This document shows, piece after piece, positions 1 to 64,000 of a stretch of DNA of 64,000 nucleotides (the stretch's first letter is position 1; each line of letters starts with the position of its first letter). The position numbers and the translations under genes are program-made. The notes under the pieces were generated by a model. That model saw only the letters and a list, made by a program, of their open reading frames with translations, was not told where the DNA came from and did not search any database. The stretch spans positions 974-64,973 of the IMG/VR virus record IMGVR_UViG_2786546475_000019; one strand, given 5' to 3'. Source of the stretch: a virus.

Positions 1-2
1 AA

Positions 3-87
3 GGACCATGGACCAAGGACAAAATGATAAATCTGGAACTGGACCCCGGACCCGGACAGGCCGACCAAGGACCGTGGACCGTGGACC
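3..87 (+). repeat. array of seven same-orientation GGACC pentamers, including GGACCGT x3 at 69-89
   Basis: GGACC starts at 3,10,41,48,69,76,83; non-coding window edge. Confidence 0.8.
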
Positions 88-131
88 ATGTTGACAGCAC
101 CTAACATGTTCGCCATCTTTGGTCGGCCTGT

Positions 132-188
132 CCGCCCCAGCAAAAAGCCGGTTGATGTTTTGCCGCCCCAGGTGAAGGCCGGTTGTTG
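132..188 (+). repeat. two imperfect ~26-nt direct repeats (CCGCCCCAG...GCCGGTTG), period 31 nt
   Basis: CCGCCCCAG at 132 and 163; GCCGGTTG follows each. Confidence 0.6.
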
Positions 189-214
189 GGAGGTCGATCC
201 AGGTTATCATGTGG

Positions 215-262
215 GTGTTCAATTTTGCAACACCGACAAAAAAGTGTTGCAAAATTGAACAC
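215..262. repeat. perfect 19-bp inverted repeat GTGTTCAATTTTGCAACAC / GTGTTGCAAAATTGAACAC with 10-nt spacer
   Basis: arms 215-233 and 244-262 are exact reverse complements. Confidence 0.9.
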
Positions 263-357
263 CCCCCTGAAAGTGGGGTGTGCGGTATCGCACACCCCCT
301 GAAAGTGGGGTGTGCGATACCGCACGTGCGGAACCGCACAGTGAGCGGTATCGCTCA
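260..357. repeat. ~32-nt tandem duplication containing a perfect 18-bp inverted repeat (281-298 / 307-324, 8-nt loop), plus palindromes GTGCGG-AA-CCGCAC and TGAGCG-GTAT-CGCTCA
   Basis: TGCGGTATCGCACACCCC versus GGGGTGTGCGATACCGCA; GCGGTATCGC or its complement at 282, 314 and 345 (spacing 32 and 31). Confidence 0.9.
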
Positions 358-685
358 GCTCAACTGCCCTATATTAGATACTTCGGTGTAGTCAATTTGA
401 CTACATGATAGATCGGCGATTTTGCCTAAATCCAAGGCATCGCTGCCCACGGTATAGGCACAAGGATATTAGACGGTAAAAACCGACATATTGTGAGCTT
501 TCCAGATCGCTTTCCCGAAAACTAAGTGTCCAGTAACTATTTCAAAGTATTTTCACGCGGGGAAAACCGATGAATGGGAGCCGCAGACAGCGTGCCTAAA
601 ATTCAGGCAGGTATAATTGGGGCGTTCCAAGCGAACACGGGCAAGCCAAGCCAAATTCGGCACGCTTGTCAAGTTCCACGGGACT

Positions 686-792
686 CGCTACACTGTATGC
701 TGTAGCGTTTGATCTTTGACAATTTGGTTTCTAGTTGGCGGTTAAACTCGCTACGCGGTCCAAATATCGCGGACCACGTAGCGAGTTTAACC
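686..792. repeat. 7-bp hairpin (686-707) and a long inverted repeat with 22-nt arms and one mismatch (740-761 / 771-792); both share the ACTCGCTAC/GTAGCGAGT core
   Basis: GGTTAAACTCGCTACGCGGTCC versus GGACCACGTAGCGAGTTTAACC. Confidence 0.85.
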
Positions 793-793
793 G

Positions 794-826
794 GGCTTGA
801 ACGGTGACAGGTTCAAGCCTATTTCA
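794..826 (+). terminator. hairpin GGCTTGAAC-N8-GTTCAAGCC followed by TATTTCATT; weak terminator-like element just upstream of the 856 gene
   Basis: perfect 9-bp stem at 794-802 / 811-819; the T tract is poor. Confidence 0.3.
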
Positions 827-855
827 TTAAATCCTTATTTGGAAGGAATACCACT

Positions 856-2217
856 ATGTCACAAGAATCTAAACTTACCTCTGTTTTGTCGCTGCATTTC
901 GATTTTGACGCGAAGTCTTTACTTTGCGGCATGAATCCCGGTTCAGATCGATACTTGACGCCAAACCCGGTTCAATCGCTAGTAGATAGCTTATTTGCTG
1001 GTTGGAATAGCCAGGAAAGCTTGAAAGCCATCACTAATGGCAATCTCGCTAAAATCGATCCGCGATTCACTAAAGCGGACGACGTAGCTAGTTTCGCTGC
1101 TAAACAGCGTCAAACTTTCCGTTCTGAATTCAGACCGGGGACAGACTTGTGGGCAGCTCTTTGCGGCAAGTCTGACAAGTTCATCGCCATTGGACCAGCA
1201 CCTGCAAAGGGGCAGCCTGATGAACGTTTAAAGATTCCCGTTGAATCGATCTACGCGGTCCTTAATCTTTGGTGCGGTACCAAAGCGAATGGCATGACCG
1301 TATCGGGCAACAGGCGTATGCTTGCGCTACTGTTTGTTCTGGCCCTTGAATATGCGGAAGCATTCGCGGAAGCATTAGGGGCAGGGAAAACGAACGAAGA
1401 CGCGGAAGCTGTTGCTAAAAAGACAGTGAAAGCTCATCGGATTCCCGTAGTATTCAAATCGTGGGACACGTTCCAAGATTTGACTAGCGAGCAAATTGCG
1501 GACAATGAACGGGTTCACCAGTCCAACTATACGGAATTGGATCAGGTACGTTTGGCCGTTAAGATCAAACGCGAAGACTGGGGACTGTCCAAGCGGGATA
1601 TCGCTCGACAGATTCCGGGTTTGCGGACCGTAGCCAAAAAGACTGGCGAACTACGCATTAACCAGCGTAGGGCGTCCAATGCAACGGATCGTGCCGATCT
1701 TGTCATCTATGCCGATGACGGGCTGGATATGAACGTCATGGACCGGTTGACCACGGACAACGTAGAAAGCTACGTTGAAGGTGGACCGATTCCAGTGAAA
1801 CGGATCGCTTTCGAACACGTTCCCTTCCTCATCGACGCTACCAAAGAGTACAGCAGTACCCACGCTGCTATTCTTAAAGCGGTTTACCCTGATGCTGTTT
1901 TCAGTGAAGGGGAGGCTATTGGCATCGATGCCGATTCTAAAGCTTTGGAACGCTATTTTCGGTATATTATCGAACATAGCGGTTCAGCGAAACAAGCTTT
2001 GACGATCAAGCAATTACGCGATGCGATCACAAAAATTCCGTCGTCCAAAGACGTGGAAGTATCGCTACGCAAGCTGTACGAAGTGATTGCCGCTGGCGAT
2101 CCAAACGCACTAGCGTTACCAGCTTTGAAAGCTTCAGCGTGGGCCACAATTGTGGATCGCGAAGCGGAAGCGGAAGCGGAAGCGGAAGCGGAAGCGGAAG
2201 CGGAATCCGCCAACTAG
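856..2217 (+). CDS. hypothetical protein; weak ParB/Srx-like signature (MTVSGNRRMLAL); C-terminal (Glu-Ala)7 tail
   Basis: 453-aa ORF, GGAAGGAA RBS-like sequence upstream; flanked by repeat arrays. Confidence 0.55.
   Translation: MSQESKLTSVLSLHFDFDAKSLLCGMNPGSDRYLTPNPVQSLVDSLFAGWNSQESLKAITNGNLAKIDPRFTKADDVASFAAKQRQTFRSEFRPGTDLWAALCGKSDKFIAIGPAPAKGQPDERLKIPVESIYAVLNLWCGTKANGMTVSGNRRMLALLFVLALEYAEAFAEALGAGKTNEDAEAVAKKTVKAHRIPVVFKSWDTFQDLTSEQIADNERVHQSNYTELDQVRLAVKIKREDWGLSKRDIARQIPGLRTVAKKTGELRINQRRASNATDRADLVIYADDGLDMNVMDRLTTDNVESYVEGGPIPVKRIAFEHVPFLIDATKEYSSTHAAILKAVYPDAVFSEGEAIGIDADSKALERYFRYIIEHSGSAKQALTIKQLRDAITKIPSSKDVEVSLRKLYEVIAAGDPNALALPALKASAWATIVDREAEAEAEAEAEAEAESAN
2161..2202 (+). 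repeat. (GAAGCG)x7 hexanucleotide microsatellite encoding (EA)7
   Basis: seven exact tandem units at the 3' end of the 856..2217 CDS. Confidence 0.95.
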
Positions 2218-2232
2218 AAACCCTTAGCCGCG

Positions 2233-2263
2233 GACCGGTCCAATTTGGACCGGTCTATTTTTA
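2233..2263 (+). terminator. rho-independent terminator candidate
   Basis: GACCGGTCC-AATTT-GGACCGGTC (9-bp stem) followed by TATTTTTA, 16 nt after the stop codon. Confidence 0.7.
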
Positions 2264-2273
2264 TGCCCTTGGA

Positions 2274-2333
2274 ATATCAACTAGCTGCACGCAATATCAA
2301 ATAGCTGCACGCAATATCAACTAGCTGCACGCA
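2274..2333 (+). repeat. three tandem 20-bp iterons AATATCAA(C/A)TAGCTGCACGC
   Basis: units at 2274, 2294 and 2314; one substitution in the middle unit. Confidence 0.9.
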
Positions 2334-2430
2334 AACCCGGTAGGGGTTTATCACAAGTCGTTGCACCCAGGAACAATACCGGGGTCCGTCGCCCTTAACG
2401 CGACGACACAAGCATGATATTTTGTGCCAC

Positions 2431-2577
2431 GGTCCCCGGACCTAGCTACTCGGACCTAGCTACTCGGACCATGCACCCTGATCCACGGACCATGATCCAC
2501 GGACCACGGACCAAGCTACTTAGGCCAAAACACAATGATACTGGGGTAGGGGTTCAGAATCCGCCGGTCCGTGGACC
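2431..2577 (+). repeat. GGACC/GGTCC array (7 GGACC, 2 GGTCC) with tandem 14-mers GGACCTAGCTACTC x2 and GATCCACGGACCA(T/C) x2, ending in the palindrome GGTCCGTGGACC
   Basis: tandem units at 2438/2452 and 2480/2494; palindrome at 2566-2577. Confidence 0.85.
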
Positions 2578-2612
2578 AAAGAACTTCATTAACGTTTCCT
2601 CTGAAAATTATT

Positions 2613-2676
2613 TTCTGAATTTTTTCAGAATTAGGGGCAATCCGTCCTGCCCTCATTCGTATCTATAGGGAAGTCC
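2613..2676 (+). promoter_or_regulatory. promoter-like module A1: palindrome TTCTGAA-N4-TTCAGAA, then TTTTCA-N6-GGGGCAATCC-N11-CATTCGTATCTATAGGGAAGTCC
   Basis: one of three copies with identical geometry (others at 59266-59322 + and 58653-58708 -); 12 nt before ATG 2688. Confidence 0.6.
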
Positions 2677-2687
2677 ACCTACTGATA

Positions 2688-3257
2688 ATGATAATGACAA
2701 GAAAACTTTATCCAGCATTACCTGATCACCCTGAGTACCGTTGCAAGTCCACGGCTCAAAACAAACATTGTACGTTTCTATCATGTGACGGACTTCGCAA
2801 ACTGAATCTGTACGACGATCCAAGGCAATCTGATAAATGTCCCAAGCACGCCGGACGACCACCAAGTAAACAAACAGCTTTGGCAAAGTACATGGACACC
2901 CATCCTCATGAGGTGGGTTATCATTTGCCGGACCAAGCACCAAAGGTGCATTCCCAATCCCGAAGTGTCGCCGAAGAACTTCACATTCTCCGCACACTTC
3001 TTCAAAACACCCTGAACCAATGCAATACGTCGCTCGACTTACTCGCTAACACTGAGCGAATGACAGTCTTAAGTGATAAGATTGCTAACTTGATAAAAAC
3101 TGACGTATTCCTCGAAGAAAAAACAAAGAACTCCTTGACGCGGGACCAAATCATGGCCGTGCTCTCGGAGATACAACAAGTGATAACTCGGCATTGTTCG
3201 CCGGAGCAGGTCGCACTGATCCGTCAAGACTTCCAAGAACTAACCATTCCTGACTAA
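2688..3257 (+). CDS. hypothetical protein, first gene of the rightward structural operon
   Basis: 189-aa ORF directly downstream of module A1. Confidence 0.6.
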   Translation: MIMTRKLYPALPDHPEYRCKSTAQNKHCTFLSCDGLRKLNLYDDPRQSDKCPKHAGRPPSKQTALAKYMDTHPHEVGYHLPDQAPKVHSQSRSVAEELHILRTLLQNTLNQCNTSLDLLANTERMTVLSDKIANLIKTDVFLEEKTKNSLTRDQIMAVLSEIQQVITRHCSPEQVALIRQDFQELTIPD

Positions 3258-3268
3258 CCTCAGTTACT

Positions 3269-3574
3269 ATGCCAAGTCACATAAATCCAAATCGCATCAA
3301 ATCAGAGACGATGTTCGCCGGAGCACAGAACATCAACATTATCACTACGGAATCCAGCGTCACGCTCCGTGCTCCAGATGATACAACTCAATCGCTCACG
3401 CCAACCGGAACCCATCCAAATAAAGTAATCTCAGCAACCCTCGATCAAGCAGGTTTCTACACCGTAGACGGTCACATTGGAAAAGTCCTTGTGCTTGTTT
3501 CCACTTATGATGAAACCTACGGAGCTGCTTACAGAGGAACGGGACTCACCCCAGTAGTAGGCCAAGACGCCTAA
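3269..3574 (+). CDS. hypothetical protein
   Basis: 101-aa ORF, co-oriented and tightly spaced. Confidence 0.5.
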   Translation: MPSHINPNRIKSETMFAGAQNINIITTESSVTLRAPDDTTQSLTPTGTHPNKVISATLDQAGFYTVDGHIGKVLVLVSTYDETYGAAYRGTGLTPVVGQDA

Positions 3575-3585
3575 CCAAACAAACC

Positions 3586-5217
3586 ATGTCATACGCAGAC
3601 GAAACAACAGCAAAAGCAGCCGTAGCAAATGCCATTGGCAACGCAACAAGCGTCGATCCAGTGAGCAATACGGAACATGCTGACGTTCTTGATAATTTGA
3701 TCGAGAACATCTTCGCCGCTGATGGTATCACTGTGTATTTCGCCGAACCTCTGTCGGGACTTGGCGATGACGGCGACGTCACAATCTACGAAAACAAAAT
3801 CTACTCGAAAGCTGCCGGAACATGGTCCGAGGAACTTGAATTAACAAGCTGGACTTTCAATACTGCTGATCCTCCCACGTCCACGTCTCACACTTATGCA
3901 ATCTCGACAACCGGCCAATTATACGTAAACGTCGCCGGAACATGGACCTTGCAGCAGTTATCATTAGGCAAATACAAAGGTGCTCACTCAACCACCACAA
4001 AGTATTACGCCAATGATATTATCCTCTACTCAGGGGAATTGCAGTACGCTAACAGCACGCACAATCCTAAGACATATGACGCCGCAGACTGGACTTCGCT
4101 ACCTACTGCGTCATCAACCCACGTACTCCACGATGATATCTCAACACTTCCTTCCTCCCCGGACGGTTACACGCTTGAACTATATGACGGGATCGGCGAG
4201 GGGATGCTCTTTGAGCGGGTATCAAGTGCGTGGGTTTACCGAACACAGACAACAACTCCAGTTGTTGACCTAACCTCTGGCAACGCTTCAACGATTGCAG
4301 CATATTTGTCCGCTGGTCAAATATATCGGTACAATTTAACGACAGGCGAACCATACTACGTTGATAACGCCGGAGCACGGACCTCGCTTCCTCCAATCCA
4401 AACCGCCGTAACAGCCCTACCGTCAATTGTAGACGGTCCCGATCTATTGGTTTGGACCACGGACCCTGACGGGCATCGAGCGTACTTTAAAGGAGCTTCC
4501 GCGTACCAGAAGCTCCCACTTGTCCCAAGTATCCAAGAGTCCGATCAATCACTTTCGGAGAATCGGGAACTAGCGTACAACGCCCGAACACTATCATTCG
4601 ACGGTGACGGCACATTCCGCTTCGGAGACTTAAGCGACAACACCGACGGATATTATGCGGCCTTCAACTCCGGTGCGTTACAGTGGGCCAATGCTACACC
4701 GGAAACGAACCTCACGTCCATCACCCCTACCATTGTCAATTCGCAAAACCTAGCTCTGGTAAACGACGGCACTAGCAACAGTTTCACGTTGAAATACGCA
4801 GGAAGCCAAGATCAAGACTTTACGTTTCCAGCAGATCTTCCAGCTTTAGGTAATATTCTGGAAGTCACGGGCCTTGCAACAAGTTCCATTGTAGTAGGCT
4901 GGCGTAAGCCCGTAAAAGACTGGTTCACGCTAACCTCAGCCACCCCAACTGTGACAGTTGACGGCAATGATAGCAAACGCTTTAAACTTGACCCTGGGCA
5001 CACTCCAATTACAATTGCTTTCACTAATTGTGAGCAACATGATTTTGTTCTCCTCAAGATACGAGGTCACGCTACAAACTCAGTGTCAATGCCTGCCGGA
5101 GCAGACGGTGACGTTTTCTCTCTTAGTACGGATGATACAAAAGCAACTTTAGTCACAGCTATCATTGATGGTTCCGCCATCCATCTTGGCGTAATGAGGG
5201 ACGTATCATGGGCTTAG
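3586..5217 (+). CDS. putative tail fibre / receptor-binding protein
   Basis: 543 aa, Thr/Ser/Gly/Tyr-rich repetitive beta-type composition; adjacent to a beta-helix protein. Confidence 0.45.
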   Translation: MSYADETTAKAAVANAIGNATSVDPVSNTEHADVLDNLIENIFAADGITVYFAEPLSGLGDDGDVTIYENKIYSKAAGTWSEELELTSWTFNTADPPTSTSHTYAISTTGQLYVNVAGTWTLQQLSLGKYKGAHSTTTKYYANDIILYSGELQYANSTHNPKTYDAADWTSLPTASSTHVLHDDISTLPSSPDGYTLELYDGIGEGMLFERVSSAWVYRTQTTTPVVDLTSGNASTIAAYLSAGQIYRYNLTTGEPYYVDNAGARTSLPPIQTAVTALPSIVDGPDLLVWTTDPDGHRAYFKGASAYQKLPLVPSIQESDQSLSENRELAYNARTLSFDGDGTFRFGDLSDNTDGYYAAFNSGALQWANATPETNLTSITPTIVNSQNLALVNDGTSNSFTLKYAGSQDQDFTFPADLPALGNILEVTGLATSSIVVGWRKPVKDWFTLTSATPTVTVDGNDSKRFKLDPGHTPITIAFTNCEQHDFVLLKIRGHATNSVSMPAGADGDVFSLSTDDTKATLVTAIIDGSAIHLGVMRDVSWA

Positions 5218-7058
5218 GATTAGGATTAAACATGGGCTTGTTTCCTTTACCATCGGTTAAAGCAACATTGGACAACCGTCCTTTGTTCACGTCGCTTGCA
5301 TTTTTGCAATGGCGTCGCGATATAGTAACTGCAAAAGAACGCCCCACGTATTGGATCCCTCAAACAGAGTATTACGTCAGTGAATCGACCGGTAACGACG
5401 CTAACGCTGGAACAGAAGTCGCCCCTTGGCAAACACTTGAAAAAGCTCAACAAGTTCTTGACGCTTTGTCTGATGAATCGTATACCGTTATACGGCTCAA
5501 ACGTGGTGATACTTGGGAAGAAGAAGGAACTGTTTTAGCGGTAGACGGAAACTCGTGCTTACTGCGACTGACAAAGACGTTCAGCGGGATCAGTTCTTAC
5601 GGGTCCGGTGACCTGCCGTTTATCAATCAATTTGCTACCAAATACACGTCGGGTTGGACTGTTCACAGTGGGAACGTCTACGTCCGATCGGAAGCCAATG
5701 ATATTGTTAGCGTTCGGCTAACAACTGATCGCCTTGTACCTTTTTACGACGCCACAGACGCTACAGATTGTGCTACCGATATTGCTGACACAAACGGCTC
5801 ATATTTTTATGATGCGACTGGCAACAACTTATATGTCAACCTTGGCGGTACTGATCCGAATACAGTAACGATTGAAGCTGCAATTTCTAATGATGACACA
5901 GTTGAAGCGGTAGCACATGGTTGTTTCATCGAGAACATTCGGCTCGACGGCACGTTAAAAAGAACAACAAGGGACGAGCAGGCGGGTATCCGTTTAAATA
6001 TCAATGGCAGTGAAGTCGCAAGAATCGAGAACTGTGAAGCGTATTATGGTTCGTCTCACCTGATACACCAGAACGGTTTAACCGGGACTGGCGGCATCGG
6101 TATTATCAAGAATTGCAAAGCTGGCTATTCGCTCTGGAATACTGGCGGAAACACGATTTTCAATTCATACACATTAGGCGGCGATCAAGAGACTTATGTC
6201 CAAGACTGCGAGGTTCCTTATGGAACATTACCAGGTCACGAGTGGACGTCGACTAACTCAGCACACGATGCTTTAGATGGTTCAGCGTTTTATTGTCATG
6301 CTGGTGGCGGGGCAAACACTGGGTTTATCCTCGTCGATGGGATGAAGTGCGACCATGATAACGCTTGGGGTCCGCAAGAAGGGTCTTACAATGGTAGTGC
6401 TCCAGCAGCAGCAACAATCGAAGACGCCAAGGTAGTTGTCTTCGGAGAGGTCGTAGATAACAGCCGACTTGGGTTGCGATGTTTCCGATTATCACCTGCG
6501 AACGGAGTTGGAATTTGCAACACGTACACAGGAGGCTACGGCACCGATAGAAATTACCGAGCACTTTCAGCAACAAACCAAAGCGGCTTTATGTTTAATT
6601 GTCGCTTCGACGTTTCTCTCCCTGCTGGACTATTTAACGCTCACGGATTCTGGAACGGTTCTGGAACGTCAAATGTAAGCTGGTTCTTTAACCGTTTTAT
6701 CCAACGAGCTTCTCACGGATCGCATGATCTTGCGTTTAATTATGACTCCGTTTCTACATGGCCTGACAGCACGCTTTACAACAACGTTATCGCTCGCGTT
6801 GGAACCTATGATAACTCGGTCGCTATGTATAACGGCACTCCCGATTCCAACAACAATGCTCTGTATCAATTCAAAGGGGCGAACGCAGGAGCAAACTCAA
6901 TTGACATTACAACCGAGGCCGAAGCGGTTCAAGACACAGCAAATGTTGATACTTACGGTACATGGGAAGCTGCAAATACAGCAATCGGAGTTGTGCCTGA
7001 GTACGACAGGCTTCTGAACCCGCGAACAGCAACAACAAGCATTGGAGATTTGGCGTAA
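5208..7058 (+). CDS. right-handed beta-helix (pectate-lyase fold) tailspike / depolymerase-like protein
   Basis: N-terminal STGNDANAGTEVAPWQTLEKA motif typical of parallel beta-helix proteins; Asn/Gly-rich repeats; ATG overlaps the upstream stop. Confidence 0.55.
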   Translation: MGLGLGLNMGLFPLPSVKATLDNRPLFTSLAFLQWRRDIVTAKERPTYWIPQTEYYVSESTGNDANAGTEVAPWQTLEKAQQVLDALSDESYTVIRLKRGDTWEEEGTVLAVDGNSCLLRLTKTFSGISSYGSGDLPFINQFATKYTSGWTVHSGNVYVRSEANDIVSVRLTTDRLVPFYDATDATDCATDIADTNGSYFYDATGNNLYVNLGGTDPNTVTIEAAISNDDTVEAVAHGCFIENIRLDGTLKRTTRDEQAGIRLNINGSEVARIENCEAYYGSSHLIHQNGLTGTGGIGIIKNCKAGYSLWNTGGNTIFNSYTLGGDQETYVQDCEVPYGTLPGHEWTSTNSAHDALDGSAFYCHAGGGANTGFILVDGMKCDHDNAWGPQEGSYNGSAPAAATIEDAKVVVFGEVVDNSRLGLRCFRLSPANGVGICNTYTGGYGTDRNYRALSATNQSGFMFNCRFDVSLPAGLFNAHGFWNGSGTSNVSWFFNRFIQRASHGSHDLAFNYDSVSTWPDSTLYNNVIARVGTYDNSVAMYNGTPDSNNNALYQFKGANAGANSIDITTEAEAVQDTANVDTYGTWEAANTAIGVVPEYDRLLNPRTATTSIGDLA

Positions 7059-7309
7059 TGCTACTAAACATAACTGATAAACACGGTGTCACTGTGGGTG
7101 TTGTTGAAGCAGACACCTTGGAGAAAGCTTCCAAGCTCGCAAGAGATCACGTCACCAAGTTGGTAGATCCTCCTGCTCCTGACGGCACTCCAGGCATGAA
7201 GTACCCTAAGACTGAAAGCTCTGATTTGTTCATCGCATTCTTCCGAGAAGAAACTGATAAGCGACCAATATTGAAATTCAAATTCAAGCCACTTGATGTG
7301 ATCAAGTAG
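7058..7309 (+). CDS. hypothetical protein
   Basis: 83-aa ORF; TAATG overlap with the upstream gene. Confidence 0.5.
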   Translation: MLLNITDKHGVTVGVVEADTLEKASKLARDHVTKLVDPPAPDGTPGMKYPKTESSDLFIAFFREETDKRPILKFKFKPLDVIK

Positions 7310-7320
7310 TTAATAGACCA

Positions 7321-8034
7321 ATGAAAGAAATTTTAGATTCACTATCACTAATCGGGCTGTTTGTGCTATCCATCGTAACGATCATGCATTTCGTACAGCT
7401 TGACAATCGAGGCGAGTGGATGCGACAAGTGCAAGAAAATTTTGACTACGGACAGCGATGCAGCTTGCACGATTTGAAGCAAACCATCAAAGCAAACAAT
7501 TTAATAGAGCCTGATTTTGCACCGCGTCCTCCAGTCCCTGAACCGTTTTGGCGAGAAACTACAACGTCTGCAAAATCAGACACCTGCCCACATTGTAATG
7601 TACCAATGAGATTTTTTGATTGTGTTGGAACCGTTCGGGCGTGGCGTATTATCATCGCACATTCTCTGATCAGTGCGATGTATCTGGGTATTGCGTTTTT
7701 CCGTTTTCTTCCGGCTGGAATGGAAGCACGAACGCAAACGGAACGAGTTGTTTGGTATTCGCTCGCGTTTATCTTCCCGTTTTGCTGGGCTGCGGGATAC
7801 GGGACGACGATACTCGCCGGCTGGTTTCCTGCTTTGGCGTACTTTTTGAAAGAATCAGCGTGCTACGTTGACGCTGCATTTTGTGTTACTTTTCTATGGT
7901 CGACGCGAAATCAAAATTTGGTTTCGGTTACTGTTGATAGTTTTCGAGACGAAATTGAAGACATTGTCAACAACGAAGACTCTGACTTATCTCACGGCGA
8001 CCGCATTCAGCAGATTCGAGACTCTTTGCAATGA
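7321..8034 (+). CDS. multi-pass membrane protein
   Basis: several hydrophobic segments; CPHCN motif. Confidence 0.5.
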   Translation: MKEILDSLSLIGLFVLSIVTIMHFVQLDNRGEWMRQVQENFDYGQRCSLHDLKQTIKANNLIEPDFAPRPPVPEPFWRETTTSAKSDTCPHCNVPMRFFDCVGTVRAWRIIIAHSLISAMYLGIAFFRFLPAGMEARTQTERVVWYSLAFIFPFCWAAGYGTTILAGWFPALAYFLKESACYVDAAFCVTFLWSTRNQNLVSVTVDSFRDEIEDIVNNEDSDLSHGDRIQQIRDSLQ

Positions 8035-8408
8035 ATATCTGGCTCTTGATGCAAGAATCGACAGCCCCTGGAATGCCTGCATGGGTGGGGTTCGTCACTG
8101 GTACGGGAGGTGGTCTAGTGATGGCAATTTTCGGACTGATTGCGTTGTGGAAGCGAATGATCTTCAAGGAAACACAGTACGAAAAACGGCTCGAAACGAA
8201 AGACAAAGAAGTCAATCAAATCGGGCGAGAGTTCGTTGAACTATCGATAAAGATGTTGGAACGGGACGAAAAAAACCGGGAAAACGATAAGGCAATCCGC
8301 GATGGTTTCGACAGACTAATTGAGCACGTTAAAACCGACTCACTTAAAATGGAGAATTGGCGGAAAGAGGTGGATCGAATATTGGCACAGCTGGTACCCC
8401 GTAAGTAA
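8031..8408 (+). CDS. membrane-anchored coiled-coil protein
   Basis: N-terminal TM (FVTGTGGGLVMAIFGLIALW) followed by a charged helical region; ATGA overlap. Confidence 0.5.
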   Translation: MNIWLLMQESTAPGMPAWVGFVTGTGGGLVMAIFGLIALWKRMIFKETQYEKRLETKDKEVNQIGREFVELSIKMLERDEKNRENDKAIRDGFDRLIEHVKTDSLKMENWRKEVDRILAQLVPRK

Positions 8409-8430
8409 AACGCAAAACAAAAGAGAACAA

Positions 8431-9531
8431 ATGACGAATTTAAGAACCCTGCTGCTGCTTCTAACAATTGTTGTTTTTCCGTCCATTTGTATCGGACAAG
8501 AGGGTCCAGATATCACTCAATGGCTGAAAGACAAGATCGCGAACCACGAACCTATCAAGTTGGAGCGTGGCGATTACTTCATTACAGAAACGATCAAGCT
8601 TCCAGGCAAGTACGGATCTTCGATTGAGGGTGTCGGTGTGGCTGCTGCTCACTTGTCTTCTGCAAACCCATACAATTGGCAGTCGACACGCATCTTCTGG
8701 CGTGGTGAACCGAATGAAGCCATGTTTCGGGCAGATGGATCGAATCAAACATTTAAAAACCTCACTCTTGTCGGCAAGCCAAGCTACAACGGCTCGACAG
8801 TTGAGGGCGTCGTCGGCGTGAAAGTCTTAAAAGCTCGCGGGCTTGGAACAGGCAAGCATCGATTCGAAAGTGTTTGGTTCCAGAACTTACACTACGGAAC
8901 ACAATGGGGTGAGTCTGCTACAGGGGCAGGTGCAAATTGCGACGAATCGTATTTTGACTCTTGTACATTCATGCAATGCCATTCAGCGACACGGTACGAG
9001 CACAGCCAAGCACTCGGCTTTACGTACATGAATTGTGTCTATAAGCAAGTTGAACGGTGTCATGATATTCAAGCCGGTGGGCATATCACAGCGTACAAGT
9101 GTTTCGTATCACAACCACCAAGCGGCAAGAAAGTTAACTTCTTTCACTTCACCGATGAAGCACAACGACGATATCGTATTGGAACATCGGCTGGAATGAT
9201 CACAGCTTACAATCTTAAGGTGGATTATCAATCAAAAGAAAACTTCCGAGCAGTCTGGATGGACAGCGACGTGAACGGTGTAACGATCACGTTCCGAGAT
9301 TGCCAAGTATCATTCACGGACTACGGCAAGGAACTATTCATCAAGGCAGGTGGTCCTGCAAAGATCGTCATTGATAACTGTCGCTTTCCCGGATATACAA
9401 CCTCACGCTACCAATTGAATACAGATGATCGTGGATTGACGCCAACGATGCAACGACCAACGATGGAATATATTCCACGAGCGATCGATACGGACCCTGT
9501 TCCTTCACCTACACCTATCGGACAAGGCTAA
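8431..9531 (+). CDS. secreted beta-helix-like protein
   Basis: start moved to ATG 8431, giving a signal-like MTNLRTLLLLLTIVVFPSICIGQ; GDYFITETIKLPGKYGSSIEGVG resembles the pectate_lyase_3 N-terminus. Confidence 0.5.
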   Translation: MTNLRTLLLLLTIVVFPSICIGQEGPDITQWLKDKIANHEPIKLERGDYFITETIKLPGKYGSSIEGVGVAAAHLSSANPYNWQSTRIFWRGEPNEAMFRADGSNQTFKNLTLVGKPSYNGSTVEGVVGVKVLKARGLGTGKHRFESVWFQNLHYGTQWGESATGAGANCDESYFDSCTFMQCHSATRYEHSQALGFTYMNCVYKQVERCHDIQAGGHITAYKCFVSQPPSGKKVNFFHFTDEAQRRYRIGTSAGMITAYNLKVDYQSKENFRAVWMDSDVNGVTITFRDCQVSFTDYGKELFIKAGGPAKIVIDNCRFPGYTTSRYQLNTDDRGLTPTMQRPTMEYIPRAIDTDPVPSPTPIGQG

Positions 9532-10265
9532 TGGATTGGACTGTAGCTGTAACTGCTTTAATTGCTTCTTTGCTTGGTTCCGGGGCTACTGGTGGTGCGA
9601 TTGCTGCGTACTTCAAATTTCGTACAAACCAGCAAGCTGTAAAATATGAACAGCAAGAAGTGTTATTCAAACAGATAATGGAGAACGCGAACCGAGCAAC
9701 GGCAAGAGTTGATATCTTGCTCAACGAACTTGCGAAACGCGACGAAGCCATCACTGAACGCAACACTAAAATTGGACAGCTCCAAAACGAAGTTCACGCC
9801 CTATCCGAAAAGGTCGATCGGCTCCGCAAGCAGATTAAACAAATGGAGTCTAACCGAATAGCCTACGACACCATGCACGTAGTCGAAGGTATGATGGACA
9901 CGTTCCCGTTCCCAGCTTGGCTACACTCAGTTGGCGAGAATAAATGGTACGTCAACGACGCATATTGCAAAGCATTTGGAATACACCGCGACACGTTCTG
10001 GCAAGGGGTAAACATCTTGGCGATGTACCCCGCTGAAATTGCGGCAAAGTACGTTCAACATGATATGAAAGTGGTAGAGTCCAATATGGGTTCGCTGTTT
10101 ACCGAGCAAGTCAGCAAAAACGTGATGCAACACGATCCACAATCTGAATTTGAGTGTGACATTTACAAGATGCCAATTGTAGCAGGCGGGAAAAGATACA
10201 TTTTCGGGCTGGCAAAGCTTGGGCATGACGTATGGGGCAACAAACTAGCAACTATTTCAGACTAA
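9531..10265 (+). CDS. TM anchor, coiled coil and PAS-like domain protein
   Basis: N-terminal TM, heptad region (ITERNTKIGQLQNEVHALSEKVDRLRKQIKQME), C-terminal PAS-like pattern (WYVNDAYCKAFGIHRDTFWQGVNILAMYPAE). Confidence 0.45.
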   Translation: MDWTVAVTALIASLLGSGATGGAIAAYFKFRTNQQAVKYEQQEVLFKQIMENANRATARVDILLNELAKRDEAITERNTKIGQLQNEVHALSEKVDRLRKQIKQMESNRIAYDTMHVVEGMMDTFPFPAWLHSVGENKWYVNDAYCKAFGIHRDTFWQGVNILAMYPAEIAAKYVQHDMKVVESNMGSLFTEQVSKNVMQHDPQSEFECDIYKMPIVAGGKRYIFGLAKLGHDVWGNKLATISD

Positions 10266-10274
10266 GGTGATAAA

Positions 10275-10526
10275 ATGAATACCGTTATTATGGGGGTAAC
10301 AGTTAGTTGGAAAACTACTGTTGCTGCAATTCTTTCCTCTCTGGCTGCTATTTTTATGGTGCTAGCTGCTTATTTTGATGGCGACCCAGCCACGATCCCT
10401 AATTGGGAAACTGCAGCAATTGCCGTGTTGGCAATCGGCCAAATGATTATTGGGGTTTTTACTAAGGACAATGATAAGTCCACTGAAGACCATAAACTTC
10501 CTCGTAAACGATTGAGGACAAAATAA
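10275..10526 (+). CDS. small two-TM protein, holin-like
   Basis: 83 aa, two hydrophobic helices and a basic C-terminus (KLPRKRLRTK). Confidence 0.4.
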   Translation: MNTVIMGVTVSWKTTVAAILSSLAAIFMVLAAYFDGDPATIPNWETAAIAVLAIGQMIIGVFTKDNDKSTEDHKLPRKRLRTK

Positions 10527-11554
10527 TGGCTACTACCAAAACATTACTTCAAGGCTTTGACGGGCGGGAAGACTTTCGTGATATGCTTCGCGAAATGCGA
10601 ACGGCTGCCCTTCGGTCTTGGGACATTACTCTTGCAATACGTATTCGCAAAGTTCTTCGAAACAATAAACTGTTTGAAAAAGTCTACGACCATGCAACTG
10701 TAACTTCGGCTCAAGCTCTACTTGATAGTCCACGGCTCTCGGAATTTGGCGATGGGGAGTTTGGCAAATGGTTCCTCGATTGGTTCAAGAACGGTGGGGC
10801 TCAAGCTATCATTGAGTTCATTCGAGCATTGCTCCCGTTGTTTGGAGCTTTTATGAGCGTTCTGTTACCGCTTCTTATCACTTTGTCTTTGTGTGCCACG
10901 GCCCAAGGTCAAAGTATCAAAGGAGCCGAAACTGCTAAACCGGGATCGCTCGTTGTCTTAACGCCGGTGGATGCTGACGATGTTCGAACAGTTTGGAACT
11001 TGAATTACCCCGAACAATTCGAGGAGTATGCAGAAGAAAACGGCAAGCTTTTCATTGCAATGCCGTCAAAAACAATTTCGTTTTCACTTCTGGTGATTCC
11101 AAACGATACAACACTCCCAATTCGTAACCTACGTCATACAGTTTCTCCGTCTGACGCTCCAGTGGTTCCGGGCCCCGGTCCTGATCCAGTAGTGCCGAAA
11201 CCTCCAGAGATTGACGTAACTCAATCTCCAATTTATCAATTTGTCAAGAACAGTTTTGAGAGTATCCCGGACCCTAATAAGCGAGAAAGGGCCGGTAAGC
11301 TTGCAAAATCCTTTGGCATCATTTGTGCTCAAATCAAGAATAAAGAAATTACAACAGTCAACGACCTCTTGACTGATATTCGAGAGGCTAACCTGAAAGA
11401 TTGGCCCGAAGACTCTAGGCAACTGTGGACCTCTTTCCGTAACGGTATGGCTCGCCAGTTTGATACTTTGGAAGACGCTGGGGAGTTGGAGACCGTTGAC
11501 GATTTCTACCTTCATTTGAAAGCAATTCAAGTCGCTCTTGAGGAGTCAGTTTAA
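10526..11554 (+). CDS. hypothetical protein with a central TM segment and a Pro-rich linker
   Basis: 342-aa ORF; TAATG overlap. Confidence 0.5.
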   Translation: MATTKTLLQGFDGREDFRDMLREMRTAALRSWDITLAIRIRKVLRNNKLFEKVYDHATVTSAQALLDSPRLSEFGDGEFGKWFLDWFKNGGAQAIIEFIRALLPLFGAFMSVLLPLLITLSLCATAQGQSIKGAETAKPGSLVVLTPVDADDVRTVWNLNYPEQFEEYAEENGKLFIAMPSKTISFSLLVIPNDTTLPIRNLRHTVSPSDAPVVPGPGPDPVVPKPPEIDVTQSPIYQFVKNSFESIPDPNKRERAGKLAKSFGIICAQIKNKEITTVNDLLTDIREANLKDWPEDSRQLWTSFRNGMARQFDTLEDAGELETVDDFYLHLKAIQVALEESV

Positions 11555-12492
11555 TGTACCCAATTCGTAGATTACCCGACGACCTTATCGTCAGTGAAGG
11601 GTTAACAGCTAAACAAATCAAAAGACAAGACGTTGGCTGGGATGAAATTGATCTCCAGCTTGATAAAGCTTTTGGCCGAGAAAATGAAAACCGATGCCCG
11701 ATTTTTATTGCAGACACCGGTCTTCCTGAACATCCAGATATTCCTAAAGCCCAAGAAGCTTGGAATTTTACCGACGACCCTTCTGTTGTGGATTTGAACT
11801 TCCACAGCACTTGGATCAATGGTAAGATGACGGCGTACAACAATGATATTGGGTACGAAGGTATTTGCCCTGAGGATACTCCAGTATTCATACTTAAAGT
11901 CTTGAACAATCAGGGTTCTGGTTGGCGTATGCTTCAAGCAATGCGTAAAGCGTTAGATTTCTGGGTCAACCATCCTAAACGTCGCTCAGGGGAGTGGGTT
12001 GCGGCAGTTTATAATATGAGTTACGGGGGTGGCGGCTATTCACAAGATGAACAAATTTTGTTTAAGGATATGATAAAAGAGAACATTCTTCCGTTTGCTG
12101 CCAGCGGCAATGAAGGACGTTCGGCTCCCTCATTCCCTGCGAAATATGAAGGAGTTCTATCAGTTGGAGCTTATGACCCTCAACGAGAGAAAGCAAGCTT
12201 TACTAATTACGGCCCGTGGACTGATTTTGTTGCTCCCGGCGTCAACGTCCCTTCCACAATCGGCAAAAACAAGTACGGCCCATATAGTGGGACGTCAATG
12301 GCTTGCCCAATTAAAGCAGCGTGTGCCGCTAATTTTATCAGCTCTCGCCCTAATGATAAATGGATGCATGATGTTCCAGGTTATCAAGAAGCTGTACAAC
12401 CGTATATGGAGAATCTGCCCGGCACTTGGGATGGAGACGGAGTATTCCTTCCCGCAAAAGGAACAGTTCGCAACAAATACTTTTTCTGGTAA
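11554..12492 (+). CDS. subtilisin-like serine protease (peptidase S8)
   Basis: Asp motif IFIADTGL, His motif FHSTWINGK, oxyanion YNMSYGGGG, Ser motif YSGTSMACPIKAA; no signal peptide. Confidence 0.8.
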   Translation: MYPIRRLPDDLIVSEGLTAKQIKRQDVGWDEIDLQLDKAFGRENENRCPIFIADTGLPEHPDIPKAQEAWNFTDDPSVVDLNFHSTWINGKMTAYNNDIGYEGICPEDTPVFILKVLNNQGSGWRMLQAMRKALDFWVNHPKRRSGEWVAAVYNMSYGGGGYSQDEQILFKDMIKENILPFAASGNEGRSAPSFPAKYEGVLSVGAYDPQREKASFTNYGPWTDFVAPGVNVPSTIGKNKYGPYSGTSMACPIKAACAANFISSRPNDKWMHDVPGYQEAVQPYMENLPGTWDGDGVFLPAKGTVRNKYFFW

Positions 12493-12502
12493 AGGAGATC
12501 CC

Positions 12503-12961
12503 ATGAGATCACTACTATTATCAATGCTGACTTTGTCACTTGTTTGTTTTATTTCGTCTATTGGAACAGCAAGCACTCCGCTTACGTTTCAAGACGCTTT
12601 CAACCCCTGCCCTAACGGAGTGTGTCCAACTCCAGTACAAGGCGTCACGGTTCGCAAACCTTTGCTTCGCCCACAAACCACGATCTATGAAGCTTGGGAC
12701 GCGACACAAGGAGTTGTTCAATATTCCCAACCAGTGATAATTTCACAAGGAGTTGTTGAACAATTCACCGCCCCAGTCCAAGAGGTTATGACTACGGAAG
12801 TCGTTTACGAGTACACAACTTTATCAAACGCCATGTACTCGCAATGTGCGACTGCCAATATGGCAGTCGATATTCAACGACGGCGACGTAACTTGGTAAC
12901 GGCGTGGCGACAAAGACCTGGACTATTTGGATGGCGTAAACGACGAGGGCTATGTCAATGA
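12503..12961 (+). CDS. small secreted protein
   Basis: start moved to ATG 12503 (AAGGAG RBS at 12492); signal-like MRSLLLSMLTLSLVCFISSIGTAS; basic C-terminus. Confidence 0.5.
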   Translation: MRSLLLSMLTLSLVCFISSIGTASTPLTFQDAFNPCPNGVCPTPVQGVTVRKPLLRPQTTIYEAWDATQGVVQYSQPVIISQGVVEQFTAPVQEVMTTEVVYEYTTLSNAMYSQCATANMAVDIQRRRRNLVTAWRQRPGLFGWRKRRGLCQ

Positions 12962-13218
12962 ATCCAGTAGCTCACACCCTTCGATTGATATCAGTGACAG
13001 CAACAGCCGAAACTCTTAAGAGCCAAAACGATTTGTTCCACGGAGCTTCGGAAATTCGAGTGACCCCTGCTGCTGATATTACAATGAAGGATTTGCAGAC
13101 GGGAGCTTCTGTTACATTAACTTCCGGCCAAACACATTCCCTACCTGCCGCTAACGTTGCGACAGAATTTCAATTCACCACAAGTGGAGCCGAAGTGTTC
13201 CAAGTTTACTCCGCATGA
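12952..13218 (+). CDS. hypothetical protein
   Basis: 88-aa ORF immediately upstream of the terminase. Confidence 0.45.
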   Translation: MSMNPVAHTLRLISVTATAETLKSQNDLFHGASEIRVTPAADITMKDLQTGASVTLTSGQTHSLPAANVATEFQFTTSGAEVFQVYSA

Positions 13219-14894
13219 TAACTGAACTGTTTGACCATTTAGCCGAAAGCTTAACCCACAGCACAATCACAAATTGTGCTCAGTGGGCGTTAGAGCGTAG
13301 GGTTATGGGACGACCGTTCGAGGGCCCATGGAATTTTAAATTATTTCCGTGGTTATACACTCCGCACGTTTCCAACCATCCATTTCGGTTGGCATTGAAA
13401 GGTGCTCAATTAGGGTTTACAGAGTGGGCAATTAACGAAGCTTTTTACGCTATTGATCATAAGCGTTCAAATGTTTTATATTGTCTGCCTACAAAGGGCA
13501 ACGCGGGTGACTTTTCAACCACCCGCTTCAACCCTGCCCTAGCCCTTAGCCCCTATATCGCGAACTTGTTCTCTGGTGCAGATAATGTATCATTGAAGAC
13601 GGCAGGTTCTCGGTCACTGTATATTAGGGGTTCAAAGGCTAGAGCAGACTTGAAGTCTTTGCCAATTACTGTTTTGATACTTGACGAAATTGATGAAATG
13701 CCTAAAGAGTCAATCTCTCTAGCTCATCATCGTCTTGATGGACAAGCCGTAGGTTCAACTTCATTGCTTGAATTATCAACTCCTACTCTACCTGATATGG
13801 GGATTGACGCTGAGTACAAATTATCAAACCAGATGATTTACGTATTCCAGTGCCCAGGATGTAGCAAGTATATTGACTTGCAATACCCTAGGAATTTTAA
13901 GCTAACTGCTACGCGAATGAACGATCCTGACATTGAAAAGAGTTATTTCTTTTGTCACGAGTGTGATTACGTAATAGACCACGAAGCCAAACCAGAGATT
14001 TTTAAATGCAAGGAAATGGGCGGCACGGGTCACTACAGACCGCAAGTAAAATATGCTGACCGAGAAGGGTACTATGTAAATCAAATGTACTCCTCGGCCA
14101 AAGGCGGAACGCCAATTGAGTGGGCTAAAGCCGTAATACTTGCAGAAACAAATCCGTCAAAAGAACAAGAGCTTTGGAACTCTAAAGTTGGTAAAGGCCA
14201 TGCAACAGAGAACGCAAAGCTAGAAGAAGGAGTCTTAGAGCAGCATAAGCGAAACTACACTATTGCCGACTACGAACTCCATGATAATCGTATTAGAACA
14301 ATTGGGTGTGATGTTGGAGCAGTTTGCGATTTAGTGTGCTTAGAGTGGACGTGGGAGTCTGATCTTGGCCTGCCTAATGATAGATACCGTCCTCGACTGG
14401 TAGGTGAATTATCATTGCCCCGATCTTCGGAAGATGCCCGAGCCATTTTGGACTACTTCCGAAAGATGAACGCTCATATGTTTGTTATGGATTCCGAACC
14501 TGAAAGTCGTTTTGCTCGACAAGTCATCAATTTGCTAGGCGACTATGGGTTCATGTGTGATTATGGGAAAGGATACAAAGCAGGACAAGTTAATGTTAAA
14601 GAAGAAGATGGCTTTATCACTGTAAATCGAACTACATGGTTGGATATAACTATGTCTCGATTCACAGCTGCTAACAAAGACGGAACAGATTTACCTAGCG
14701 ACATAAGCGAACGATTCCTTCAACATATGACAGCCCCTGCTAGATATTACAAAGATGATGCAAATGGCGACCCCATAGCTATTTACAAAAATGAAAAAGC
14801 GGATCACTTGTTTCATGCGTGGACCTACGCTGAGATAGGATTGCCTCTTTACTTCCTAACAGCCGAAGGCGAAGATATCGATGTTATCTTTTAG
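13215..14894 (+). CDS. terL: terminase large subunit, GpA-like
   Basis: LKGAQLGFTEWAINEAFYAIDH...LYCLPTKGNAGDFSTTRFNPAL and zinc-ribbon FQCPGCSKYIDL resemble the lambda GpA family; followed by a portal-sized ORF. Confidence 0.75.
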   Translation: MITELFDHLAESLTHSTITNCAQWALERRVMGRPFEGPWNFKLFPWLYTPHVSNHPFRLALKGAQLGFTEWAINEAFYAIDHKRSNVLYCLPTKGNAGDFSTTRFNPALALSPYIANLFSGADNVSLKTAGSRSLYIRGSKARADLKSLPITVLILDEIDEMPKESISLAHHRLDGQAVGSTSLLELSTPTLPDMGIDAEYKLSNQMIYVFQCPGCSKYIDLQYPRNFKLTATRMNDPDIEKSYFFCHECDYVIDHEAKPEIFKCKEMGGTGHYRPQVKYADREGYYVNQMYSSAKGGTPIEWAKAVILAETNPSKEQELWNSKVGKGHATENAKLEEGVLEQHKRNYTIADYELHDNRIRTIGCDVGAVCDLVCLEWTWESDLGLPNDRYRPRLVGELSLPRSSEDARAILDYFRKMNAHMFVMDSEPESRFARQVINLLGDYGFMCDYGKGYKAGQVNVKEEDGFITVNRTTWLDITMSRFTAANKDGTDLPSDISERFLQHMTAPARYYKDDANGDPIAIYKNEKADHLFHAWTYAEIGLPLYFLTAEGEDIDVIF

Positions 14895-16407
14895 AAACAC
14901 TTCCGACTCGTTCAACTTTGATTTGAATATTACCAAATGGTATGAAGCTTATTATGGCGGGTATCAATTCATTGATAAATATCTGTACCAACAATCAAGC
15001 GAAAAGACAACTGAATTTGAGATACGTAAAAAGATTGCGTACAACCCTCCAGTATTGCAAAACGAGGTAGATCGTATTTTAAGAGCCGTCCAAGAACGTT
15101 TGCACTTGGTCAAACGGCGTAACGGCTCTCGAACCTATCAACAAATGGTAGCAGGAGAGAACGGCGGAGTAGATTATTTTGAGACCAACATGAATTTGTT
15201 TATGGCGGATCAAGTTCTACTTCACTTACTGATAGGCGGCGGGTGTGGAATCTTTATTGATAATTACGGCCCCGAAGATTTAACGTTTGAAGGGAACACT
15301 CACCCGTTCCTTCGAGTAGTTCCTCGTTACAAAATCACGCAAATGGAATACGGAGCTAATCGACAATTTGATAAAGTTTGTTTTGAAAATTTCAAATTTG
15401 AACGAGATTCAGACGGTCAACTTTGGTACACAGTTTACGACACGGACCCCGAAAAAGAGAAAGAGATCGATACACAAGGCCAATTGGAACTAAGCCGTAT
15501 TCCTTTTGTGTGGATTGAAATGCCACGACCCTTGTTGCGAGATGCAGCTGATATGCAAATTGCTTTGTTGAACCAACACTCAACTGAGCTTGAGTTCGCT
15601 ACCAAGTACAACTTTCCAATTTATTACGAGTACACGTCTCCTCGCGGTGGCGGAGACGTGCGTGATAAAAATCGAGAAATTGAACTTACCAAAACAAAAG
15701 GACGTAAAGTTAAACAAGGTTCTGGCCCTCCAGGTTATGTTACCCCGCCAACTGAAAATTTGGACGCGTCCATGCGTAAGAGTGAGCAGATCACTCAATT
15801 GATAAAAGACACTATCAATTCGAACATGGAAGAAAATAAAGAGGATGGTCAAAGCGGCTTGTCCTCATTGGGTCGCTTAATGGAGCGAGCGGAAAATGAA
15901 GTAGCCACGCTTCTAGAAGAATATATCAATGAAGGCGGACAAGCAAGAGTTTGTTACCCAAAAGTGTTCACCCTTCAAACGGTTGAAGAACGAACAGCTG
16001 AAGCTGAACTGTTTGAAAAAATGAGCAATTGCGTACCATCCAAAACGTTTCGAATGGTAACGCATAAGCAAAAAGCAGAAACGCTACTTGGCCCTGTTCT
16101 AACTACCGAAGAACTTGATGTTATATTCAAAGAGATCGAAGAAGCTCCGGCTTCGTGTGTAAACCCTGAAATGCTTTTAAAGCTTCTAGAAAAAGGAGCT
16201 TTGACTACTCATTTAGTTAATGAAATTCTTGGGTATCCTGCTGACGAAGCAGATAAAGCTTTGGAGCAACTTGCTGACCGAATGGCCGTCACTGTGGTAG
16301 CTCAAAGCAAAGCTAAAGAAGTTCAAAGTGATAGTTTACCAGACGACGCTCGACAAGCTCAACGCGGCGAGCAAGATGTTCCTAATGATATTGGAGAGCC
16401 TACCTAA
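14881..16407 (+). CDS. portal protein
   Basis: 508 aa, directly after terL with an overlap; acidic C-terminus; called by synteny. Confidence 0.6.
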   Translation: MLSFRNTSDSFNFDLNITKWYEAYYGGYQFIDKYLYQQSSEKTTEFEIRKKIAYNPPVLQNEVDRILRAVQERLHLVKRRNGSRTYQQMVAGENGGVDYFETNMNLFMADQVLLHLLIGGGCGIFIDNYGPEDLTFEGNTHPFLRVVPRYKITQMEYGANRQFDKVCFENFKFERDSDGQLWYTVYDTDPEKEKEIDTQGQLELSRIPFVWIEMPRPLLRDAADMQIALLNQHSTELEFATKYNFPIYYEYTSPRGGGDVRDKNREIELTKTKGRKVKQGSGPPGYVTPPTENLDASMRKSEQITQLIKDTINSNMEENKEDGQSGLSSLGRLMERAENEVATLLEEYINEGGQARVCYPKVFTLQTVEERTAEAELFEKMSNCVPSKTFRMVTHKQKAETLLGPVLTTEELDVIFKEIEEAPASCVNPEMLLKLLEKGALTTHLVNEILGYPADEADKALEQLADRMAVTVVAQSKAKEVQSDSLPDDARQAQRGEQDVPNDIGEPT

Positions 16408-16859
16408 TGTACGGAACAATTGCAGAAGCTGATATTTATTTCACAACAAAACAATTTGATAACTTGAACGTCTGGCGAGACGCTCTAGACACTGATAAAA
16501 CAATCGCGTTAACTCAAGCCGCTCTACAGATTGATGGTTTGAAATACGCAACGGATACTCCATCTGGCCAAGAACATAAGTTTCCCTTGACGGGCCAAGA
16601 TGCAGTACCTACTAACGTAAAATATGCAGCGTATGAGATTGCTCGTGCGTTGCTATTTGGTGCGGACCCCAATCAAGATGATGAACTTCTTGACGCATCG
16701 GGAATTACTTTAGGAGAAATGCAAGTTTCCAAAGACCTAAAGTATATCTCAAGGGCGAAAGACAATGGAATTTCTTCTGCTGTCGCTTTTAAGTTTTTAT
16801 TACCGTACCTTATCAGTGACGATTACATTGATATTGTACGAGACCAACCCTCTGTTTAG
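16407..16859 (+). CDS. head-tail connector / gp6-like adaptor
   Basis: N-terminal YGTIAEADIYF...W...ALTQAALQID pattern common in connector proteins; position after the portal. Confidence 0.4.
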   Translation: MYGTIAEADIYFTTKQFDNLNVWRDALDTDKTIALTQAALQIDGLKYATDTPSGQEHKFPLTGQDAVPTNVKYAAYEIARALLFGADPNQDDELLDASGITLGEMQVSKDLKYISRAKDNGISSAVAFKFLLPYLISDDYIDIVRDQPSV

Positions 16860-16871
16860 AAAGAGAGATTT

Positions 16872-17738
16872 ATGTTTGTTCCATTTTATCAACGCTTTCA
16901 ACTACCATTTTTGAATGTTGACGACGGTGCTGGCGGTTCTGGTGGCAGCAGCGAAGGTGATACTGGAGAAGGTGATACTGGAGAAGGAGGCTCTTTTGAA
17001 CCTATCACTTCTCAAGATCAACTAAACCGTGTCATCGGTTCGCGAATTGCTAAAGTCAAAACGCAAGCTGAGAAGCTACAGAGTCAACTGGAAGCTGTAA
17101 AGCAAGAGAAGCGTGCAACTCTTGAACACTTGAAAGAGCTTGAACAAAATCATTCGTTAAGTGAAGAACAACGAGAGAAGAATCGGTCAAAAATCCAAGA
17201 ACTCGAAAACTCTCTAATGACAGAGAAAGAACGAGCTGAAAAAAGGGCCAAAGAACTCTCTACAAAACATCAAAAAGAGTTGAAAGCTCTGGAAGATGAA
17301 AAAGACACTTGGCGGTCTCGTTATGAAAATTCAAGCATTGAACGTGCTATCAAAGACGCGGCTCTTGAACATGGAGCTAAAGTTCCAAACCAGATTTTTA
17401 GTATGCTTCGCGGCAACACGAAACTGGAAGAAATTGTTGAAGATGGGCAAGCAACTGGCAGGTTCCAATCTGTGACTACTATCATGGGTTACGGAGAAGA
17501 TGGAGAAAATGTTACAGATTTCACTTTGCCAACCGCAGAAGCAATTGCTAAGATGCGGGAAGATGGCTTGAATGATAATCTGTTCGACTCCAAACAAAAA
17601 GCTGGAACTGGTCGAGGCGGACGAACCGGGACTCAACGATACACCGCAGATCGTCCACCTGTTCCTGCCGATTTCGGCGGAGATATGGACGCTTTCAAAG
17701 ACGCTTACGACGACTGGCGTAAGAAATTTTTAACTTAA
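16872..17738 (+). CDS. scaffolding protein
   Basis: 288 aa, highly charged coiled coil, between portal and capsid genes. Confidence 0.6.
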   Translation: MFVPFYQRFQLPFLNVDDGAGGSGGSSEGDTGEGDTGEGGSFEPITSQDQLNRVIGSRIAKVKTQAEKLQSQLEAVKQEKRATLEHLKELEQNHSLSEEQREKNRSKIQELENSLMTEKERAEKRAKELSTKHQKELKALEDEKDTWRSRYENSSIERAIKDAALEHGAKVPNQIFSMLRGNTKLEEIVEDGQATGRFQSVTTIMGYGEDGENVTDFTLPTAEAIAKMREDGLNDNLFDSKQKAGTGRGGRTGTQRYTADRPPVPADFGGDMDAFKDAYDDWRKKFLT

Positions 17739-17757
17739 ACACTACAGGAGATGAAGT

Positions 17758-19122
17758 ATGGCTTCGCCTAACGATGCGTTGATTCCTGAGCTATGGGCCC
17801 AGGAAGCTATTAACTTGATGTGGGAAAATTTCCTTTTCGGGCAATTGTTCCACACCGAATTCAAAAACCAAATTGCTGTTGCTGGCGACGTGGTTAACAC
17901 CTCTCGACCTGTTCGGATGCGTGCTCACCGTAAGAACAGCGACATTCAAACTATCAATGACCAAACCGCACGTTCAACTAATATCAAAGTTGAACTGAAC
18001 CAGCAAATTTACGTTTCGTTCTTGCTGGGTTCACGGGACCGGTCTTTGAGTTTTGTTGACTTGACAAGCAAGTATCTTGTCGAAGCGATGCAAGCTCAAA
18101 TCCGAATGATCGATCGCTCGATTGCTGGACACATTGCATTGTTCTTGGCCAACGCAGTTGGTACTTCAGGAACTATCAGTGCGTCTAACGCTTACAACCA
18201 ACTCACGTTGGCTCGTAAGAAACTGAACGATTACAATGTTCCTGAGCCAAACCGTCGGTTTGTCTTTGGCAATCGTTCGGATATCGCGTTCTTGCAAGAT
18301 GATCGCTTTATCAATAGCGATTACAACGGCATGGGCGGTACAGCGGTTCGCGAAGCGTATCTTGGTCGAACTCTCGGCTTTGATATGTTCCGTTCGCCAA
18401 ACTTGCCTATGGCTGAGAACTGCCCTCAACAGTCGCCAACGACTGTTGACGGAGCGGCAGCAGCAGGAGCTACGACTATTGACGTAGCAACTGGTACAGC
18501 CCCAGCTGTGAACTCGTACATCGAGATCGCAGGGGAAGGTTCTCCAAACTTGGTCACGGGAGTTTCAACTGATACTCTCACCTTGAAGCGTCCTCTGCGT
18601 AACGCCGTTGCTGACGGTGCCGCAGTCAAGATTTTCTCTCAAGGTGCTGTGAATAACGCAGCAGGCCACGATGCTGGTGATAACTTTGACGCCAAGGCAA
18701 ACGGTTACGCTGCTAACTGGGCCGAGGACATTGCTGTTGACGGTAACGTCCCAGCAGTTGGTCAAATTATCTCGTTTGCTTCGCATGACGCCGAGTACGT
18801 TGTTGTGAATCTCGAAGGTAGCAACATTCTTTTGGATCGCCCATTGGAAGCTGCAATCGATGACAATGACACTGTTGCTTTGGCTGGTGACTTCGAATTG
18901 AACTTCGCGTTTAACCCGAAAGCTATCGGTATCATTTCCCGTCCATTGGCTGTGGAGATGGAAGGAACTGGCGTCCGTTCAGCAATCGCCGAAGGTTATG
19001 GCTTTGGTGTTCGCGTGGATATCGGTTTTGACGGGACCAAGCAAGCACAACGTGTGACCATCAGCTCGTTGCTCGGTCTCAAGCAGTTGGATGAAGAACG
19101 CGGAGTACCTCTCCTTGCGTAA
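17758..19122 (+). CDS. major capsid protein
   Basis: 454 aa, GGAG RBS, directly after the scaffold; Ala/Gly/Val-rich. Confidence 0.7.
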   Translation: MASPNDALIPELWAQEAINLMWENFLFGQLFHTEFKNQIAVAGDVVNTSRPVRMRAHRKNSDIQTINDQTARSTNIKVELNQQIYVSFLLGSRDRSLSFVDLTSKYLVEAMQAQIRMIDRSIAGHIALFLANAVGTSGTISASNAYNQLTLARKKLNDYNVPEPNRRFVFGNRSDIAFLQDDRFINSDYNGMGGTAVREAYLGRTLGFDMFRSPNLPMAENCPQQSPTTVDGAAAAGATTIDVATGTAPAVNSYIEIAGEGSPNLVTGVSTDTLTLKRPLRNAVADGAAVKIFSQGAVNNAAGHDAGDNFDAKANGYAANWAEDIAVDGNVPAVGQIISFASHDAEYVVVNLEGSNILLDRPLEAAIDDNDTVALAGDFELNFAFNPKAIGIISRPLAVEMEGTGVRSAIAEGYGFGVRVDIGFDGTKQAQRVTISSLLGLKQLDEERGVPLLA

Positions 19123-19546
19123 TCAACGGCAAAGAATTGATAGGCTGCTGTATGCTCTGCAAAGGGCGTACAGTCAGCCCTGTCATTACGTGACAGTTAC
19201 TGGGGTGTCAACTGATTATGATACTGGAGCTATCTCCACTTCACAATCTGTGACACTTCATCCGCAGACTATCACGTTCCGTTCTAAATACGCACAGGAG
19301 CGACTTGCTAGCATTGGCCAATTATCATCTGGAGTTGAAGTCGCAGAACGAATGTTCGTTTTTCGAGGAAGCTCTTGGGAAGTAAACGAAAATGACTTTA
19401 TTGTGTATAACGGTAAAGCATTTGAGATTATTTCACATGATAACTTGGACGGAGCTGGCATGAGCTTTGCAACTAAATCCACTCAAAATGCGACTTTTAG
19501 CTTGTCTAAAACACACAGAGTGAGTGTTTATGTCTACGCAACTTAA
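19091..19546 (+). CDS. hypothetical head/tail completion protein (start uncertain)
   Basis: 151-aa ORF overlapping the capsid gene by 32 nt; an alternative TTG at 19115 has GGAG upstream. Confidence 0.4.
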   Translation: MKNAEYLSLRNQRQRIDRLLYALQRAYSQPCHYVTVTGVSTDYDTGAISTSQSVTLHPQTITFRSKYAQERLASIGQLSSGVEVAERMFVFRGSSWEVNENDFIVYNGKAFEIISHDNLDGAGMSFATKSTQNATFSLSKTHRVSVYVYAT

Positions 19547-19976
19547 CGAAGTCTGGACCAAAGCTATCAAGCGGCGAGTCAATTTAGTTTGGCAGCCGAA
19601 ATTGGTAAATGTTTTAGTCCCAGAAGAACAACGACACTCCAAGGACTATAGTTCTTGGTTTGAAGTTAGAGTAGTCAATTTGCGATTTCGTGAACTCACT
19701 CACGGTTGTTGGAGAGCGAGTTTTGAAATCAGCATTTTAGTTATCTCTCCTGAGAGTGATAACATTTACACCCACGACGAAAGATCAGGTAAGGCAGCTT
19801 CCACAATGGTGGGCTGTTTTACCTTTTCGTCGGCGGGACTCGTACACTTTCAAAGAGTGCGAGAAGACGACGTGCAGATTCGAAACTTAGCTCGAAGGAG
19901 CCAAGGGTCGATTATTTTTGATTACGAAGTGATAGCCAAATACCAAGGAGATTTTGAGCATGGCCAGATCACCTAA
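19524..19976 (+). CDS. hypothetical virion protein
   Basis: 150-aa ORF in the morphogenesis block. Confidence 0.45.
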   Translation: MFMSTQLNEVWTKAIKRRVNLVWQPKLVNVLVPEEQRHSKDYSSWFEVRVVNLRFRELTHGCWRASFEISILVISPESDNIYTHDERSGKAASTMVGCFTFSSAGLVHFQRVREDDVQIRNLARRSQGSIIFDYEVIAKYQGDFEHGQIT

Positions 19977-20463
19977 GATCGATTTGAAAAATGCTACCAT
20001 CAAGTTTCTTGACGGTACTGCTGTGACTCCACAAGAGTTGGAGTTGAAAGTTGATGATGGAAACATTACGTTCCAAAGTCAACGTGAAATTGAATACGTC
20101 CTTAATCGAGGCAAACTTGATTCAACGCGAGAAGGGGACGAAGTCCCAATGTCCGTAAGTATCAACTTGCGATGGGACGAAATTCGAGCCTCAACCGCTG
20201 ATTCTCATATGTCACCATATGAGTTTATCACTGGAGAGAATAAAGGATCAGCTGTTGTTTCAACAGGAGCTGATTGTGAACCGCTTGCCATTGATATCCA
20301 AGTTGTCTTGGGCCTCGACGCTTGTAGCGGTTCAAATGTTGAAGACGAAACAATCGTCTTTACTCAATTCCGTTACGAGTCTATTGACGGCGATGCATCT
20401 AACGGCACGTTGTCCGTGCAAGGACGATGCAATGCTAAACACCCAACTTCAACACGAGGGTAA
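19954..20463 (+). CDS. putative major tail (tube) protein
   Basis: 169 aa; ATIKFLDGT...LELKVDDGNITF...RGKLDSTREGDEVPMSVSINLRW resembles tail-tube patterns; position upstream of chaperone and tape measure. Confidence 0.5.
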   Translation: MSMARSPKIDLKNATIKFLDGTAVTPQELELKVDDGNITFQSQREIEYVLNRGKLDSTREGDEVPMSVSINLRWDEIRASTADSHMSPYEFITGENKGSAVVSTGADCEPLAIDIQVVLGLDACSGSNVEDETIVFTQFRYESIDGDASNGTLSVQGRCNAKHPTSTRG

Positions 20464-21054
20464 TTGATGAAAATCAAGGGAACCAAACTTGGACCAGTGG
20501 GACGTCACCCTATCACTTTGTTTTTTACGGATAAAAAACTTGTGGTATGGGTGAAGCCCATTTCTGATGAAAGTGAACTACACGCAGTCTATCCAGCTCC
20601 TCAACCTCCAACTGTTACAAAACGAGGGCAGGAGCCAGTTCAGGATTTCAAAGATCCACGCTACTTGGAAGCTGCGAAAAAATATAATGAAATTCATACT
20701 ACTTGGATGCTTTGGCATTCTTTGGTAAATGCCACTTTGGACGAAGCCGGAGAGCAGCCAGCAGGTATTGAATTTGAAACTATCAAGTTGGAAGAACCTG
20801 AAACTCTTCTCAACATTGATAAAGAATTGCACGAAGTAATGACTAGCTTGACGGTCATGAAAGTGTTCAATGATATTATGCGAGCTAATGCACCTTCTGA
20901 AAAGACTTTTGATGAATCTCTTGAAGCTTTTCAACTAGCTCGTCAAGCGGGCGGACAGTCTTCATTCCTGAAGGACGAACCGGAGACTACGGAGCTTGGC
21001 GAGCGTGCGAGCGAGCGGGAATCGGATTCCCCGGAATTGGCGGAAAGTCAGTAA
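20464..21054 (+). CDS. putative tail assembly chaperone
   Basis: 196 aa, acidic C-terminus, between the tube and tape measure genes. Confidence 0.4.
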   Translation: MMKIKGTKLGPVGRHPITLFFTDKKLVVWVKPISDESELHAVYPAPQPPTVTKRGQEPVQDFKDPRYLEAAKKYNEIHTTWMLWHSLVNATLDEAGEQPAGIEFETIKLEEPETLLNIDKELHEVMTSLTVMKVFNDIMRANAPSEKTFDESLEAFQLARQAGGQSSFLKDEPETTELGERASERESDSPELAESQ

Positions 21055-21191
21055 ATTGGGACGATCTTACTTGCTGGGAGCAGGAAAGATTATTAGCTTA
21101 CGATTTAGTCCGAGCAAAAGACGAGCAATTGAAAGATGCTGAATTTCTCAAAAAACTTGCCCAGCTTACGATTAGATCGAAGTTTAGCTAA
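20925..21191 (+). other. start-less 88-codon open frame (-1 relative to 20464..21054), a possible chaperone frameshift extension
   Basis: covers the otherwise unexplained 81-nt gap 21055-21135; contains no ATG/GTG/TTG; no canonical slippery heptamer found. Confidence 0.25.
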
Positions 21192-21633
21192 TAAGACTTT
21201 TCGACGAGTTGCCGCCCAAGTTTGGAGAGAGTCTGCACGGGAATGGTTAAGGAGTATCATTGAAAACGTTCCAGTGGAGACTGGAATGGCCCGTGCGACT
21301 CTCATCCCTTTGGGTGAGTATTTGAATAATGTTGGAGGATTATCATTTTCAGCTACGCGACGACCTTACTACTCTAAACTAGAAGGTGGCGTTCAAAGCA
21401 TTGACTTAGGTATTGACTACACTGAATTTGAAATAGATGATGACGCATTAGACGGAACATTAAAGTTAATTTGGAACCCTCACACAATTCACTATTGGGT
21501 CGCGGGCTACTACAAAGGTAACGCAACTCCAGGTCCAGAGCTTCTTGATAACGCTGAATCTGTTTTCGAAGAAGCGTTTCAGACAAGAATGGACAAACGA
21601 CTTCCTGCTGCTCTTGACGAACTCATTAAGTAA
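21136..21633 (+). CDS. HK97 gp10-like tail-completion protein
   Basis: IIENVPVETGMARATLIP resembles the PV(D/E)TG-LR motif of the gp10 family. Confidence 0.4.
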   Translation: MLNFSKNLPSLRLDRSLANKTFRRVAAQVWRESAREWLRSIIENVPVETGMARATLIPLGEYLNNVGGLSFSATRRPYYSKLEGGVQSIDLGIDYTEFEIDDDALDGTLKLIWNPHTIHYWVAGYYKGNATPGPELLDNAESVFEEAFQTRMDKRLPAALDELIK

Positions 21634-21641
21634 GGATTGCA

Positions 21642-24600
21642 ATGGCCAAGCAATACGATATTGATACCCAACCTGCGATTAAAAGTCTCGCTGATTTAAC
21701 ATCAATGGTAGGGAAGCTGACTAAAAAGTCAGAAACTTATAATGATAGGCAACGTACCGCGAACCGAGCACTTAAAACTGCTGGGGATCGCCTTGTTACG
21801 TTTAAAGATAATGTCAAGCACGCTGCTTCCGGTGTTCGATCTTTGAACACGGCTCTTGACAAAATGGACACAACCAATGATAATTTCAACAAATTAAATA
21901 CGGCTGCTGGTGTTTTAGGCCGAAGACTAGATAGCTTAGAGACTAAAGCCGGAACTACTATCATTCGGTTGGGGGAATTACGCACAGCCGCAGGTCGAGC
22001 AGCAGGGGCTTTGGAGCGTGAAAAGAAAATCATTGGAGAGTTAAACAGCTCTCTAAGTCAAATGAACCAACGCTTCAAGCGTATGGTTCAAATCTTTGAT
22101 GATAAGAACCAAAAGTTGAATCTGCAACAAAGGGCAATGCTGGCAGACGCTAGAGCCATGGGCCAAGGTACTAAGTCTGCTAACCTGCTCTCTCGTACTT
22201 TGCGACGATTGAGAGATATTGTCGGAACGTTCGCAGGATATGGAGCTTTGTTCCTTATCACTAACGAGCTACGTCAATCCATTGGTTCCGCAAAAGAATA
22301 CGCTAAAGCCATTTCCGAGATTAGAACAATCTCGGACCGAGCTGCAGTCTCCAGTCAAGAGTGGACCAATAAGCTTTTAGAACAGTCTAATGCGTATGGC
22401 TTTACGTTTCTGGATCAAGCCGAAGCTGCGTATCAATCTCTTTCGAATCAGGTCACCAACGCTGGTGATACTTTTGCTTTCTTGCGGTCAGAAGCTGCTT
22501 TGTCTATGGTAGCAGTTTCTTCGTTGGAAGCTGCAACTAACTCAACAACTGCTACATTGAACGCGTTTGGAGACTCGGCAGGAGCTGCTAGTCGCGTGAA
22601 CGCAATTCTGTTTAAGACGGTTGAAGAAGGTCGTATCCGCTTGGAAGACATGGCGAATACAATTGGTCGTGTTTCGATTCTATCATCCCAACTTAACATT
22701 AGCTTTACGGAACAACAAGCTGCTTTGACTCAACTAACAAAGCTTGGTGTACGGACCGAAGAAGCTATGACATTGTTGCGTAACGTCGAACTTAAATTGT
22801 TGAAGCCGTCGGAACGAATGTCTGAGCTGTTCAAAGAGTGGGGCTTTACCTCAGGTCAAGCAGCAGTTGAGACGTTAGGATTGGCTGGCGTCATGGAGAA
22901 GTTTGTCGAAACTGCTAAACAAAATGGCGACGTAGCCGCAGAGCTGGGTGATATTTTCAATCGCTTGAGGGCTATTGTCGGTGTCGCTGGTTTGACTCAA
23001 GCCTCATTAACTGAGGAAATGGAGAAGTTTGAGAACGCGTCGGAAAGTGCTTTAGGTGCTTTCTTGGAGCGAATTAACTCAATTGATACTAGAGCTAATC
23101 GCCAAATTCAACAGTTTAAGAATACGTTTGTTTCGGAGTTTGGGGCTCCTATTCTTAAAGTTCTTGTTGAGACCGCCGAAGGTATGGGCGGCATGGAAGC
23201 TGCAACAATTCAATTGATTCGCAACTTGAAACAGCTAGTGACAATTGGCGGAACTGTAGCCACGGCCCTTGGCGTCTTGGCCACAGGTCGTGGAGTTTAC
23301 GCCCAAGTTACGTACTGGACTAACCAGTACCGGATTGCCACTCTAGCAAATACAGCGGCTTTGTCGGCGGAACAAGTGGCATTAGTTCAAGCGTCAAGGG
23401 CTCGGATTGCCTACGCTTTGACTTCGCTAGGTGTGGCGGGGGGCGTAGCGTTAATTGCATATCAAATATATCAAGCCACTCAAGCTCACGAAGACTACGC
23501 GTCAAGTGTAAGACAAGCTGCTGCTGAGTTCCGTAACAACTTTGGACCGGACGGGCTTAAAGCTTATGAAACGCTTAATGTCGAAATCAACAACACTACC
23601 GAAGCAGCTCTAAAGCAAACACGAGCAATGCGTAGGGCCTTTGGAGAAAGTGCCGCCGCTATTACTCGCAACTTGAACGCGTTAGAAGCGGCAAATGATA
23701 GTACCATTAACGCACTAGACGAATCTATCTCCGCCTACGTTGATAAGATGGAGTCTAAGTTCCAGAAGATTCTTCGGGAAAGTGCCAAGATTTCAGCCAA
23801 GCTAGCTAATAATATTGCTCAAGGTACAGCGGCCACACAACAAGTTGATCTTAGCTTACGTGTGCGTCGACAAGTATCTAATATCAACCAAGGTGCTGAC
23901 CCTTTAATGGGGTACAAAAAGCTGTTCAAGCAGCTTGAGGCTGAGGCTTTTGCAGCTCTTGATAAAGGAGATAAACAACGAGCAGATAATCTGTTTGCAG
24001 AAGTTGACAAGCTAGTTTCTGAGTATCGCAAACGATACACTAATATTAAAGCTCCGACGCTCCCTATTCCAACTATTCCTGCGAACGCTACGCCGATGAT
24101 GCGTAGGCGATATCGAGGATACATTGAAAACATCAAAAAGCAAAATGCTGAGATTAAGAAAGCAACTGCTGATGATAAAGCGGAACTTAACCGAAAATTT
24201 GAAGAAGGTCAAATTAAGTTTTATCAACGACGTAATGATAAAATCAAAGAATACATTGAACTTCTTAAGAAACAAAAAGCTGCCGAGGATAAAGCTCGTG
24301 AAGTAATGACTCAAAAGTTTAAAACTTTTGAAAATATTTTCGAACAAGTTGATGAAGCTAAGACGGGAGACGAAGTTCGATCTCTTACTAATAAATTCAA
24401 AACAGCTTCCGCTGGTGTTCTGGACCCAACGGAACGTCTTAAGTTTATTCGGGACTTGAACCAGAAAGCCCTCGCTTTAGACGAGAAAGCAGAGATTGAG
24501 CGTAAACGAGTTCTGGTTGCACGGGCCAAAGAAACCCAAGAGGCGTACTTAAAGACTCGCGACGAATTGATAAAACGTCAAGAAGAAGCTCGACGTAAGC

Positions 24601-25241
24601 TCAATGAGTCCTTGACTATTAACTTAACAGACGGGGAGTTTGCAGATCGGTTTGCTAATAAAGATAAAGCGTTACAAACCATAATTAAAGACGCCCAAAA
24701 ACAAATTAGGCGATCCAAAGCTAGGTTAACTCCGGGTTGGCTTGTAAAGGAAGACAGCATTAGAGCGGAGAAGTTGACTCTGCGAGAAGCTGAACAGACT
24801 TTAAAAAGGGCTATGGCTCAACAAAAAACTCTTAAAGATCTTTATCGCCAAGTTAAGGACTTTAACCTCAAGCCTACTGATAAAAAAGCCGAAGCTTTGA
24901 TGGATACTTTAGGTAACCTTCCAGGTTTCGAAAAGTTTACTAATAAGATTGGGCAAGCAGCTGATGAAGTGAACCGGTTACGTAACCTTTCGCTCCAACC
25001 ATTTGATTTGAAAATTGACGCTGACGCCAGTTTGGAAACAATTCGAAAATTGCAGAAAAATATAGACATGTTGCGAGAAGGGTTGGAGTTGACACCAATT
25101 AATTTTGCTCCGCTTCAACAACCTACTACTCAAAACAACATTACGTTCAACGTATCTCCGGGCCAAGGACCAGATGCTTTGGTGGCGGACGTTACTGATA
25201 AAATTTACGATGCCTTTAGACGAGGATTGATAAACGTATGA
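21642..25241 (+). CDS. tail tape measure protein
   Basis: 1199 aa, long coiled-coil/helical regions with a central hydrophobic Gly/Ala-rich segment; canonical position. Confidence 0.85.
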   Translation: MAKQYDIDTQPAIKSLADLTSMVGKLTKKSETYNDRQRTANRALKTAGDRLVTFKDNVKHAASGVRSLNTALDKMDTTNDNFNKLNTAAGVLGRRLDSLETKAGTTIIRLGELRTAAGRAAGALEREKKIIGELNSSLSQMNQRFKRMVQIFDDKNQKLNLQQRAMLADARAMGQGTKSANLLSRTLRRLRDIVGTFAGYGALFLITNELRQSIGSAKEYAKAISEIRTISDRAAVSSQEWTNKLLEQSNAYGFTFLDQAEAAYQSLSNQVTNAGDTFAFLRSEAALSMVAVSSLEAATNSTTATLNAFGDSAGAASRVNAILFKTVEEGRIRLEDMANTIGRVSILSSQLNISFTEQQAALTQLTKLGVRTEEAMTLLRNVELKLLKPSERMSELFKEWGFTSGQAAVETLGLAGVMEKFVETAKQNGDVAAELGDIFNRLRAIVGVAGLTQASLTEEMEKFENASESALGAFLERINSIDTRANRQIQQFKNTFVSEFGAPILKVLVETAEGMGGMEAATIQLIRNLKQLVTIGGTVATALGVLATGRGVYAQVTYWTNQYRIATLANTAALSAEQVALVQASRARIAYALTSLGVAGGVALIAYQIYQATQAHEDYASSVRQAAAEFRNNFGPDGLKAYETLNVEINNTTEAALKQTRAMRRAFGESAAAITRNLNALEAANDSTINALDESISAYVDKMESKFQKILRESAKISAKLANNIAQGTAATQQVDLSLRVRRQVSNINQGADPLMGYKKLFKQLEAEAFAALDKGDKQRADNLFAEVDKLVSEYRKRYTNIKAPTLPIPTIPANATPMMRRRYRGYIENIKKQNAEIKKATADDKAELNRKFEEGQIKFYQRRNDKIKEYIELLKKQKAAEDKAREVMTQKFKTFENIFEQVDEAKTGDEVRSLTNKFKTASAGVLDPTERLKFIRDLNQKALALDEKAEIERKRVLVARAKETQEAYLKTRDELIKRQEEARRKLNESLTINLTDGEFADRFANKDKALQTIIKDAQKQIRRSKARLTPGWLVKEDSIRAEKLTLREAEQTLKRAMAQQKTLKDLYRQVKDFNLKPTDKKAEALMDTLGNLPGFEKFTNKIGQAADEVNRLRNLSLQPFDLKIDADASLETIRKLQKNIDMLREGLELTPINFAPLQQPTTQNNITFNVSPGQGPDALVADVTDKIYDAFRRGLINV

Positions 25242-25564
25242 TATTTGCCTTGGAAACTATCACGGATCTTTATGGTCACTTGTTGTCCGCCCCAATGTTG
25301 TGCGGATTGATTACAGAGGAATTACCGACCTCATCAGATTCATGGGCCCTGAAGCCTTGGACTGCATCACAAGAGAAATCAATAGACGGTTCAGTCGTAG
25401 ACGATAAAATTATTTTTGATGATGTGTCGTTTACCTTGGAGTCTAACATCAAGGGCTTCTATATTCGTCATGCGTCTCGTTTGATATTTACAGACACTTT
25501 GGACCTTGGTTCAGAAACTGAATTTACCGTGTCGCCCCAATTCTCAATTATCAACGTGAGCTAA
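25238..25564 (+). CDS. hypothetical tail protein
   Basis: 108-aa ORF; ATGA overlap with the tape measure gene. Confidence 0.5.
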   Translation: MIFALETITDLYGHLLSAPMLCGLITEELPTSSDSWALKPWTASQEKSIDGSVVDDKIIFDDVSFTLESNIKGFYIRHASRLIFTDTLDLGSETEFTVSPQFSIINVS

Positions 25565-25567
25565 CTC

Positions 25568-25921
25568 ATGTCTTGCCTAACTGAACGAGCAAACGATGTA
25601 TTGTTTGGAGCAACATCTGTTCGCAAACCTGAGTTTAATAATCAAAATCAATATGATAAAATGGTGGACGAGTACCGTACTCCAAACGGTCCCACCATTT
25701 TTATTGACCAAGATTGTTTAGAAGATAAACACGATCTTAGATTCCACCAACAAGATTGGACCACGATCTTTGAATTTTGGCTAGCAAACAAAGGCATCAT
25801 TTTTACGTACACTGACCATCACGATATTGAACACAATGCTTTGTTTCGGCGAGGTCCCCGTATCGTAGAGAAGCACGACGATTGTACGTACAACGTTCAA
25901 GTGGAGTTGCAGTATGTTTAG
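25568..25921 (+). CDS. hypothetical tail protein
   Basis: 117-aa ORF in the tail block. Confidence 0.5.
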   Translation: MSCLTERANDVLFGATSVRKPEFNNQNQYDKMVDEYRTPNGPTIFIDQDCLEDKHDLRFHQQDWTTIFEFWLANKGIIFTYTDHHDIEHNALFRRGPRIVEKHDDCTYNVQVELQYV

Positions 25922-26231
25922 TATTGATGGAATTGACGTTCCGATGCCAAAACGAGGGAACTCGTTTGAAGATACAACGCAAATTATCATCCAGCAAACT
26001 GAGGATGATAGTGTCCACACGCAAATCAAAGATGGTGAAATTATTCGCCAGATGCAGTGTGAAGTTCCAAATGATGTTTACGACCAAATAAAAACTAAGA
26101 GAGGCACAGAAGTAGCTTTAATCTTTGACGACTATTCGGAAAATGTCACAATGATGTTTGACGCATCCCCTAACTTCCAACGCACTCTTTGGAATGTGAG
26201 TTTTACTTTCTATGAGAAATATAGCAGTTAA
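25914..26231 (+). CDS. hypothetical tail protein
   Basis: 105-aa ORF, overlapping neighbours. Confidence 0.5.
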   Translation: MFSIDGIDVPMPKRGNSFEDTTQIIIQQTEDDSVHTQIKDGEIIRQMQCEVPNDVYDQIKTKRGTEVALIFDDYSENVTMMFDASPNFQRTLWNVSFTFYEKYSS

Positions 26232-28899
26232 CCAATACGGCCATTCTTCAAAGATTGAAATTGATTTGAATGGCATGTTATACGAACCTCTTAAAATTGG
26301 TACACTGTCTCAAACCAGTGTAAACGCCACCCGTGATGTTGCAACTATTGAAGTTGTACTTCACGGTACTATTGATATTGCTTTTGAAGCTCCGTGTGCT
26401 GTAAAGTATAACGGAGAAATTTTATTTAAGGGCATTGTTGATACTCCGATTCGGCAAGAACGAGGCGTAACCAAATTCCGAGTTATTCAACAAGTGGAAG
26501 CAGAGGAAGTTGGCTTTGCTCCAGAAGAAAGTGAACTTGACTTGATAAATGAGTTCACTCCGTGGCCTATGGGTTTCGGAAGTCCGGTATACGCTAAGAC
26601 CGTCAAGGTCCGTAAACAACCTACAACCAGCACTGAGACTAACATCTGTTTGATAAATCTTGAGCTAGTTGAACGACGCGACCAGCTTCTAGACGCAATA
26701 AATCGTGGGTTATTTATCATTAACTATTGGCGAACTGCTGCGGATAAGCAAGTCAATCCTAATGCTGAAACAACATTAAACCAATACATTGCAGTTCTCA
26801 CTACAGGAGAAGCTCAAAATATCCTCTGGGCTGAAGCTCGTAATTTGCTTCAACAACGTCAAGATGATCTGAACAAACATCCAAACGACATTGATACGCT
26901 AACTGAATTTTACAATCAGCAAGATGAAGTAGCTTCTTTAAGTGATACTATTAACGCTTTGCTTCAAAGCAAAGTAACGCTAGAGGACCATATACAGTTC
27001 CTACGCTTCATGGCTCGTATGAAGCGATATGCAGTTGATAACATGCTTAAGATTTGGAAGCAGCTTCGCATATGGACTTACGAGTATTTTGAGCTTGCGT
27101 TACAAATCTGTGAACAAGAACGGTGTGCTCAACCTGTTCATTACGTTGAAGACTCTAGGGACTTTCCTCAGAACACTGATGTTGATGTTCGGATCAATGA
27201 CTTCATTTTTACTGTCCAGTTCGACGGTAAAAAGATGACAGGTATCAGTGGCCCGAACCCTGAACAAGAGAACCTAACAGTTAGCCCACATCGAGAGGAC
27301 GATGCTCCGTGTTCCGAGTACGAGTTTTTCAACGGTGTCAACGTATTTTACACTCCCGCTATCGGCCTAGAAAATACTTGGTGTTTGGTCAAAGACACCA
27401 GCGACAATTATCACGTTATCTACGTCGAGAAGCAAGAAGATGATAAGTGCACGTTTCGAGTTGTTCCATGGTCCGGGGAGCGTTTTAAACAAGCACAGTC
27501 TCAATCTCTTGAAGCGGCAACTTTACAGTTAGCCGACGCTCCAATTTATGATATTTTAAGAGACGGAGTAAACTCGTCTCTTTACCAAAGTCAAGCGTTT
27601 AATCCTAATACATGGCTTGACCGTAAATCAGCTGACTACATTCAAGCTATCGCTCCGTTGTCAAATCCCGGACCAGACGTTCGTCGAAACATTGCTATGC
27701 TGGTCCACTTAAAGAAGTTTGATAACCTTAACGGTTTAGTGATTCCGGACCCTCAGCCTAGGGACATTTACACTATCATTGGGGAAGATATTGCTAGCAT
27801 TGAGCAAGTAGCCTCCCGTCCGTTACCTTCTTGGTATGACTATAATTTGATACCAGAAGAACTTCCTGAATTAGAAAACTGGGAAGCTCCTCCCGGCACC
27901 GAAGTCACAATGGACACTTGTGAAATTTACGCCATTAACACAATTCAATCTCAAGTTCATGGAGTTTATGCTTATTTCACGGATCGAGATAAGAAAAGTT
28001 TACGGGCCCTTCCTGAAAGTTATTATGAGATTGAGACAGAGGACTTAGGCACGTTACGTCCAACTCTTTTAAAGCTTCGGCGACCTTTGCCAAGTAATTG
28101 GGATAAAGAGATTTACGCCACCTACACGTCCAAAGTTGGACCAAACGTGGCAGATATCTTACGATACATTATCAATAAGTACACTGATAAAACACCAAAT
28201 TCGTCTTTTGATACTGTCAAAGAGTACCTCGTAAACTACCCTGCTAACTTTGTAGTGTATGATCGTCCTGACGCTCTTTCGCTGATAAATCGTATTTGTC
28301 GCGAAGCTCGCTGTGCGGTCACGTTAAGAGACGACCAGTTCCACTTGACTTACCTTTCCCGAGTTCCAGGCTCTGACGGCATTGGATTCACTTCTAGCAC
28401 TGTGTTGAAGAAATCACGCTCAGTAAGAGTTTCTAAAGTTGAAGATATTATCACTCGGTACAATGTTACGTGGACGCCGAACGGACTGCCCATTGAACCT
28501 GAGAAGCTTGTCTTGCGACATAATGTTGGCAAGTACGGGTTAAAAGATAATGACTACGATTTCCTGATTTATGACCAGTATGACTTGGTGCATAAAACAA
28601 TTAACTTCTGGTTGATTCGCAACTCAGAAATTTATCAATTTTGGAAAGGCAATTTAACAATTGGTGGCATCAACTATCAATTGCTTGATGAGCTGTCTAA
28701 TGGCGTTGGAACGGGTAGAGTACAGTCTTGGGAATACGCTCATGATACTCGGACCGTTACTGTTGAAGTAAACACTGGAATTCCTTACAACGAAGACGCG
28801 GTAAATCAATATTACTGGCCGTCTCAAATTGATGCTGAACTTATCTGGCCAAATGAAGCTGACACCACTGGAGTAACAGGAACAATCGAATGCCCGTAG
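26212..28899 (+). CDS. large distal tail / tail-tip protein
   Basis: 895 aa, downstream of the tape measure. Confidence 0.55.
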   Translation: MRNIAVNQYGHSSKIEIDLNGMLYEPLKIGTLSQTSVNATRDVATIEVVLHGTIDIAFEAPCAVKYNGEILFKGIVDTPIRQERGVTKFRVIQQVEAEEVGFAPEESELDLINEFTPWPMGFGSPVYAKTVKVRKQPTTSTETNICLINLELVERRDQLLDAINRGLFIINYWRTAADKQVNPNAETTLNQYIAVLTTGEAQNILWAEARNLLQQRQDDLNKHPNDIDTLTEFYNQQDEVASLSDTINALLQSKVTLEDHIQFLRFMARMKRYAVDNMLKIWKQLRIWTYEYFELALQICEQERCAQPVHYVEDSRDFPQNTDVDVRINDFIFTVQFDGKKMTGISGPNPEQENLTVSPHREDDAPCSEYEFFNGVNVFYTPAIGLENTWCLVKDTSDNYHVIYVEKQEDDKCTFRVVPWSGERFKQAQSQSLEAATLQLADAPIYDILRDGVNSSLYQSQAFNPNTWLDRKSADYIQAIAPLSNPGPDVRRNIAMLVHLKKFDNLNGLVIPDPQPRDIYTIIGEDIASIEQVASRPLPSWYDYNLIPEELPELENWEAPPGTEVTMDTCEIYAINTIQSQVHGVYAYFTDRDKKSLRALPESYYEIETEDLGTLRPTLLKLRRPLPSNWDKEIYATYTSKVGPNVADILRYIINKYTDKTPNSSFDTVKEYLVNYPANFVVYDRPDALSLINRICREARCAVTLRDDQFHLTYLSRVPGSDGIGFTSSTVLKKSRSVRVSKVEDIITRYNVTWTPNGLPIEPEKLVLRHNVGKYGLKDNDYDFLIYDQYDLVHKTINFWLIRNSEIYQFWKGNLTIGGINYQLLDELSNGVGTGRVQSWEYAHDTRTVTVEVNTGIPYNEDAVNQYYWPSQIDAELIWPNEADTTGVTGTIECP

Positions 28900-29705
28900 A
28901 AGACCGTAAACCTAGTGACCTGTCTGATGAATTTCCTGAACGAATTTTTCCAAATTTAAAACCGCCTGGAACTATTCGAACTGAACGAATAGGTCTCCCA
29001 AAACAAGACGCGTTCTACAACGACACTACCGAAGATCCGTACACAGATGATAGGTTGTTGTCGGAAGTTGGGGTCGTTGTTAAAAAGAACAGTAATGCCG
29101 TTTACGTAGTCCATACTCAAAATGGCGTTCAACGTACTTCGTTAGCTTTGGACCCAAATCGAGAATATCAAATTGGACGGGAAGTAGTTTTACAGCCGCC
29201 CCGATTAGAAGGGGATGACTGGCTTATCATTGGTGAGACTCGTCAACGAGAGAGTGAGTATGTAATTTGGAAAGCTCGCCATAATGGAACGTCCTATGCT
29301 TTCCAAGCTGACCCAATGAAAGAATCCCATTTGGAGCTAGACGGAGCTGACTGGAAACGATTTGCTACGGTCCTTGGCTCAACAATGACGCTACCTCCAG
29401 GTTGGTATGATATTTCAATCAACGTTAAGAGCCTAGGCAGCTCTCTGCTAGTTGTTGATATGACGCAAGTTGGTGGAGATCAAGGAAGCGACTCAGCCCC
29501 AGCTTCATGGACATATGACGTGGAACACAATGGCACGGAGCTTGCTACAGATTACGACCCTGTGAGCGGTAACATTTATAAACGTCCATCTATTGGCCAA
29601 CTAAGTGTAGCAACCAAGGGTATCTGGGCAGCAGGAGCTATTGTTTGGTGTAACGAAGCTTTGGTTGGTGGCGACTGTGACGATCTTGTAGGATGGGAAG
29701 GGTAA
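28890..29705 (+). CDS. hypothetical tail-associated protein
   Basis: 271-aa ORF overlapping its neighbours. Confidence 0.5.
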   Translation: MPVEDRKPSDLSDEFPERIFPNLKPPGTIRTERIGLPKQDAFYNDTTEDPYTDDRLLSEVGVVVKKNSNAVYVVHTQNGVQRTSLALDPNREYQIGREVVLQPPRLEGDDWLIIGETRQRESEYVIWKARHNGTSYAFQADPMKESHLELDGADWKRFATVLGSTMTLPPGWYDISINVKSLGSSLLVVDMTQVGGDQGSDSAPASWTYDVEHNGTELATDYDPVSGNIYKRPSIGQLSVATKGIWAAGAIVWCNEALVGGDCDDLVGWEG

Positions 29706-30379
29706 TGAAGAAGTCAATCGTATTGGTAGCAGTTGGCCCCATGTTCCAATTCTATCAACAGTATACTAAACGCCGCTTTGAAGCTTACGCTGATAAAATA
29801 GGAGCTGAGTTAATAGTCCTAACTGGCATCACTCAAAAGTGGTGGGGTTTAGAGAAATACCGAGTGTCTAAACTTGAACTAACTGGCCCAACAGTTTACA
29901 TTGATGTAGACGTTTTGATTCAAAGTTGGGCTAGAGACATTTTTGAACTTTATCAACCGGGGAAAGTTGGGATTTATGACGACTACCCCGAAGCTAGAGA
30001 AGCTCAACCGGGAAACGACTGGGCTCCCCGTGAATGGTCGGAAATGATGCAGTACCAACACATCGATGACCCTTTTAGGGAGCGACTTTTAAATAGCGGG
30101 GTAGTGCTTTTTGATAAAGAGACCCAACATATTTGGAACCCGCCGCCTTTTCGATTTAAGCCTAGGCATTGTGCGGAACAGTTCTGGATTGATTATCAAG
30201 TCGGTGACAACTGGTTCCCGTTGCCTAGGGAATTCAACCATCAACATTGGACTAAAAGCTTTGCTACCTCGTTTCATAAAAGCGATTTTGTGCACTTGTC
30301 CGCCTGCAAGAATCGAGAATATTGGATCGCTAAATACGAGCACCTTTTAGATAGGAGCCAACCTTATGACAACAATTGA
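29693..30379 (+). CDS. GT8-like glycosyltransferase
   Basis: VYIDVDVLI (DxD) and LLNSGVVLFDKE resemble glycosyltransferase family 8 motifs. Confidence 0.45.
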   Translation: MGRVMKKSIVLVAVGPMFQFYQQYTKRRFEAYADKIGAELIVLTGITQKWWGLEKYRVSKLELTGPTVYIDVDVLIQSWARDIFELYQPGKVGIYDDYPEAREAQPGNDWAPREWSEMMQYQHIDDPFRERLLNSGVVLFDKETQHIWNPPPFRFKPRHCAEQFWIDYQVGDNWFPLPREFNHQHWTKSFATSFHKSDFVHLSACKNREYWIAKYEHLLDRSQPYDNN

Positions 30380-30527
30380 TATTTCAGATATGACGTTTGA
30401 AATTAACTCGGATGGAAGCATCTCAATTCGATTCTTTAGCTCTACGACGTTTTCTATCAATTTGCTTGATGGAGTAGACGGCGATGAAGCAGTTGTATCT
30501 GTCACTCGAAAGAAACAAATGGATTAG
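30366..30527 (+). CDS. small hypothetical protein (53 aa)
   Basis: ATG 30366 overlaps the upstream stop; fills the gap before 30531; below the track size cutoff. Confidence 0.3.
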   Translation: MTTIDISDMTFEINSDGSISIRFFSSTTFSINLLDGVDGDEAVVSVTRKKQMD

Positions 30528-30530
30528 AAA

Positions 30531-31748
30531 ATGCCTAAATTTACGCTTCTTGATTTTGCGGAAACAGAGACTCAAAGAAAATACGTAAAAGAGTATTTAG
30601 CTGTAAGGTCAATGCAAAAAGTAGCTGATACTTTTTCAGTCAGTAGGCCCGCAGTTTCCAAGTGTTTGAAAAGAGTTCGAGCGTTAGCTATTGTTCAAGG
30701 ATGGGACCCGGACCGTGGGTTTGATAAACCTGTAGCTACTAATCAAATAGCTCACGGAATTAGTAGCTATTACAATTCCGAAGGAGTTAAAACTCAAGAA
30801 TGGGTCAAGTCTTCTCTGAATCTTGATAAACTCAAAGATTTGATGAACGCCCTAGTGGGAGAGTTTAAGAAAGATATTAAACCGATTCGTCCTACAAAGA
30901 TCCTGAAACGAGCTAAATTTTCAGAAGACGCTATTACGTTTTATTTAAAAGGAGATGCTCACTTAGGACTACTTTCCTCCAAAGAGCTTACAGGAGTAGA
31001 AAACCACACTCTGGATTTAGGGATTCAGGTTAATAAAGCAGCTACCGCCAATTTGATAGATCGAGCAGCTCCAACTAAAATTGGAGTTTTAGTGAATTTA
31101 GGAGACGTCCTACACGCTAATGATAGCTCTGGCTTGACTCCTCGGAACCGCCATAAGCTGGACACTCATCTTAATTTTACAGAAGTTGCTCGCGGTCTTA
31201 GAAAATTGCTCTTGTGGGAAGTGGCTCAAGCTTTAAGTAAACACAAAGAAGTTTGGGTAGTTAACGTGAAAGGCAATCATGACCCGGACCCTGCAATCTG
31301 GATCAACGAAATTCTTGAAACAAAATATGAGAATGAACCAAGAGTTAAAATTATTCCCAACGCTCAACCTATCATTCCTTTAGCTTTTGGGGACTCTGCT
31401 GTTTTCTTAAGGCACGGAGACAAAGCCCCTCACTCTAGGGCGTATGAAGTTATTACGTCACATGAGGAGTATTCAGAAGTTTTCTGTAACGCTCGCCCTG
31501 CAAACACCTACGTGTGGTCCGGACATATACATCATGAAACCAAGAAAGAAATTGGTAAAACTAAGATTGAAACGTTCCCAAGCTTAGCTCCAATTGATTT
31601 ACACCACGCTCAATCGTTGTACGGAGCTTCCCGTTCAATGGTAAGTATTGAGATACATGAAGAATACGGAGAGATTGCTAGACGAACTTGTAACCATCGT
31701 ATGGCTAAAGAGTTAATTCGAACTTACGCAATTACTTCGGGTATTTAA
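30531..31748 (+). CDS. HTH domain fused to a calcineurin-like metallophosphoesterase
   Basis: N-terminal MQKVADTFSVSRPAVSKCLKRVR (HTH); phosphoesterase motifs KGDAHLG, NLGDVLHAND, VKGNHD, LRHGD, SGHIHH. Confidence 0.6.
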   Translation: MPKFTLLDFAETETQRKYVKEYLAVRSMQKVADTFSVSRPAVSKCLKRVRALAIVQGWDPDRGFDKPVATNQIAHGISSYYNSEGVKTQEWVKSSLNLDKLKDLMNALVGEFKKDIKPIRPTKILKRAKFSEDAITFYLKGDAHLGLLSSKELTGVENHTLDLGIQVNKAATANLIDRAAPTKIGVLVNLGDVLHANDSSGLTPRNRHKLDTHLNFTEVARGLRKLLLWEVAQALSKHKEVWVVNVKGNHDPDPAIWINEILETKYENEPRVKIIPNAQPIIPLAFGDSAVFLRHGDKAPHSRAYEVITSHEEYSEVFCNARPANTYVWSGHIHHETKKEIGKTKIETFPSLAPIDLHHAQSLYGASRSMVSIEIHEEYGEIARRTCNHRMAKELIRTYAITSGI

Positions 31749-32255
31749 ATGATACTTCAATGGCTTTCTGATCTGCTTCAAATGTTCACGGACCTCGTTC
31801 CTCGGCCTTTGATTGTGCGGGCTGACGAGGAGCTAGTATCATTTGTCTTTGGTAAATACACTAGGAAGCTTGGGCCAGGTTGGTACATTTCTTGGCCAGC
31901 TTTTGAAGAATTAGAAGTAGTTCAAGTCAAAAGAGATTTTGTTTCTCGCCAACAGAAATTTTGTAAAAACGGCATCACTTATGCTTATTCTTGGCAAGTG
32001 CCTTACGAAATTACTGATGCCTTAAAGATGGTAGTTAACACGTACGACTACCAAGAGACAATTGCTGATTTTGTAGAAGTGTCTTTAGCGGAGTGTTGGC
32101 AAAACTTTGGACCTGCCGAAATTTGTAACCTTGAAACACAAGATAAAGTGTTTGATAAAGTTCGCGGTATTTTGGAAGAGTACGGGGTTGAAATTAAAGC
32201 GTTTCGTATCACCTCGCACTCCGAAGTAATTGCTTTATCCATTTGGGAGAAATAA
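31749..32255 (+). CDS. SPFH/band-7-like protein
   Basis: VRADEELVSFVFGKYTRKLGPGWYISWPAFEELEVVQV matches the N-terminal SPFH pattern. Confidence 0.4.
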   Translation: MILQWLSDLLQMFTDLVPRPLIVRADEELVSFVFGKYTRKLGPGWYISWPAFEELEVVQVKRDFVSRQQKFCKNGITYAYSWQVPYEITDALKMVVNTYDYQETIADFVEVSLAECWQNFGPAEICNLETQDKVFDKVRGILEEYGVEIKAFRITSHSEVIALSIWEK

Positions 32256-33403
32256 TGCCTTTTCTATTTCGTAACGGCCGCTTAGTTTATCAAGACGGCA
32301 AAGCAGTAGTTAGCGACGATACTACAGAGTGCGTCTGTTGTGATCAAATTGGAGAAGATCCTTGTACGTGTGCCGGGCTCCCTGATGCTATTTACGTCTA
32401 CGCTTACGACCGTTGGGCTTTGCAATATGATAGCTTTAGACCCATGTGGACGTGGGATGAATTCTTGTTTGAGAGGCAAACTGATACAACGTGGGAGAGC
32501 GTGGAGCTTGAAACTCTTAGGTGTGACGGAAGTAACTACTTAACGTGGGACGGCGTTGGATTGTTGCAAGGCCCGGGAAATAGTAATCTTGTTTGTGGGT
32601 GTGATCTTTTTGCAAGTCGTCAACCTTATTATGGGTATTATCGAATAGAGGAGTGCCACCCTGATTTCCAATCTTTTAACGCAACAAATCCTACTAGACC
32701 AATTCCTTGTCCTATTGAGAATCAAAATGATTTCGGGTATTCTATCAGTCGCACACTTAGCGGCTTATTCTTGGGATTTGAAGAATCGTATCTAGGGGGA
32801 GGGACTGGATACGATGGCGGCGAGAGCGGAGCCGGTAAACAATACGGCTACGGTCCATGGCAACGAACCTTGGGAAATGTTCAACGACCTGCGTTCCGGG
32901 ACCCATGTTTAGATTATCCTCCGTGGTTAGGAGCTACAGCTTACGGACCTTCGGCCTATGGAGCAGGGAGCATTGATTTTGACGAGTGTTACTCTCTTGA
33001 GTATTTAGAAGGTCCTTCTGAGACGTACCCTCAAGATTGGCAATATACTTGGGCTTTTGGTTGGAGTCAAGCGGAAGCTCCTAACATTGCCAAGTTTCTA
33101 AATTTGATAATTAAAGGCGATGGTACGCTATCTGTTATCTTCCACCGAGGCGTGCCTAATACAACTCACGCGTACGGCAAACCAATTATGTCGCCCCTGA
33201 ATCCTTTAGAAATTTGGGGAGGTACTGCTACAGGATACGACTTCAATGATAGCTCTCCACAAACTTTTGATATTGAAGTAAAGCGACATGGAATATATGT
33301 CACGCCTTTACCGATGACATACACTTTTACGATTCTTCAACAGAATCCGACAATTGATACTCCAGGCCCAACATCGATTTACACAGGGAGTTTTGAAGCA
33401 TGA
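32255..33403 (+). CDS. hypothetical protein (Cys-rich N-terminus)
   Basis: start moved to ATG 32255 (TAATG overlap); the track start at 32243 is TTG. Confidence 0.5.
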   Translation: MPFLFRNGRLVYQDGKAVVSDDTTECVCCDQIGEDPCTCAGLPDAIYVYAYDRWALQYDSFRPMWTWDEFLFERQTDTTWESVELETLRCDGSNYLTWDGVGLLQGPGNSNLVCGCDLFASRQPYYGYYRIEECHPDFQSFNATNPTRPIPCPIENQNDFGYSISRTLSGLFLGFEESYLGGGTGYDGGESGAGKQYGYGPWQRTLGNVQRPAFRDPCLDYPPWLGATAYGPSAYGAGSIDFDECYSLEYLEGPSETYPQDWQYTWAFGWSQAEAPNIAKFLNLIIKGDGTLSVIFHRGVPNTTHAYGKPIMSPLNPLEIWGGTATGYDFNDSSPQTFDIEVKRHGIYVTPLPMTYTFTILQQNPTIDTPGPTSIYTGSFEA

Positions 33404-33612
33404 GCCAAAGCCAACTTGAAGCTTACGCCAGACAACGTAAGTTTAGGCCCAAGATGGAAAATGTTCAAATTTGTGAACAGTGCGACCACTTAATACGTGA
33501 TCGCTACTGTTCCAAATTTGGCAAGTGTCCTGACGCTCAAAAAGATTTCTTTAAAGCCCTTGAACGAAGTAAATGTCCTTTAGAGAAATTTCCGTCGCAG
33601 CTCAGCGAATAG
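33400..33612 (+). CDS. small Cys-rich protein, last gene of the rightward arm
   Basis: 70 aa, CEQCDH...C...C; 3' end overlaps the convergent gene by 33 nt. Confidence 0.45.
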   Translation: MSQSQLEAYARQRKFRPKMENVQICEQCDHLIRDRYCSKFGKCPDAQKDFFKALERSKCPLEKFPSQLSE

Positions 33613-33996
33613 AATTCTAACTTGCTTAGGAGTTAACTCTAACAAACGCCCGATTTCCGAATACGTATAGTATTGAAGTCGTAAACTTACAGCCCATCGC
33701 TCCTCGACAGTTAGCCTATCTAGGTCAAACTGATCGAGGAATTCTTCTGCACTTCTTGATAATTCTTCAATATCGCCTAACGCTTCGGTATCATTGTTTG
33801 TTTGCATTTTCTTTCGACGACGGTAAGCGTCAATACCTCTCGACCGTAGTAAGGTTCTTAAGTGTGAGATGAATTTCTTTTCCTCAACTAGCTCATGATA
33901 ATTCTCCCACGCTTGTAAAAATTCCAAAGATAGCGAGCAGTCAAATTTAGTTTCAAACTCTCGCAACAAGTAAACATAATCGTCGATCCTTCGCAT
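33580..33996 (-). CDS. sigma-70 region-4-like HTH protein (minimal ECF/LuxR-type)
   Basis: LTVEERWAVSLRLQYYTYSEIGRLLELTPKQVRILFAELRRKF matches the region 4.2 pattern. Confidence 0.5.
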   Translation of the reverse strand: MRRIDDYVYLLREFETKFDCSLSLEFLQAWENYHELVEEKKFISHLRTLLRSRGIDAYRRRKKMQTNNDTEALGDIEELSRSAEEFLDQFDLDRLTVEERWAVSLRLQYYTYSEIGRLLELTPKQVRILFAELRRKFL

Positions 33997-34005
33997 GATA
34001 GTCTC

Positions 34006-34593
34006 CTACACTGCTGTTAAGTCTAGCCAACACAATTTTTTGTAAATTTTAGCAGTCAACAACGTATCATAAAGAGCGTCATGCAAACTAGCTTGATCGT
34101 AAGGAATGTCCAAAGCTTTGGCTAATGAGCTAAGCTTCACATCTGGGAACAATGGCTTATGGCCCCGAAGCTCACATCTATCATTGATAAAGTGAGCATA
34201 ATCCATGGTGTCTCTACAGAACCCGTGGAAGTGGAGTCCATAAGTTGCCGACCCATATAGTTTCTCCAACATAGGCCTATCAAAATCTTTGTAGTTGTGT
34301 CCAACTGGCAAGATTCTAGACCATTCCGCTGAGAAGTTTAACCGTTCAACCCAGTCTTCAAACGCATCCATTGCTTGGTCCTGAGTCAATCCATGGATGC
34401 TGGCTTTAGCTGCGTAGGGCGAAGTGATATTTACTTCTGGTTTTATCAACCACTGAACCGCTAGATGTTCAACAGGATCAAGATTATCATTAAGAGGAAT
34501 CATAGCAACTTGCCAGACCTCATCTAGCTCTACATCCGTTCCTGTCGTCTCAGTATCAATGCAGACTAACAAACTTCCTTTATGGTTTAACAT
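34006..34593 (-). CDS. DEDDh 3'-5' exonuclease (DnaQ-like)
   Basis: ExoI CIDTETTG, ExoII GHNYKDFDRPML, ExoIII HDALYDTL. Confidence 0.8.
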   Translation of the reverse strand: MLNHKGSLLVCIDTETTGTDVELDEVWQVAMIPLNDNLDPVEHLAVQWLIKPEVNITSPYAAKASIHGLTQDQAMDAFEDWVERLNFSAEWSRILPVGHNYKDFDRPMLEKLYGSATYGLHFHGFCRDTMDYAHFINDRCELRGHKPLFPDVKLSSLAKALDIPYDQASLHDALYDTLLTAKIYKKLCWLDLTAV

Positions 34594-35230
34594 TTTCTAG
34601 GCCCCCAGAATTAAGACCTTTGATAGACTTAGCCAGTTTTAGGGTCTTCGCAATCAAATCCTGAATGCTTCCATCATTTTCCAAAATGAAAGTTGCACGC
34701 TCCTTGAACCGTCCAACATCTTCGGAGACGTGCTCAGGTTTAGGAGGAATCTTGCCCGGACGTTCAAGATAAATTGTAACATCGAACAAATCAAACTCGT
34801 TATCAAACCTAACGTCGTCAGCCAAGAATGAATTTGACCCCATGAAATTTAAAACGCCTCGGACGTGAGCGTCCTTATTAAGCGTTCGAACAATCCCCGT
34901 CCCAAAATATTGCATCAACATTCGAGGAGTCTGCATGATAGGATGGTCCCAATGAGCCACTCGTTCAATTCCTCGAAGCGAAACTCCGCTACGTGTTTGG
35001 AAATGGAGACAAAACTTACGAATAACTCTGGGCCCGATTACTCGTTCATTGATGCGAATGCCTTTGAAGAAACTTTCAAGCCAGAAACATCGCTCCAAAC
35101 CAAAAGTCAAAGACAACGCACTTTTCAAATGTTTAGCCAACGGATGATAGTAAAGCTCTAGCTCTTGGGTAAGAACTTGAGCCACGAGACTTTTTCCACT
35201 TCCTTTGTAGCCAATGATACCTACTCTCAT
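34580..35230 (-). CDS. deoxynucleoside monophosphate kinase (T5-type)
   Basis: P-loop GYKGSGKS, RMLMQYFGTGIVR, ADDVRFDNE, ILENDGSIQDL resemble phage dNMP kinases. Confidence 0.7.
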   Translation of the reverse strand: MRVGIIGYKGSGKSLVAQVLTQELELYYHPLAKHLKSALSLTFGLERCFWLESFFKGIRINERVIGPRVIRKFCLHFQTRSGVSLRGIERVAHWDHPIMQTPRMLMQYFGTGIVRTLNKDAHVRGVLNFMGSNSFLADDVRFDNEFDLFDVTIYLERPGKIPPKPEHVSEDVGRFKERATFILENDGSIQDLIAKTLKLAKSIKGLNSGGLENVKP

Positions 35231-35655
35231 TCTTTTTCTCCTTTTTCTGGATTACCGAAACAGTTGTAACAAATACCTTCTACTAAGCAATAAGCTTCAC
35301 AATCCCCGCAATGTTCGCCAAGGTCTGTAGGAATACCATGATATTCGATAGGCTTATTGTGCTCTGTTGCGTAGTCCAACTCAGCTTGAACGCCGATTGA
35401 TTGTCTCCAACCCCACTGAGTTAGAACTATCAAAGATTCACAAAAGCTCAAATACTCTAAGTCAATCTTTTCCCAAAAGTCCCAAGTGGTGGCCACGTTG
35501 GACATATGTTTCTGAAGCTCATGACTGTGAGTAATAGGGCTGTAAACGTTGGTCCCATTCTGAACCAAACGGGCCGCGTACCTTGTGACTACTCCAAACC
35601 GATGGTCTATCATTCGAGAATCAGAGTGAGTGTAAGGGGTAGCTAAATATATCAT
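35227..35655 (-). CDS. DUF1937 / nucleoside 2-deoxyribosyltransferase-like protein with a Cys-rich tail
   Basis: MIYLATPYTHSD...VYSPITHSHEL pattern; C-terminal CGDCEAYC..CYNC. Confidence 0.45.
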   Translation of the reverse strand: MIYLATPYTHSDSRMIDHRFGVVTRYAARLVQNGTNVYSPITHSHELQKHMSNVATTWDFWEKIDLEYLSFCESLIVLTQWGWRQSIGVQAELDYATEHNKPIEYHGIPTDLGEHCGDCEAYCLVEGICYNCFGNPEKGEKE

Positions 35656-36347
35656 TTGCTTCTCCGGTTAGCTTGATAATTTGCGATTGAAAACCCACGA
35701 GGAGTCATACTACGAATCTCTTTTACGTTAGGGTGTGATCCTCCAATTTTACCATATTGCCGGGAGTATCCATCTTCTGGTATCACTTTCTTTTTAGGCG
35801 GCATCTTAAACCCGCCACCTGTCCACAGGTATGTTTCCTTCGGGTACGCGTCCCGTGGAGCAATATATTGTGGCCAAGTAGGGTGTTCATCATCTTCTGG
35901 TAAGTACCCACCGTATTCGTACGGGTGAAACTTGTAATCTGGTTTACGCCACAAAGATGATAGTCTCGATTTAGGATTCTCAATGAACCACGGACATTGC
36001 AACTCTGTGAAAACGCGACGACACCAGATAGCGTAACGTGCAGCTTTGTATTGGAAGTCTGGATCGTGGCCTTCTTTCGAGGGCCAGTGAATAATTCCAG
36101 AGACTGCCAAGTCGGTACAAACAGGGAACGCCGCCCCAAATACCACTTCCTTTCCTTGAAAAGTATCAATGATACGCCTAACTTGTTCCAGGTCGTGAAG
36201 GTCAGCCTTGTGGAAATGAATCACGTTGTCCCCGATCCGTTGTCGATGATCTACGTGCTTTATATCGTAAGCATGACATTCGTAACCTGCTCTGGCCCAA
36301 GGATGAAGTAACACCCCGGAGTGATCGTACAAGCTTAAAACTATCAT
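35652..36347 (-). CDS. C5-cytosine-methyltransferase-like protein (short, divergent)
   Basis: FPVCTDLAVSG (PC motif IV-like), FIENP (motif VI-like), RSMTPRGFSIA (motif X-like); motif I degenerate (LYDHSG). Confidence 0.4.
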   Translation of the reverse strand: MIVLSLYDHSGVLLHPWARAGYECHAYDIKHVDHRQRIGDNVIHFHKADLHDLEQVRRIIDTFQGKEVVFGAAFPVCTDLAVSGIIHWPSKEGHDPDFQYKAARYAIWCRRVFTELQCPWFIENPKSRLSSLWRKPDYKFHPYEYGGYLPEDDEHPTWPQYIAPRDAYPKETYLWTGGGFKMPPKKKVIPEDGYSRQYGKIGGSHPNVKEIRSMTPRGFSIANYQANRRSK

Positions 36348-37168
36348 ACGGCCACGTCACCTTTGATAGCCGGATGGGGATTGTAACCTTCAAGAATAAT
36401 ATCTTCCCACCGAAGTGATAAAATATTCTCCAAAGGAGATAACACCGGATCAGCTTGCCTTGCAAAACGAAGCTTTGGAGCTTCTTTAGCTGGGCGTCTC
36501 AACTGTAGGTTGACTTGATCTACGTGGTTGTTGTAGATATGAGCGTCGCCAAACGTATGGTAATACGTCTTGGGTTTAAGGTCCGTGGCCCACGCCAAAA
36601 TGTACATAAGCAACACGTAGGATGCAATGTTAAACGGAACGCCAAGAAACATATCAGCAGAGCGTTGATACATTTTCAAGGACAGTTCTCCATTTGATAC
36701 GTAGCATTGGAAAAACATATGGCACGGCGGTAAGGCCGCATCTCCACCTGGAAGGTGATGTTTTGGGTGCCAAGCAGAGCAAATAACTCGTCGGCTGTTT
36801 GGAGACTCAGTTAGGCAATCAAGCACGTACTGAATCTGATCTACGCCGTTGAAGTCTCTCCACATCTTCCCATACACCGGACCAAGCTCTCCGGCAGCGT
36901 CTGCCCATTCGTCCCAGATATGAACATTCAGGTCTTGTAACGATTTGATATTTGTCTCTCCTCGAAGAAACCACATCAGTTCCTCAAATACCAACCGCAA
37001 AGGTACAAACTTTGTAGTGAGCAATGGGAAGTGACTACTGATTGTTCCGTAAATTTGAGGGCCGAATAGACGAATTGTTCCGGTCCCTGTTCTATCATCA
37101 TGTGTTTCTCCGTGGAGCAAAACACTTTTAAGTAATGACAGATACTGTTGTTCTAACGCTGAATACAT
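36344..37168 (-). CDS. thyA: thymidylate synthase ThyA
   Basis: DRTGTGT, LPPCH, YQRSADMFLGVPFNIASY, C-terminal PHPAIKGDVAV; Asn of FNIAS retained (dUMP type). Confidence 0.9.
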   Translation of the reverse strand: MYSALEQQYLSLLKSVLLHGETHDDRTGTGTIRLFGPQIYGTISSHFPLLTTKFVPLRLVFEELMWFLRGETNIKSLQDLNVHIWDEWADAAGELGPVYGKMWRDFNGVDQIQYVLDCLTESPNSRRVICSAWHPKHHLPGGDAALPPCHMFFQCYVSNGELSLKMYQRSADMFLGVPFNIASYVLLMYILAWATDLKPKTYYHTFGDAHIYNNHVDQVNLQLRRPAKEAPKLRFARQADPVLSPLENILSLRWEDIILEGYNPHPAIKGDVAV

Positions 37169-37320
37169 TAAGTGCTCCTTTGTTTTAGGTACGTGTCTAA
37201 GGTAATTACTGCTGCTTCAATAGTAGACTTCTCCTGTTCAAATTCTTTCAATAGGATCTCCTGATGATCTTTGGAAAGAATTATCAATGAATTTCTAGTT
37301 CTGATTTTTTTTTTTTTGAC
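37168..37320 (-). other. start-less 50-codon frame opening one codon before the A13 run and ending in TAATG on the thyA start
   Basis: no ATG/GTG in frame; would be fused to 37295..37573 if the run were A12. Confidence 0.35.
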
Positions 37321-37573
37321 CTATTTTAACTGCCAGTATTAAATCTTCAACGTTCCAGGCGTCAGTTTCAATACCAGTAAATGATAGTTTTCGATTCTCA
37401 GGACCGGTATAAATTACTCCGCCCAAGTCATAGATCATATTAGATCTGAATGTTGCACTGTCTGGTGTAACATTGTAGACTCGCTCGCAATGAAGAATCC
37501 GTTCACAAGCCGTAGCCCAATCCGAACACCATTGGTTAACAACTACTTCATCTTGGAAATTGATAAATACCAT
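37295..37573 (-). CDS. hypothetical protein ending in a poly-Lys tract encoded by A13
   Basis: 92-aa ORF; 3' end GGT CAA AAA AAA AAA AAT CAG AAC TAG. Confidence 0.5.
   Translation of the reverse strand: MVFINFQDEVVVNQWCSDWATACERILHCERVYNVTPDSATFRSNMIYDLGGVIYTGPENRKLSFTGIETDAWNVEDLILAVKIGQKKKNQN
37305..37317 (-). repeat. 13-nt homopolymer (A13 on the coding strand)
   Basis: T13 on the + strand at 37305-37317. Confidence 0.95.
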
Positions 37574-37585
37574 AAACAGCCTTTC

Positions 37586-38236
37586 TTAAACCATATTCAA
37601 AGTAATTGGAGGTTTGTCGCTTTTTAAAAGTTTAGCTAGCTTTTCTAACGCTCGCTTTTCAAGTTGACGAACTCTTTCTCGCGAGATATTAAGAGTTTCC
37701 CCAATAGTCTTAAGAGGAATCCCTTGGGCTCGTAGCCTCAAAACTAAAGCATCTCGACTATTTAACTCAAGAAAAGCTTTTTCTAGAGCAATAAGCTCCT
37801 CTTGCCATTCTATCAAATCCCTATCAAGACATTCTAAAGGTGTAACAGGGTTATTAAATAGCCCGTGTAAGGTTTGAAACATTGGAGCACGAGCTATAGC
37901 AGCTTTAGCTCTGTCAAGATGAGCTGGATTTGGAGATACTTTAATTAACTCCACCTTGGTTTTCATGTAAGTTATCATTCGTTGTTTCACCCACGGAGTG
38001 GCGTAAGTTGAAAACTGATAACCTTTACTAGGGTCAAATTTTTTGACCGCCTGACATAACCCACTCATTCCTTCTTGAATTAAATCGTCTAAATCAAGCT
38101 TAGAATTTTTCTTGGCAAAAGACACCGCTATCTTGATAACCAATCCTTGATTATCTAACACTAACCGATTGAGTGCTTCATCAGCTTCCTTTCTAGCAGA
38201 ATGATATTTTTGTAATAACTCGTCATTAGTATCCAC
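37586..38236 (-). CDS. sigma-70 family RNA polymerase sigma factor (group-3-like)
   Basis: region 2 DDLIQEGMSGLCQAVKKFDPSKGYQFSTYATPWVKQRM; region 4.2 TIGETLNISRERVRQLEKRALEKL. Confidence 0.85.
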   Translation of the reverse strand: MDTNDELLQKYHSARKEADEALNRLVLDNQGLVIKIAVSFAKKNSKLDLDDLIQEGMSGLCQAVKKFDPSKGYQFSTYATPWVKQRMITYMKTKVELIKVSPNPAHLDRAKAAIARAPMFQTLHGLFNNPVTPLECLDRDLIEWQEELIALEKAFLELNSRDALVLRLRAQGIPLKTIGETLNISRERVRQLEKRALEKLAKLLKSDKPPITLNMV

Positions 38237-38239
38237 AGT

Positions 38240-38425
38240 TCACTCACAATCTAAAGGGAATTGTTCATGTATTTCCAAACTCACAACCAACTTCCCACAC
38301 TTAGGACAACGAACCGACTGTTTTCTTTTCTTGAGCCGATGCTCAAGCTCCTGTTTTGTTGACCGTTGTTCAGCGGGAAAAGTTGTTTTGACTACCACAG
38401 GCTCCGGGGTTTCATTTACGTCCAT
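38240..38425 (-). CDS. small zinc-ribbon protein
   Basis: 61 aa, CPKCGK motif. Confidence 0.45.
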   Translation of the reverse strand: MDVNETPEPVVVKTTFPAEQRSTKQELEHRLKKRKQSVRCPKCGKLVVSLEIHEQFPLDCE

Positions 38426-38805
38426 AAGTCAACCAAATGTTCAGGAACAGGTTGTAGCTCTCCGTTACGTTCAATCAAAACGCTTCCAGGGCAAACTGTG
38501 TAAACTCTATCACCATAGTCAAGTATAGCATGTTCACTAACGGAACAGTGACAAACCGGACAGAGCCACTCGCCATCAATGTTAGGGTGACGAAAATGTC
38601 TCAACGAGCTGTCGTCCTTCAACGTGTTAAAATGTTTCACGAACCCGCCAAGCTTGATCTCTGCTACGGCTTTCGGGTAATTGAGTTCGAGTAGCTCATC
38701 TTGTGTCAGTGTCACGACCTGACCACGTTTAAATGGTCCACGGTCCGCGAAGCGACCATTGAAATAATGAGCACCTGCCGCTGATAGTTTTACTTTGAAA
38801 TTCAT
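38416..38805 (-). CDS. hypothetical protein (CPVCHC motif)
   Basis: 129-aa ORF, overlapping neighbours. Confidence 0.5.
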   Translation of the reverse strand: MNFKVKLSAAGAHYFNGRFADRGPFKRGQVVTLTQDELLELNYPKAVAEIKLGGFVKHFNTLKDDSSLRHFRHPNIDGEWLCPVCHCSVSEHAILDYGDRVYTVCPGSVLIERNGELQPVPEHLVDLWT

Positions 38806-39149
38806 TTCAAAACCTCGTTACACCACTCTTCCAAATCATTCACCCAACGTCCAGCTAAGTTGAACACAAACCATAAATGATACCACTTATGGTCTTTACC
38901 TAACTGCGTTTCGAAAGCTTCCTTCCACCACTCACTTGGTATCTGAAAATTACCCCATCGAGGCGTTTCGTCTCTTGCCCAGCGTTCAAGAACTGTTTGC
39001 ACGGTCCGTGCTACTTGCTTCAAGGAGTCTTCTTCGAATCCTTTCACACTTGCGACAAGTAAATCACGAAGTGATAATCCGTTGTCTTTTGCAAGCTCCT
39101 GAATCTTTTTGCGAGCTACTTCAGACATTTCAATTTTTAATGTTGGCAT
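38802..39149 (-). CDS. possible ribbon-helix-helix DNA-binding protein
   Basis: N-terminal LKIEMSEVARKKIQELAKDNGLSLRDLLVASV has a strand-helix-helix pattern. Confidence 0.3.
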   Translation of the reverse strand: MPTLKIEMSEVARKKIQELAKDNGLSLRDLLVASVKGFEEDSLKQVARTVQTVLERWARDETPRWGNFQIPSEWWKEAFETQLGKDHKWYHLWFVFNLAGRWVNDLEEWCNEVLK

Positions 39150-39327
39150 TCATTTTCTCCGATACGAAAATATAGATTGTACGAAACGTTAGACTAACAG
39201 TCACAAACCAAAGCACAATGAACGTAGGAAATGAGTGCCAAGCTTTCATATCACAGTGATGTAAGAAATATGCCAACAAATACCCCGAAGCAATTGTTAA
39301 TAGGCTAAATAATATCACTTTTACCAT
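39130..39327 (-). CDS. small membrane protein
   Basis: 65 aa, two hydrophobic helices. Confidence 0.45.
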   Translation of the reverse strand: MVKVILFSLLTIASGYLLAYFLHHCDMKAWHSFPTFIVLWFVTVSLTFRTIYIFVSEKMNANIKN

Positions 39328-39682
39328 CCGGTTTCTCCGTATTTGATAACAATATTGCAGTCCGCGTAACGCCGCCTATGGTCCACGTATTAGGGAGTAG
39401 CTCAATAAGCTCCTCTGCAATCTCTTGCATCTCCTCTTTATCAATGCTATTTGAAGTTACAAGAATATCAACGCCATGGTCGTAGACCATGTTTCGCCCG
39501 CAGAATGAACAGTTTTCGGCCATATAAGCGTAGACTATTTGGAAAGGAGAAAGATCTTCAACAGTGATATAAACGTTGTAGGTGTCAATACTGATACTCA
39601 AAGATTGAGCATCTTCAATATCAGACAATGCTTCACGTAACTTGCCTGCCGTTAAAGTCTTATCTTCTAGTTTCATCTTCAT
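39305..39682 (-). CDS. hypothetical protein
   Basis: 125-aa ORF, ATGA overlap upstream. Confidence 0.5.
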   Translation of the reverse strand: MKMKLEDKTLTAGKLREALSDIEDAQSLSISIDTYNVYITVEDLSPFQIVYAYMAENCSFCGRNMVYDHGVDILVTSNSIDKEEMQEIAEELIELLPNTWTIGGVTRTAILLSNTEKPDGKSDII

Positions 39683-40206
39683 AGGTCCCCGTCCTTTCGG
39701 TTGTTTGATTCTTCGACGGTAAAACCTTTCTTGTACCGTCCTTCAAGTTTGTTTCGATTCATTTGTAGCACTTCTTCAAGTGTTGAGCCAATTGTTTGAG
39801 CGGCTTCCCGTATGTAGCCTATTAAAAGGCCATGACACCGTTTCACAAGTTCTCGGTCAAAAGGCAGACCTTGATAAAAGACTTTCTTTTTATGTTCTGC
39901 CAATGTTTCGAGGGTTTCTAAAATGCTGTCCCCACTATCTACCCATATCTCGAACGGCTCAATATCAATTGACGCCGCAAGCAGCAAAACGTAGAACAAC
40001 ATATCGCCAAGCTCAAGTTTAATATGTCGAGCGTCGTCCGTGTTCCTCGTTTCAAAGAACTCAGCCACGATCCCATCAACAGCAGTCGCGAATCGCGGAA
40101 CGTCGACCTCTTTATGAAGGTTCCTTTGAGCTTCAAAATACTCGTGAAGATCGCTTGATTGAGGTGATAATTTTTCGTTAATAAAGTTAAGATGTTCTTT
40201 AAACAT
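39679..40206 (-). CDS. MazG-like nucleoside triphosphate pyrophosphohydrolase
   Basis: AEFFE...KLELGDMLFYVLLLA resembles MazG E-x2-E / ELGD motifs. Confidence 0.55.
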   Translation of the reverse strand: MFKEHLNFINEKLSPQSSDLHEYFEAQRNLHKEVDVPRFATAVDGIVAEFFETRNTDDARHIKLELGDMLFYVLLLAASIDIEPFEIWVDSGDSILETLETLAEHKKKVFYQGLPFDRELVKRCHGLLIGYIREAAQTIGSTLEEVLQMNRNKLEGRYKKGFTVEESNNRKDGDL

Positions 40207-40216
40207 TGTTTCTCCT

Positions 40217-40426
40217 TTAGGCAGAACCTAAACCTTTCCCACAAATGGCACACTCAATAGTATCATACAACCAGCCCGGAATGATAATTACAAGCCGTTT
40301 CTTGTACTTAGGGCCGCAGCATTCCTTTCTTGATTTAATTTGTTTAACTTCCTTGTTGGTAGCCTCTCGAACTTTCGATGATAGGACGTGTCCTGCGAAA
40401 CGTTCCGTAACTATTTCGACTTTCAT
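40217..40426 (-). CDS. small zinc-ribbon protein
   Basis: 69 aa, CCGP...CAICGK. Confidence 0.45.
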   Translation of the reverse strand: MKVEIVTERFAGHVLSSKVREATNKEVKQIKSRKECCGPKYKKRLVIIIPGWLYDTIECAICGKGLGSA

Positions 40427-40710
40427 TCTTGCTCCCCGAGTGCGAAGCCAAGCTCTTGGTACCGGCTAACACGTTCTTCTGCGGATCCACCACTGAAAAC
40501 TACTCTATTTTCTGTCTTGAAAATACTGCCGGTCCAAGTAAGATTTTCAATCTTAACTGTTACTTCTTCGTCTAACTCAAGCAACAAACCTTCAAAAGGT
40601 TGAAACGGTAGCTCATACAGCAAACTTAAACTCCCATGATACTTACTCACATACCTTCCGTTAAGGTCCTTATTCTCTTGTAAGTGAACTTTAATTAGAA
40701 TATGATACAT
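40423..40710 (-). CDS. hypothetical protein
   Basis: 95-aa ORF, ATGA overlap. Confidence 0.5.
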   Translation of the reverse strand: MYHILIKVHLQENKDLNGRYVSKYHGSLSLLYELPFQPFEGLLLELDEEVTVKIENLTWTGSIFKTENRVVFSGGSAEERVSRYQELGFALGEQE

Positions 40711-41024
40711 TACTTCTGCTCCTCGAAATGCTTAGATGGAAAACGATGCCAGCCAAATAATAACCGCTCCATGTTCCGTGGTTCGTCGATCTCAGCAACC
40801 GGACGAGCACCACCGACCGTGGTGAACTGGACGTACATACACTTCTTACGCTTATACCCAATACACAGATGGCCTTTCAACCGTTTGATAGGTCCACGGT
40901 ACATGTAGTATTTGGTGCGACTGAGCCGCCGGAACCGTTTCGTTAACCTTTCCATGACTGTTCCCAAGCGTGCAACGCTTTGAGCAAGTTCCTCAGTTGA
41001 ACAACTTAAAAGGTTATTTATCAT
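40710..41024 (-). CDS. hypothetical basic protein
   Basis: 104-aa ORF. Confidence 0.5.
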   Translation of the reverse strand: MINNLLSCSTEELAQSVARLGTVMERLTKRFRRLSRTKYYMYRGPIKRLKGHLCIGYKRKKCMYVQFTTVGGARPVAEIDEPRNMERLLFGWHRFPSKHFEEQK

Positions 41025-41377
41025 TTGTTAAACTCCTCAATATATTTTATCAACTCAGGTGTCGGTTCTGCAACAATAATCGGTAACATTAGTCCGATCT
41101 CACTGATACTTCGAGCCAACGTTTCAACATAATCTTGAGGTGCGACCCGTATAGGGTTTGGTGTTAGCTCGATATCTTCAATTTTCAAAACTTTTTGAGT
41201 CCGATTATCCGGCCCACGAACCACGTAACATTTGATAGAGTCGTACCCTACCAACTTACACGCTTCCAATCTTGCGTTGCCGCCAAGGACCACGTACTTT
41301 TTCTTAAGTTTGAAGCCTGGAGTCGAAAGCACACAAGCCGCAGCTCCGAGGGCCGCCATAAATTCTCTACGTTCCAT
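41021..41377 (-). CDS. ParB/Srx-like domain protein with apparently swapped motif order and a Tat-like N-terminus
   Basis: YVVLGGNARLEACKLVGYDSIKCYVV (GxxR box) precedes IEDIELTPNPIRV...LARSISEIGLMLPIIV; N-terminal ERREFMAALGAAACV. Confidence 0.35.
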   Translation of the reverse strand: MERREFMAALGAAACVLSTPGFKLKKKYVVLGGNARLEACKLVGYDSIKCYVVRGPDNRTQKVLKIEDIELTPNPIRVAPQDYVETLARSISEIGLMLPIIVAEPTPELIKYIEEFNK

Positions 41378-41567
41378 TTTTCTTCCAAATAAATACTGTA
41401 TATTTGTCCGGGTCCGTCACGTACGAAGCGAACCCTTTCTCAATCGCCTCTTTCTCTCGCTTTTTCTTCCCAGCATACTCGCCGAAAGCGTAACAAATGA
41501 ATCCGACTGCGGAAACAAGGCAAACGGCTGACGCAATCAACGGTGGAATAATCCTAGGGTCTATCAT
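41367..41567 (-). CDS. small membrane protein
   Basis: 66 aa, N-terminal TM. Confidence 0.45.
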   Translation of the reverse strand: MIDPRIIPPLIASAVCLVSAVGFICYAFGEYAGKKKREKEAIEKGFASYVTDPDKYTVFIWKKNGT

Positions 41568-42001
41568 TTGTTAACCTCACAAGTGAACCGGATACCGTTT
41601 GGAGCACAAAGATCTCGCAACTCAGCGAGGGTTGTATCCTCCCTAATAGATAATCCATTCCCACCCGCATCGTGAACCGCCTTCGTGAGCGAGTCCATGA
41701 ACTCTCGCTCGGGGTCCGGCTTGACTCGGAGGATGTAGAAATCCTCTGGTGAAAAAGGAGCACGCGAAATCATATCGCTCCAGTTTCGCCAACCATGTGG
41801 TTTGATTTTGACTTCAAGATTACCTTGAAGGTACGCTGCCCACAACTCTTTTTGTTCAGGCGGTATCACTCGGTAACGATTTGCTGACCAATCAGGGGGA
41901 CAAACGAGGGTCCAATCTTGCCCATCGAGTGATGACCATACCTTAACATCTTGATGGTCGGCCCACATCTTTATGTAGTCAGCGTGTCTGTGTCTAGCCA
42001 T
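41564..42001 (-). CDS. hypothetical protein, paralog of 45794..46369
   Basis: shared N-terminal H(R/K)HAD-I--WA----VW...YR-I-PE-KE-W--YL-G-LE pattern. Confidence 0.55.
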   Translation of the reverse strand: MARHRHADYIKMWADHQDVKVWSSLDGQDWTLVCPPDWSANRYRVIPPEQKELWAAYLQGNLEVKIKPHGWRNWSDMISRAPFSPEDFYILRVKPDPEREFMDSLTKAVHDAGGNGLSIREDTTLAELRDLCAPNGIRFTCEVNK

Positions 42002-42086
42002 TTTTCCAATTCTCCCACTCTTGATAACATTTGGTCATGAACGGTTGGAACTGTTCCAACGCTCTTTGTTCTTCAATGGATATCAT
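41994..42086 (-). CDS. tiny coupled ORF (30 aa)
   Basis: ATGA overlap with the DHH gene stop and ATGGCTAG overlap with the next start; fills the 81-nt gap. Confidence 0.3.
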   Translation of the reverse strand: MISIEEQRALEQFQPFMTKCYQEWENWKNG

Positions 42087-42991
42087 AACATCAACTCCCG
42101 CTCGAAACCAGCTGCATTTTCGTGCCCGCCACCATTGTAGAACTCGGCCACGGTTCTTGCTTTAATGTAACACTCTGCCGTAGACCGGATGCTGTACCGG
42201 TATTTCTTGGCAACGCCATCGTAGAACCAAGACATTGCTGGTTTACCAGTAAGGTTGCAAATCTCATGAAGCAAGTCACTGATAATATCTCCGTGAGTGT
42301 TGTTAAGACACGGAAGGAATCCAAATGGAGTCACGACTCCTGTGAGAATAGCCCCGTCCTCACCTACTGTTCTTTTTAGAATCCCTTTGATTTTATGGGC
42401 CAAATACTCATTGATAACTTTACCTTTATCGATAAGCTCAGAAATATCAAGCTCGGCCCATACTCCAAAATTCCAGTCCGTGGCCCGAAGGGCACGGTCC
42501 ACGTTAATGGTTGCGGGGTATTTCCAATTCCAAAGATCACGATCTTCGGTATATTGAACGAGAGCTTCAACATTCCCGCTCCCCATGGAACAGTTCATAA
42601 ACTCCCAAGTAAGTCTAGCCCCGGACTTCTCCATATTCAACTTGATAAACAACTTATGTTTCTGGATGATAGTTTCTTGCCCACTCTCTTGGATATCGTA
42701 ACCTGTCGCTTCTTTAGCTTGAGTTATCAATTTCTCAACCGCAGATTTATGGTGATCTAAGACCACAACCTGATCAAAATTCCGAGCGTATTGTTCCAGC
42801 ACTTCCAAGTCATAGCTGAAATCAACAATATACAGCTGGTTGCCTTGTGCTTCTGGAGCAGGTTGCCCGTAATGCACTGGAAGGTATTCAGTGAAATCTT
42901 CCCCATGTTTCATCCAAAGAACATAGGCTGAGCAGAATCCATCCAAACAACTGGCATGGTAAATGATAGTTACGTCTTGAGTGTTAGGCAT
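42083..42991 (-). CDS. DHH/DHHA1 family phosphoesterase (NrnA/RecJ-like)
   Basis: IIYHASCLDG, VVLDHHKS, GGGHENAAGF. Confidence 0.75.
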   Translation of the reverse strand: MPNTQDVTIIYHASCLDGFCSAYVLWMKHGEDFTEYLPVHYGQPAPEAQGNQLYIVDFSYDLEVLEQYARNFDQVVVLDHHKSAVEKLITQAKEATGYDIQESGQETIIQKHKLFIKLNMEKSGARLTWEFMNCSMGSGNVEALVQYTEDRDLWNWKYPATINVDRALRATDWNFGVWAELDISELIDKGKVINEYLAHKIKGILKRTVGEDGAILTGVVTPFGFLPCLNNTHGDIISDLLHEICNLTGKPAMSWFYDGVAKKYRYSIRSTAECYIKARTVAEFYNGGGHENAAGFERELML

Positions 42992-43442
42992 TTGTTACTA
43001 CTTTCACGTTAGGTTTAAGAATATTTCTCCAAGCTTCGGGAACACGTCCCGCGTGCCAAACATTGTTACAAATGTAACAAATATCATCTCCTTCGAAACG
43101 AAGGACTCGGCCTCCGAAACCAAGAAAGTGGTCCGTGCCCCACTCCATTGGTACATAGTAAGCGTGATAATTTTGATCGACTATCACTTGGGCCATTCGG
43201 TCGTACCAAAAGTTACAACTGAAACAGAGCTTACGGGTCCTCATATCATCTTTGCAACTGTACGTCAAAGAGATGCACTTGCCGCACTTACAACAAGGCT
43301 CTTCTAAGATATTTTGGTTCCCCCGAAGCTTTTCCTCAGTATCAAAGCCGCCAACTCGTGAACTTTGGAAAGAGGGCGGCTCAATGGATTCAACAATTTT
43401 ACCGTCGACTAGCCAGAATGTAGCCACTTTAAGAGAGTTCAT
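42984..43442 (-). CDS. Cys-rich hypothetical protein
   Basis: 152 aa with several CxxC pairs. Confidence 0.5.
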   Translation of the reverse strand: MNSLKVATFWLVDGKIVESIEPPSFQSSRVGGFDTEEKLRGNQNILEEPCCKCGKCISLTYSCKDDMRTRKLCFSCNFWYDRMAQVIVDQNYHAYYVPMEWGTDHFLGFGGRVLRFEGDDICYICNNVWHAGRVPEAWRNILKPNVKVVTNA

Positions 43443-43693
43443 CGCTTTTTCTTTCTTTTTGGAGGTTTAGTAGCTTTCTTTGCTTCCGTTACTAAAACGA
43501 AAGCATAAATTTGCACCACTTCATCTGGAGTATGGGGACCTGTAGTGCTTTTATCAGGGTGACGTAACCTGTAATCTGGAAGCAGTTTGTACTTCCGCTT
43601 ACGCAACCCTTTCAAAGCTTTGTGCAACGGTGAATTTTTGATAGTTCCGGTTACTTTTCCAGGGTCTCCGACGTAGTTTACTTTAACTTTCAT
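43439..43693 (-). CDS. small basic protein
   Basis: 84 aa, C-terminal KKATKPPKRKKKR. Confidence 0.45.
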   Translation of the reverse strand: MKVKVNYVGDPGKVTGTIKNSPLHKALKGLRKRKYKLLPDYRLRHPDKSTTGPHTPDEVVQIYAFVLVTEAKKATKPPKRKKKR

Positions 43694-43911
43694 CGTATTT
43701 CAATCTCTCCCATCATAAGAAGTTCTTCTAGCCCAAACACTTCATCTTCCCCACAACTGGTACAGTGATAGTTTCGAGCGTCTGGCTCACAATAATCATC
43801 CGCAGGCTCCTCGCACTTGCGACAGAAACCGTGTCCGCCTTCCATAGACATCTCAGTGTATTCAGTTTCAGTTAATTCAATCATAGCTTTCCTTTCAAAT
43901 GAAGTAGCCAT
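43690..43911 (-). CDS. small zinc-ribbon protein
   Basis: 73 aa, CRKCEEP...CTSCGED. Confidence 0.45.
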   Translation of the reverse strand: MATSFERKAMIELTETEYTEMSMEGGHGFCRKCEEPADDYCEPDARNYHCTSCGEDEVFGLEELLMMGEIEIR

Positions 43912-44387
43912 TCCGGCTCAGTAGTTCCAACGTATCCCATACCTTTGCCAAGAATCTTGTCTTGATAATAATACCATCGGTATGAGAAGATACAGTCTTC
44001 GAAATCTCCGGCCAAGCCTTTATAATATCCAGGCATAGCCAAGTTTGGAGGAGTAAGAGGGCCACGTCGTATGTAACACGGAGATTGATAAAGATACCCA
44101 ACCCGGTTCCATACTTCATGTAAAGCTAACCCTCTCTTATCCCGCTCCTTCAACAACGCTATCATATGCTTCAAAGTCCATTGATAATTTGAATCAGTGG
44201 AACGAACCCATTGAGTTGACGGGTGATTTGCGAAGCATGGTTTACACATTCCTTGACGCCAAAGTCCAACTTCGTCATGTGCCGTTGATAACATTTGGGC
44301 ACACTCAATCGGCATTTTTGTTAAATGGTCCGTGGCCATGTAGCTAGCTGCAAGGACCGGGTCCATATCAAGGAAGAAAACATTCAC
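43881..44387 (-). CDS. conserved phage protein of unknown function
   Basis: N-terminal FFLDMDPVLAASYMATDHLTKMPIECAQMLSTAH recalls a widespread phage/virus family I cannot name with confidence. Confidence 0.5.
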   Translation of the reverse strand: MNVFFLDMDPVLAASYMATDHLTKMPIECAQMLSTAHDEVGLWRQGMCKPCFANHPSTQWVRSTDSNYQWTLKHMIALLKERDKRGLALHEVWNRVGYLYQSPCYIRRGPLTPPNLAMPGYYKGLAGDFEDCIFSYRWYYYQDKILGKGMGYVGTTEPEWLLHLKGKL

Positions 44388-44770
44388 GCCCCAAGTCCAA
44401 GCGATTTGATGGAAGCCCTTTTGAGTGCTGTCAAGGTAACAACACGTCCAAGTAGCTTGGAAAGTGTTTCTTCGAAGTTATCAAGTTGCTCCGATAATTT
44501 GTATTCGAAGCCGTTCAAAAGTATCACTTCTTCCAAGTTCTCAGAAACCCAAGAATTTAAGTCTTGGTCTTTCACAAGATACTTACCGTCTTGAATCGTT
44601 AACTTGCCATTGATAGTTGGGCCTTTCAATTCGTCTCGCCAAATTTTCACGTTTTCAGGAGCGGTTATGTTAATTGAAGCAGCTCCTGATCCTGCATCAA
44701 AGATTGTTACCCGAACGTCGTTCCCAATTGTAAATGATTGCGACGCCCAGCGTTTAAGAGTTAACGCCAT
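44384..44770 (-). CDS. hypothetical protein
   Basis: 128-aa ORF. Confidence 0.5.
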   Translation of the reverse strand: MALTLKRWASQSFTIGNDVRVTIFDAGSGAASINITAPENVKIWRDELKGPTINGKLTIQDGKYLVKDQDLNSWVSENLEEVILLNGFEYKLSEQLDNFEETLSKLLGRVVTLTALKRASIKSLGLGA

Positions 44771-44790
44771 GATAAGCTCCTAGTATTTCC

Positions 44791-45816
44791 TTAAAGTGTG
44801 ACTGTGAATGTTTCCGAAGCCCGTGTGACTGCCGTATATCGCCAACGGACCGGGCTCCAAAGGTCGCATTGTTCATCTACAATATGAACGTGCTCCCACT
44901 CAGAACCTTGTGATTTGTGTGTTGTAATAGCGTAAGCGTGATCAATTGCAAGCAGCCCTTTTGGAAAGGCATCATACAAATCACGCTGGTTCATGGACCG
45001 TCCAATCGAATCCAAGCCTACGTCGCTAATTGTATCATCTTCAAAAGTGACGTTAGCTACCATATCGTCATGCCATTTGTTCACTTTTCGAATGACCTTA
45101 ACCATTCCGTTGTAGAATGGTGGGTCATTTTTCAAAATGATAATTGGCCGCCCTGGAATCAAAGGGTTTGAAGGGTTGTCGTGGAGTTCCCGATTCAAAG
45201 AGTGACGAGTTTTATTAAACCCGCACAAAATGATCTTATCACCGGGCGTGGACCTGTACCATGATACAGGGTCCGTGTCCGCTACGAAACGATCTGAATA
45301 TTTGCCCGACGCTCGAACATACATGGACTCCTGAATGATAGGGTTGTCTGCTGCTTGCCGATGAATCGTGGACAACTCTACATCAAGGTCAAGCATCAAA
45401 TTTGGATTCTTACCGACTGGCTCCAACTGTCCATGATCTCCGGTGAGTATCACTTTCATGTTGTAACTCAGAAGGTCTTCCCAAAGCCGTTGATTCACGG
45501 TGCTTGCTTCGTCAATGTAGAAGTAAGTCCCAAGAATATCTTTCTTTGGCTTCTTGAAGAATCTCATACTCTTTCTATCAAATCGATAGATTGTGCTATG
45601 AATTGTTTGAGCTTTCTTTACTCCTTTCTTACGCAACTGCTCAACGGCCTTACCCATAAAAGCACAAGGGACTCCTCCGGGTTTACGTCGCAATATCTCT
45701 TGGGCAATCGTAGTCTTCCCAGTACCGGCGTACCCGCCAATACGGAAGACTTGCTGACTGGAACTAAGAGCTGTGTTGATTACAGACTCTTGTTCAGGCG
45801 TTAGAATTATCATCAT
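44791..45816 (-). CDS. RecD/Dda-like SF1 helicase
   Basis: Walker A GGYAGTGKTT, IDEASTV, LTGDHGQLEPV, AITTHKSQGSEW. Confidence 0.8.
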   Translation of the reverse strand: MMIILTPEQESVINTALSSSQQVFRIGGYAGTGKTTIAQEILRRKPGGVPCAFMGKAVEQLRKKGVKKAQTIHSTIYRFDRKSMRFFKKPKKDILGTYFYIDEASTVNQRLWEDLLSYNMKVILTGDHGQLEPVGKNPNLMLDLDVELSTIHRQAADNPIIQESMYVRASGKYSDRFVADTDPVSWYRSTPGDKIILCGFNKTRHSLNRELHDNPSNPLIPGRPIIILKNDPPFYNGMVKVIRKVNKWHDDMVANVTFEDDTISDVGLDSIGRSMNQRDLYDAFPKGLLAIDHAYAITTHKSQGSEWEHVHIVDEQCDLWSPVRWRYTAVTRASETFTVTL

Positions 45817-46369
45817 TGAACCTTTCTAGAAACTCAGGGGCACAGACCGTGGGTCGTGTGTCTTCGAAATCCGTAACACTCAGTGGGAGGCCGAAACCAA
45901 TTGCCCCGTCGAAAGGGTAGTATGCTGCAATGTAACTTTTAAGATAGCCGAACGTCTGTATCGGCTCCGACTTTCCCGCGTATCGATACCCATGTTTCAC
46001 GAAGCAATTGATAACATCAATGGCTTCTTGCGACGTGTTGCACTCGACTTGGAATCCTGACAACCAAACGTTCGCCTTACGTGCACGTCGGAAGTGTTCA
46101 GGTTTAGTCACTGAAAAGATCGGCGGCTCTTTGTCCGTCCACGGCCTCCACTGGTTGTCCAAGATTGAATAATACTCAAGCTCGCCGTCGAGGTACACCG
46201 ACCACGCCTCTTTATACTCAGGTAAGATGGTGCGGTATTCTTGGTCGAGAGCCCAGTTCGGGTTAACAGGAATAAAAGCCCAAGGGCTAGTAGACGTCCT
46301 AGTCCAAACTTCTGCTTCTTGGTTCAGGGCCCATTTGATAATTTCGTCTGCATGTTTGTGTTTCATCAC
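45794..46369 (-). CDS. hypothetical protein, paralog of 41564..42001
   Basis: MMKHKHADEIIKWALNQEAEVW...YRTILPEYKEAWSVYLDGELE. Confidence 0.55.
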   Translation of the reverse strand: MMKHKHADEIIKWALNQEAEVWTRTSTSPWAFIPVNPNWALDQEYRTILPEYKEAWSVYLDGELEYYSILDNQWRPWTDKEPPIFSVTKPEHFRRARKANVWLSGFQVECNTSQEAIDVINCFVKHGYRYAGKSEPIQTFGYLKSYIAAYYPFDGAIGFGLPLSVTDFEDTRPTVCAPEFLERFNDDNSNA

Positions 46370-46998
46370 TCAACTCCTCCAAATAAATTGTCTTGACACG
46401 TTTGACACAAGCCACTGATTTGATATTCGCGGATACTGGCTTCGTCTTCGAAATTGTCAGCAATGTTCCCACACCCAATGGGGCTTGGCACACATTGAGC
46501 TTGTTTGATACAACGCCTACGGTCCTTGCCCAACTGTTTAGTTAAAGCTGCTTCAATTGCTTCGTCTTTAACGGTAGGCGTATACCGTTTGATAAACTTT
46601 TCGACTTTCTCCAAGTTATCACGCCATTCAAAATTTCCTAAATACCAAAACGTATTTTTAGGGCAATCTTCTGTCCCGTAAAATGCCCACAATCCTTCTA
46701 GTCGCCCGGAACGACATTGATCAATAGCGTTTTCAAAAGCGTTCAAATCATCAAAGTCAAAGTCCAAGAACTTAGCCCTTGACTCACAGTCCCAAATTAC
46801 GGAAGTGGTTAACCGCTTCTCCGCTATTTTTTGGATAGTACAGGTCGCGGCACAGCCTATACAAATGCCTTCTCGTTGAGCACCCCAAGACCCCATATAC
46901 ACTTCAAAGTCCGGGGCTTTATCAAATTCTTTTAGCGAGTCAACCATGACTTGCAACGCGTCGATTGGAGTGGGGACTATTTCTTTGATACTTTTCAT
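46366..46998 (-). CDS. hypothetical protein
   Basis: 210-aa ORF, ATGA overlap. Confidence 0.5.
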   Translation of the reverse strand: MKSIKEIVPTPIDALQVMVDSLKEFDKAPDFEVYMGSWGAQREGICIGCAATCTIQKIAEKRLTTSVIWDCESRAKFLDFDFDDLNAFENAIDQCRSGRLEGLWAFYGTEDCPKNTFWYLGNFEWRDNLEKVEKFIKRYTPTVKDEAIEAALTKQLGKDRRRCIKQAQCVPSPIGCGNIADNFEDEASIREYQISGLCQTCQDNLFGGVE

Positions 46999-47576
46999 AA
47001 TGATAATGCCTTAATGATAAGGGACGCTCGGATAGTTTCTGCTTCAATTTGAGCTTTTTTAAGCTCTTTCTCGTAGGTTCGCTTGGTCCGGGACCCTAGC
47101 CCCTGTTCCAAGTCCCAATAACGAGGGGTTACGTACTCCATTACAGACGTGGCAAATTGGCTTTCAGCTTCACACTCTAAAGCAATTTGTGCTTGGTCGC
47201 CTTGAGCCGAGTAGCCTAAGTATAAAAAGTCTTCTTTAGCCGCCCGGAAAGCAGCGACTCGTATGCACATTTTCATCGCATTGATAATATGAGACTGTTC
47301 CATATCCTCAATGTTAATGCTTTTGCCTCCTTTCATAATCCAGGTCGGTTTACGTAAATACTTGGAAGCGTGAGCACTTTTCACTGTGGAGCGTACTCGA
47401 CTGTTCCAAATCTCTAAATACGTCTTTTGAAGGTAACCCGCTTTTCGAAGTTTTTCCTCAAGCTGGCGAAGCTTTTTATCAATGTGACGATGTTTTGTAG
47501 CTCGTCTGGAGTCATCACTATGTTCGTAAGTTACGTCAAAAGTGTTGAGTAACTCTTTGTACTCCTCTAAACTCAT
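46995..47576 (-). CDS. hypothetical protein
   Basis: start moved to ATG 47576 (AAGGAG RBS, ATGA overlap with the upstream stop). Confidence 0.5.
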   Translation of the reverse strand: MSLEEYKELLNTFDVTYEHSDDSRRATKHRHIDKKLRQLEEKLRKAGYLQKTYLEIWNSRVRSTVKSAHASKYLRKPTWIMKGGKSINIEDMEQSHIINAMKMCIRVAAFRAAKEDFLYLGYSAQGDQAQIALECEAESQFATSVMEYVTPRYWDLEQGLGSRTKRTYEKELKKAQIEAETIRASLIIKALSL

Positions 47577-47993
47577 GATATCTCCTTTTGGTTGTACCTG
47601 GCCCATATTTTTTTCATTTTATCAACTGGAACATCTCCAATGAAAAGAAAACGAATGCTGAGAGATAATTGAATCATGTCCCACGAAACTTTCTCTCCAT
47701 CGTCGAACTCAATCATAGGCTCTAAAGACCCATGATCGTTAAGAAAAATACCGACATATGTGGCCCTCGTAACTTTATCAATGTCTCCATATTGATTGAA
47801 CCATGTGAACTTTTTATCACGTACCGCATCCACTTGGTGCGTGGCCAAGAACTCGACTTCGGGTACTGTTTTAAGGTTCTTGAAAGGTACACCTGCGTGA
47901 CAAAGGGCTTTCTTCCCGTCAACAATGATAAAATCTCCTGTAAATGGAAGGTTACGAAAAATCCGTGATTTCAGTTATTGCGTATTTTTTCAT
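47573..47993 (-). CDS. hypothetical protein interrupted by a 1-nt frame change at a T5 run (A5 on + at 47957-47961)
   Basis: the 13-codon ORF from ATG 47993 (TAATG-coupled) and the start-less upstream extension of 47573..47848 join into one 139-aa reading (MKKYAITEITDFRNLPFTGDFIIVDGKK...) if one T is removed. Confidence 0.45.
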
Positions 47994-48277
47994 TACGAGT
48001 CTCCTAAAAAGAATTTATGGCTTATTTTATCATCAAGAATGTTTTCGACTTCTTCCCAAGTTGTAATTCCTTGGTATCCTCGTCCGTCGTACTCAAGAAC
48101 AACGTCTCCAAAGGTTAAGTCCCACGTGAACTCAAGCACGGCCCACACTCCATCTGCGTACTGGCACAGAAAAGAGCCTTGTTGCAAAGGACATTTTCCA
48201 TCAAGGAAAGAAGCGGCTTGCTCTGTAAAATCGGAGTCTTGGTTTTTAACAAAGTCAAGTAATGTATCAAAGTTCAT
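47993..48277 (-). CDS. hypothetical protein
   Basis: 94-aa ORF. Confidence 0.5.
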   Translation of the reverse strand: MNFDTLLDFVKNQDSDFTEQAASFLDGKCPLQQGSFLCQYADGVWAVLEFTWDLTFGDVVLEYDGRGYQGITTWEEVENILDDKISHKFFLGDS

Positions 48278-48281
48278 TTTT

Positions 48282-48650
48282 TTATCCTTGTGGAAAATAA
48301 TGATTTAAAAAAGGTTCCAAGGCCCGGGCACAACGAGCACATGAGTGTTCCCAGTCCCCGTTATCACTTAACTCCCCGTGGCCTACTTGATACGTGCCGT
48401 TAGTATGGAGCGTCACTTGGCAACGTCCGCCACACTCAATACCGATACTCTTGTTGTGAGATTTGATAATCTCATCAGCGATCTCGTAACACGGAGCTTC
48501 AACAACAATGTACGTATCAGGGGCGTTGACCATTACTACTACTACTGCGTAAGATTTACGCCCCATTCCCCGCTCATTAACACCTAGCCGCCACTCCAGA
48601 GAGCAGGCTTTTTCTTGAAGAAAACGTAATCGTTTCAAAGCTCCATTCAT
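48282..48650 (-). CDS. hypothetical protein
   Basis: 122-aa ORF. Confidence 0.5.
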   Translation of the reverse strand: MNGALKRLRFLQEKACSLEWRLGVNERGMGRKSYAVVVVMVNAPDTYIVVEAPCYEIADEIIKSHNKSIGIECGGRCQVTLHTNGTYQVGHGELSDNGDWEHSCARCARALEPFLNHYFPQG

Positions 48651-48850
48651 ACCACGCTCCTTGTTGCTTTAGTTTCATCTCCAAGGCCCACGACAGGAAC
48701 TATCAATTCCCCGTTTGGGACAGGGACCGTGACTTCTTCTGGCAATTCAAACCAGTAGTTATAGTGTCGTCCACAAGGGAATTCCACTTTGATAGCTACC
48801 TTAGCTACTGAATCCCTTGTACTTTCTTTGATTCCTTCTTGGGTAATCAT
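48647..48850 (-). CDS. hypothetical protein
   Basis: 67-aa ORF, ATGA overlap downstream. Confidence 0.45.
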   Translation of the reverse strand: MITQEGIKESTRDSVAKVAIKVEFPCGRHYNYWFELPEEVTVPVPNGELIVPVVGLGDETKATRSVV

Positions 48851-48910
48851 TGTTAAACTTTCTGTAAAGTGAGTATAGTCCGTAAATAAACACTAATAAG
48901 TAAAGCATCC

Positions 48911-48944
48911 TGCTCCCCTTTGCTCCCCTTTGCTCCCCTTTGCT
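48911..48944. repeat. 10-bp tandem repeat TGCTCCCCTT x3.4 (AAGGGGAGCA on the - strand)
   Basis: exact units at 48911, 48921 and 48931 in a 101-nt intergenic gap. Confidence 0.9.
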
Positions 48945-48951
48945 TCATTCG

Positions 48952-49341
48952 CTAGTTAAGACCTGGAAATGTACCCATGATACTTCCAAAGTGTTCCAAA
49001 CCCCCTAGCCCCAAGTAGTACCGCTCCACATCGATATCTAATAAATGATAGTGTGCGTTGTACAGCTCTAAATAATCTAAATATCGTTTGATAATTTCAG
49101 CTTGTGTCTCTCCTTTACAAAGAGACTCACGACTTATTGCATATACGTAACGATATATTCCCTTATTCTTAGGGACTGGGTTCTCCCATAAATGTTGTTG
49201 CACGTAATCTACGCCTAGAAGCACTAGGCTGTCAACGTACGTGCAAGTATCAGCGTCCATCTTATGTCCAATGATACTGAGATGTAGCTTTAGGTCCATC
49301 TCCAAAGCCCATGGACCTACTTGCTTTTGCCATTCGGTCAT
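48952..49341 (-). CDS. hypothetical protein
   Basis: 129-aa ORF, GGAGAG RBS. Confidence 0.5.
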   Translation of the reverse strand: MTEWQKQVGPWALEMDLKLHLSIIGHKMDADTCTYVDSLVLLGVDYVQQHLWENPVPKNKGIYRYVYAISRESLCKGETQAEIIKRYLDYLELYNAHYHLLDIDVERYYLGLGGLEHFGSIMGTFPGLN

Positions 49342-49508
49342 TTGTCTCTCCGTACAGGTAGATGGTAATATTGGCCGTGTTCTTCAAACAAACATCTGAT
49401 AAAAATGTTCACTTTTGACATTTCTGTCCACGGCCCTTTAGAGGCCATCCAAATTACAAAAAGTCCGGCCCCCAATATTAAAGCCATTGATAAAGCTTTG
49501 TGTTTCAT
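49338..49508 (-). CDS. small membrane protein (56 aa)
   Basis: start moved to ATG 49508, behind the conserved GAAAGGAATATCATG of cassette B1; hydrophobic LSMALILGAGLFVIWMA. Confidence 0.45.
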   Translation of the reverse strand: MKHKALSMALILGAGLFVIWMASKGPWTEMSKVNIFIRCLFEEHGQYYHLPVRRDK

Positions 49509-49527
49509 GATATTCCTTTCTAAACAA

Positions 49528-49578
49528 GTAAACAACGGTCCACGCTCCATGATACTTGGAGCGTGGTACGTTGGCTAC
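49528..49578 (-). promoter_or_regulatory. intergenic stem-loop cassette B1
   Basis: - strand GTAGCCAACGTACC-ACGCTCCA-AGTATCA-TGGAGCGT-GGACCGTTGTTTAC; starts 9 nt after the upstream stop. Confidence 0.7.
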
Positions 49579-49586
49579 TCTTACCG

Positions 49587-50147
49587 TTAGGTAGACTCAA
49601 ACGTTACGATATCCGGGTCTTGTAGCCCTCCGCCTAAGTCGGAAGCTTTCAACTCAAATTCGTAATTAACTCCACGGAACCCCGTGAAGTTATCACCGAC
49701 CCAGCCGTCGAAAGTGAACTCAACCCGCACCGTGACAGTAGGAGCGGGAATAGCTACTTCCTCAATGAATACGTCGGTCCAGCCTTGACCGCCAGAACCT
49801 CCATTAAGCGGGTTAGTGTTGTTTCCCCAATTCATAGGAAATTTTATAGTTTCCGTCACGCTCACGGGACCATTTGGGCCTTCTACCACGACAGTGTGGT
49901 CAACCATTTGATAAGTTCTCACGTGAACTGCAAGCCACTCCAAACGATTGTCAACCCACCAAGTTGCAGTTAAGTTAACTTTTGTAACGTCCCCGGCTGA
50001 GACTTCCGTGACTCCCATTGAGGCGGAGCTGTAGTAGTCTCCGGAAGTGCCGTGCACCGGGTTGTTGCCGCCTCCGCCTACTTGACCGTAAGCAGTTGTT
50101 GCTACGAGCAACAGAATAGTAAACAACACAAGTGATAAAATACGCAT
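49587..50147 (-). CDS. secreted protein
   Basis: signal-like MRILSLVLFTILLLVATTAYGQ; AAGGAG RBS. Confidence 0.55.
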   Translation of the reverse strand: MRILSLVLFTILLLVATTAYGQVGGGGNNPVHGTSGDYYSSASMGVTEVSAGDVTKVNLTATWWVDNRLEWLAVHVRTYQMVDHTVVVEGPNGPVSVTETIKFPMNWGNNTNPLNGGSGGQGWTDVFIEEVAIPAPTVTVRVEFTFDGWVGDNFTGFRGVNYEFELKASDLGGGLQDPDIVTFEST

Positions 50148-50176
50148 AGTCTCTCCTTAAAAGAGTAAAGATTTGT

Positions 50177-50188
50177 GGTCCGTGGACC
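50177..50188. promoter_or_regulatory. palindrome GGTCCGTGGACC (identical 12-mer at 2566-2577)
   Basis: lies in the 42-nt gap between two - strand genes. Confidence 0.5.
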
Positions 50189-50189
50189 A

Positions 50190-50981
50190 TCATTTAGTAG
50201 GACGACACAATGCTCGTGTCTTCCAGTAGTTGAAGCTACGTTCCAACTCTTTGACGAACGCTTCCGCATCCATCTGAGTATCAGTGCCGCCGTCGCTGCC
50301 GAAGTGGTTGTGCAGCAACGTTTCAGGTTTCATCGGAGCATTCAGGTCTTCTAAGTCCACCCCAGCGTTGACTGAGATGATATTCCACCGCCCGTAGGCT
50401 TGTTCTCCGCTCTCATAGAGCACGTCTCGATGATAAAGGACGACTTCGACGTGGCAGGCGGCGGCCTTATTTACGCCGTCCAAGTATTCATGCCGACGTG
50501 GCGACTCGCCGTCACGTCGTGGCTTATACTCCACGATCAAAGTATCATTGTTCCGAAGCTTACGAATAGGGCAATAAACCCCGTTCGCGTCAATCGGAAC
50601 GATGATAACTCCGTCTCTATAGCCGGGACGCTGCTCGTGAAATCGGGCTTGTACCTGTTCAACGAGCACTTCGTCTGAGAACTTCCAGTGGGAGAACTCA
50701 CTATTGGCTGTCTGCCGACTAACGAAGTCGTGGACCGCTACGTCTGGAGCTGGGTTGCTCCAGTTCTGTTGCGTAACCTGCAACACGGTGGGTTCTCCAT
50801 TAGGGTGGATCGCCGCTTTGTCCCTTGGCTCGTAGTCATAAATGAAGGTATCTCCGTCCGAGGATTGAAGGGCATTACGCCCCGATCCATCTTCTTCTGC
50901 GTCGCCGTAGGGGACGTAGCCGTTTTTAAGAAGTATGATAAATTCGTCGTTACTTAACATTTGTTGGTTGTCAGTTTTCAT
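50190..50981 (-). CDS. hypothetical protein
   Basis: start moved to ATG 50981 behind AACAGGAGAGCGAG, the same RBS block as at 51730. Confidence 0.5.
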   Translation of the reverse strand: MKTDNQQMLSNDEFIILLKNGYVPYGDAEEDGSGRNALQSSDGDTFIYDYEPRDKAAIHPNGEPTVLQVTQQNWSNPAPDVAVHDFVSRQTANSEFSHWKFSDEVLVEQVQARFHEQRPGYRDGVIIVPIDANGVYCPIRKLRNNDTLIVEYKPRRDGESPRRHEYLDGVNKAAACHVEVVLYHRDVLYESGEQAYGRWNIISVNAGVDLEDLNAPMKPETLLHNHFGSDGGTDTQMDAEAFVKELERSFNYWKTRALCRPTK

Positions 50982-50998
50982 CTCGCTCTCCTGTTTAT

Positions 50999-51283
50999 TT
51001 AACAAGCTTTCCATTCAGCAATAAGTTTAGCAGCTTCGGGTGAGACTTTCACCCACTGTTTCACTGAAATGTCCTCATGGGTTTCAACAGCTGCCGTGAT
51101 ACGTGTGTTGGTCTTCGGACCATTAGCCGCTAAGCCAAAGAGTCCACCGCACTCAGAACTCCAGTAAAGGACCATTCGAGCGTTTCGCAATTTGATAGGC
51201 TTTCCAGCTTCGGGGTCTTTGTCCGCCATACCGATTATAACGGCTCGTCCGTTTTCCCCGCAACAAACTAGATACATCGACAT
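50999..51283 (-). CDS. hypothetical protein
   Basis: 94-aa ORF. Confidence 0.5.
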   Translation of the reverse strand: MSMYLVCCGENGRAVIIGMADKDPEAGKPIKLRNARMVLYWSSECGGLFGLAANGPKTNTRITAAVETHEDISVKQWVKVSPEAAKLIAEWKAC

Positions 51284-51284
51284 T

Positions 51285-51629
51285 TCAGTCTCCTCTTATC
51301 AATTGATAAATTTCTTTGTAAGTATGTACTGGCATATTATACTTGTCCGCTATATCCTGCCAGTTCTCTTCCCACCAGCTAAAAGAATGACACTGACCCC
51401 CAACTTTCAACACTCCAAAGTCTTGGTTGACTTCTACTTTGCGGCCGTGTAAAATTCCGAGTGTTATCAGTTTGCCGTAGCCGTAGCCGTAGCCGTAGCC
51501 GTAGCCGTCGCCGTCGCCGTAGCCGTCGCCGTAGCCGTAGCCGTAGCCGTAGCCGTCGCCGTAGCCGTAGCCGGTCCCGTAGCCGGTCCCGTAGCCGGTC
51601 CCGTAGCCGTCGCCGTGGTTACTTAACAT
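51285..51629 (-). CDS. protein with an N-terminal Gly-Tyr(-Asp/Thr) repeat region
   Basis: GDGYGTGYGTGYGTGYGYGDGYGYGYGYGDGYGDGDGYGYGYGYGYG followed by a ~60-aa non-repetitive domain. Confidence 0.55.
   Translation of the reverse strand: MLSNHGDGYGTGYGTGYGTGYGYGDGYGYGYGYGDGYGDGDGYGYGYGYGYGKLITLGILHGRKVEVNQDFGVLKVGGQCHSFSWWEENWQDIADKYNMPVHTYKEIYQLIRGD
51474..51616. repeat. hexanucleotide microsatellite (GCCGTA/GCCGTC/GCCGGTCCCGTA variants) encoding the GY repeats
   Basis: about 143 nt of near-perfect 6-nt periodicity. Confidence 0.9.
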
Positions 51630-51640
51630 TTGATAGTTCC

Positions 51641-51730
51641 TTATAAATGATCAACTTTGGTCTTTGCTTCACGCGGACCGATGTACGGTTCCAACGTAAA
51701 TAAGTCATTGATATTTTCACATAGTTTCAT
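51641..51730 (-). CDS. tiny coupled ORF (29 aa)
   Basis: ATGA overlap with the TraR/DksA stop; preceded by AACAGGAGAGCAAG, nearly identical to the RBS block of 50190..50981. Confidence 0.35.
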   Translation of the reverse strand: MKLCENINDLFTLEPYIGPREAKTKVDHL

Positions 51731-51933
51731 CTTGCTCTCCTGTTTGCTCGCTTAGCGAGTCGTTGAGTTTCAGGATCGTCCGGAAGTATCACTAGCGATC
51801 CTGCGGTCTTATGGCCGTACACCATGTACCCTGTAGCACGCTCCGTGGTGCTACAGGTTGCACACGTCATTGTGTGCGGAAGTACCTCTAAGCGTTCACT
51901 ATCAATTTGTGTTTTGCAGTTTATGCAGTTCAC
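51727..51933 (-). CDS. TraR/DksA-family C4 zinc-finger protein
   Basis: CINCKTQIDSERLEVLPHTMTCATC. Confidence 0.55.
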   Translation of the reverse strand: MNCINCKTQIDSERLEVLPHTMTCATCSTTERATGYMVYGHKTAGSLVILPDDPETQRLAKRANRRAR

Positions 51934-52178
51934 TCTTGCTCCTTCCAGAACTTGATATTTTTGACAACCCCTTCGGCGAGGTCAGCGATAGAATCTATCA
52001 CTTCTCGCTCACAACCGGGAATGGTGTAGAAGTAATTAAACTCCCCACCCTCGGTGAAGGTAACAAGTTGCGTGAAGCGACCCTTGTTTATCTTGGACAA
52101 GTGCCAGTAGACTTCGCGAACGCCTTCGTTAAGAAAAATGTAACAGGGAGTTTCGCCAATGACTTTAGTTTCGTACAT
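51930..52178 (-). CDS. hypothetical protein
   Basis: start moved to ATG 52178 behind GAAAGGATTATCATG (same RBS block as the B cassettes). Confidence 0.45.
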   Translation of the reverse strand: MYETKVIGETPCYIFLNEGVREVYWHLSKINKGRFTQLVTFTEGGEFNYFYTIPGCEREVIDSIADLAEGVVKNIKFWKEQE

Positions 52179-52188
52179 GATAATCCTT

Positions 52189-52518
52189 TCAGATTGAGTA
52201 AGTGCGAGATTGAAGTGCTTGTTTCGGTTCACGGCCCTTGTACTTAGTTCCAGGCTGCTCGAACCACGTTCCACGTGAGATGTGAATATCCAAGTCAAGA
52301 TATTCATACTTCGGGACGTTATAATAGTCTGCTAAGTCGTAAACGTCCAGATTATCAAGATCTGGAATTGGTCGCAACGTAATATGCGACAGTACGTAAG
52401 CCGCCACATTACGTTGCTTACGCTTGAGCGTTGGGTTAGCCGCTTGGACCGTGGCCCACAGCCGCTCAAAAGACTCTAGAGTTGGACACAACTCAATGAT
52501 AGATACTCTCTTAGACAT
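52189..52518 (-). CDS. hypothetical protein
   Basis: start moved to ATG 52518 (ATGTCTAA overlap with the upstream stop). Confidence 0.45.
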   Translation of the reverse strand: MSKRVSIIELCPTLESFERLWATVQAANPTLKRKQRNVAAYVLSHITLRPIPDLDNLDVYDLADYYNVPKYEYLDLDIHISRGTWFEQPGTKYKGREPKQALQSRTYSI

Positions 52519-53062
52519 TGGCCACGGCTCCCATCTTAAGAACCTTGGCACACATTGCCAACAATTTGGCGTGGTGTCGGGGAGCTTCAACATGGTTCTC
52601 GAACCATGAATCATCCGCCCCACATGGTAGCTTGACTCCCCCGGCTCGGAAGTATTGATAATTGTGCCGTGCGACACGGGCATTGTCCCGTGCATTGAGC
52701 AAGCACTCCCGTCTCGTGGCCCGTGGCGGACGAAGATGGTCGAATTTCATCAAAAGAACGCTATCAATGGAAGATTTCCCGCATCCTGCGTCTCGCAGCG
52801 TGCGAATATCATCCGCTGCGGCTTTGCGAGCGGTTCGAACCCACTCAATATGGGCCAGAGCTTCCCGATAAAGGTCGATCTGTTCGCTGATCCAGTAGCC
52901 AAGGGTGGCCTCAAAATCATGGAGAGTTACTTGATAGTCCAGAGTTCCGACCCAACGTAGCGGGGTGCCTGGAATGTAAGCTTTGTAGTCGTGGCCGGAA
53001 GCCTCGACCTCGACAGGCAAATCGTTGACGTAGAACATTCCAAGAGGTTGCATAGCTTTCAT
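52511..53062 (-). CDS. hypothetical protein
   Basis: start moved to ATG 53062 behind cassette B2. Confidence 0.5.
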   Translation of the reverse strand: MKAMQPLGMFYVNDLPVEVEASGHDYKAYIPGTPLRWVGTLDYQVTLHDFEATLGYWISEQIDLYREALAHIEWVRTARKAAADDIRTLRDAGCGKSSIDSVLLMKFDHLRPPRATRRECLLNARDNARVARHNYQYFRAGGVKLPCGADDSWFENHVEAPRHHAKLLAMCAKVLKMGAVANV

Positions 53063-53087
53063 GATAATCCTTTCAAGTGAGAAAAAA

Positions 53088-53134
53088 GTAAACAACGGTC
53101 CCTGCACCTCACGAGTGCATGGTACGTTGGCTAC
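53088..53134 (-). promoter_or_regulatory. intergenic stem-loop cassette B2
   Basis: - strand GTAGCCAACGTACC-ATGCAC-TCGTGAG-GTGCAG-GGACCGTTGTTTAC, then TTTTTTCTCACTTGAAAGGATTATCATG. Confidence 0.7.
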
Positions 53135-53144
53135 TGGCTTGCTA

Positions 53145-53570
53145 CTAAACAATTGCCCTCTGATTCAGTTCAGGAACAACAGTGTGAGCTATCAATATCC
53201 CAAGCTTGACGCCCCAGTTGACGAGTCTTTGATAAGCTTCGTCCAGCTCCGCCAACGTCTTATATTTAAGGGTCAGCCCGCTGATTAGCAAAGGCTCACC
53301 GTCGCGAGTCGCTCGCAACACGCATTTCCCGTCCCCGGTTGTGATAGAAAAGCTGCATTTATCAGCTAGTCGTAGCTGCGGTATGCCAACCATGTTCAAT
53401 TTTCGTCGAACGTATTGGCGAGCCGCCTGGGAGTCCGTAGCATACGTGACCTTGAGGTGCTCAATAATTTGTTGAGTGTCGGACGTGCCATACAGCTCCT
53501 GAAGTCGCTGATCGGTCTCAAACATCAGAAGTTGCTCGATGAAATTCCAAGTCGTGTGATTGTTAATCAT
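53145..53570 (-). CDS. hypothetical protein
   Basis: 141-aa ORF behind cassette B3. Confidence 0.5.
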   Translation of the reverse strand: MINNHTTWNFIEQLLMFETDQRLQELYGTSDTQQIIEHLKVTYATDSQAARQYVRRKLNMVGIPQLRLADKCSFSITTGDGKCVLRATRDGEPLLISGLTLKYKTLAELDEAYQRLVNWGVKLGILIAHTVVPELNQRAIV

Positions 53571-53591
53571 GATAATCCTTTCAAGAAATTA

Positions 53592-53638
53592 GTAAACAAC
53601 GGTCCATGCACCTCATGGGTGCACGGTACGTCAGCTAC
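53592..53638 (-). promoter_or_regulatory. intergenic stem-loop cassette B3
   Basis: - strand GTAGCTGACGTACC-GTGCACC-CATGA-GGTGCAT-GGACCGTTGTTTAC. Confidence 0.7.
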
Positions 53639-53645
53639 CAACTAC

Positions 53646-54014
53646 TTATACTTCAGTCCGCCACTTAAGCCAGAATTCCAACATAGCGTTAAAGTTGTGG
53701 TAAGTCCCGTCGTCTTCGACGTTATGATAATCTTCAAGGTCCAACGGGGCGAACTCCTCAAGTGTCTCACGCAACGGTCTGACGGTGTGTGAACCATTCG
53801 TTGAGTAAGAATATGAAACTTCCGTTAACGCCTCACATCGCACAATAAAGGTTTCGAAAGTTTTCTCAAGCCGAGATTGGAGCCTGCGATCTTTGATTTC
53901 TCGAACTATCAGTACCGGGGTTCCTGGTCCTTTGACCAATAACCCTTTCTTGATTTCGATTCGGTTCTCTTTGACTTCTCGACAGATTTTGAACAACATA
54001 GACTTAGCTTTCAT
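53646..54014 (-). CDS. hypothetical protein
   Basis: 122-aa ORF behind cassette B4. Confidence 0.5.
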   Translation of the reverse strand: MKAKSMLFKICREVKENRIEIKKGLLVKGPGTPVLIVREIKDRRLQSRLEKTFETFIVRCEALTEVSYSYSTNGSHTVRPLRETLEEFAPLDLEDYHNVEDDGTYHNFNAMLEFWLKWRTEV

Positions 54015-54038
54015 GATAATCCTTTCAAGTGAGAAACA

Positions 54039-54085
54039 GTAAACAACGGTCCGGGCTACCCGTGGGCAGCACGGTACGTTGGCTA
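54039..54085 (-). promoter_or_regulatory. intergenic stem-loop cassette B4
   Basis: - strand TAGCCAACGTACC-GTGCTGCCCACGGGTAGCCC-GGACCGTTGTTTAC. Confidence 0.7.
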
Positions 54086-54093
54086 TTGATAGA

Positions 54094-54113
54094 CCTAGGC
54101 CCGAAGGCCCAGG
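54094..54113 (-). promoter_or_regulatory. stable hairpin with a UUCG tetraloop in - sense (CCUGGGCC-UUCG-GGCCUAGG)
   Basis: 8-bp stem; the single non-Watson-Crick pair is G-U in - sense but A-C in + sense. Confidence 0.55.
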
Positions 54114-54168
54114 ATTAAATCCAGATTGTCAAAGATCAAAATTATCATTTGTGTCCCGCCACTGGCGG

Positions 54169-54284
54169 AAATGATATGATAGCTTACAGACCTACGGTCA
54201 ATCTATTCTATACTTAATATCGGCAATTGGGAAGTAAGAAAATAGATTATTTTTGAAAATAATCAAAACTTTATCATATCATTT
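54169..54284. promoter_or_regulatory. operator pair AAATGATATGATA (54169-54181) / TATCATATCATTT (54272-54284) bracketing the palindrome GATTATTTT-TG-AAAATAATC (54245-54264)
   Basis: exact reverse-complement 13-mers; the identical pair occurs at 59227/59347. Confidence 0.7.
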
Positions 54285-54285
54285 T

Positions 54286-54627
54286 TTACACTGTTTCCTT
54301 CTCAATGATAATCCCATTGATTTCGAATTGGTTCGTGACCATATGCCAATGCATATCATTATACAGGAACCGATAGCAAGTTCTCCGATACCTGAACTCG
54401 TGACTAGGCCCATGGGCCGTGTACTCGGGTGTAGGCCATTTATCAATGTACCCTGTTAGAGACACGGACCTTTCATCTGGAAAAAAGAATTCAGGCTCTT
54501 GGACCTTGATCAATTCATCGTTGGACAAGTTACGGAGCCAAAGCCTATCTTCATCAAGATGATAATTTGCCTGCCACTCAAACCAAGCTTCAAACTCAGT
54601 CATGAAACAGTATGGGTTTCTGTTCAT
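54286..54627 (-). CDS. hypothetical protein
   Basis: start moved to ATG 54627 (GGGAG RBS, 1 nt after the methylase stop). Confidence 0.5.
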   Translation of the reverse strand: MNRNPYCFMTEFEAWFEWQANYHLDEDRLWLRNLSNDELIKVQEPEFFFPDERSVSLTGYIDKWPTPEYTAHGPSHEFRYRRTCYRFLYNDMHWHMVTNQFEINGIIIEKETV

Positions 54628-54628
54628 G

Positions 54629-55396
54629 TTAACTCCCAAGAATATAAAGTGCTTCAACCACGGAAGATCGAATCTCGCCAGCAGATTGATAGATTCGATA
54701 CTCGTACTTTTCAGTCCATTCCTGAGCTTCCAAGTATGTGTTCTTGTAGTGATTGATAACAACAGTGCCTTGTCGGTCCTTGGCCCACGAAACAATTTCC
54801 TCAAGCGAGATCAGATCGAACCCTTGTGTCTCATCGTAAGGCGGGTCCAAGTAGAATAACGCATCGACACTATCATATGAAGCTAGCTTCTTCCAGTCCC
54901 AATTCTCGATTTGCCACTTGCTAATACGAGCACGAAGCAGGGGCCAGATTCTCATTTTACTGGCTACATTCGGCTGCTTCTGTGAGAAGTTGCGAGCGTA
55001 GTTAAGCCTCCGCCCCAAGTAAGACATAACCGCTGTCACGTACCACTTTGCTGCACGCTTCACGGGGTTACTTGATAGCTGCCAAGTCTTTTTGCAATGC
55101 AACCATTCTTCTTCGGAAGAAGGATGATACTTTTTAAGTTCTTCGACAAGCTCCTCGTAGTGGTTACGGAACGCTCGATAGAAGTCAATGATCCCGGAGT
55201 CTTTATCATTAAACACCATGTACGGGAACTGAGCCACGTTCAATGATACCATTCCTGTCCCGCCAAACACGTCAATAAATTTCTTGTGCGTGTCTCGCAT
55301 GTGGTTCAGAATAGGAAGAATATGTTGCAAGGCCCGTGCCTTAGACCCTATCATTCGAAACGGAGCTTCACGTTTCTTGAAGTCTTTATCAGTCAT
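54629..55396 (-). CDS. dam: Dam-type N6-adenine DNA methyltransferase
   Basis: MIGSKARAL...FIDVFGGTGMV (SAM binding) and YLDPPY catalytic motif. Confidence 0.8.
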   Translation of the reverse strand: MTDKDFKKREAPFRMIGSKARALQHILPILNHMRDTHKKFIDVFGGTGMVSLNVAQFPYMVFNDKDSGIIDFYRAFRNHYEELVEELKKYHPSSEEEWLHCKKTWQLSSNPVKRAAKWYVTAVMSYLGRRLNYARNFSQKQPNVASKMRIWPLLRARISKWQIENWDWKKLASYDSVDALFYLDPPYDETQGFDLISLEEIVSWAKDRQGTVVINHYKNTYLEAQEWTEKYEYRIYQSAGEIRSSVVEALYILGS

Positions 55397-55581
55397 CCTA
55401 GTATCTCCAAGAGAACATTTAATTGGTCAGCACACGTCCGATACCCTTGTCGCTCGGCTTCGCGACGGTTTTCAAACTCCTGACCTTCTGGAGACCCATC
55501 AACTATTTCAGGTCGAGCCCCTTTCTCTCGCCACTTCTCAATCAACGCTTCTAAAACTTCTCGCTTGATACTTTTAGTCAT
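55393..55581 (-). CDS. small hypothetical protein
   Basis: start moved to ATG 55581 (GGGAGGAAAG RBS, ATGA overlap). Confidence 0.45.
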   Translation of the reverse strand: MTKSIKREVLEALIEKWREKGARPEIVDGSPEGQEFENRREAERQGYRTCADQLNVLLEILG

Positions 55582-55976
55582 ACGACTTTCCTCCCGTGTG
55601 TTAATGTAATTGTTTCGCCAGTTTGGGTAGTCTCTGTCCACGTCTTAGACCACGGACCTCGAATTGATAGCATCCACCCTTTGCCCTCGACCTTATGGTT
55701 CAGCTCGTGAGGTGTGTACTTTACTCGGAACTTTTTATACTCCCGTGGCCAGCCGTAAATACAGTCAAAGTCGTCCGGTTTCCGAACAAACTCCGTGGCC
55801 CATCCCATTAGGAGCATGGTCCATGCATTGAACGCATGGGTGTGGAAGTTCCGTTCAGCAGCACCGCCCTTCACTCGAAGCAGAACGATTGAGAACAAAC
55901 ATTTGATTTCAATGATAAAGAACCCTGTTACGTTGGACTTTGGTCCACCATCTTTACGCCATGATAATAACCTCAT
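55578..55976 (-). CDS. hypothetical protein
   Basis: 132-aa ORF. Confidence 0.5.
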   Translation of the reverse strand: MRLLSWRKDGGPKSNVTGFFIIEIKCLFSIVLLRVKGGAAERNFHTHAFNAWTMLLMGWATEFVRKPDDFDCIYGWPREYKKFRVKYTPHELNHKVEGKGWMLSIRGPWSKTWTETTQTGETITLTHGRKVV

Positions 55977-55979
55977 AGT

Positions 55980-58586
55980 TTAAGTTGCCCTTTCTCCCTT
56001 AATCGTTTCCCTTTTAACACCGTCTGGAGTTTCAACAAAACGAAACCCGTTGTCTTTCGGAGCTTCATACGAGAAGCGAACATTGTAGATACATGTCTTT
56101 TGCATCTCGTCAATAGCTATCAAATACATTTCCGCTAGGTTCTGTTCGAACTTCTTACGATTTGCTCGCCCCCCGTCGTCCATGTAGTTCTTATACAGAA
56201 GTTGAAGCTCCACTTTTGATCCAGGCTGTTCTTGGAGCACGGACCGTGCAAAGAGTTCAACGTCGGTTCGGTTCAAGTCCGCAGCTTGCTCTTTATCAAC
56301 CGTATCCACAACAGGAACATTCAAACGCCCCTGAGTTGGCGGTATTTGATACGCTAACAAGGCATACAGAAACGCGGGAGCTTGAGCTTCCAGTTGTTCC
56401 AAAAGAAGTTTCTTTGGAATAACTTTATCTGGCTTCTTGGGTACATTGATAACCGTGATTCGGGTGTCTCCGGGAAGTATCGGACAGAACTCACGATTGT
56501 TCGCGGTGTGAATCCAATGCGACGTATTAGGTATCATGTAAGCGGGCTTGCCTTTTGTGTTGACTGAGATTACTTTGGACGTAACATAGTCTTTAACTTT
56601 TTGATAAACAGTGGAGTCCGAGTTCAAGTTAATCTCCTCAAGAACGCAAAGCACCGCCCCAGCAAGTTCACTGTTGAACGAGCTGACTAACGCGTTCTCC
56701 GCTCGAACGACACCGGGACTAAACAACAATGATAATGCTTCATGCAAAATCGACTTCCCGGTGTCTTGCTCCGTGGAATACAAAAACAGAAACGGCAAAG
56801 GTTCAAACGGTTGTTGTATCAATGACGCGACCCACGCAAACAGATAGTCGTGTCCTTTGCAAATACCGTTCTCCGTGAACCAATTATCCTTACGAACGTA
56901 TTGATCTAGAGAGTGTCCGATATGGTCCAGAATCTTCATCCAAAGATCAAAGTTTCCTTCTTCTGGAGTGTGTCGCAGTTGAGCAGCTCCCCGATTCCAT
57001 AAACGATTACCCGGATATTCAGACTCAAAGGGTCGTGAAACAATGTTCCAGGGCTTCATGATAGCTTCACCCTGCATCTGCTGAATCTCTTTAGTGTTCA
57101 TTCCTTGGCTTTTGAGACCGAGCGTCAGGTTGGCGATCGGTTCTTCGATCCAACCGTTATCATGCGTCTCAATAGCCCAACCGGCGTCCACGCTACCCAT
57201 AATCATGTGACGAATCTGCGTATTCGTGTCCACGTCATACGGGCTACCAGTACGAGACTCTTTTATCACTTTCAACCAACGTGTTCCTTTTGCGATCCAA
57301 CCTTCAATGCCGCCTGGGTCGCCTTTGATTTTCGGAATCTCAATTTTAAGCTTGTTTTCCTTTAGCTGAGTGACAGTTGCTTGACGAGCTATCAATACTT
57401 CGTCAATGGCTTGCATTTCATGTTGCTGGAAAAGCTTAGTCAATTTATGAGCAGGAAGCACCATTCCTTTTTTATCATCTTCTAACGCTCCTGAATCTTT
57501 CACCAAGGTCCAAAGCGGTGGAACATAATTCAAATACGTGCGAGTCCATCCGTTCTTCGTGGTCCACGATTCATGTTCCTTGGCTTCGTTGCCATATCGG
57601 TACACGGCCCATGCTCCGTGTGGAAGCGGATACGCGAAGCAGTTCTGTTTGTGGAGATCAGTTCCGTCACTGATAGTCTGGAAATCGCCTTTAAACCCGA
57701 GTTCTTTGGAAGCTTGCTCCAATAGTTTAGTGTGCGTGATAAACATCTTTCCTTCCGCGTTCCAGTAACCAAACGCGGAGTTGTTATTCATCCACTCAAG
57801 CAAACGCTCATGTTCTTCTTCAAGCGTCACGGACTGTTTGTGCTTGATAATTTCTTCCATACGGTCATCAGCATAAGAGTGTTTCTTCTTACCGCTCACG
57901 ACGCCAATATGATCTCGCCATCCCAGCGGCTCTTTGATATGGGCCTCAGCTTCCTTAATAATTTGAAAGCCGTTCTCTCCCGTTTTCCGTGACCATACCC
58001 ACATATTACAACCGAAAACATCAACTGCAAGGTCAAAGTCGAAACCAGTCTCAAGACATAGTTGACTCAGAACGCCGCGAGCAAGAGCAGCGTGTTCTGC
58101 CCGACTTGTCGTAGTGATAAGGTCTTCAAAGAAAACATATAAGTGGTAGCCAGCTCCACTTTTAGATCGTTGTACTCGCACCCAAGGTACGTTACACGCT
58201 CGTTGTTGAATATCAAGTAGATCAGTCTGCGTTAGCTTGTGCTTGTGCCGAGCTGAGTGGCCCACGATACCGTCAAAGTCGAAAGCAACATATCGCGAGA
58301 TGCATTGCCCAAAGTCCCACCCCGATAAACCAACCATTGAGGCGTGATCTTCCAGGCTGAACTTGATATTTCCTTCATCGTATTTGCCATCAATTCGAAA
58401 ATTCTTCCAGACTTGAACACCGTCAGTCCACTCCCGGTAGGTCCGACCTTTGTATTCCTTATCAACAGGCTCGCCGCCATCAGCGGCTACGTTTACTTGA
58501 ACTTCCATTGTAGGCGAGTATAACGCCGCCATGTGGGGTTCTGCGTTATCACGCAAGAATCGTTCTAAAGCTTCACTTTTACGCAT
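55980..58586 (-). CDS. AEP primase-polymerase fused to an SF3 (D5/P4-type) helicase
   Basis: VAFDFDGIV and SKSGAGYHLYVFF (AEP motifs); Walker A STEQDTGKS in the C-terminal half; start set to ATG 58586 (GAGG RBS), track start 58592 is TTG. Confidence 0.8.
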   Translation of the reverse strand: MRKSEALERFLRDNAEPHMAALYSPTMEVQVNVAADGGEPVDKEYKGRTYREWTDGVQVWKNFRIDGKYDEGNIKFSLEDHASMVGLSGWDFGQCISRYVAFDFDGIVGHSARHKHKLTQTDLLDIQQRACNVPWVRVQRSKSGAGYHLYVFFEDLITTTSRAEHAALARGVLSQLCLETGFDFDLAVDVFGCNMWVWSRKTGENGFQIIKEAEAHIKEPLGWRDHIGVVSGKKKHSYADDRMEEIIKHKQSVTLEEEHERLLEWMNNNSAFGYWNAEGKMFITHTKLLEQASKELGFKGDFQTISDGTDLHKQNCFAYPLPHGAWAVYRYGNEAKEHESWTTKNGWTRTYLNYVPPLWTLVKDSGALEDDKKGMVLPAHKLTKLFQQHEMQAIDEVLIARQATVTQLKENKLKIEIPKIKGDPGGIEGWIAKGTRWLKVIKESRTGSPYDVDTNTQIRHMIMGSVDAGWAIETHDNGWIEEPIANLTLGLKSQGMNTKEIQQMQGEAIMKPWNIVSRPFESEYPGNRLWNRGAAQLRHTPEEGNFDLWMKILDHIGHSLDQYVRKDNWFTENGICKGHDYLFAWVASLIQQPFEPLPFLFLYSTEQDTGKSILHEALSLLFSPGVVRAENALVSSFNSELAGAVLCVLEEINLNSDSTVYQKVKDYVTSKVISVNTKGKPAYMIPNTSHWIHTANNREFCPILPGDTRITVINVPKKPDKVIPKKLLLEQLEAQAPAFLYALLAYQIPPTQGRLNVPVVDTVDKEQAADLNRTDVELFARSVLQEQPGSKVELQLLYKNYMDDGGRANRKKFEQNLAEMYLIAIDEMQKTCIYNVRFSYEAPKDNGFRFVETPDGVKRETIKGERAT

Positions 58587-58603
58587 TAACAAACCTCATT
58601 AAC

Positions 58604-58618
58604 AAATTGATATCATTT
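58604..58618. promoter_or_regulatory. near-palindromic operator-like site AAATTGATATCATTT in the primase leader
   Basis: related to the AAATGATA / TATCATTT half-sites. Confidence 0.45.
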
Positions 58619-58652
58619 TCGATAACAGATTCGAGAAAGCCCGAAACAACCA

Positions 58653-58708
58653 GACTTCACCCTATAGCTACGAGTGGCGGGATATCGGATTGCCCCACAA
58701 AATGAAAA
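58653..58708 (-). promoter_or_regulatory. promoter-like module A3
   Basis: - strand TTTTCA-TTTTGT-GGGGCAATCC-GATATCCCGCC-ACTCGTAGCTATAGGGTGAAGTC, about 70 nt upstream of ATG 58586. Confidence 0.6.
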
Positions 58709-58793
58709 TAAATCGAGTTAATGGAAATTGATACGAAACTTTAATGACGTTTCCAGTGCAGCGTTATCATTATTCTCTCACGTACGCGAAGCC

Positions 58794-58932
58794 ATTAACG
58801 TTTTTGATACTCAAACCTTTAATTTAAGCTTCTACTTCTTATGGGTACGAGGTGAAAGTAAAATATAGTAGTAGTGTAAATATTATAAGGATTTCAGCCG
58901 CTCAGGCGAGCTTCTGATAAGAAAACGTTAAT
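58794..58932. repeat. 11-bp inverted repeat ATTAACGTTTT / AAAACGTTAAT flanking a very AT-rich stretch
   Basis: arms at 58794-58804 and 58922-58932; related TTTTACGTTAAAT at 58941. Confidence 0.7.
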
Positions 58933-59017
58933 GAGCCAAATTTTACGTTAAATTGGTATGTTTCGACGGGAATTGATACCGTCTCACTGCTCTCCTCCCG
59001 AACCTTGCATCTTGGCT

Positions 59018-59058
59018 CACGCTACACGTATCACGCTACACGTATCACGCTACACGTA
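59018..59058 (+). repeat. tandem 14-mer CACGCTACACGTAT x2.9
   Basis: units at 59018, 59032 and 59046; followed by ACGT/CGCGTG-rich repeats up to 59225. Confidence 0.9.
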
Positions 59059-59142
59059 CGCGTAGCACGTGGGTACGTGCCAGGGCCAAAGACCTTGAGT
59101 TCTCTTTTAAGTCTCGGAACTGACGTGTAAATTAGTAAGCGG

Positions 59143-59169
59143 TTATCATTTTGCGTGAGCAAATGATAA
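59143..59169. promoter_or_regulatory. inverted repeat TTATCATTT-N9-AAATGATAA
   Basis: perfect 9-bp arms. Confidence 0.6.
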
Positions 59170-59226
59170 TTCTCGCGTGCTCCCGCGTGTCCCGCACGTG
59201 CGACTATTTAAATACGCGACGTGCGT

Positions 59227-59359
59227 AAATGATATGATACATGGTTTTCAAAATACTTGAAAATATTTTCAAAATACGGGGCAATCCTGCCCGGTTTTAT
59301 TCGTAGCTATAGGGGGAAAGTAGACTGTTTTACTTTCCAAAACGACTATCATATCATTT
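59227..59359. promoter_or_regulatory. operator pair AAATGATATGATA (59227-59239) / TATCATATCATTT (59347-59359) bracketing module A2
   Basis: exact 13-mers identical to the 54169/54272 pair. Confidence 0.7.
59257..59322 (+). promoter_or_regulatory. promoter-like module A2: palindrome TTGAAAATATTTTCAA, then TTTTCA-N6-GGGGCAATCC-N11-TATTCGTAGCTATAGGGGGAAAGT
   Basis: same 29-nt spacing from GGGG to CTATAGGG as A1 and A3. Confidence 0.6.
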
Positions 59360-59374
59360 GTGGAGAAGTCCAAC

Positions 59375-60403
59375 ATGGCAGAAGAAACTCAAGCTACCGA
59401 AACTATCATTTCAGAAGGATTGACTCAAGAGCAGTTCGAATCCGTGGGTAGCGACATTCAGGCGATTTCTATCAATGAGATCACCGTCCCTGAAGTTAAG
59501 CTTCGTGGCGTGAACACCGAAGGGGAAGAATACTTGGAACTCAAGGATTCTATCAAATCGCAAGGACTGTTGCAGAACATTACTGTACGTCCCGTCGAAA
59601 TCGCTGGCAAGCAAGGCTACGAACTTATCACTGGGCTCCAGCGATATACTGCTTGCAAGGAACTCGGACATGAGACTATCGACGCTCGTGTGAAAGAAAT
59701 GTCCGAGCAAGAAGCTTGGTTGTGGATGATCCACGAAAACACTCAACGTGTTACGCAAAAAGCGTCAGATATCACCAAGCTCTTGAAGCGTCTGATCGCC
59801 AAAGATCCAACGATGTCTATTCCACGACTCGCGAAGCTTTTGTCGAAGTCCGTGCCCCAAGTACAGAACTATCTGGCACTTGATAAACTGACCGACGAGG
59901 CAAAGGAATTGGTCGATGATGAAACCATCGGTTTGACCAACGCAGTTGCTCTCGCCAAGCTCCCACCTGAGGAGCAGGAAGACTTGCTTGCTGACGCGTC
60001 AACAATGACCGTTGCTGAATTTGTTCCACTTGTAAACGAACGAAAAGAAAAGGTTGATCAAGCCAATCGTGAAGCTCGTGAACAGGAAAAGAACACGTTT
60101 TCTCCGAAACCAAAAGCTCGCAAGAAAGACGATCTCGTCACCGAGCTTGGAATTATCATGGGCACGGAGACTGGCACTTCGCTTCTTATGGAGTGCTTGA
60201 ACGGTCAGGATGTTGATACTTCCAACCAGAATGTCAAGGCAGTTATCACTCAGACAATGGAGTGGGTCCTGAACCTTGATCCAGCGTCCGTCGACGCTCA
60301 ACGAGCGAAATGGGAAGACGCCAAAAAGAAGCGGGAAGAACGAGAAAAAGCGAAAGCTGCCGCTCGTGCCGAACGTGAAAAGGCGAAAGCCCTGGAAATC
60401 TAA
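59375..60403 (+). CDS. ParB-like N-terminal domain protein
   Basis: LKDSIKSQGLLQNITVRPV...YELITGLQRYTACKELGHETIDARV; start set to ATG 59375 (GGAG RBS), track start 59360 is GTG; Lys/Glu/Ala-rich C-terminus. Confidence 0.75.
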   Translation: MAEETQATETIISEGLTQEQFESVGSDIQAISINEITVPEVKLRGVNTEGEEYLELKDSIKSQGLLQNITVRPVEIAGKQGYELITGLQRYTACKELGHETIDARVKEMSEQEAWLWMIHENTQRVTQKASDITKLLKRLIAKDPTMSIPRLAKLLSKSVPQVQNYLALDKLTDEAKELVDDETIGLTNAVALAKLPPEEQEDLLADASTMTVAEFVPLVNERKEKVDQANREAREQEKNTFSPKPKARKKDDLVTELGIIMGTETGTSLLMECLNGQDVDTSNQNVKAVITQTMEWVLNLDPASVDAQRAKWEDAKKKREEREKAKAAARAEREKAKALEI

Positions 60404-60412
60404 ATTGATAGT

Positions 60413-60474
60413 TTCAATTTAGTTTCAATTTAGATTCCATCTGATACTTCAATTTTAAACTTCAACTTCAATTT
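60413..60474 (+). repeat. four exact TTCAATTT octamers plus one TTCAAC in 62 nt
   Basis: octamers at 60413, 60424, 60448 and 60467; intergenic, downstream of the ParB-like gene. Confidence 0.8.
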
Positions 60475-60487
60475 AAAAGGACATTTT

Positions 60488-61156
60488 ATGTCTCAACTTG
60501 CACAGCTCAAGAAAAAAGTTTCCAACAAACCTGATCCTCAAGAACGTAACTTGATAACATCCGGCTCTAACATGCCGTACGTCAAGTTGTGTGGCTCAAG
60601 CACCACGCTTGTGAAGCAGGGTATCATTCCAATGGGGCATCACTCCCTAACGGAAGGTCAGAATCACATTGACCTTGGAAACGAGTTTCTTGCTGCGTTT
60701 ATTTCAAATCGTCCAAAAGCCGTTCACTACGGCGAAGATTTGACTATCAGTTATGATCCGACGAAACCTGAGTTTCAGGAGATTATGAAGAAAGCTGATT
60801 TGGGTGGACAAGCCGCTCGTGGGTATTCCTACGGTTACGAGTTTCTTCTATACTTGCCAGAGCAAAACAAAATGGCAACGTATCATTTTGGAAATCCCAC
60901 GGCTCGCCAGTCAACTGATGCGATCCTTGCATTGTTTGACGACCACAACTTCTTCATGGCGACGGTCAGCTCCACACTGATCGAGCGGAAAGGCAATTCA
61001 TGGCACGGTCCTGTAGTCAAATACTACGAGAACCCTGTTGAAATGCCAAAGTTTGATGCTGAAACTGTTCAAGCTTCCATTGAGAAGTTTGATAATCCTG
61101 TCCCATTGATCGGTACCGAAGTGGCTACTGACGAAGTGGCAAACGATCTTGAGTAA
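60488..61156 (+). CDS. hypothetical protein
   Basis: 222-aa ORF, AAAGGA RBS. Confidence 0.55.
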   Translation: MSQLAQLKKKVSNKPDPQERNLITSGSNMPYVKLCGSSTTLVKQGIIPMGHHSLTEGQNHIDLGNEFLAAFISNRPKAVHYGEDLTISYDPTKPEFQEIMKKADLGGQAARGYSYGYEFLLYLPEQNKMATYHFGNPTARQSTDAILALFDDHNFFMATVSSTLIERKGNSWHGPVVKYYENPVEMPKFDAETVQASIEKFDNPVPLIGTEVATDEVANDLE

Positions 61157-61442
61157 GCGACCAAAGTGGGAGTTCTTTGAACCTCAAAAATTCAAAAAGC
61201 TTCTATACGAAGCAGACCAGACTGATTTGTCTGGTCTGCATTCGCTTACTGATATTTCACAACATTACGGCGAGCGTAATAGACACCACTATTACGCTCT
61301 CGTTTTCGTTTGTGACATTGAGGAAATAACTCGTATTGCCCCACACGTCAACGTAACAATCTGTACGGTCGTTGATAAAAAGTATTATTGTTTGGCCTCA
61401 GGAAGTAAAGAATCATGGATCAAGCTCGGTTACATGAAATAA
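61149..61442 (+). CDS. hypothetical protein
   Basis: 97-aa ORF overlapping both neighbours. Confidence 0.45.
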   Translation: MSKRPKWEFFEPQKFKKLLYEADQTDLSGLHSLTDISQHYGERNRHHYYALVFVCDIEEITRIAPHVNVTICTVVDKKYYCLASGSKESWIKLGYMK

Positions 61443-63412
61443 GAAATTCACACAAAGGGATAAACGTCATCCGCCCCAGCTTAATGAGTAAGCTGGCAGA
61501 AGGTCCAGTACGTCTAAAGCTCACGTACCAAGGCCGACGTTATCCTATGACGTTCAACATCAACAGCGATGCCACTGAAATATCAATTAAGTTCCCCTTC
61601 TCAAGAAAAGGGCTTGAGCTGGTCAAGACTCGCTTCGGGGGACGTAAATGGGACAAAACCAATGAGCGTTGGACCATGCCGCTCACAATGCGTAACTTGT
61701 TCCTAATGGACCTACTCTCAGGAGGCAAACCTCATTTAAATTGGCGTCGTGAGGAAGACTACACCGACTTTATCAAAGAGTTCTGGGCTCAACGAGATAA
61801 ACCTTTCGAGTGTGAATTGTTTCAACATCAGATTGAAATGATAAATCTTGCTCTCAACTCTCGACACGTAATCCTGGCCGCAGATATGGGCCTTGGCAAA
61901 ACGTTAACGGCAATCGTTGTTATGGAGATTCTAGGAATTCCCAAGTGTACTTGGGTGGCTCCTAATGCTCCGTTAGCTCAAGCAAAGAACGAGTTTCGAG
62001 ATTGGCGAACACTGACTCAGGCTCGGTGGCTCACGTATCGTGGAGCCGTAAAATGGCAAAACGAATACACTGGTAAAGCTCCGAAAGCTTTTATCATTGA
62101 CGAATCTGCCTACATTAAAAACAAATCACAACGAACAGATGCTTGTTTGTACATTGCCGACTGCGTACGAGAGGAGCATGGCCTGGACTCATTAATCCTG
62201 CTCCTGTCGGGTAAACCAGCTCCTAAGTCCCCACCTGATTGGTTTAACCAAGTGGAAGCAATTTGTCCCGGAGCTATCAACGAGAATTCAAAATATACTC
62301 TTGAACGTCGCTTAGGTCTTTGGAAACAATCTGAATACGGCGAGTTCCAAGAACTTGTTACTTGGTATGATAACGAAGATAAGTGTGCCCATTGCGGGGA
62401 GATTAAACTTCACCCTAACCATCAAGAGCTTGACTTCGAAGAATTTATTCGTCACGGCTCTACTGGCGAACTAGCCACGTATGAGCGTCACGAATTCCAA
62501 CCGTCGGTAAACGAAGTTATCAAGTTCGGTCAACGGCTTAATGGCTTTTGTGGTGTGTGGCAAAAAGAAGATTGCACTGACTTGCCGCCAAAGCAATTCC
62601 ACGTGGAACAACTCGTTGTTACTCCTGAAATGTTGAACTTAGCTAAGTCTTACATGGCGAAAGCAACATCAGGTTCCGAGTCTTTGATATTTTTACGAAC
62701 ATTATCTGATGGTTTTGTTTACCAGAAGATACCAACCGATCAACTTGCTGTATGCCAAGGGTGTCATGGCGAAAAGCAAGTCGAAATGATAGACCCTGAC
62801 ACTAACGAAACGTTTTGGGCTGATTGTCACACGTGCCACGGTGAAGGATCAGTGCCGCTTATTGAACGAGTCTATCAAACGTACCCAACACCTAAGTTGG
62901 ATTACTTACACAAGTTACTTGAACTTCATAAGGAGACTGGACGATTTGTGACATTTGCAGCTTTCCAAGCATCAGTAGACATCATTACCAACTTTGCATT
63001 GCAAAAGAATTGGCAAGTGATACAAGCTGATGGGCGAGGCTGGATGTTCCACAAAGGTATTGATAACGTTGCTAAGATGAAGAAAGGGGAAATGCTAGAT
63101 TACTTCCAGAAAGGCCCGGACGACCGCGTATTATTCGTAGGTCAACCCGGAGCTGCTGGTAGTGGATTGACATTGCATCGCTCACCCGGAGTCTTCTTTT
63201 ACTCCAATGATAACGTACCGAATAACCGGTTTCAAGCTATTGATCGAGTTCATCGTATTGGTATGCGTGACGATGGTGGTCACGTCTACGATTGTTTGTG
63301 TTTACCGTCGGATAAACGTATTTTGTCCACGTTAAATAATTCAGAACGATTATCATCTATTACTCTTGACCAGTTGAAGAAGGATTATGAGCACTACCAC
63401 CCCACAAATTGA
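61415..63412 (+). CDS. SNF2-family helicase with an inserted DnaJ-type zinc finger
   Basis: ADMGLGKTLTAI (motif I), IIDESAYIKN (motif II), GAAGSGLTLH and QAIDRVHRIGM (motifs V/VI); CQGCHGEK...CHTCHGEG. Confidence 0.75.
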   Translation: MDQARLHEIRNSHKGINVIRPSLMSKLAEGPVRLKLTYQGRRYPMTFNINSDATEISIKFPFSRKGLELVKTRFGGRKWDKTNERWTMPLTMRNLFLMDLLSGGKPHLNWRREEDYTDFIKEFWAQRDKPFECELFQHQIEMINLALNSRHVILAADMGLGKTLTAIVVMEILGIPKCTWVAPNAPLAQAKNEFRDWRTLTQARWLTYRGAVKWQNEYTGKAPKAFIIDESAYIKNKSQRTDACLYIADCVREEHGLDSLILLLSGKPAPKSPPDWFNQVEAICPGAINENSKYTLERRLGLWKQSEYGEFQELVTWYDNEDKCAHCGEIKLHPNHQELDFEEFIRHGSTGELATYERHEFQPSVNEVIKFGQRLNGFCGVWQKEDCTDLPPKQFHVEQLVVTPEMLNLAKSYMAKATSGSESLIFLRTLSDGFVYQKIPTDQLAVCQGCHGEKQVEMIDPDTNETFWADCHTCHGEGSVPLIERVYQTYPTPKLDYLHKLLELHKETGRFVTFAAFQASVDIITNFALQKNWQVIQADGRGWMFHKGIDNVAKMKKGEMLDYFQKGPDDRVLFVGQPGAAGSGLTLHRSPGVFFYSNDNVPNNRFQAIDRVHRIGMRDDGGHVYDCLCLPSDKRILSTLNNSERLSSITLDQLKKDYEHYHPTN

Positions 63413-64000
63413 AATGATTCCGTTAAGCGACATCTATTCAGATGATTCGTTTAACTGTCGTCAAAAATTTAAAGATCGCGAAGTCAGAGGACTTTCCCGA
63501 AGTATCAAAGCTAAGGGATTGTTTACTCCGATTATCGTTCGACCAAAGCCCGGACCTAATGGTGAGAAATACACTATTGTCGCGGGACACCGTCGTAAAC
63601 GAGCCACGGAGCTTGCAGGCCAAACCCATATTCAAGCTATCGTTAAGAACCTTACGGACGACGAAGCTCGAAATATCAATTTGAAAGAGAACTTGGAACG
63701 CCAAGATTTGACACTTTGGCAAGAAGTGAAAGCTCTTGAGTGGTATCGAGATCAACAACTGAACGTCTTTCAAATTATGGACCGTATCAATCAAACAGAA
63801 GCGTGGATTGAGAACCGGCTTCTCGTTCTTCGGATGCCTGCGGGGGTTCAAGAAATGGTTGAAATGGGTCACTTAACTTTAGGCCATATTCGAAGCTTGA
63901 AAAAGTTTATGAATCGTCCTGACTTGCTTGGAAAGTATGCAGCCAAGCTATCAGAGCGGTACGCTTTGGGCAACAAAAACGTCACTCTTGCCCACATTCT
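63387..64000 (+). CDS. ParB-like nuclease domain protein (3' partial, runs off the window)
   Basis: my own translation from ATG 63387 has no stop to 64000: LSRSIKAKGLFTPIIVRP...YTIVAGHRRKRATELAG; absent from the track because it has no stop. Confidence 0.7.
   Translation, partial: MSTTTPQIEMIPLSDIYSDDSFNCRQKFKDREVRGLSRSIKAKGLFTPIIVRPKPGPNGEKYTIVAGHRRKRATELAGQTHIQAIVKNLTDDEARNINLKENLERQDLTLWQEVKALEWYRDQQLNVFQIMDRINQTEAWIENRLLVLRMPAGVQEMVEMGHLTLGHIRSLKKFMNRPDLLGKYAAKLSERYALGNKNVTLAHI

What the first reader, a model, noticed from the sequence alone, without database searches (positions are those of the whole stretch)
1..188. GGACC pentamer array and 31-nt phased direct repeats at the window edge
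Seven GGACC pentamers, all in one orientation, fall in the first 87 nt, including GGACCGT x3. Two CCGCCCCAG...GCCGGTTG repeats follow, 31 nt apart. A second array (2431-2577: 7 GGACC, 2 GGTCC, tandem 14-mers) lies on the other side of gene 856..2217. Arrays like this are typical of cis sites bound cooperatively, such as pac/terminase sites, centromere-like parS sites or origin iterons. Which of these applies cannot be decided from sequence.
Basis: partly seen in the sequence, partly recalled or inferred. Interest (0 to 1): 0.55.

Follow-up and report, generated by a model that had tools for sequence, protein, structure and literature searches.

The report
Phage GGACC heptamer binding-site arrays
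Two real, non-coding arrays of a 7-base repeat (core GGACC) bracket one gene at the boundary between the replication and virion genes of an uncultured ~72-kb marine phage; they are almost certainly docking sites for a DNA-binding protein, most likely connected with DNA packaging or genome ends, but which protein and which job cannot be settled from sequence.

Summary
The window starts inside array 1. In the source contig the array has 15 GGWCC units in 170 nt, nine of them at exact 7-nt spacing. Array 2 (2431-2577) is real. So are the 31-nt repeats, which belong to a 10-copy CCGCCCCA(A)G...GGT(T)GAT family.

Local density far exceeds Markov backgrounds. The arrays are non-coding, and copy number differs between near-identical strains.

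The element is a ~72-kb marine siphovirus with a circular assembly. The arrays lie in two of its three large non-coding regions, bracketing an orphan 453-aa gene. TerL lies 10.6 kb downstream of array 2. No ParA was found.

Three comparative results bear on function:
- Distant relatives carry arrays with different units at the same place, upstream of the homologue of the 189-aa gene.
- The same GGACC/CCGTGG heptads lie 150-1300 nt upstream of terS or terL in 38 unrelated viral contigs.
- Array 2 ends 61 nt before a promoter-like element that recurs at two other operons.

Best reading (about 0.35): cooperative protein-binding arrays marking the packaging or terminus region. Rivals are promoter-upstream regulatory arrays, ParB/KorB-type sites, origin iterons and functionless microsatellite-like repeats. 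This is a new variant of a known kind.

The parts
1..87 (+). Window part of GGACC heptad array 1. The full array is L001 876-1044: 15 GGWCC units, nine of them at exact 7-nt spacing.
   Evidence: Strain B has 7 instead of 9 contiguous units, a 14-nt indel, so the array is non-coding.
53..134 (.). Inverted repeat (19-nt arms 53-71 / 116-134) enclosing the last three GGACC units. The arms are 29 nt in the sister strain.
   Evidence: I4. DNA fold z = -5.4 (window) and -10.9 (strain B).
132..193 (+). Two 31-nt phased repeats CCGCCCCAG-N7-GCCGGTTG. They belong to a 10-copy same-orientation family CCGCCCCA(A)G...GGT(T)GAT. Three more copies lie in upstream non-coding DNA and five in the 3' coding repeats of the upstream gene.
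207..270 (.). Large palindrome, 27-nt arms with a 10-nt spacer
   Evidence: I1, z = -8.0
278..357 (.). Four operator-like palindromes of the form GTGCGG(T/A)A(T/C)CGCAC, 14-32 nt apart start to start
   Evidence: D3, I3, I10. Present in variant form in strain B.
739..793 (.). 23-nt-arm hairpin just upstream of the 453-aa gene. It holds one GGTCC (757) and one GGACC (771).
   Evidence: I2, z = -8.9
856..2217 (+). Orphan 453-aa gene bracketed by the two arrays. The C-terminal (AE)n tail is encoded by a GAAGCG x7.5 repeat.
   Evidence: No Pfam, PHROG, NCBIfam or PDB match. Only two homologue clusters in 1.8 billion representatives. AlphaFold2 pLDDT 41.
2232..2256 (+). Intrinsic-terminator-like hairpin GGACCGGTCCAATTTGGACCGGTCT followed by a T-run. 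It accounts for the GGACC/GGTCC at 2232, 2237 and 2247.
   Evidence: L001 3189-3213
2273..2334 (+). 20-nt tandem repeat AATATCAANTAGCTGCACGC, 3 copies here and 4 in scaffold_85 and strain B
2431..2577 (+). GGACC array 2: 7 GGACC and 2 GGTCC at 7- and 14-nt periods, interleaved with TGATCC units
   Evidence: Conserved with copy-number and unit changes in strain B.
2603..2635 (.). T-rich element with palindrome TTCTGAA-TTTT-TTCAGAA, between array 2 and the promoter-like element. Analogous T-rich blocks follow the arrays in relatives.
2639..2670 (+). Promoter-like element GGGGCAATCC-N-TTCGTATCTATAGGG. Further copies lie at 59276-59314 (+, before ParB) and about 58660-58705 (-, before the primase gene).
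2688..3257 (+). 189-aa gene with a Cys/His-rich N-terminus (invariant C19, C28, C51, H54; motif CPKHAGRP) and a helical C-terminal half. It is the only gene that stays next to an array in every relative.
   Evidence: AlphaFold2 pLDDT 56. Only weak coiled-coil matches in PDB.

Best explanation
The GGACC arrays are non-coding platforms of a 7-bp unit, TGGACCR. The unit is palindromic apart from its central base. A sequence-specific, probably dimeric, DNA-binding protein would bind side by side along them and build a higher-order nucleoprotein complex.

The two arrays point the same way. They bracket a 2.4-kb cassette holding one gene with its own promoter and terminator. The cassette sits at the junction between the replication module and the virion-gene module of a ~72-kb marine siphovirus.

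The job I think most likely is marking the packaging or genome-terminus region. This could be as terminase accessory sites (pac/cosB-like) or as the boundaries of a terminally repeated segment. The complex formed on concatemeric DNA would then tell the terminase where to start.

- **Shown:** the arrays exist, are non-random, are non-coding, vary in copy number and are conserved in position.
- **Inferred:** protein binding, the identity of the protein, and the packaging role.

The 189-aa protein encoded just downstream is my candidate for the binding protein.
For: 1. Density and exact 7-nt phasing are far beyond chance.
2. Indels of 14 and 8 nt between strains, inside otherwise identical sequence, exclude coding. 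Copy number varies while the flanks are 100% conserved.
3. The genome has only three large non-coding regions. Two of them carry these arrays. The stretch upstream of TerL is tightly coding, so a non-coding pac/cos site cannot be next to the terminase gene.
4. In every relative whose upstream DNA is available, the homologue of the 189-aa gene has an array of same-orientation repeats 100-250 nt upstream. The unit differs each time: CCCAAGAGCC, CCCAAGAGTCTCA, ACCCTAAAGGCAT, GAACCAAGAATCAC. That pattern is expected of a site co-evolving with a phage-encoded specificity protein.
5. The same GGWCC/CCGTGG heptads occur in 84 IMG/VR loci, against 11 for a permuted control. In 38 loci they lie 150-1300 nt upstream of terS or terL at stereotyped distances. 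In 15 of 16 arrays upstream of TerL, CCGTGG is on the coding strand.
6. Arrays lie within 300 nt of a contig end in 16 of 84 loci, against 5.3 expected.
7. TerL is GpA-type. Its only isolate-phage matches (22-24% identity) are mostly Herelleviridae, which to my knowledge package with kb-long terminal repeats. A ~2.76-kb terminal repeat, similar in size to the bracketed segment, has been measured in a Bacillus myovirus (PMC5418689). I did not check that this phage carries the same type of terminase.
Against: - TerL is 10.6 kb from array 2, and no small terminase is recognisable. The 189-aa protein has no detectable similarity to any TerS family.
- There are two arrays, not one unique site.
- The one relative with DNA upstream of the 453-aa homologue (L005) has no array there, so the bracketing is not conserved.
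- Array 2 sits immediately upstream of a promoter-like element. A different heptad array (CACGCTA/CACGTAT) sits upstream of the other two copies of that element, which fits a regulatory role just as well.
- The phages that carry the same heptads share no packaging protein with this one. Short GGACC heptad runs also occur in at least 120 bacterial contigs with none of those terminase genes nearby. The analogy is therefore not homology.
- Contig ends at arrays can be assembly breaks at repeats.
- Physical ends are unknown, because the assemblies are circular.
Confidence: 0.35

Rival explanations
1. Upstream regulatory arrays. A phage regulator polymerises on the heptads and activates or represses the adjacent phage-specific promoter, as the omega repressor does on contiguous 7-bp heptads upstream of pSM19035 promoters.
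For: - Array 2 ends 61 nt before the element GGGGCAATCC-N-TCGTAKCTATAGGG. That element recurs before the ParB and primase operons, each time preceded by T-rich repeats.
- A second 7-nt-period array (CACGCTA/CACGTAT, 59017-59075) lies upstream of those copies.
- A related promoter-like motif flanks the same divergent region in a relative with 54% PolA identity.
- A relative encodes an ECF-type sigma factor (weak precomputed Pfam hit), and the window encodes a protein with a sub-threshold sigma region-4 match.
- Contiguous heptads with an occasional inverted unit match the architecture of omega sites (PMC9499535).
Against: - Array 1 has no copy of the promoter element downstream. It lies about 580 nt from the nearest sigma-70-like match.
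- No ribbon-helix-helix protein was found among 50 small ORFs.
- In the unrelated phage family the arrays sit 200-650 nt from the gene start, which is far for operators.
- Relatives lack heptad arrays in the ParB/primase region.
Confidence: 0.25
2. Centromere-like or ParB/KorB-type loading sites. One of the phage's ParB-domain proteins binds the arrays for partition of a plasmid-like state or for long-range silencing.
For: - Three ParB_N-domain proteins are encoded: 59360-60403 with an HTH, a 280-aa one beyond the window, and a small one among the short ORFs, which I assign to 41021-41377 from its sequence.
- Two of them are conserved in the replication module of relatives, one with a weak KorB hit.
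- Arrays on both sides of a gene recall pB171 parC1/parC2 (from memory).
Against: - No ParA-type Walker A in the window, and none in the Pfam lists for the rest of the genome in the sister contig.
- The ParB gene is about 12 kb from the arrays and has its own repeats and palindromes next to it.
- The bracketed 453-aa protein shows no ParB similarity by Pfam or hhalign.
- Known parS sites for HTH-type ParB proteins are palindromes, not 7-bp direct repeats (from memory).
Confidence: 0.12
3. Replication-origin elements. The repeats are iterons for an initiator, next to an AT-rich unwinding region.
For: - The CCGCCCCA(A)G...GGT(T)GAT family has 10 same-orientation copies at 27-31-nt spacing.
- It continues into the 3' end of the upstream gene, as lambda ori lies inside gene O (from memory).
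- It lies next to a visibly AT-rich stretch at L001 270-440.
- The left 760 nt of the spacer are 100% identical between strains that differ by about 8% next door.
Against: - This fits the 31-nt repeats, not the 7-bp GGACC units, which are too short and contiguous for classical iterons.
- The cumulative GC-skew minimum lies at about 58-62 kb, by the primase/ParB spacer. That spacer is the more natural origin candidate.
Confidence: 0.1
4. Functionless microsatellite-like repeats that expand and contract by slippage, and at most act as recombination break points.
For: - Copy number differs between near-identical strains.
- Short GGACC heptad runs are found in many bacterial phyla.
- The strain-divergent segment begins about 200-300 nt to the right of array 1.
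Against: - Array presence and position are conserved in both strains and, with other units, in distant relatives.
- Orientation is strongly biased, and distances to terS/terL in another family are stereotyped.
Confidence: 0.08

Closest known systems
Omega (ribbon-helix-helix ParB) heptad arrays of plasmid pSM19035 (parS / promoter operators)
   Same: Contiguous 7-bp units without gaps, four or more copies, mostly direct with occasional inverted units, several arrays per replicon, placed upstream of promoters (PMC9499535). The longest run here is nine exact units with one inverted.
   Different: The unit sequence is unrelated. No ribbon-helix-helix protein and no ParA were found. The host element is a phage, not a plasmid. 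Array 1 is not at a promoter.
T7 short-repeat arrays SRL/SRR (CCTAAAG units) flanking the terminal repeat at the concatemer junction (from memory, not checked here)
   Same: Two arrays of a short unit in one orientation bracket a defined segment in the genome-end region, and their function is unresolved. One relative (L039) uses ACCCTAAAGGCAT units, which contain the T7 heptamer.
   Different: T7 units are spaced rather than contiguous. They bracket a 160-bp gene-free repeat. T7 has a different terminase type. Terminal redundancy of the bracketed segment is untested here.
Terminase recognition repeats: P1 pac hexamers (4+3 TGATCA/G), lambda cosB R sites, SPP1 pacL/pacR boxes (from memory)
   Same: Clusters of short repeats bound cooperatively by a small terminase. 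The same heptads lie upstream of terS/terL in 38 unrelated viral contigs. Array 2 also contains TGATCC units.
   Different: The arrays are not adjacent to the terminase gene, no TerS is recognisable, there are two arrays 2.4 kb apart, and they have many more contiguous units.
Centromere arrays flanking par genes (pB171 parC1/parC2, R1 parC) (from memory)
   Same: Arrays of short repeats on both sides of a gene.
   Different: The bracketed gene shows no similarity to ParA, ParM or ParR, and there is no partition ATPase.
Iteron origins (lambda ori inside gene O; plasmid iterons) (from memory)
   Same: This applies to the 31-nt repeats only: a 10-copy family in helical-scale spacing, partly inside the 3' end of a gene, next to an AT-rich stretch.
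   Different: No initiator has been identified. GC skew points to the other spacer. It does not apply to the 7-bp GGACC units.

Membership tests
ParABS partition site (parS) | A ParA-type (deviant Walker A) ATPase is encoded with the centromere-binding protein | tested here: not met
   No KGGxGK[ST]-type motif among the four P-loop ORFs in the window. No ParA family in the Pfam lists for the rest of the genome in L002.
ParABS partition site (parS) | The centromere-binding protein gene is adjacent to its site | tested here: inconclusive
   The bracketed 453-aa protein has no ParB or ribbon-helix-helix signal. The ParB+HTH gene at 59360-60403 is about 12 kb away on the circular map.
ParABS partition site (parS) | The centromere-binding protein binds the repeats | not testable with these tools
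   Needs EMSA or ChIP.
Omega-type heptad operator/centromere | Four or more contiguous 7-bp units, in direct or inverted orientation | tested here: met
   Nine GGWCC units at exact 7-nt spacing, one inverted, at L001 911-971. There are only 2-3 contiguous units per block inside the window itself.
Omega-type heptad operator/centromere | A ribbon-helix-helix protein is encoded by the element | tested here: inconclusive
   No ribbon-helix-helix family among 50 small ORFs at E<=0.01. Such domains are short and easily missed.
Terminase recognition site (pac/cos) | Lies in or next to the small/large terminase genes | tested here: not met
   TerL is at 13215-14894, 10.6 kb downstream of array 2. No TerS family was detected.
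Terminase recognition site (pac/cos) | Coincides with the physical ends or the packaging start | not testable with these tools
   Only circular or permuted assemblies are available. No reads are available.
Terminase recognition site (pac/cos) | Single site per genome | tested here: inconclusive
   Two arrays 2.4 kb apart could be two halves of one complex or two separate sites.
T7-like repeat arrays flanking a direct terminal repeat | Two same-orientation arrays bracket a segment | tested here: met
   Both arrays carry GGACC on the + strand, at 1-87 and 2431-2577.
T7-like repeat arrays flanking a direct terminal repeat | The bracketed segment is terminally redundant (2x coverage, defined ends) | not testable with these tools
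   Needs read mapping.
Iteron replication origin | Direct repeats of about 17-30 bp next to an AT-rich region and an initiator gene | tested here: inconclusive
   The CCGCCCCA(A)G family fits in size, spacing and its AT-rich neighbour. The GGACC 7-mers do not. No initiator is identified, and the GC-skew minimum is at 58-62 kb.

The most novel reading that the evidence does not exclude
The GGWCC/CCGTGG heptad arrays may be an undescribed, widespread class of phage cis element. It would mark the upstream side of packaging and virion operons in unrelated marine and freshwater phages: this GpA-terminase siphovirus and the HTVC023P/DSL-LC04-like group. It would be read by a factor that is not the terminase itself, either a host protein or a small conserved phage protein. 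Contiguous 7-bp units would build a filament-like complex that defines genome ends.
Probability: 0.15. Interest if true: 0.7.

Novelty: new variant of a known kind. Interest (0 to 1): 0.45.

Why it matters
For most uncultured phages, packaging signals, genome ends and regulatory sites are unknown. This locus gives a concrete, testable cis element in a phage whose neighbouring proteins are orphans.

The same heptad recurs upstream of terminase genes in dozens of unrelated viral contigs. If the arrays mark termini or packaging starts, they could be used to orient and complete metagenomic phage genomes. They could also assign a function to the 189-aa protein family. If they are regulatory, they define a phage promoter architecture of array, T-rich block and a TATAGGG-type element.

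Tried and rejected
1. **DNA similarity.** Megablast of 1-3000 against 50,697 phage records found no match.
2. **RNA genes.** Rfam and tRNA scans of the window found nothing.
3. **The 453-aa protein.**
   - Pfam, PHROGs, NCBIfam and PDB sequence searches found nothing.
   - The exhaustive HMMER search found only two relatives.
   - hhalign against the phage's own ParB gave probability 0.2%.
   - AlphaFold2 with three sequences gave pLDDT 41.
   - By eye I saw GxRR and ENxxR-like motifs suggesting a ParB-like fold. No tool supports this, and I do not claim it.
4. **The 189-aa protein.**
   - No family or PDB relative beyond weak coiled-coil matches.
   - AlphaFold2 with six sequences gave pLDDT 56. 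That is too low for a meaningful fold search, so none was run.
   - In L042 its homologue is followed by a 510-aa ORF, but that ORF is not a recognisable terminase.
5. **Related loci.** Scans of viral and metagenome contigs for either protein found nothing new.
6. **cos/pac next to TerL.** I looked for a non-coding site there, but the region is fully coding.
7. **Chi-like polar motif.** CGCCCCA is 14:1 on the + strand, and 12:0 outside the repeats. It is only the top of 2441 tests (p = 5e-4) and is not over-represented, so it is not significant. GGACC heptads occur in hosts of very different phyla and G+C content, which argues against a host-specific Chi.
8. **Relatives found through DNA polymerase.** Contigs either ended before the spacer or did not reach it.
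9. **Literature.** Searches for GGACC or heptamer arrays with terminase returned nothing relevant.

Full report
**What is in the sequence**

The first 87 nt hold seven GGACC and no GGTCC, at 3, 10, 41, 48, 69, 76 and 83.

Two repeats CCGCCCCAG...GCCGGTTG follow at 132 and 163.

The second array (2431-2577) has seven GGACC and two GGTCC, with a 14-mer CGGACCTAGCTACT at 2.4 copies.

The densest 150-nt windows contain 9 and 7 GGWCC. In 200 simulations each under Markov order 1, 3 and 4, the highest count per sequence averaged 2.8-3.5 and never exceeded 5. The global count (154) matches the order-4 expectation. The signal is therefore strong local clustering, not a general excess.

**The window cuts array 1**

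The 453-aa protein is encoded on TARA scaffold_85 (72,259 bp). That scaffold matches the window with no mismatches and two indels over 12,183 nt. It supplies 957 nt upstream of window position 1.

There the array continues. L001 876-1044 holds 15 GGWCC units (14 GGACC, 1 GGTCC). Nine are at exact 7-nt spacing. Degenerate units (GGCCC, GAACC, GATACC) flank them, together with two copies of CAAAATGATAAATCT.

The last three units lie in the left arm of an inverted repeat, 53-71 / 116-134. In the sister strain its arms are 29 nt long. DNA fold z-scores are -5.4 and -10.9.

**Genome context**

A second contig (scaffold_159, 71,449 bp) runs across the junction, and its two ends map to one point near window position 34,900. 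The assembly is therefore circular, at about 72 kb.

The window encodes:
- TerL at 13215-14894 (PHROG 675, E 2e-69; Pfam GpA_ATPase)
- a portal protein, a scaffold protein, the major head protein and a tape-measure protein
- on the other strand and beyond, a primase-helicase, ParB, an SNF2 helicase, a second ParB_N protein, DNA polymerase A and a ligase

This is a siphovirus-type phage.

The non-coding spacer that contains array 1 runs from the stop of a 185-aa gene to the 453-aa gene and is about 1.66 kb long. It holds, in order:
- an AT-rich stretch
- three CCGCCCCAAG...CAGGTGAT repeats; the same motif is also the 30-nt tandem repeat that forms the 3' end of the 185-aa gene
- array 1 with its inverted repeat
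- the two 31-nt repeats
- a palindrome with 27-nt arms
- four operator-like palindromes
- a sigma-70-like match
- a 23-nt-arm hairpin

After the 453-aa gene come a terminator-like hairpin, a 20-mer present in three to four copies, array 2, a T-rich palindrome, a promoter-like element and the 189-aa gene.

Only three non-coding regions longer than 300 nt exist in the window's genome. Two are these. The third is the primase/ParB spacer.

**The arrays are non-coding and unstable in copy number, but conserved in place**

The two strain types are 100% identical over the left 760 nt of the spacer. Within array 1 they differ by a 14-nt indel (9 against 7 contiguous units) and by an 8-nt indel in the hairpin arm. 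Neither length is a multiple of three.

Array 2 differs by one 14-mer copy between the window and scaffold_85, and the 20-mer differs by one copy. Strain B keeps array 2 with several unit changes; for example, GGTCCGTGGACC becomes GGGCCGTGAACC.

From about window 419 to 5078 the strains are only 91.7% identical, and further right the fibre-like genes are replaced. The replication module is 99.6% identical.

**Neighbouring proteins**

The 453-aa protein is an orphan. It has no family or PDB match and only two homologue clusters among 1.8 billion representatives. hhalign finds no relation to ParB, and the structure model is unusable.

The 189-aa protein has invariant C19, C28, C51 and H54, the motif CPKHAGRP, and a helical C-terminal half. 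It also has no detectable relatives of known function.

No ParA-type Walker A motif was found. No ribbon-helix-helix family turned up among 50 small ORFs.

**Comparative evidence 1: same place, different repeat**

The few distant relatives of the 189-aa gene (25-35% identity) each carry a same-orientation array 100-250 nt upstream, wherever the contig reaches that far. A T-rich block follows each array.

| Locus | Repeat unit | Copies |
|---|---|---|
| L005 | CCCAAGAGCC | 6 |
| L041 | CCCAAGAGTCTCA | about 5 |
| L039 | ACCCTAAAGGCAT | 7 |
| L042 | GAACCAAGAATCAC, plus ATCGCCGGATCG units | 2 or more |

In L005 and L041 the homologue of the 453-aa gene lies upstream of the array, as it does here. 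In L005 that gene is preceded directly by a lysozyme-like gene, with no array 1. Array 2 is therefore the conserved feature. A unit that changes between lineages fits a site co-evolving with a phage-encoded reader.

**Comparative evidence 2: same repeat, different phages**

The pattern GGACCRTGGACCRTGGACC occurs in 32 IMG/VR loci. GGTCCRTGGTCCRTGGTCC occurs in 60, of which 52 are new. A permuted control (GCAGCRT) occurs in 11.

Fifty of the 84 loci encode homologues of one TerS (PHROG 51-like) and/or one TerL (PHROG 38) or its portal protein. This TerL is related to those of Pelagibacter phages HTVC023P/027P and phage DSL-LC04.

In 38 loci the array lies 150-1300 nt upstream of the terS or terL start, at stereotyped distances (for example 637-645 nt in several loci). 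In 15 of 16 arrays upstream of TerL, CCGTGG is on the coding strand.

Isolate DSL-LC04 has degenerate CCGTGG heptads in the 700-nt spacer before TerL. HTVC027P does not. One contig (L110) has about 600 nt of such heptads.

Arrays lie within 300 nt of a contig end three times more often than expected, 16 against 5.3. This could reflect true ends or assembly breaks.

The window phage shares no packaging protein with this group. Short GGACC heptad runs also occur in at least 120 bacterial contigs from many phyla, with none of these terminase genes nearby. The resemblance is in kind and unit, not common descent of the locus.

**A competing clue: a repeated promoter-like element**

Array 2 ends 61 nt before GGGGCAATCC-N16-TTCGTATCTATAGGG (2639-2670).

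Two further copies lie before the ParB operon (59276-59314) and, on the other strand, before the primase operon (about 58660-58705). Each is preceded by T-rich ATTTTCA-type repeats. Upstream of those copies lies another 7-nt-period array, CACGCTA/CACGTAT, at 59017-59075.

A relative with 54% PolA identity has an analogous divergent pair ending in ACTTACGGGAGAGTC. Another relative encodes an ECF-type sigma factor (weak precomputed Pfam hit). The window has a 138-aa protein with a sub-threshold sigma region-4 match.

'Heptad array, T-rich block, phage promoter' is thus a repeated layout in this phage, and it supports a regulatory reading for array 2. Array 1 has no such element downstream.

**Weighing the options**

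- **Partition is weakened.** There is no ParA, and the ParB gene lies far away with its own repeats nearby.
- **Classical iterons do not fit a contiguous 7-bp unit.** They do fit the CCGCCCCA(A)G family. The GC-skew minimum lies by the primase/ParB spacer.
- **Packaging or terminus marking is favoured, for three reasons.**
  - Elimination: there is no non-coding DNA next to TerL.
  - Position: the arrays sit at the module junction.
  - The terS/terL association of the same heptads elsewhere.
- **A terminal repeat of this size has precedent.** TerL's distant isolate matches are mostly Herelleviridae, which to my knowledge have kb-long terminal repeats. A ~2.76-kb repeat was measured in a Bacillus myovirus (PMC5418689). 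I did not check that phage's terminase type.
- **The packaging reading also has weaknesses.** These are the distance to TerL, the lack of a recognisable TerS, the presence of two arrays, and the promoter adjacency.

I put packaging/terminus at 0.35, promoter-upstream regulation at 0.25, ParB/KorB-type sites at 0.12, origin at 0.10 and no function at 0.08.

In all functional readings the physical mechanism is the same: side-by-side binding of a protein to contiguous pseudo-palindromic heptads. The best-studied precedent is omega on pSM19035 (PMC9499535).

**Verdict**

This is a real feature, larger than reported. It is a new variant of a known kind of cis element. Its specific function is open, but it can be tested directly with read-end mapping and binding assays.

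Noticed in passing
window 2639-2670 (+), 59276-59314 (+), about 58660-58705 (-): A ~45-nt promoter-like element GGGGCAATCC-N14-16-TCGTAKCTATAGGG(N)GAAGT lies before three operons: the 189-aa gene, ParB and the primase gene. Its 3' part resembles T7-type CTATAGGGA initiation regions, yet no single-subunit RNA polymerase was found. It may depend on a phage sigma factor.
   Followed up: partly
window 59017-59075: A second 7-nt-period array (CACGCTA/CACGTAT, about 9 units, also scored as a 14-mer x3) lies in the primase/ParB spacer. Next to it are CGCGTGCTCC-type repeats and an inverted pair TTATCATTT...AAATGATAA. The spacer is a candidate origin or control region.
   Followed up: partly
window 278-357: Four palindromic operator-like sites GTGCGG(T/A)A(T/C)CGCAC, 14-32 nt apart start to start. 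In strain B they appear as GTGCGGGATCGCAC / GTGCGGAACCGCAC variants. This looks like a repressor operator cluster.
   Followed up: no
window 419-5078 and beyond, compared with L043: Strain mosaicism. The replication module (99.6%) and the left spacer (100%) are near-identical between the two strain types. Positions 419-5078 are 91.7% identical, and the fibre-like genes further right are replaced (616 aa here; 415 aa with a faint Laminin_G_3 hit, plus 241 aa, there).
   Followed up: partly
L001 1-135 and L002 19801-19873 (upstream of the window): The 185-aa gene ends in a 30-nt tandem repeat (CGCCCCAAGCGGAAGCAGGTGATGCCGAGC; five or more copies in one strain, about 2.4 in the other). This is the same motif as the non-coding CCGCCCCAAG...CAGGTGAT repeats downstream. 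Scaffold_85 breaks inside it.
   Followed up: partly
whole window: CGCCCCA occurs 14 times on the + strand and once on the - strand (12:0 outside 1-2700), regardless of gene direction. It is the most skewed 7-mer, but it is not significant after correction for 2441 tests and is not over-represented.
   Followed up: yes
window 2161-2205: GAAGCG x7.5 encodes the (AE)n acidic tail of the 453-aa protein. Strain B's scaffold_159 (L043) encodes the tail with GAAGCC units, and a 439-aa variant (P0001) lacks it.
   Followed up: no
window 51474-51616: A hexamer repeat (GCCGTA x24) encodes, on the - strand, a 114-aa Gly-Tyr/Asp-rich repeat protein (GYGTGYGYGDGYG...).
   Followed up: no
window 41021-41377, 44384-44770, 51727-51933, 33580-33996: The small ORFs include a third ParB_N-domain protein, a CsrA-like protein, a DksA/TraR-type zinc finger and a 138-aa protein with a sub-threshold sigma-70 region-4 match. 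Only the last is tied to its coordinates by a tool. I assigned the first three to coordinates from their sequences. Two ParB-domain genes are conserved in the replication module of relatives, with no ParA.
   Followed up: partly
L001 414-442 and L241 about 16950-16975: A non-coding block CTCGC.CGC.CGCGTATAAAAAAAT is conserved between this phage and a relative with 54% PolA identity, at the start of the long spacer. The relative's contig ends about 40 nt later.
   Followed up: no
L039 1-125: The array upstream of the 189-aa homologue uses ACCCTAAAGGCAT / AACCTAAAGGCAT units. These contain the heptamer CCTAAAG, which I recall from the T7 end-proximal repeat arrays. This may be coincidence.
   Followed up: no
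P0008 (DNA polymerase of the same genome): NCBI holds the identical protein under 'MAG: Acidobacteria bacterium' on a 72,328-bp contig. This phage genome seems to have been binned into a bacterial MAG.
   Followed up: no
L117 and later loci (bacterial genome contigs): GGACC heptad runs, mostly 3-5 units, occur in at least 120 bacterial contigs across many phyla, several per genome in some MAGs. None has the HTVC023P-like terS/terL nearby. Their nature was not examined.
   Followed up: partly

Follow-up and report, generated by a model that had tools for sequence, protein, structure and literature searches.

A single-copy array of palindromic dyads, possibly part of a replication origin or its control region, in an uncultured deep-ocean siphophage

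The window, by which we mean the whole 64,000-nucleotide stretch of viral DNA analysed here, comes from an uncultured marine (deep-ocean) siphophage of about 72 kb, and close to its start, at positions 205-360, it carries a stack of hairpin-forming repeats that is far beyond chance. The repeated unit is a 14-bp dyad, GTGCG-N4-CGCAC, present in four copies (280-293, 312-325, 326-339 and 343-356) next to a long inverted repeat that we call IR1. We propose that the element is a DNA-level, single-copy array of predicted protein-binding sites and that it most likely belongs to a replication origin or to its control, an assignment to which we commit ourselves only tentatively. Between a protein-binding DNA site and an RNA gene, the former is the most likely reading of the array.

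The palindrome array and the inverted repeat beside it are made up as follows, with all positions being those of the window:

207-270, no strand: IR1, a long inverted repeat with perfect 21-bp arms (213-233/244-264)
263-326, no strand: two 32-nt tandem units (263-293/295-325), each consisting of CCCCCTGAAAGTGGGGT, a dyad and an A
280-293, no strand: dyad P1, GTGCGGTATCGCAC
312-325, no strand: dyad P2, GTGCGATACCGCAC, the exact reverse complement of P1
326-339, no strand: dyad P3, GTGCGGAACCGCAC, which abuts P2 and is the symmetry centre of the array
343-356, no strand: dyad P4, GAGCGGTATCGCTC, whose centre is the reverse complement of the P2 centre

A preliminary description of this DNA had already picked out the main repeats. 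Its 19-bp inverted repeat at 215-233/244-262 is perfectly complementary and proves to be part of longer perfect arms of 21 bp (GGGTGTTCAATTTTGCAACAC and GTGTTGCAAAATTGAACACCC), which enclose a 10-nt, A-rich spacer (CGACAAAAAA) and can be extended to 27 nt at 93% identity (207-233/244-270). The second inverted repeat, given as 18 bp at 281-298/307-324, is likewise present and is perfect over 19 bp (280-298/307-325), with a spacer of 8 nt. The tandem duplication of about 32 nt was also correctly seen: its halves, 263-293 and 295-325, are identical at 29 of 31 positions (TRF score 112) and differ solely at the two outer central bases of the dyad, so that the dyad of the second unit is the reverse complement of that of the first. 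Together with its flanks, P1 forms a 24-bp palindrome, GGGGTGTGCGGTATCGCACACCCC, at 275-298, and the perfect 19-bp inverted repeat follows from P2 being the reverse complement of P1 and from the GGGGTGT/ACACCCC flanks that the two share. P4 carries a matching symmetrical change in both of its half-sites (T>A and A>T), which preserves their pairing.

Other parts of that description need revision. It had reported GCGGTATCGC or its complement three times, at 282, 314 and 345, at a spacing of about 31 nt or three helical turns. These positions are right, but the true unit is the 14-bp dyad, which is present four times, and the copy at 326-339 had been missed; the 31-nt periodicity was read because this copy, P3, was overlooked. 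Measured from centre to centre, the dyads of the window lie 32, 14 and 17 nt apart, and the spacing is not conserved, being 17 nt in close relatives. The mutually exclusive folds that had been suggested rest on pairings that do exist, ACACCCC/GGGGTGT between the units and GTGTGCG/CGCACAC within a unit, but these are no evidence of a switch, because any tandem array of palindromes has them as an automatic consequence.

The strength of the folding, by contrast with shuffled sequences, is not in doubt. Over 166 nt, the predicted structure reaches z-scores of -11.4 (RNA, + strand), -12.7 (RNA, - strand) and -12.9 (DNA), with none of 200 shuffles as good, and shuffles are expected to contain about zero copies of a 22-nt unit of the array or of the IR1 arm. 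The three strongest short-range inverted repeats of the 64 kb all lie inside the first 800 nt. Allowing up to two mismatches, the dyad is found only within this one 80-nt cluster in the 64-kb window. No credible ORF covers the element, as had been stated: both candidate ORFs are interrupted by indels (2, 3, 4, 8 and 12 nt) that distinguish the relatives.

Searches for exactly matching proteins led to the same or about 95%-identical phages in Tara Oceans assemblies, including contigs of 72,328 and 71,449 nt, and a further contig of 72,280 nt that is deposited as an 'Acidobacteria bacterium' MAG. Over the element, contig L105 shows no difference from the window; it reaches 979 nt further upstream, so that its position 980 corresponds to the first position of the window. 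In all, the array could be compared between two sequence types, that of the window and that of contig L095, and the comparative evidence is thin because only these two types are available. In the window type (window and L105), P1 is followed after 32 nt by P2, after 14 nt by P3 and after 17 nt by P4, and then by a 50-nt unique segment. In the L095 type (L095, L106 and L109, and in part L001 and L097), the order is P1 (GGTATC), 32 nt, P2 (GGGATC), 17 nt, P3 (GGAACC), 17 nt, P4 (GATCCC), 17 nt and a fifth dyad, P5 (GATCCC).

Set in flanks that are 93-99% identical between the types, the array is a local hotspot of rearrangement. Window positions 25-262, which include the whole of IR1, show two differing positions and one 8-nt indel between the types (about 99% identity), IR1 including its spacer being 100% identical in the about 95%-identical relative L095, and positions 410-860 are about 93-95% identical. 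Among the relatives, the array varies in copy number (4 or 5), spacing (14, 17 or 32 nt) and orientation, and it is present in every relative that covers the region. Across nine distinct dyad copies (from the window, L105, L095, L106, L109, L001 and L097), the half-sites GTGCG/CGCAC are almost invariant (P4 has one double change, which is symmetrical, and low-coverage contigs have two single ones), whereas the central 4 nt take the forms GTAT, ATAC, GAAC, GGAT, ATCC and GTTC. P1 is identical in L105 and L106, and L106 also has the arrangement of P1, spacer and P2. The P2 position reads GTGCGGGATCGCAC in L095, L106 and L109; P3 is unchanged in these three contigs and has its centre flipped from AA to TT in L001 (GGTTCC); and L106 has GTGCGATCCCGCAC twice at the P4 end of the array.

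The centres of P2 and P4 are mutually reverse-complementary in both types (ATAC/GTAT in the window, GGAT/ATCC in L106), and dyad symmetry about P3 is therefore kept; in the L095 type it yields a perfect 25-nt inverted repeat with a non-palindromic AA centre. The perfect P1:P2 hairpin of the window, on the other hand, has three mismatches in the L095 type, where a different pair of dyads makes the long hairpin, and the 19-bp hairpin first described is for this reason not itself a conserved feature. Searches of IMG/VR and JGI with exact patterns of the conserved flank and of IR1 gave 0 matches.

From half-sites that stay constant while the centre, copy number, spacing and orientation vary, we infer that each dyad is bound by a protein dimer that leaves the central bases uncontacted. 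The array is unlike an RNA helix in this respect, because RNA pairs covary and their sequence drifts. Of the possibilities named in the preliminary description, a cis-acting DNA element (an origin, packaging or resolution site) is accordingly the better supported, and a structured non-coding RNA has found no support. The uniqueness of the dyad cluster in 64 kb fits a site that acts in cis once per genome, rather than a global operator. In the model that we propose, the element would act as double-stranded DNA, on which a dimeric, sequence-specific protein would bind four abutting 14-bp dyads (five in relatives) side by side and build a nucleoprotein complex; IR1, the neighbour of the array, would serve either as another binding site or as a structure prone to form hairpins, and the array would belong to the origin of lytic replication or to its control region. 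Neighbouring dyads in opposite orientation give rise to the very long perfect hairpins, which are probably kept perfect by hairpin-templated repair, not by selection as RNA structure. The perfect arms, the kept symmetry about P3 and the flipped P3 centre together suggest such hairpin-templated correction, or inversion, acting on the array.

The surroundings of the array give the link to replication its basis. They include the following features:

1-193, no strand: upstream context, with GGACC heptad repeats (1-90), an inverted repeat (53-71/116-134) and iteron copies (132-193)
358-410, no strand: segment specific to the window type, at the place where relatives have a fifth dyad, with a 19-bp palindrome, TGTAGTCAATTTGACTACA (387-405)
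410-855, + strand: conserved leader of the orphan gene, with dyads, a TATAAT and hairpins
856-2217, + strand: orphan 453-aa gene, with GGACC repeat clusters on either side and a strong terminator-like hairpin after it (2232-2256)

The array lies in a repeat-dense non-coding region of 1.6-1.9 kb, the largest of the phage, between the end of a rightward replication operon and the orphan 453-aa gene, and the flanking genes are all on the + strand. The operon encodes a ParB-like protein, an SNF2 helicase, a second ParB-like protein, DNA polymerase A, a VRR-NUC nuclease, a ligase and proteins of 290 and 185 aa. A 30-nt iteron (CCGCCCCAAG..CAGGTGAT) occurs in about ten copies in the non-coding region, with 1.5 to at least 5.5 tandem copies in the 3' end of the 185-aa gene, three more downstream and two diverged ones (CCGCCCCAG...) at window positions 132-193. 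The only strongly AT-rich stretch, of 100 nt (21% GC; positions 300-400 of L105), lies about 900 nt upstream of the array and inside the same region, the immediate flanks of the array having 42-62% GC. Further repeats of the region are a GGACCAT heptad array, an inverted repeat with 40-nt arms (the arm length in L095 of the repeat at window 53-71/116-134) and several long inverted repeats. Dyads of the form TGCCTAAA..AGGCA lie at 423-439 and 593-609 in the leader of the orphan gene, which also has a perfect TATAAT (612-617), hairpins (686-707 and 739-793) and, at 793-820, a terminator-like hairpin that shows compensatory changes. ATGATAA motifs near the element were considered as local regulatory sites and rejected, since they are over-represented genome-wide.

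The gene content is that of a tailed phage. Its virion and packaging genes include those for a gpA-type large terminase, a portal, a tape-measure protein and a P22-coat-like capsid protein; besides the SNF2 helicase and the two ParB-like proteins already named, there are a primase-helicase and a Dda-like helicase, as well as a thymidylate synthase, a D12 methyltransferase and a sigma-70-family factor (37586-38236). A search of the window for tRNA and tmRNA genes found none. The region has no match among the cultured phages of INPHARED by megablast or blastn, and the large terminase and major capsid protein reach identities of at most 24-30% to those of cultured phages. The orphan 453-aa protein has two homologues among billions of proteins, one at 96% identity and one at 27-31% (27% over the full alignment, 31% over the matched stretch), with no match in Pfam, PHROG or the PDB and 0 relatives in IMG/VR; its AlphaFold model, at a pLDDT of 41, is unusable, and a ParB-like 'GxRR' motif suspected by eye could not be substantiated.

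It is because the array sits in the largest non-coding region, together with the 30-nt iterons and the AT-rich stretch and directly after the replication genes, that we infer a role in an origin or its control. Several observations weaken this reading. No initiator or candidate binding protein is apparent among the neighbouring genes, the flanking genes (orphan 453-aa, 185-aa, 290-aa and small ORFs) having no match to initiator families, although an undetectably divergent initiator is conceivable. A search of the element's region for DnaA boxes found none, which counts against an origin, as does the distance of about 900 nt between the AT-rich stretch and the array. Finally, the divergent intergenic region between the primase and ParB genes at 58.6-59.4 kb is an equally good origin candidate, with its own tandem repeats, two promoter-like elements and the minimum of the cumulative GC skew.

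Among known systems, the lambda-type origin, in which four dyad-symmetric binding sites of the O protein adjoin an AT-rich region, offers a close comparison on several counts. Both have four or five close repeats with internal dyad symmetry (four in 80 nt in the window, five in L106), in which the half-sites are kept and the spacing varies; both have other repeats and an AT-rich stretch in the region, and both clusters are unique in their genome. The two differ in that the array of the window is intergenic with no O-like initiator detected nearby, in that its sites are 14 bp rather than 19 bp long and of mixed orientation about a symmetry centre, and in that its AT-rich stretch lies about 900 nt away. 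On one test of a lambda-type origin, that of an adjacent initiator gene, the array fails because no such gene was found. The origins of Streptococcus thermophilus Sfi21-type phages and of the lactococcal c2 and sk1 siphophages are non-coding, rich in repeats and located beside the replication module. The window shares with them a long non-coding stretch by the replication genes and a mixture of direct and inverted repeats, but it has no sequence or protein homology to them, and the origin role here is that of a candidate.

The same dyad in other phages provides analogues of plausible use. When IMG/VR was scanned for pairs of adjacent GTGCG-N4-CGCAC sites, about a dozen unrelated phage families proved to have arrays of 2-8 copies. 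In contigs L080 and L092, the gene for a lambda O-like replication initiator contains five copies, in the manner of lambda, and these O-gene analogues support the origin reading. In the L029 and L079 families, the array lies about 0.9 kb upstream of terS-terL-portal, in L090 about 90 nt upstream of terS, and in L086 beside terL; G or C runs come after many of the arrays, as they do in the window, and the terS homologues of L029, L079 and L077 co-occur with such dyads. By analogy with these cases, arrays of this dyad appear usable as origins and, probably, as packaging sites. An all-against-all BLASTP of the ORFs of 15 families (E < 1e-4) found no protein common to the window and the array-bearing phages, and a binder common to them was rejected on this ground. 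As the scan selected for the pattern and no protein is shared, we treat the IMG/VR arrays as analogues and not as homologues. A literature search for the dyad sequence returned nothing relevant.

Transcriptional control is the best of the alternatives, though we consider it unlikely. Here the dyads would be operators of a phage repressor or activator (Cro/CI-like, RHH or a similar dimer). This protein would regulate the orphan 453-aa gene, or would insulate the late genes from read-through out of the replication operon. In the lambda and 434 operators, dyad sites abut and the central bases are free, and the array resembles lambda OR/OL and the 434 operators in having three to five abutting dyads of 14-17 bp with weakly constrained central bases. 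It also lies upstream of what looks like an independent unit (the TATAAT at 612-617, a hairpin leader, the orphan gene and the terminator-like site at 2232-2256), and the phage has a regulator of its own in the sigma-70-family gene. Against this, 255-330 nt separate the array from the best -10 element downstream of it, and the start codon is some 500 nt away; neither the three copies of the phage's promoter-like element nor any other intergenic region contains the dyad; and no HTH or RHH protein was found adjoining it. Compared with the classical operators, it thus shows no recognizable promoter overlap, no adjacent repressor gene and a single cluster in place of two operator regions.

Somewhat more doubtful is a packaging or terminus signal, in which the dyads and the G/C runs would be recognized by terminase, as cosB- or pac-like sites, or would lie at the margin of a terminal repeat, and the hairpins would help to process concatemers. 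The position of the IMG/VR arrays near terS and terL (L029, L079, L090 and L086), often ahead of C or G runs, and the co-occurrence of terS homologues with the dyads both speak for it, and the large terminase of this phage is of the gpA type. The T7 terminal repeat region contains short repeats and a hairpin, which the heptad repeats and a C5/G5 hairpin of the window recall, and short repeated motifs with G/C-run hairpins in a non-coding junction are likewise shared with the lambda cosB R sites and T7-type terminal repeats. The terminase genes of this phage, however, lie 12 kb from the array (13215-14894) with no intergenic gap before them, no protein is common to the window and the array-bearing phages of IMG/VR, and defined ends could not be detected.

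The question of ends could be addressed through the assemblies themselves, at least seven of which break at the array. Seven contigs of independent assemblies (L001, L002, L097, L106, L108, L109 and L110) start in or at it, and a Tara scaffold has an N-gap at the array with a G-run alongside. The starts of these contigs fall on seven different nucleotides within about 100 nt, with no fixed end. Other contigs end at the 30-nt tandem iterons or the heptad array, one near a (GCCGTA)n repeat at about 51.5 kb (an end estimated from the length of the contig), and one scaffold ends inside coding sequence. The scattered starts and the ends at other repeats point to repeats on which assembly failed, within a circular assembly graph, and a physical genome end at the array was rejected as the cause of the breaks.

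We regard a structured RNA, formed on a local or read-through transcript, whether as RNase III-type processing sites, 3'-end stabilizers, pause sites or a small non-coding RNA, as improbable. Folding is extremely stable on either strand, read-through from the flanking + strand genes is possible, the symmetrical double change in P4 preserves pairing, and a nearby hairpin outside the element, that at 793-820, has real compensatory changes. Yet within the array the stem sequences are the same in all copies and show no covariation, the P1:P2 long hairpin is lost to three mismatches in relatives, and the folding signal is fully symmetric between the strands. No terminator-like site was found on either strand of 205-360, where there are no U-tracts and the stems are followed by CCCCCCTGAAAG and ACATGATAACC. 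Rfam 15 gave 0 matches at the gathering score; the matches below threshold (E <= 1) are to generic hairpin models of miRNA precursors, at 18-29 bits against cut-offs of 50-535.

Little credence can be given to a centromere-like role, in which the array would be a parS-type site for one of the two ParB-like proteins. The genome does encode two ParB_N proteins, one with a ParB HTH domain (ParB_N and HTH_ParB, 59360-60403) and a second from about 63400, so that a ParB-family protein is found on the same replicon. Clusters of palindromic sites form the centromeres of F (sopC) and of plasmids with parS, and the window resembles them in this clustering. It has no likeness to canonical parS, though: a search of the window for the consensus TGTTNCACGTGAAACA with up to three mismatches gave 5 matches against 2.7 expected, none of them in the region, and no canonical parS. 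Among about 60 proteins scanned, there was neither a ParA partner nor any product of a gene for lysogeny or plasmid maintenance, the gene content looks lytic, and the central bases, contacted and conserved in known parS sites, are free here.

Two further readings take the palindromes themselves as the point, and we rate both as very improbable. In one, the array is a functionless, hypermutable quasi-palindrome that expands, inverts and perfects itself by template switching and is tolerated in non-coding DNA, as the fast change of copy number, spacing and orientation between about 95%-identical phages, the AA/TT flip of the P3 centre and the perfect long arms, such as hairpin-templated correction would give, might suggest; but the half-sites and IR1 stay constant while neighbouring sequence diverges, and no relative covering the region has lost the array. 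In the other, it is an invertible ('flip-flop') palindromic module that extrudes hairpins or cruciforms and whose DNA structure is its function, as a structure-specific origin or a concatemer-processing site. If this were true, the dyads and G/C runs found in about ten unrelated phage lineages would mark a widespread, undescribed class of cis elements, read by a common and possibly host-encoded factor.

Two other candidates were rejected. A protelomerase target does not fit arms that are split by non-palindromic spacers of 8-10 nt (with an AA centre in L095), and no such enzyme was found among the proteins scanned; a CRISPR array, which calls for at least three identical repeats of 23-47 nt with unique spacers of similar length, does not fit a tandem repeat of only two 32-nt units, the remaining dyads abutting at 14-17 nt without spacers.

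Taken as a binding-site array, the element is a fresh example of a well-known kind of feature, iterated binding sites, in an unstudied phage lineage, and it works most like origin iterons or operator arrays. The array and the tandem repeats around it repeatedly break assemblies, and this accounts for the fragmented or gapped contigs of these phages, and also for the contig of about 72 kb in the 'Acidobacteria bacterium' MAG. For the biology of this deep-ocean phage lineage, which is without a cultured relative, the array is a marker of the main control region in the non-coding DNA. Should its dyads be origin or packaging sites, they would provide an experimental handle on this lineage.

Between the dyad array and the 453-aa orphan gene directly downstream of it (window 856-2217, +), the leader holds a terminator-like hairpin and a second small dyad.

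Window 793-820: terminator-like hairpin, 36 nt upstream of the orphan gene start codon
Window 423-439 and 593-609: second small dyad, TGCCTAAA-N-AGGCA, two copies

In relatives the hairpin carries compensatory changes (GGCTTGAAC/GTTCAAGCC versus GGCTGGGTC/GATCCAGCC; a single pair is G-U on the + strand), and it is probably a functional RNA hairpin. Both small dyads are kept in relatives, the copy at 593-609 lying immediately upstream of a perfect TATAAT (612-617), and they may serve the orphan gene as an operator/promoter pair.

A different promoter-like element of about 40 nt, GGGGCAATCC-N10-12-A(T/C)TCGTA(G/T)CTATAGGG, occurs three times in the window, each time with a gene starting 20-70 nt downstream, and has no copy in the region of the array and the inverted repeat IR1.

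Window 2634-2670 (+): before the gene at 2688
Window 58660-58695 (-): before the primase gene
Window 59280-59314 (+): before the ParB-like gene

The AAT-N16-CGTA spacing of this element is like that of promoters read by ECF-type sigma factors. A sigma-70-family protein is among the phage's own gene products (37586-38236, -). Across the whole window, the pentamer TGATA/TATCA is in roughly fourfold excess (7.75 per kb versus 1.95 expected; for TGATAA, 213 observed versus 44 expected, z = 25), on both strands, in coding and non-coding DNA alike and in all frames except those creating a stop. Its density is 9.0 per kb in the close relative L111, and 1-2.8 per kb in the distant relative L074 and in unrelated phages.

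In relatives of the L095 type (about 95% identical, with the second array type), at least 9-15 consecutive G residues separate IR1 from the first dyad (L095 7568-7600; L106 1-10). Both of these assemblies stop there, with an N-gap in the L095 scaffold and the contig start in L106, and the run may be either a true homopolymer or a hairpin-linked sequencing artefact. One contig of this phage, 72,280 nt long, carries MBF84023.1 / MBF84108.1 and is probably the one from which the window comes. It is filed at NCBI GCA under an 'Acidobacteria bacterium' MAG and is apparently a full phage genome that was placed among bacterial contigs by mis-binning.

After their dyad arrays, the unrelated IMG/VR phage families L029 and L079 have a common conserved tail, CACCCCCC..CACCCCCCTGCTATTAGGGA...GTAGGGGTTAATG (L029 1640-1860 and L079 1970-2450). 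The motif TACTGGG(G)TAGGGGTT is also found in the window's second non-coding region, at 2335-2350 and 2540-2556; its presence in both settings could be coincidence or could mark a common host-factor site.

A 30-nt iteron, CCGCCCCAAGCGGAAGCAGGTGATGCCGAG, lies in tandem within the 3' end of the 185-aa gene that closes the replication operon (1.5 copies in L112, 2.5 in L095 and at least 5.5 in L105, a contig extending further upstream than the window), and related copies are dispersed across the non-coding region.

L105 1-170 and 518-676; L095 6412-6472; L112 17270-17320; window 132-193: 30-nt iteron and related copies
Window 1-90 and 2431-2577; L105 925-1000: GGACC repeat clusters, on both sides of the orphan gene
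Window 2161-2205: GAAGCG x7.5, within the orphan gene
Window 2273-2334: 20 nt x3, AATATCAACTAGCTGCACGC, downstream of the orphan gene
Window 51474-51616: GCCGTA x24
Window 59017-59058: 14 nt x3, TCACGCTACACGTA, primase/ParB intergenic region

The GAAGCG repeat codes for an (EA)n tail on the orphan protein; the 96%-identical homologue P0001 has no such tail. The GGACC-containing short repeats (GGACCNNGGACC; 30 matches versus 1.9 expected) differ in copy number from strain to strain. Downstream of the orphan-protein homologue in L074, which is syntenic, stands another short repeat, CCAAGAGCC (about eight copies, 2520-2640), in the same place as the window's downstream GGACC cluster. The orphan protein may thus be paired with a downstream repeat array.

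Follow-up and report, generated by a model that had tools for sequence, protein, structure and literature searches.

Tandem GGACC repeat arrays bracket an orphan gene ahead of the virion operon in an uncultured marine phage

Plasmids and phages make their origins, centromeres, operators and packaging signals out of arrays of short tandem binding sites. In the incC-repA-incA cassette of P1, repA is flanked on either side by copies of a repeat to which its product binds, and these repeats mediate its autoregulation. The terminal repeat of T7 is reportedly flanked by arrays of short repeats; at such flanks, as at the repeat-rich inner ends of the T5 terminal repeats, many copies of a short motif, spaced ~7–14 bp apart, surround a junction segment with an early, host-transcribed gene, and early genes are also found within the terminal repeats of T5 and SPO1. 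Among plasmids, pSM19035 has arrays of 7-bp heptads that double as operator and centromere for its omega protein, which needs a minimum of four in an unbroken row (PMC9499535), and parC1-parAB-parC2 constructs of pB171 have been described (PMC4270457).

The locus described here lies in a 64,000-nucleotide stretch of viral DNA (IMG/VR record IMGVR_UViG_2786546475_000019), which as a whole we call the window and to which coordinates refer unless a strain sequence is named. Its source is an uncultured marine phage with a genome of ~72 kb. The lineage is abundant and is met in many Tara Oceans assemblies, the 453-aa product of the gene at the centre of the locus (856..2217) is encoded in identical form on Tara Oceans contigs, and several independent assemblies of 71–72 kb carry the same genes. 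In one of them, the 71-kb contig L004, the genes past the right end of the window run straight into its left end, and the genome map is therefore circular or terminally redundant. A blastn comparison of positions 1–8000 with 50,697 phage records returned no match, and tblastn gave only remote matches for TerL, the primase and the MCP and none for PolA; judged from its sequence, the lineage is one without a cultured relative. Three long transcription blocks make up the genome:

2688–33403, rightward (+): virion block, an operon of ~30 kb
13215–14894, within the virion block: TerL (large terminase)
17758–19122, within the virion block: capsid gene
21642–25241, within the virion block: tape measure gene
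58592–33580, leftward: block with AEP/D5 primase-helicase, Dam-class methylase, helicase, CsrA-domain protein, ThyA and sigma factor
55980–58592: AEP/D5 primase-helicase (870-aa ORF), heading the leftward block
37586–38236, − strand: phage sigma factor with Sigma70_r2 and r4 domains, the presumed reader of three promoter copies
from 59360, rightward: replication block with ParB, SNF2 helicase, a second ParB, PolA and ligase
59360–60403 and from 63402: true ParB genes

With PolA, an AEP primase-helicase, ligase, ThyA and a sigma factor in its gene set, the phage looks lytic by gene content. It also encodes a CsrA-domain protein (E = 1e-9) and three ParB_N genes, and the true ParB genes are 57 kb distant from gene 856..2217. 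The original prediction had seen neither ParA nor Rep in the window, and this was borne out on a larger scale: among the called genes of the whole ~72-kb genome, no ParA/CbiA/AAA_31 ATPase, plasmid-type Rep, integrase or protelomerase is on record. GC skew across the window tracks gene orientation alone and offers no hint of an origin. Passing from the replication block to the virion block, one meets 1.65 kb of non-coding DNA rich in repeats, then gene 856..2217 on its own and then a 470-nt spacer that holds a terminator, 20-bp units and a GGACC lattice:

2232–2263, + strand: intrinsic terminator of gene 856..2217, with GGACC and GGTCC within its stem
2273–2332: three 20-bp units in tandem, conserved in their cores AATATCAA and GCTGCAC
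2333–2430: non-repetitive spacer with hairpins at 2333–2349 and 2387–2405 and an ATGATA motif
2431–2525, + strand: heptad lattice of ~14 heptads, GGACCNN alternating with GCTACTC or GATCCAC
2545–2577: second GGTAGGGGTT site and, at 2566–2577, the palindrome GGTCCGTGGACC
2587–2633: CATTAACGTTT motif, followed by A/T-rich 10–11-bp repeats and the palindrome TTCTGAATTTTTTCAGAA

A terminator, 20-bp iterons, two GGTAGGGGTT sites, tandem 14-mers and a palindrome had all been predicted here, and each is present to within a few bases. The terminator directly follows the stop codon and has the form of a Rho-independent one, with an 11-bp stem at 2232–2256 (7 of 11 pairs G-C) that runs into ATTTTTAT; in the strain sequence L002 the stem is another one, still with GGACC..GGTCC and followed by TTTTTT. 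The 20-bp units (TRF period 20, 3.1 copies, 95% matches) stand head-to-tail, each covering about two helical turns and carrying two conserved half-sites. Where an iteron array is taken to be at least three direct units of ~17–22 bp, the window has three such units and L001 and L002 have four. The spacer at 2333–2430 is almost invariant among four strain sequences. Of the two GGTAGGGGTT sites (2339–2348 and 2545–2554), the first is one arm of a hairpin, AAACCC..GGGTTT, which L002 keeps as AAACCCC-GTG-GGGGTTT, and the palindrome GGTCCGTGGACC is not conserved, reading GGGCCGTGAACC in L002 and L003. The 14-mers that had been listed separately, GGACCTAGCTACTC twice at 2438–2465 and GATCCACGGACCA(T/C) twice at 2479–2506, are really parts of one heptad lattice in a single register.

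The repeats themselves lie far above chance. Thirteen GGACC/GGTCC sites fall within 2218–2580, where the rest of the window would predict 0.80 (Poisson P = 4e-12), making this the densest GGWCC stretch of the window. All seven sites at 2431–2508 share one phase modulo 7, and distances between GGACC copies across the locus are almost only 7, 14, 21, 28, 35 and 42. Nearly all copies are on the transcribed strand. The two spacer bases that follow the core vary (AT, GT, AA, TA, AC, CC), but GGACC itself is invariant, which argues for selection on a recognition sequence rather than plain slippage. In this downstream lattice the 7-bp register is kept, but no more than two GGACC heptads are contiguous and most are 14 bp apart.

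The same GGACC motif stands on the other side of the gene, as predicted, so that repeat arrays bracket it:

1–87, + strand: window part of the upstream GGACC heptad array, which continues for ~120 nt before the window start
666–694, + strand: sigma-70-like promoter candidate of gene 856..2217, TTGTCA-17-TACACT, by consensus match only
739–793, + strand: leader inverted repeat with 23-nt arms and a GGTCC-N9-GGACC pair at its centre
856–2217, + strand: gene for the 453-aa protein, bracketed by the arrays; candidate array-binding protein

Read in the strain sequence L001, which extends beyond the window, the upstream array holds 11 contiguous GGACCNN heptads within ~30 heptads in near register (838–1062), with a period of 7 and 10.4 copies at 905–977. 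Its 8–11 contiguous units, depending on the strain, exceed the minimum of four contiguous 7-bp repeats that omega-type operators need. A second leader hairpin follows at 793–820, and the GGTCC-N9-GGACC pair of the first is kept in L002 and L004. Since it has its own sigma-70-like promoter, two leader hairpins and its own terminator, gene 856..2217 looks like an autonomous unit.

Comparison of near-identical strains shows how these arrays change. The strains differ by whole units, with three or four 20-mers, two or three GGACCTAGCTACTC 14-mers, and eight or 11 upstream heptads: L001 has an extra 14-mer, L002 has 15 heptads in the lattice, and L004 has eight upstream heptads rather than 11. The GGACC core and the 7/14/21-bp register are kept despite the change in copy number. 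Indels of 20, 14 and 8 nt rule out that the array DNA is coding, and the predicted region holds up as cis-acting, non-coding DNA built of repeats. Small ORFs within the arrays (2414..2668 and the minus-strand genes called in L001 and L004) were rejected as spurious, as the same indels break their frames.

More distant relatives carry a comparable arrangement with another motif. L009 has a syntenic locus with a 454-aa homologue, 31% identical to the 453-aa protein, followed by two small genes, 335 nt of non-coding DNA and orthologues of the 189-aa and 543-aa genes. The 335 nt contain five exact same-strand copies of CCAAGAGCC, then A/T-rich DNA and a palindrome; six matches to CCAAGAGCC occur at one mismatch or fewer, a number reached by none of 200 shuffles. 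L133, a strain variant of L009, has the motif too, at other spacing. No GGA motif is found in the positional equivalent in L009, and CCAAGAGCC is one transposition away from the window motif CCAAGGACC. We therefore read a one-strand array of a short motif upstream of the 189-aa gene as a conserved feature of a small module, and the drift from CCAAGGACC to CCAAGAGCC is what co-evolution of the sites with a binding protein encoded in that module would produce. L010 and L011, which carry ParB, primase and PolA genes but lack the 453-aa module, have other palindromes in their divergent regions. A scan of IMG/VR for GGACCNN x3 gave more than 119 matches in unrelated contigs, some with 7–10 heptads; no protein was found in common between GGACCNN-bearing contigs and this phage, and at least one of these arrays (L129) is coding.

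Immediately downstream of the lattice lies an element that recurs at the other operon heads:

2634–2670, + strand: ECF-type promoter-like element, GGGGCAATCC-N14-CGTA-N-CTATAGGG, heading the operon 2688..33403
2688–3257, + strand: first virion-operon gene, 189 aa; second candidate binder or TerS-like protein
58660–58696, − strand: second promoter-like copy, heading the primase-helicase operon
59017–59058: array of six CACGCTA/CACGTAT heptads (CACGYWW), in the divergent primase/ParB region
59278–59314, + strand: third promoter-like copy, heading the ParB-helicase-PolA operon

The ~72-kb genome has exactly three copies of this element, each heading one long block, and each of the three contains GGCAAT-N16-CGTA, a pattern absent from the remainder of the genome. 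Its layout is one that we take to be of ECF type (sigW/sigM-like, with a -35 of G(G)CAA(C/T), a 16–17-nt spacer and a -10 of CGT(A/C)), and on this pattern we class 2634–2670 as promoter-like. A T7-like RNA polymerase promoter, which CTATAGGG might have suggested, was ruled out: the 870-aa ORF is an AEP/D5 primase-helicase, the element fits a -35/-10 layout of ECF type, and a sigma gene is present. A/T-rich 10–11-bp repeats precede every copy, the equivalent for the third lying at 59245–59276. The distal arrays differ, with the GGACC lattice and 20-mers at the virion copy and CACG heptads between the two divergent replication copies; the divergent region (58593–59359) also holds GCACGTGC palindromes and an AAATGATAA palindrome. 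That identical promoters have different upstream arrays suggests that the arrays set operon-specific timing.

The 453-aa protein is a near-orphan. Among 1.84 billion representative proteins it has two relatives, a 95% strain variant found by word-indexed search and the 31%-identical 454-aa protein found by exhaustive HMMER; IMG/VR scans for homologues gave none. Neither Pfam, PHROGs and NCBIfam, even at E <= 10, nor PDB sequences gave a match. The gene had been proposed as possibly ParB-like, with a weak GNRR box. A ParB HMM, derived from 37 homologues of the true ParB of this phage, recovers the three ParB_N genes at 1e-89, 1e-38 and 4e-7 and scores the 453-aa protein at noise. In hhalign there is one weak, local match, in which residues 187–253 align with box III of ParB and with the beginning of its HTH (P = 0.006, probability 6%). 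The S-x-x-R-R motif, SGNRR here, is kept as SAQRR in the only distant homologue (P0002), the stretch QIADNxRxxQSNYT is conserved, and the spacing from RR to IPV is two to three times longer than in ParB. AlphaFold, which the original prediction had named together with profile comparison as a way to check the protein, gave a model with a mean pLDDT of 41.5 on a three-sequence alignment, too poor for a fold search. The ParB likeness is thus a lead rather than a result. Neighbouring proteins of 189, 101 and 543 aa, like the 453-aa protein, match no Rep, DnaA or winged-helix family, and the genome record shows no RHH, Arc, MetJ or CopG family. A conserved C-x8-C-x22-CPxH motif and an AGRPP motif mark the 189-aa protein, whose C-terminal half is helical; its AlphaFold model was unusable (pLDDT 47.1).

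The promoter-like element next door, the true ParB genes, the primase-helicase, the heptad lattice as such, the array beyond the window and the variation in copy number were not part of the original prediction.

The best-supported explanation of the arrays is that they would be protein-docking sites. The 20-bp units and the 7-bp-phased GGACC arrays may be tandem sites for a sequence-specific DNA-binding protein of the phage, and the orphan 453-aa protein, encoded between both arrays, is the most economical candidate for the binder. Copies bound side by side would form an operator-like or centromere-like nucleoprotein complex flanking gene 856..2217. We tentatively propose that the 453-aa protein binds GGACC, autoregulates its own gene and gates the adjacent virion-operon promoter. 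Autoregulation would act through the leader GGTCC-N9-GGACC pair and the sites in the terminator; indeed, GGACC pairs are found in both the leader palindrome and the terminator stem in both strain types, though the rest of the stem differs. The downstream array, 110–400 bp upstream of the promoter at 2634–2670, could gate the 30-kb virion operon, whose promoter timing would then differ from that of the two sequence-identical replication-operon copies. The heptads bound by omega of pSM19035 are a precedent for such an architecture (PMC9499535). What the sequences show is the repeats with their phasing, non-coding nature, variation by whole units and conserved position in a distant relative, as well as the sigma gene, the terminator and three copies of the promoter-like element; the binding of a protein to the repeats, the identity of the binder and its effect on transcription we infer.

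Several observations count against the gating reading. No DNA-binding fold is demonstrable for the 453-aa or the 189-aa protein; the sites are far more numerous than in ordinary operators; some 560 nt separate the larger, upstream array from any predicted promoter; the downstream GGACC heptads are mostly 14 bp apart and not contiguous; the promoter was assigned by pattern alone; and the junction between replication and virion modules is a classical place for a packaging site.

It is indeed possible, if doubtful, that the arrays mark packaging. They would then be recognition sites for a terminase small subunit at which concatemers are cut. A direct terminal repeat carrying the autonomous early gene 856..2217, itself equipped with a host-type promoter and a terminator, would be delimited by the two arrays, which share an orientation and stand 2.35 kb apart, in parallel to the T7, T5 and SPO1 arrangements described above. 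The region lies exactly where the replication operon ends and the virion operon begins, and within 2688–33403 all gaps between listed ORFs are below 270 nt, those that were checked being filled by smaller genes. TerL is closest, at 22–24% identity, to the terminases of Herelleviridae, which package long direct terminal repeats, but its Pfam match is of the lambda gpA type and leaves the packaging class ambiguous. TerL is also 10.5 kb downstream, so that the array does not adjoin the terminase genes. Beside TerL there is no recognisable small terminase, its 86-aa neighbour looking non-helical by eye, while the 189-aa first gene of the operon, zinc-ribbon-like with a helical tail, has the size of a small terminase and always accompanies the array in relatives. 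The arrays themselves show no sign of physical DNA ends. Independently assembled contigs end in repeats outside the arrays, for the most part in a 30-bp coding repeat, and one 71-kb contig spans the region. A cos site beside the terminase was ruled out separately, as 12503–12961, upstream of TerL, is a continuous ATG-started frame with a signal-peptide-like N-terminus. A replication origin or copy-control region we consider unlikely. On this reading the 20-bp units would act as iterons, with the heptads as auxiliary sites, and the protein bound there would be either the 453-aa protein as initiator or the AEP/D5 primase-helicase through its C-terminal domain. The pair of clusters would be comparable in action to P1 incC-repA-incA or to P4 ori plus crr, with an A/T-rich stretch and the promoter aiding opening. 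The three or four head-to-tail 20-bp units fit this, as do the same motifs on both sides of a gene, the P4-alpha-like primase-helicase that the phage encodes, with its annotated P4-type primase matches, and the A/T-rich DNA, which is limited to 2601–2633 and a block of ~150 nt in the upstream non-coding region (L001 290–440). Two of only three copies of TGATCCAC in the whole window lie in the array, and this motif presumably resembles the alphaproteobacterial DnaA G-box; canonical DnaA boxes are neither clustered nor enriched there. Moreover, no initiator is recognisable, GC skew carries no origin signal, and the divergent region 58593–59359, with its own heptads, palindromes and A/T-rich DNA, would be a more conventional place for an origin.

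The remaining readings have less in their favour. RNA-level action or no function at all is very unlikely: the GGA-rich arrays could be a sponge or target for the phage CsrA-domain protein, or they could be neutral, slippage-prone microsatellites. The CsrA-domain gene itself, the strand bias of GGACC, the unstable copy number and the GGACCNN arrays of unrelated viral contigs are all compatible with this. However, the positional equivalent in L009 has no GGA motif, the array region matches no Rfam family, and the RNA folding of 2264–2633 is unremarkable (z = -1.8); a terminator stands just upstream and no + strand promoter was detected. An invariant 5-mer between variable spacers, at a position conserved across relatives of 30% identity, argues against neutrality, and the coding nature of the L129 array makes at least one of the unrelated cases a poor parallel. 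The original prediction had favoured a plasmid partition or origin-type layout; the likeness to repeat-bracketed cassettes stands. As partition sites of a plasmid prophage, the arrays would play the part of centromeres, to which a ParB-type protein binds and which a ParA ATPase moves. They match type Ib centromeres in scale, with 8–11 contiguous units (PMC9499535), and flank a gene as parC1 and parC2 do in pB171 (PMC4270457), and the phage has its three ParB_N genes. Yet we consider partition highly improbable, because the genome record lacks a ParA/CbiA-type ATPase, plasmid Rep, integrase and protelomerase and the gene content looks lytic; in addition, the true ParB genes are conserved in relatives that lack the 453-aa gene and the arrays, and the 453-aa protein scores at noise against the ParB HMM.

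A more far-reaching version of the docking-site explanation, in our judgement distinctly unlikely, would see a previously undescribed DNA-organising module here. The 453-aa protein, possibly a very remote ParB/KorB-like clamp, would load on the one-strand GGACC lattices that flank its own gene, would gate the virion operon or define a terminal repeat of ~2.4 kb, and would co-evolve with its motif as a portable cassette, seen with CCAAGAGCC in L009. If the 453-aa protein does bind the heptads, it would represent a new DNA-binding family and offer a handle on the timing or packaging of the genome in this phage. A phage that has no host in culture would moreover gain a simple, testable regulatory map from its three identical ECF-type promoters and its sigma factor. 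Nothing known is overturned by the finding; in kind the region is a variant of the tandem-site nucleoprotein platforms, here coupled to the orphan proteins of this uncultured phage.

Set beside the described systems, the locus shares parts with each of them. With the CTP clamps ParB and KorB it shares the weak local likeness to box III and the HTH at residues 187–253, the S-x-x-RR motif and sites near promoters, but the 453-aa protein is not recognised by the ParB HMM, and its putative sites are direct heptads rather than palindromes of 13–16 bp. As in T7 and T5, short-motif arrays stand on both sides of a segment at the junction of 'right end' and 'left end' genes; in contrast to those phages, this one gives no evidence of physical ends or of terminal repetition, and its terminase and the characterised ones are distant relatives at most. 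Like the P1 and pB171 cassettes, it has a short repeat on both sides of what is bracketed, whereas here it is an orphan gene that is bracketed, in a lytic-looking phage, and it bears no signature of RepA, winged-helix, RHH or ParA proteins. The omega heptads of pSM19035 read WATCACW, occur in mixed orientations and are contiguous; the phage core is GGACC, lies almost entirely on one strand and alternates with other heptads downstream, and neither a ribbon-helix-helix protein nor ParA is on record in the phage. What the two have in common is head-to-tail 7-bp units in 7–10 or more copies upstream of promoters (PMC9499535), and, as for omega, the ParB of pSM19035, one array could serve both regulation and DNA organisation (PMC9499535).

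The GGTCC/GGACC pairs of the leader palindrome and terminator stem of gene 856..2217 are retained in both strain types (window 739-793 and 2232-2256; 400-450 and 1850-1885 in L002, a close-strain contig of the same phage), the terminator stems being otherwise unlike. The (EA)n tail of the encoded 453-aa protein, which arises from a (GAAGCG) x7.5 repeat (window 2161-2205), is missing from its 95%-identical strain variant, P0001. Tandem arrays with 5-10 GGACCNN heptads also occur in unrelated viral contigs from IMG/VR (L119, L120, L100, L112 and L097), which have no proteins in common with this phage. One such array, in L129, is coding.

Module 856..7058, the only part shared with the distant syntenic relative L009 and with L132-L134, has a higher G+C content (48-50%; window 1-7000) than the remainder of the rightward block, differs from it in its negative GC skew, and may be a portable cassette. 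The last gene of the replication block ends in a C-terminal (PQAEAGDAEP)n stretch from a 30-bp tandem repeat just upstream of the window start (1-133 in L001 and 19800-19870 in L004, both close-strain contigs), which varies in copy number and is the breakpoint of most 72-kb assemblies. A (GCCGTA) x24 hexamer repeat (window 51474-51616) within ORF 51285..51629 (minus strand) would encode a (Tyr-Gly)n stretch.

Further features of the window are as follows.

2634-2670, plus strand: promoter-like element (pattern match)
11554..12961: subtilase (Peptidase_S8) gene plus 152-aa ORF, immediately preceding the large terminase in the virion block
37586..38236, minus strand: phage sigma gene, Sigma70_r2+r4
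41021..41377, minus strand: ParB_N-domain gene
44384..44770, minus strand: phage-encoded CsrA-domain protein, 128 aa (E = 1e-9)
58660-58696, minus strand: promoter-like element (pattern match)
59017-59058: second heptad array, six heptads, CACGCTA/CACGTAT
59060-59220: GCACGTGC-type palindromes
59278-59314, plus strand: promoter-like element (pattern match)
59360..60403: ParB_N-domain gene
63402..end: ParB_N-domain gene

The second heptad array, whose sequence is unlike that of the GGACC array, lies with the GCACGTGC-type palindromes between the divergent primase-helicase and ParB genes; this stretch is a candidate for an origin or for ParB loading. A palindrome with 12-bp arms upstream of ParB is built from the AAATGATAA/TTATCATTT motif, for which non-coding DNA is about 9-fold enriched (window 59143-59172, 2411-2420, 2531-2540 and 2683-2697, with many sites in L001 150-960). 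This single phage carries three ParB_N genes without ParA, the two larger of which are kept in the related phages L010 and L011. The 152-aa ORF has a signal-peptide-like N-terminus.

A CATTAACGTTT / AAC(C)GTT motif recurs 5' of the promoter copies and also 5' of 189-aa orthologues in distant relatives (window 2587-2597, 58736-58750, 58793-58803 and 58924-58937; L009 about 2715-2730; L132 10-25).

The promoter-like element itself, GGGGCAATCC-N14-CGTA-N-CTATAGGG, occurs only three times in the roughly 72-kb genome, once at the head of each of the three long operons, one of which contains the sigma gene. The layout of this element appears ECF-like.
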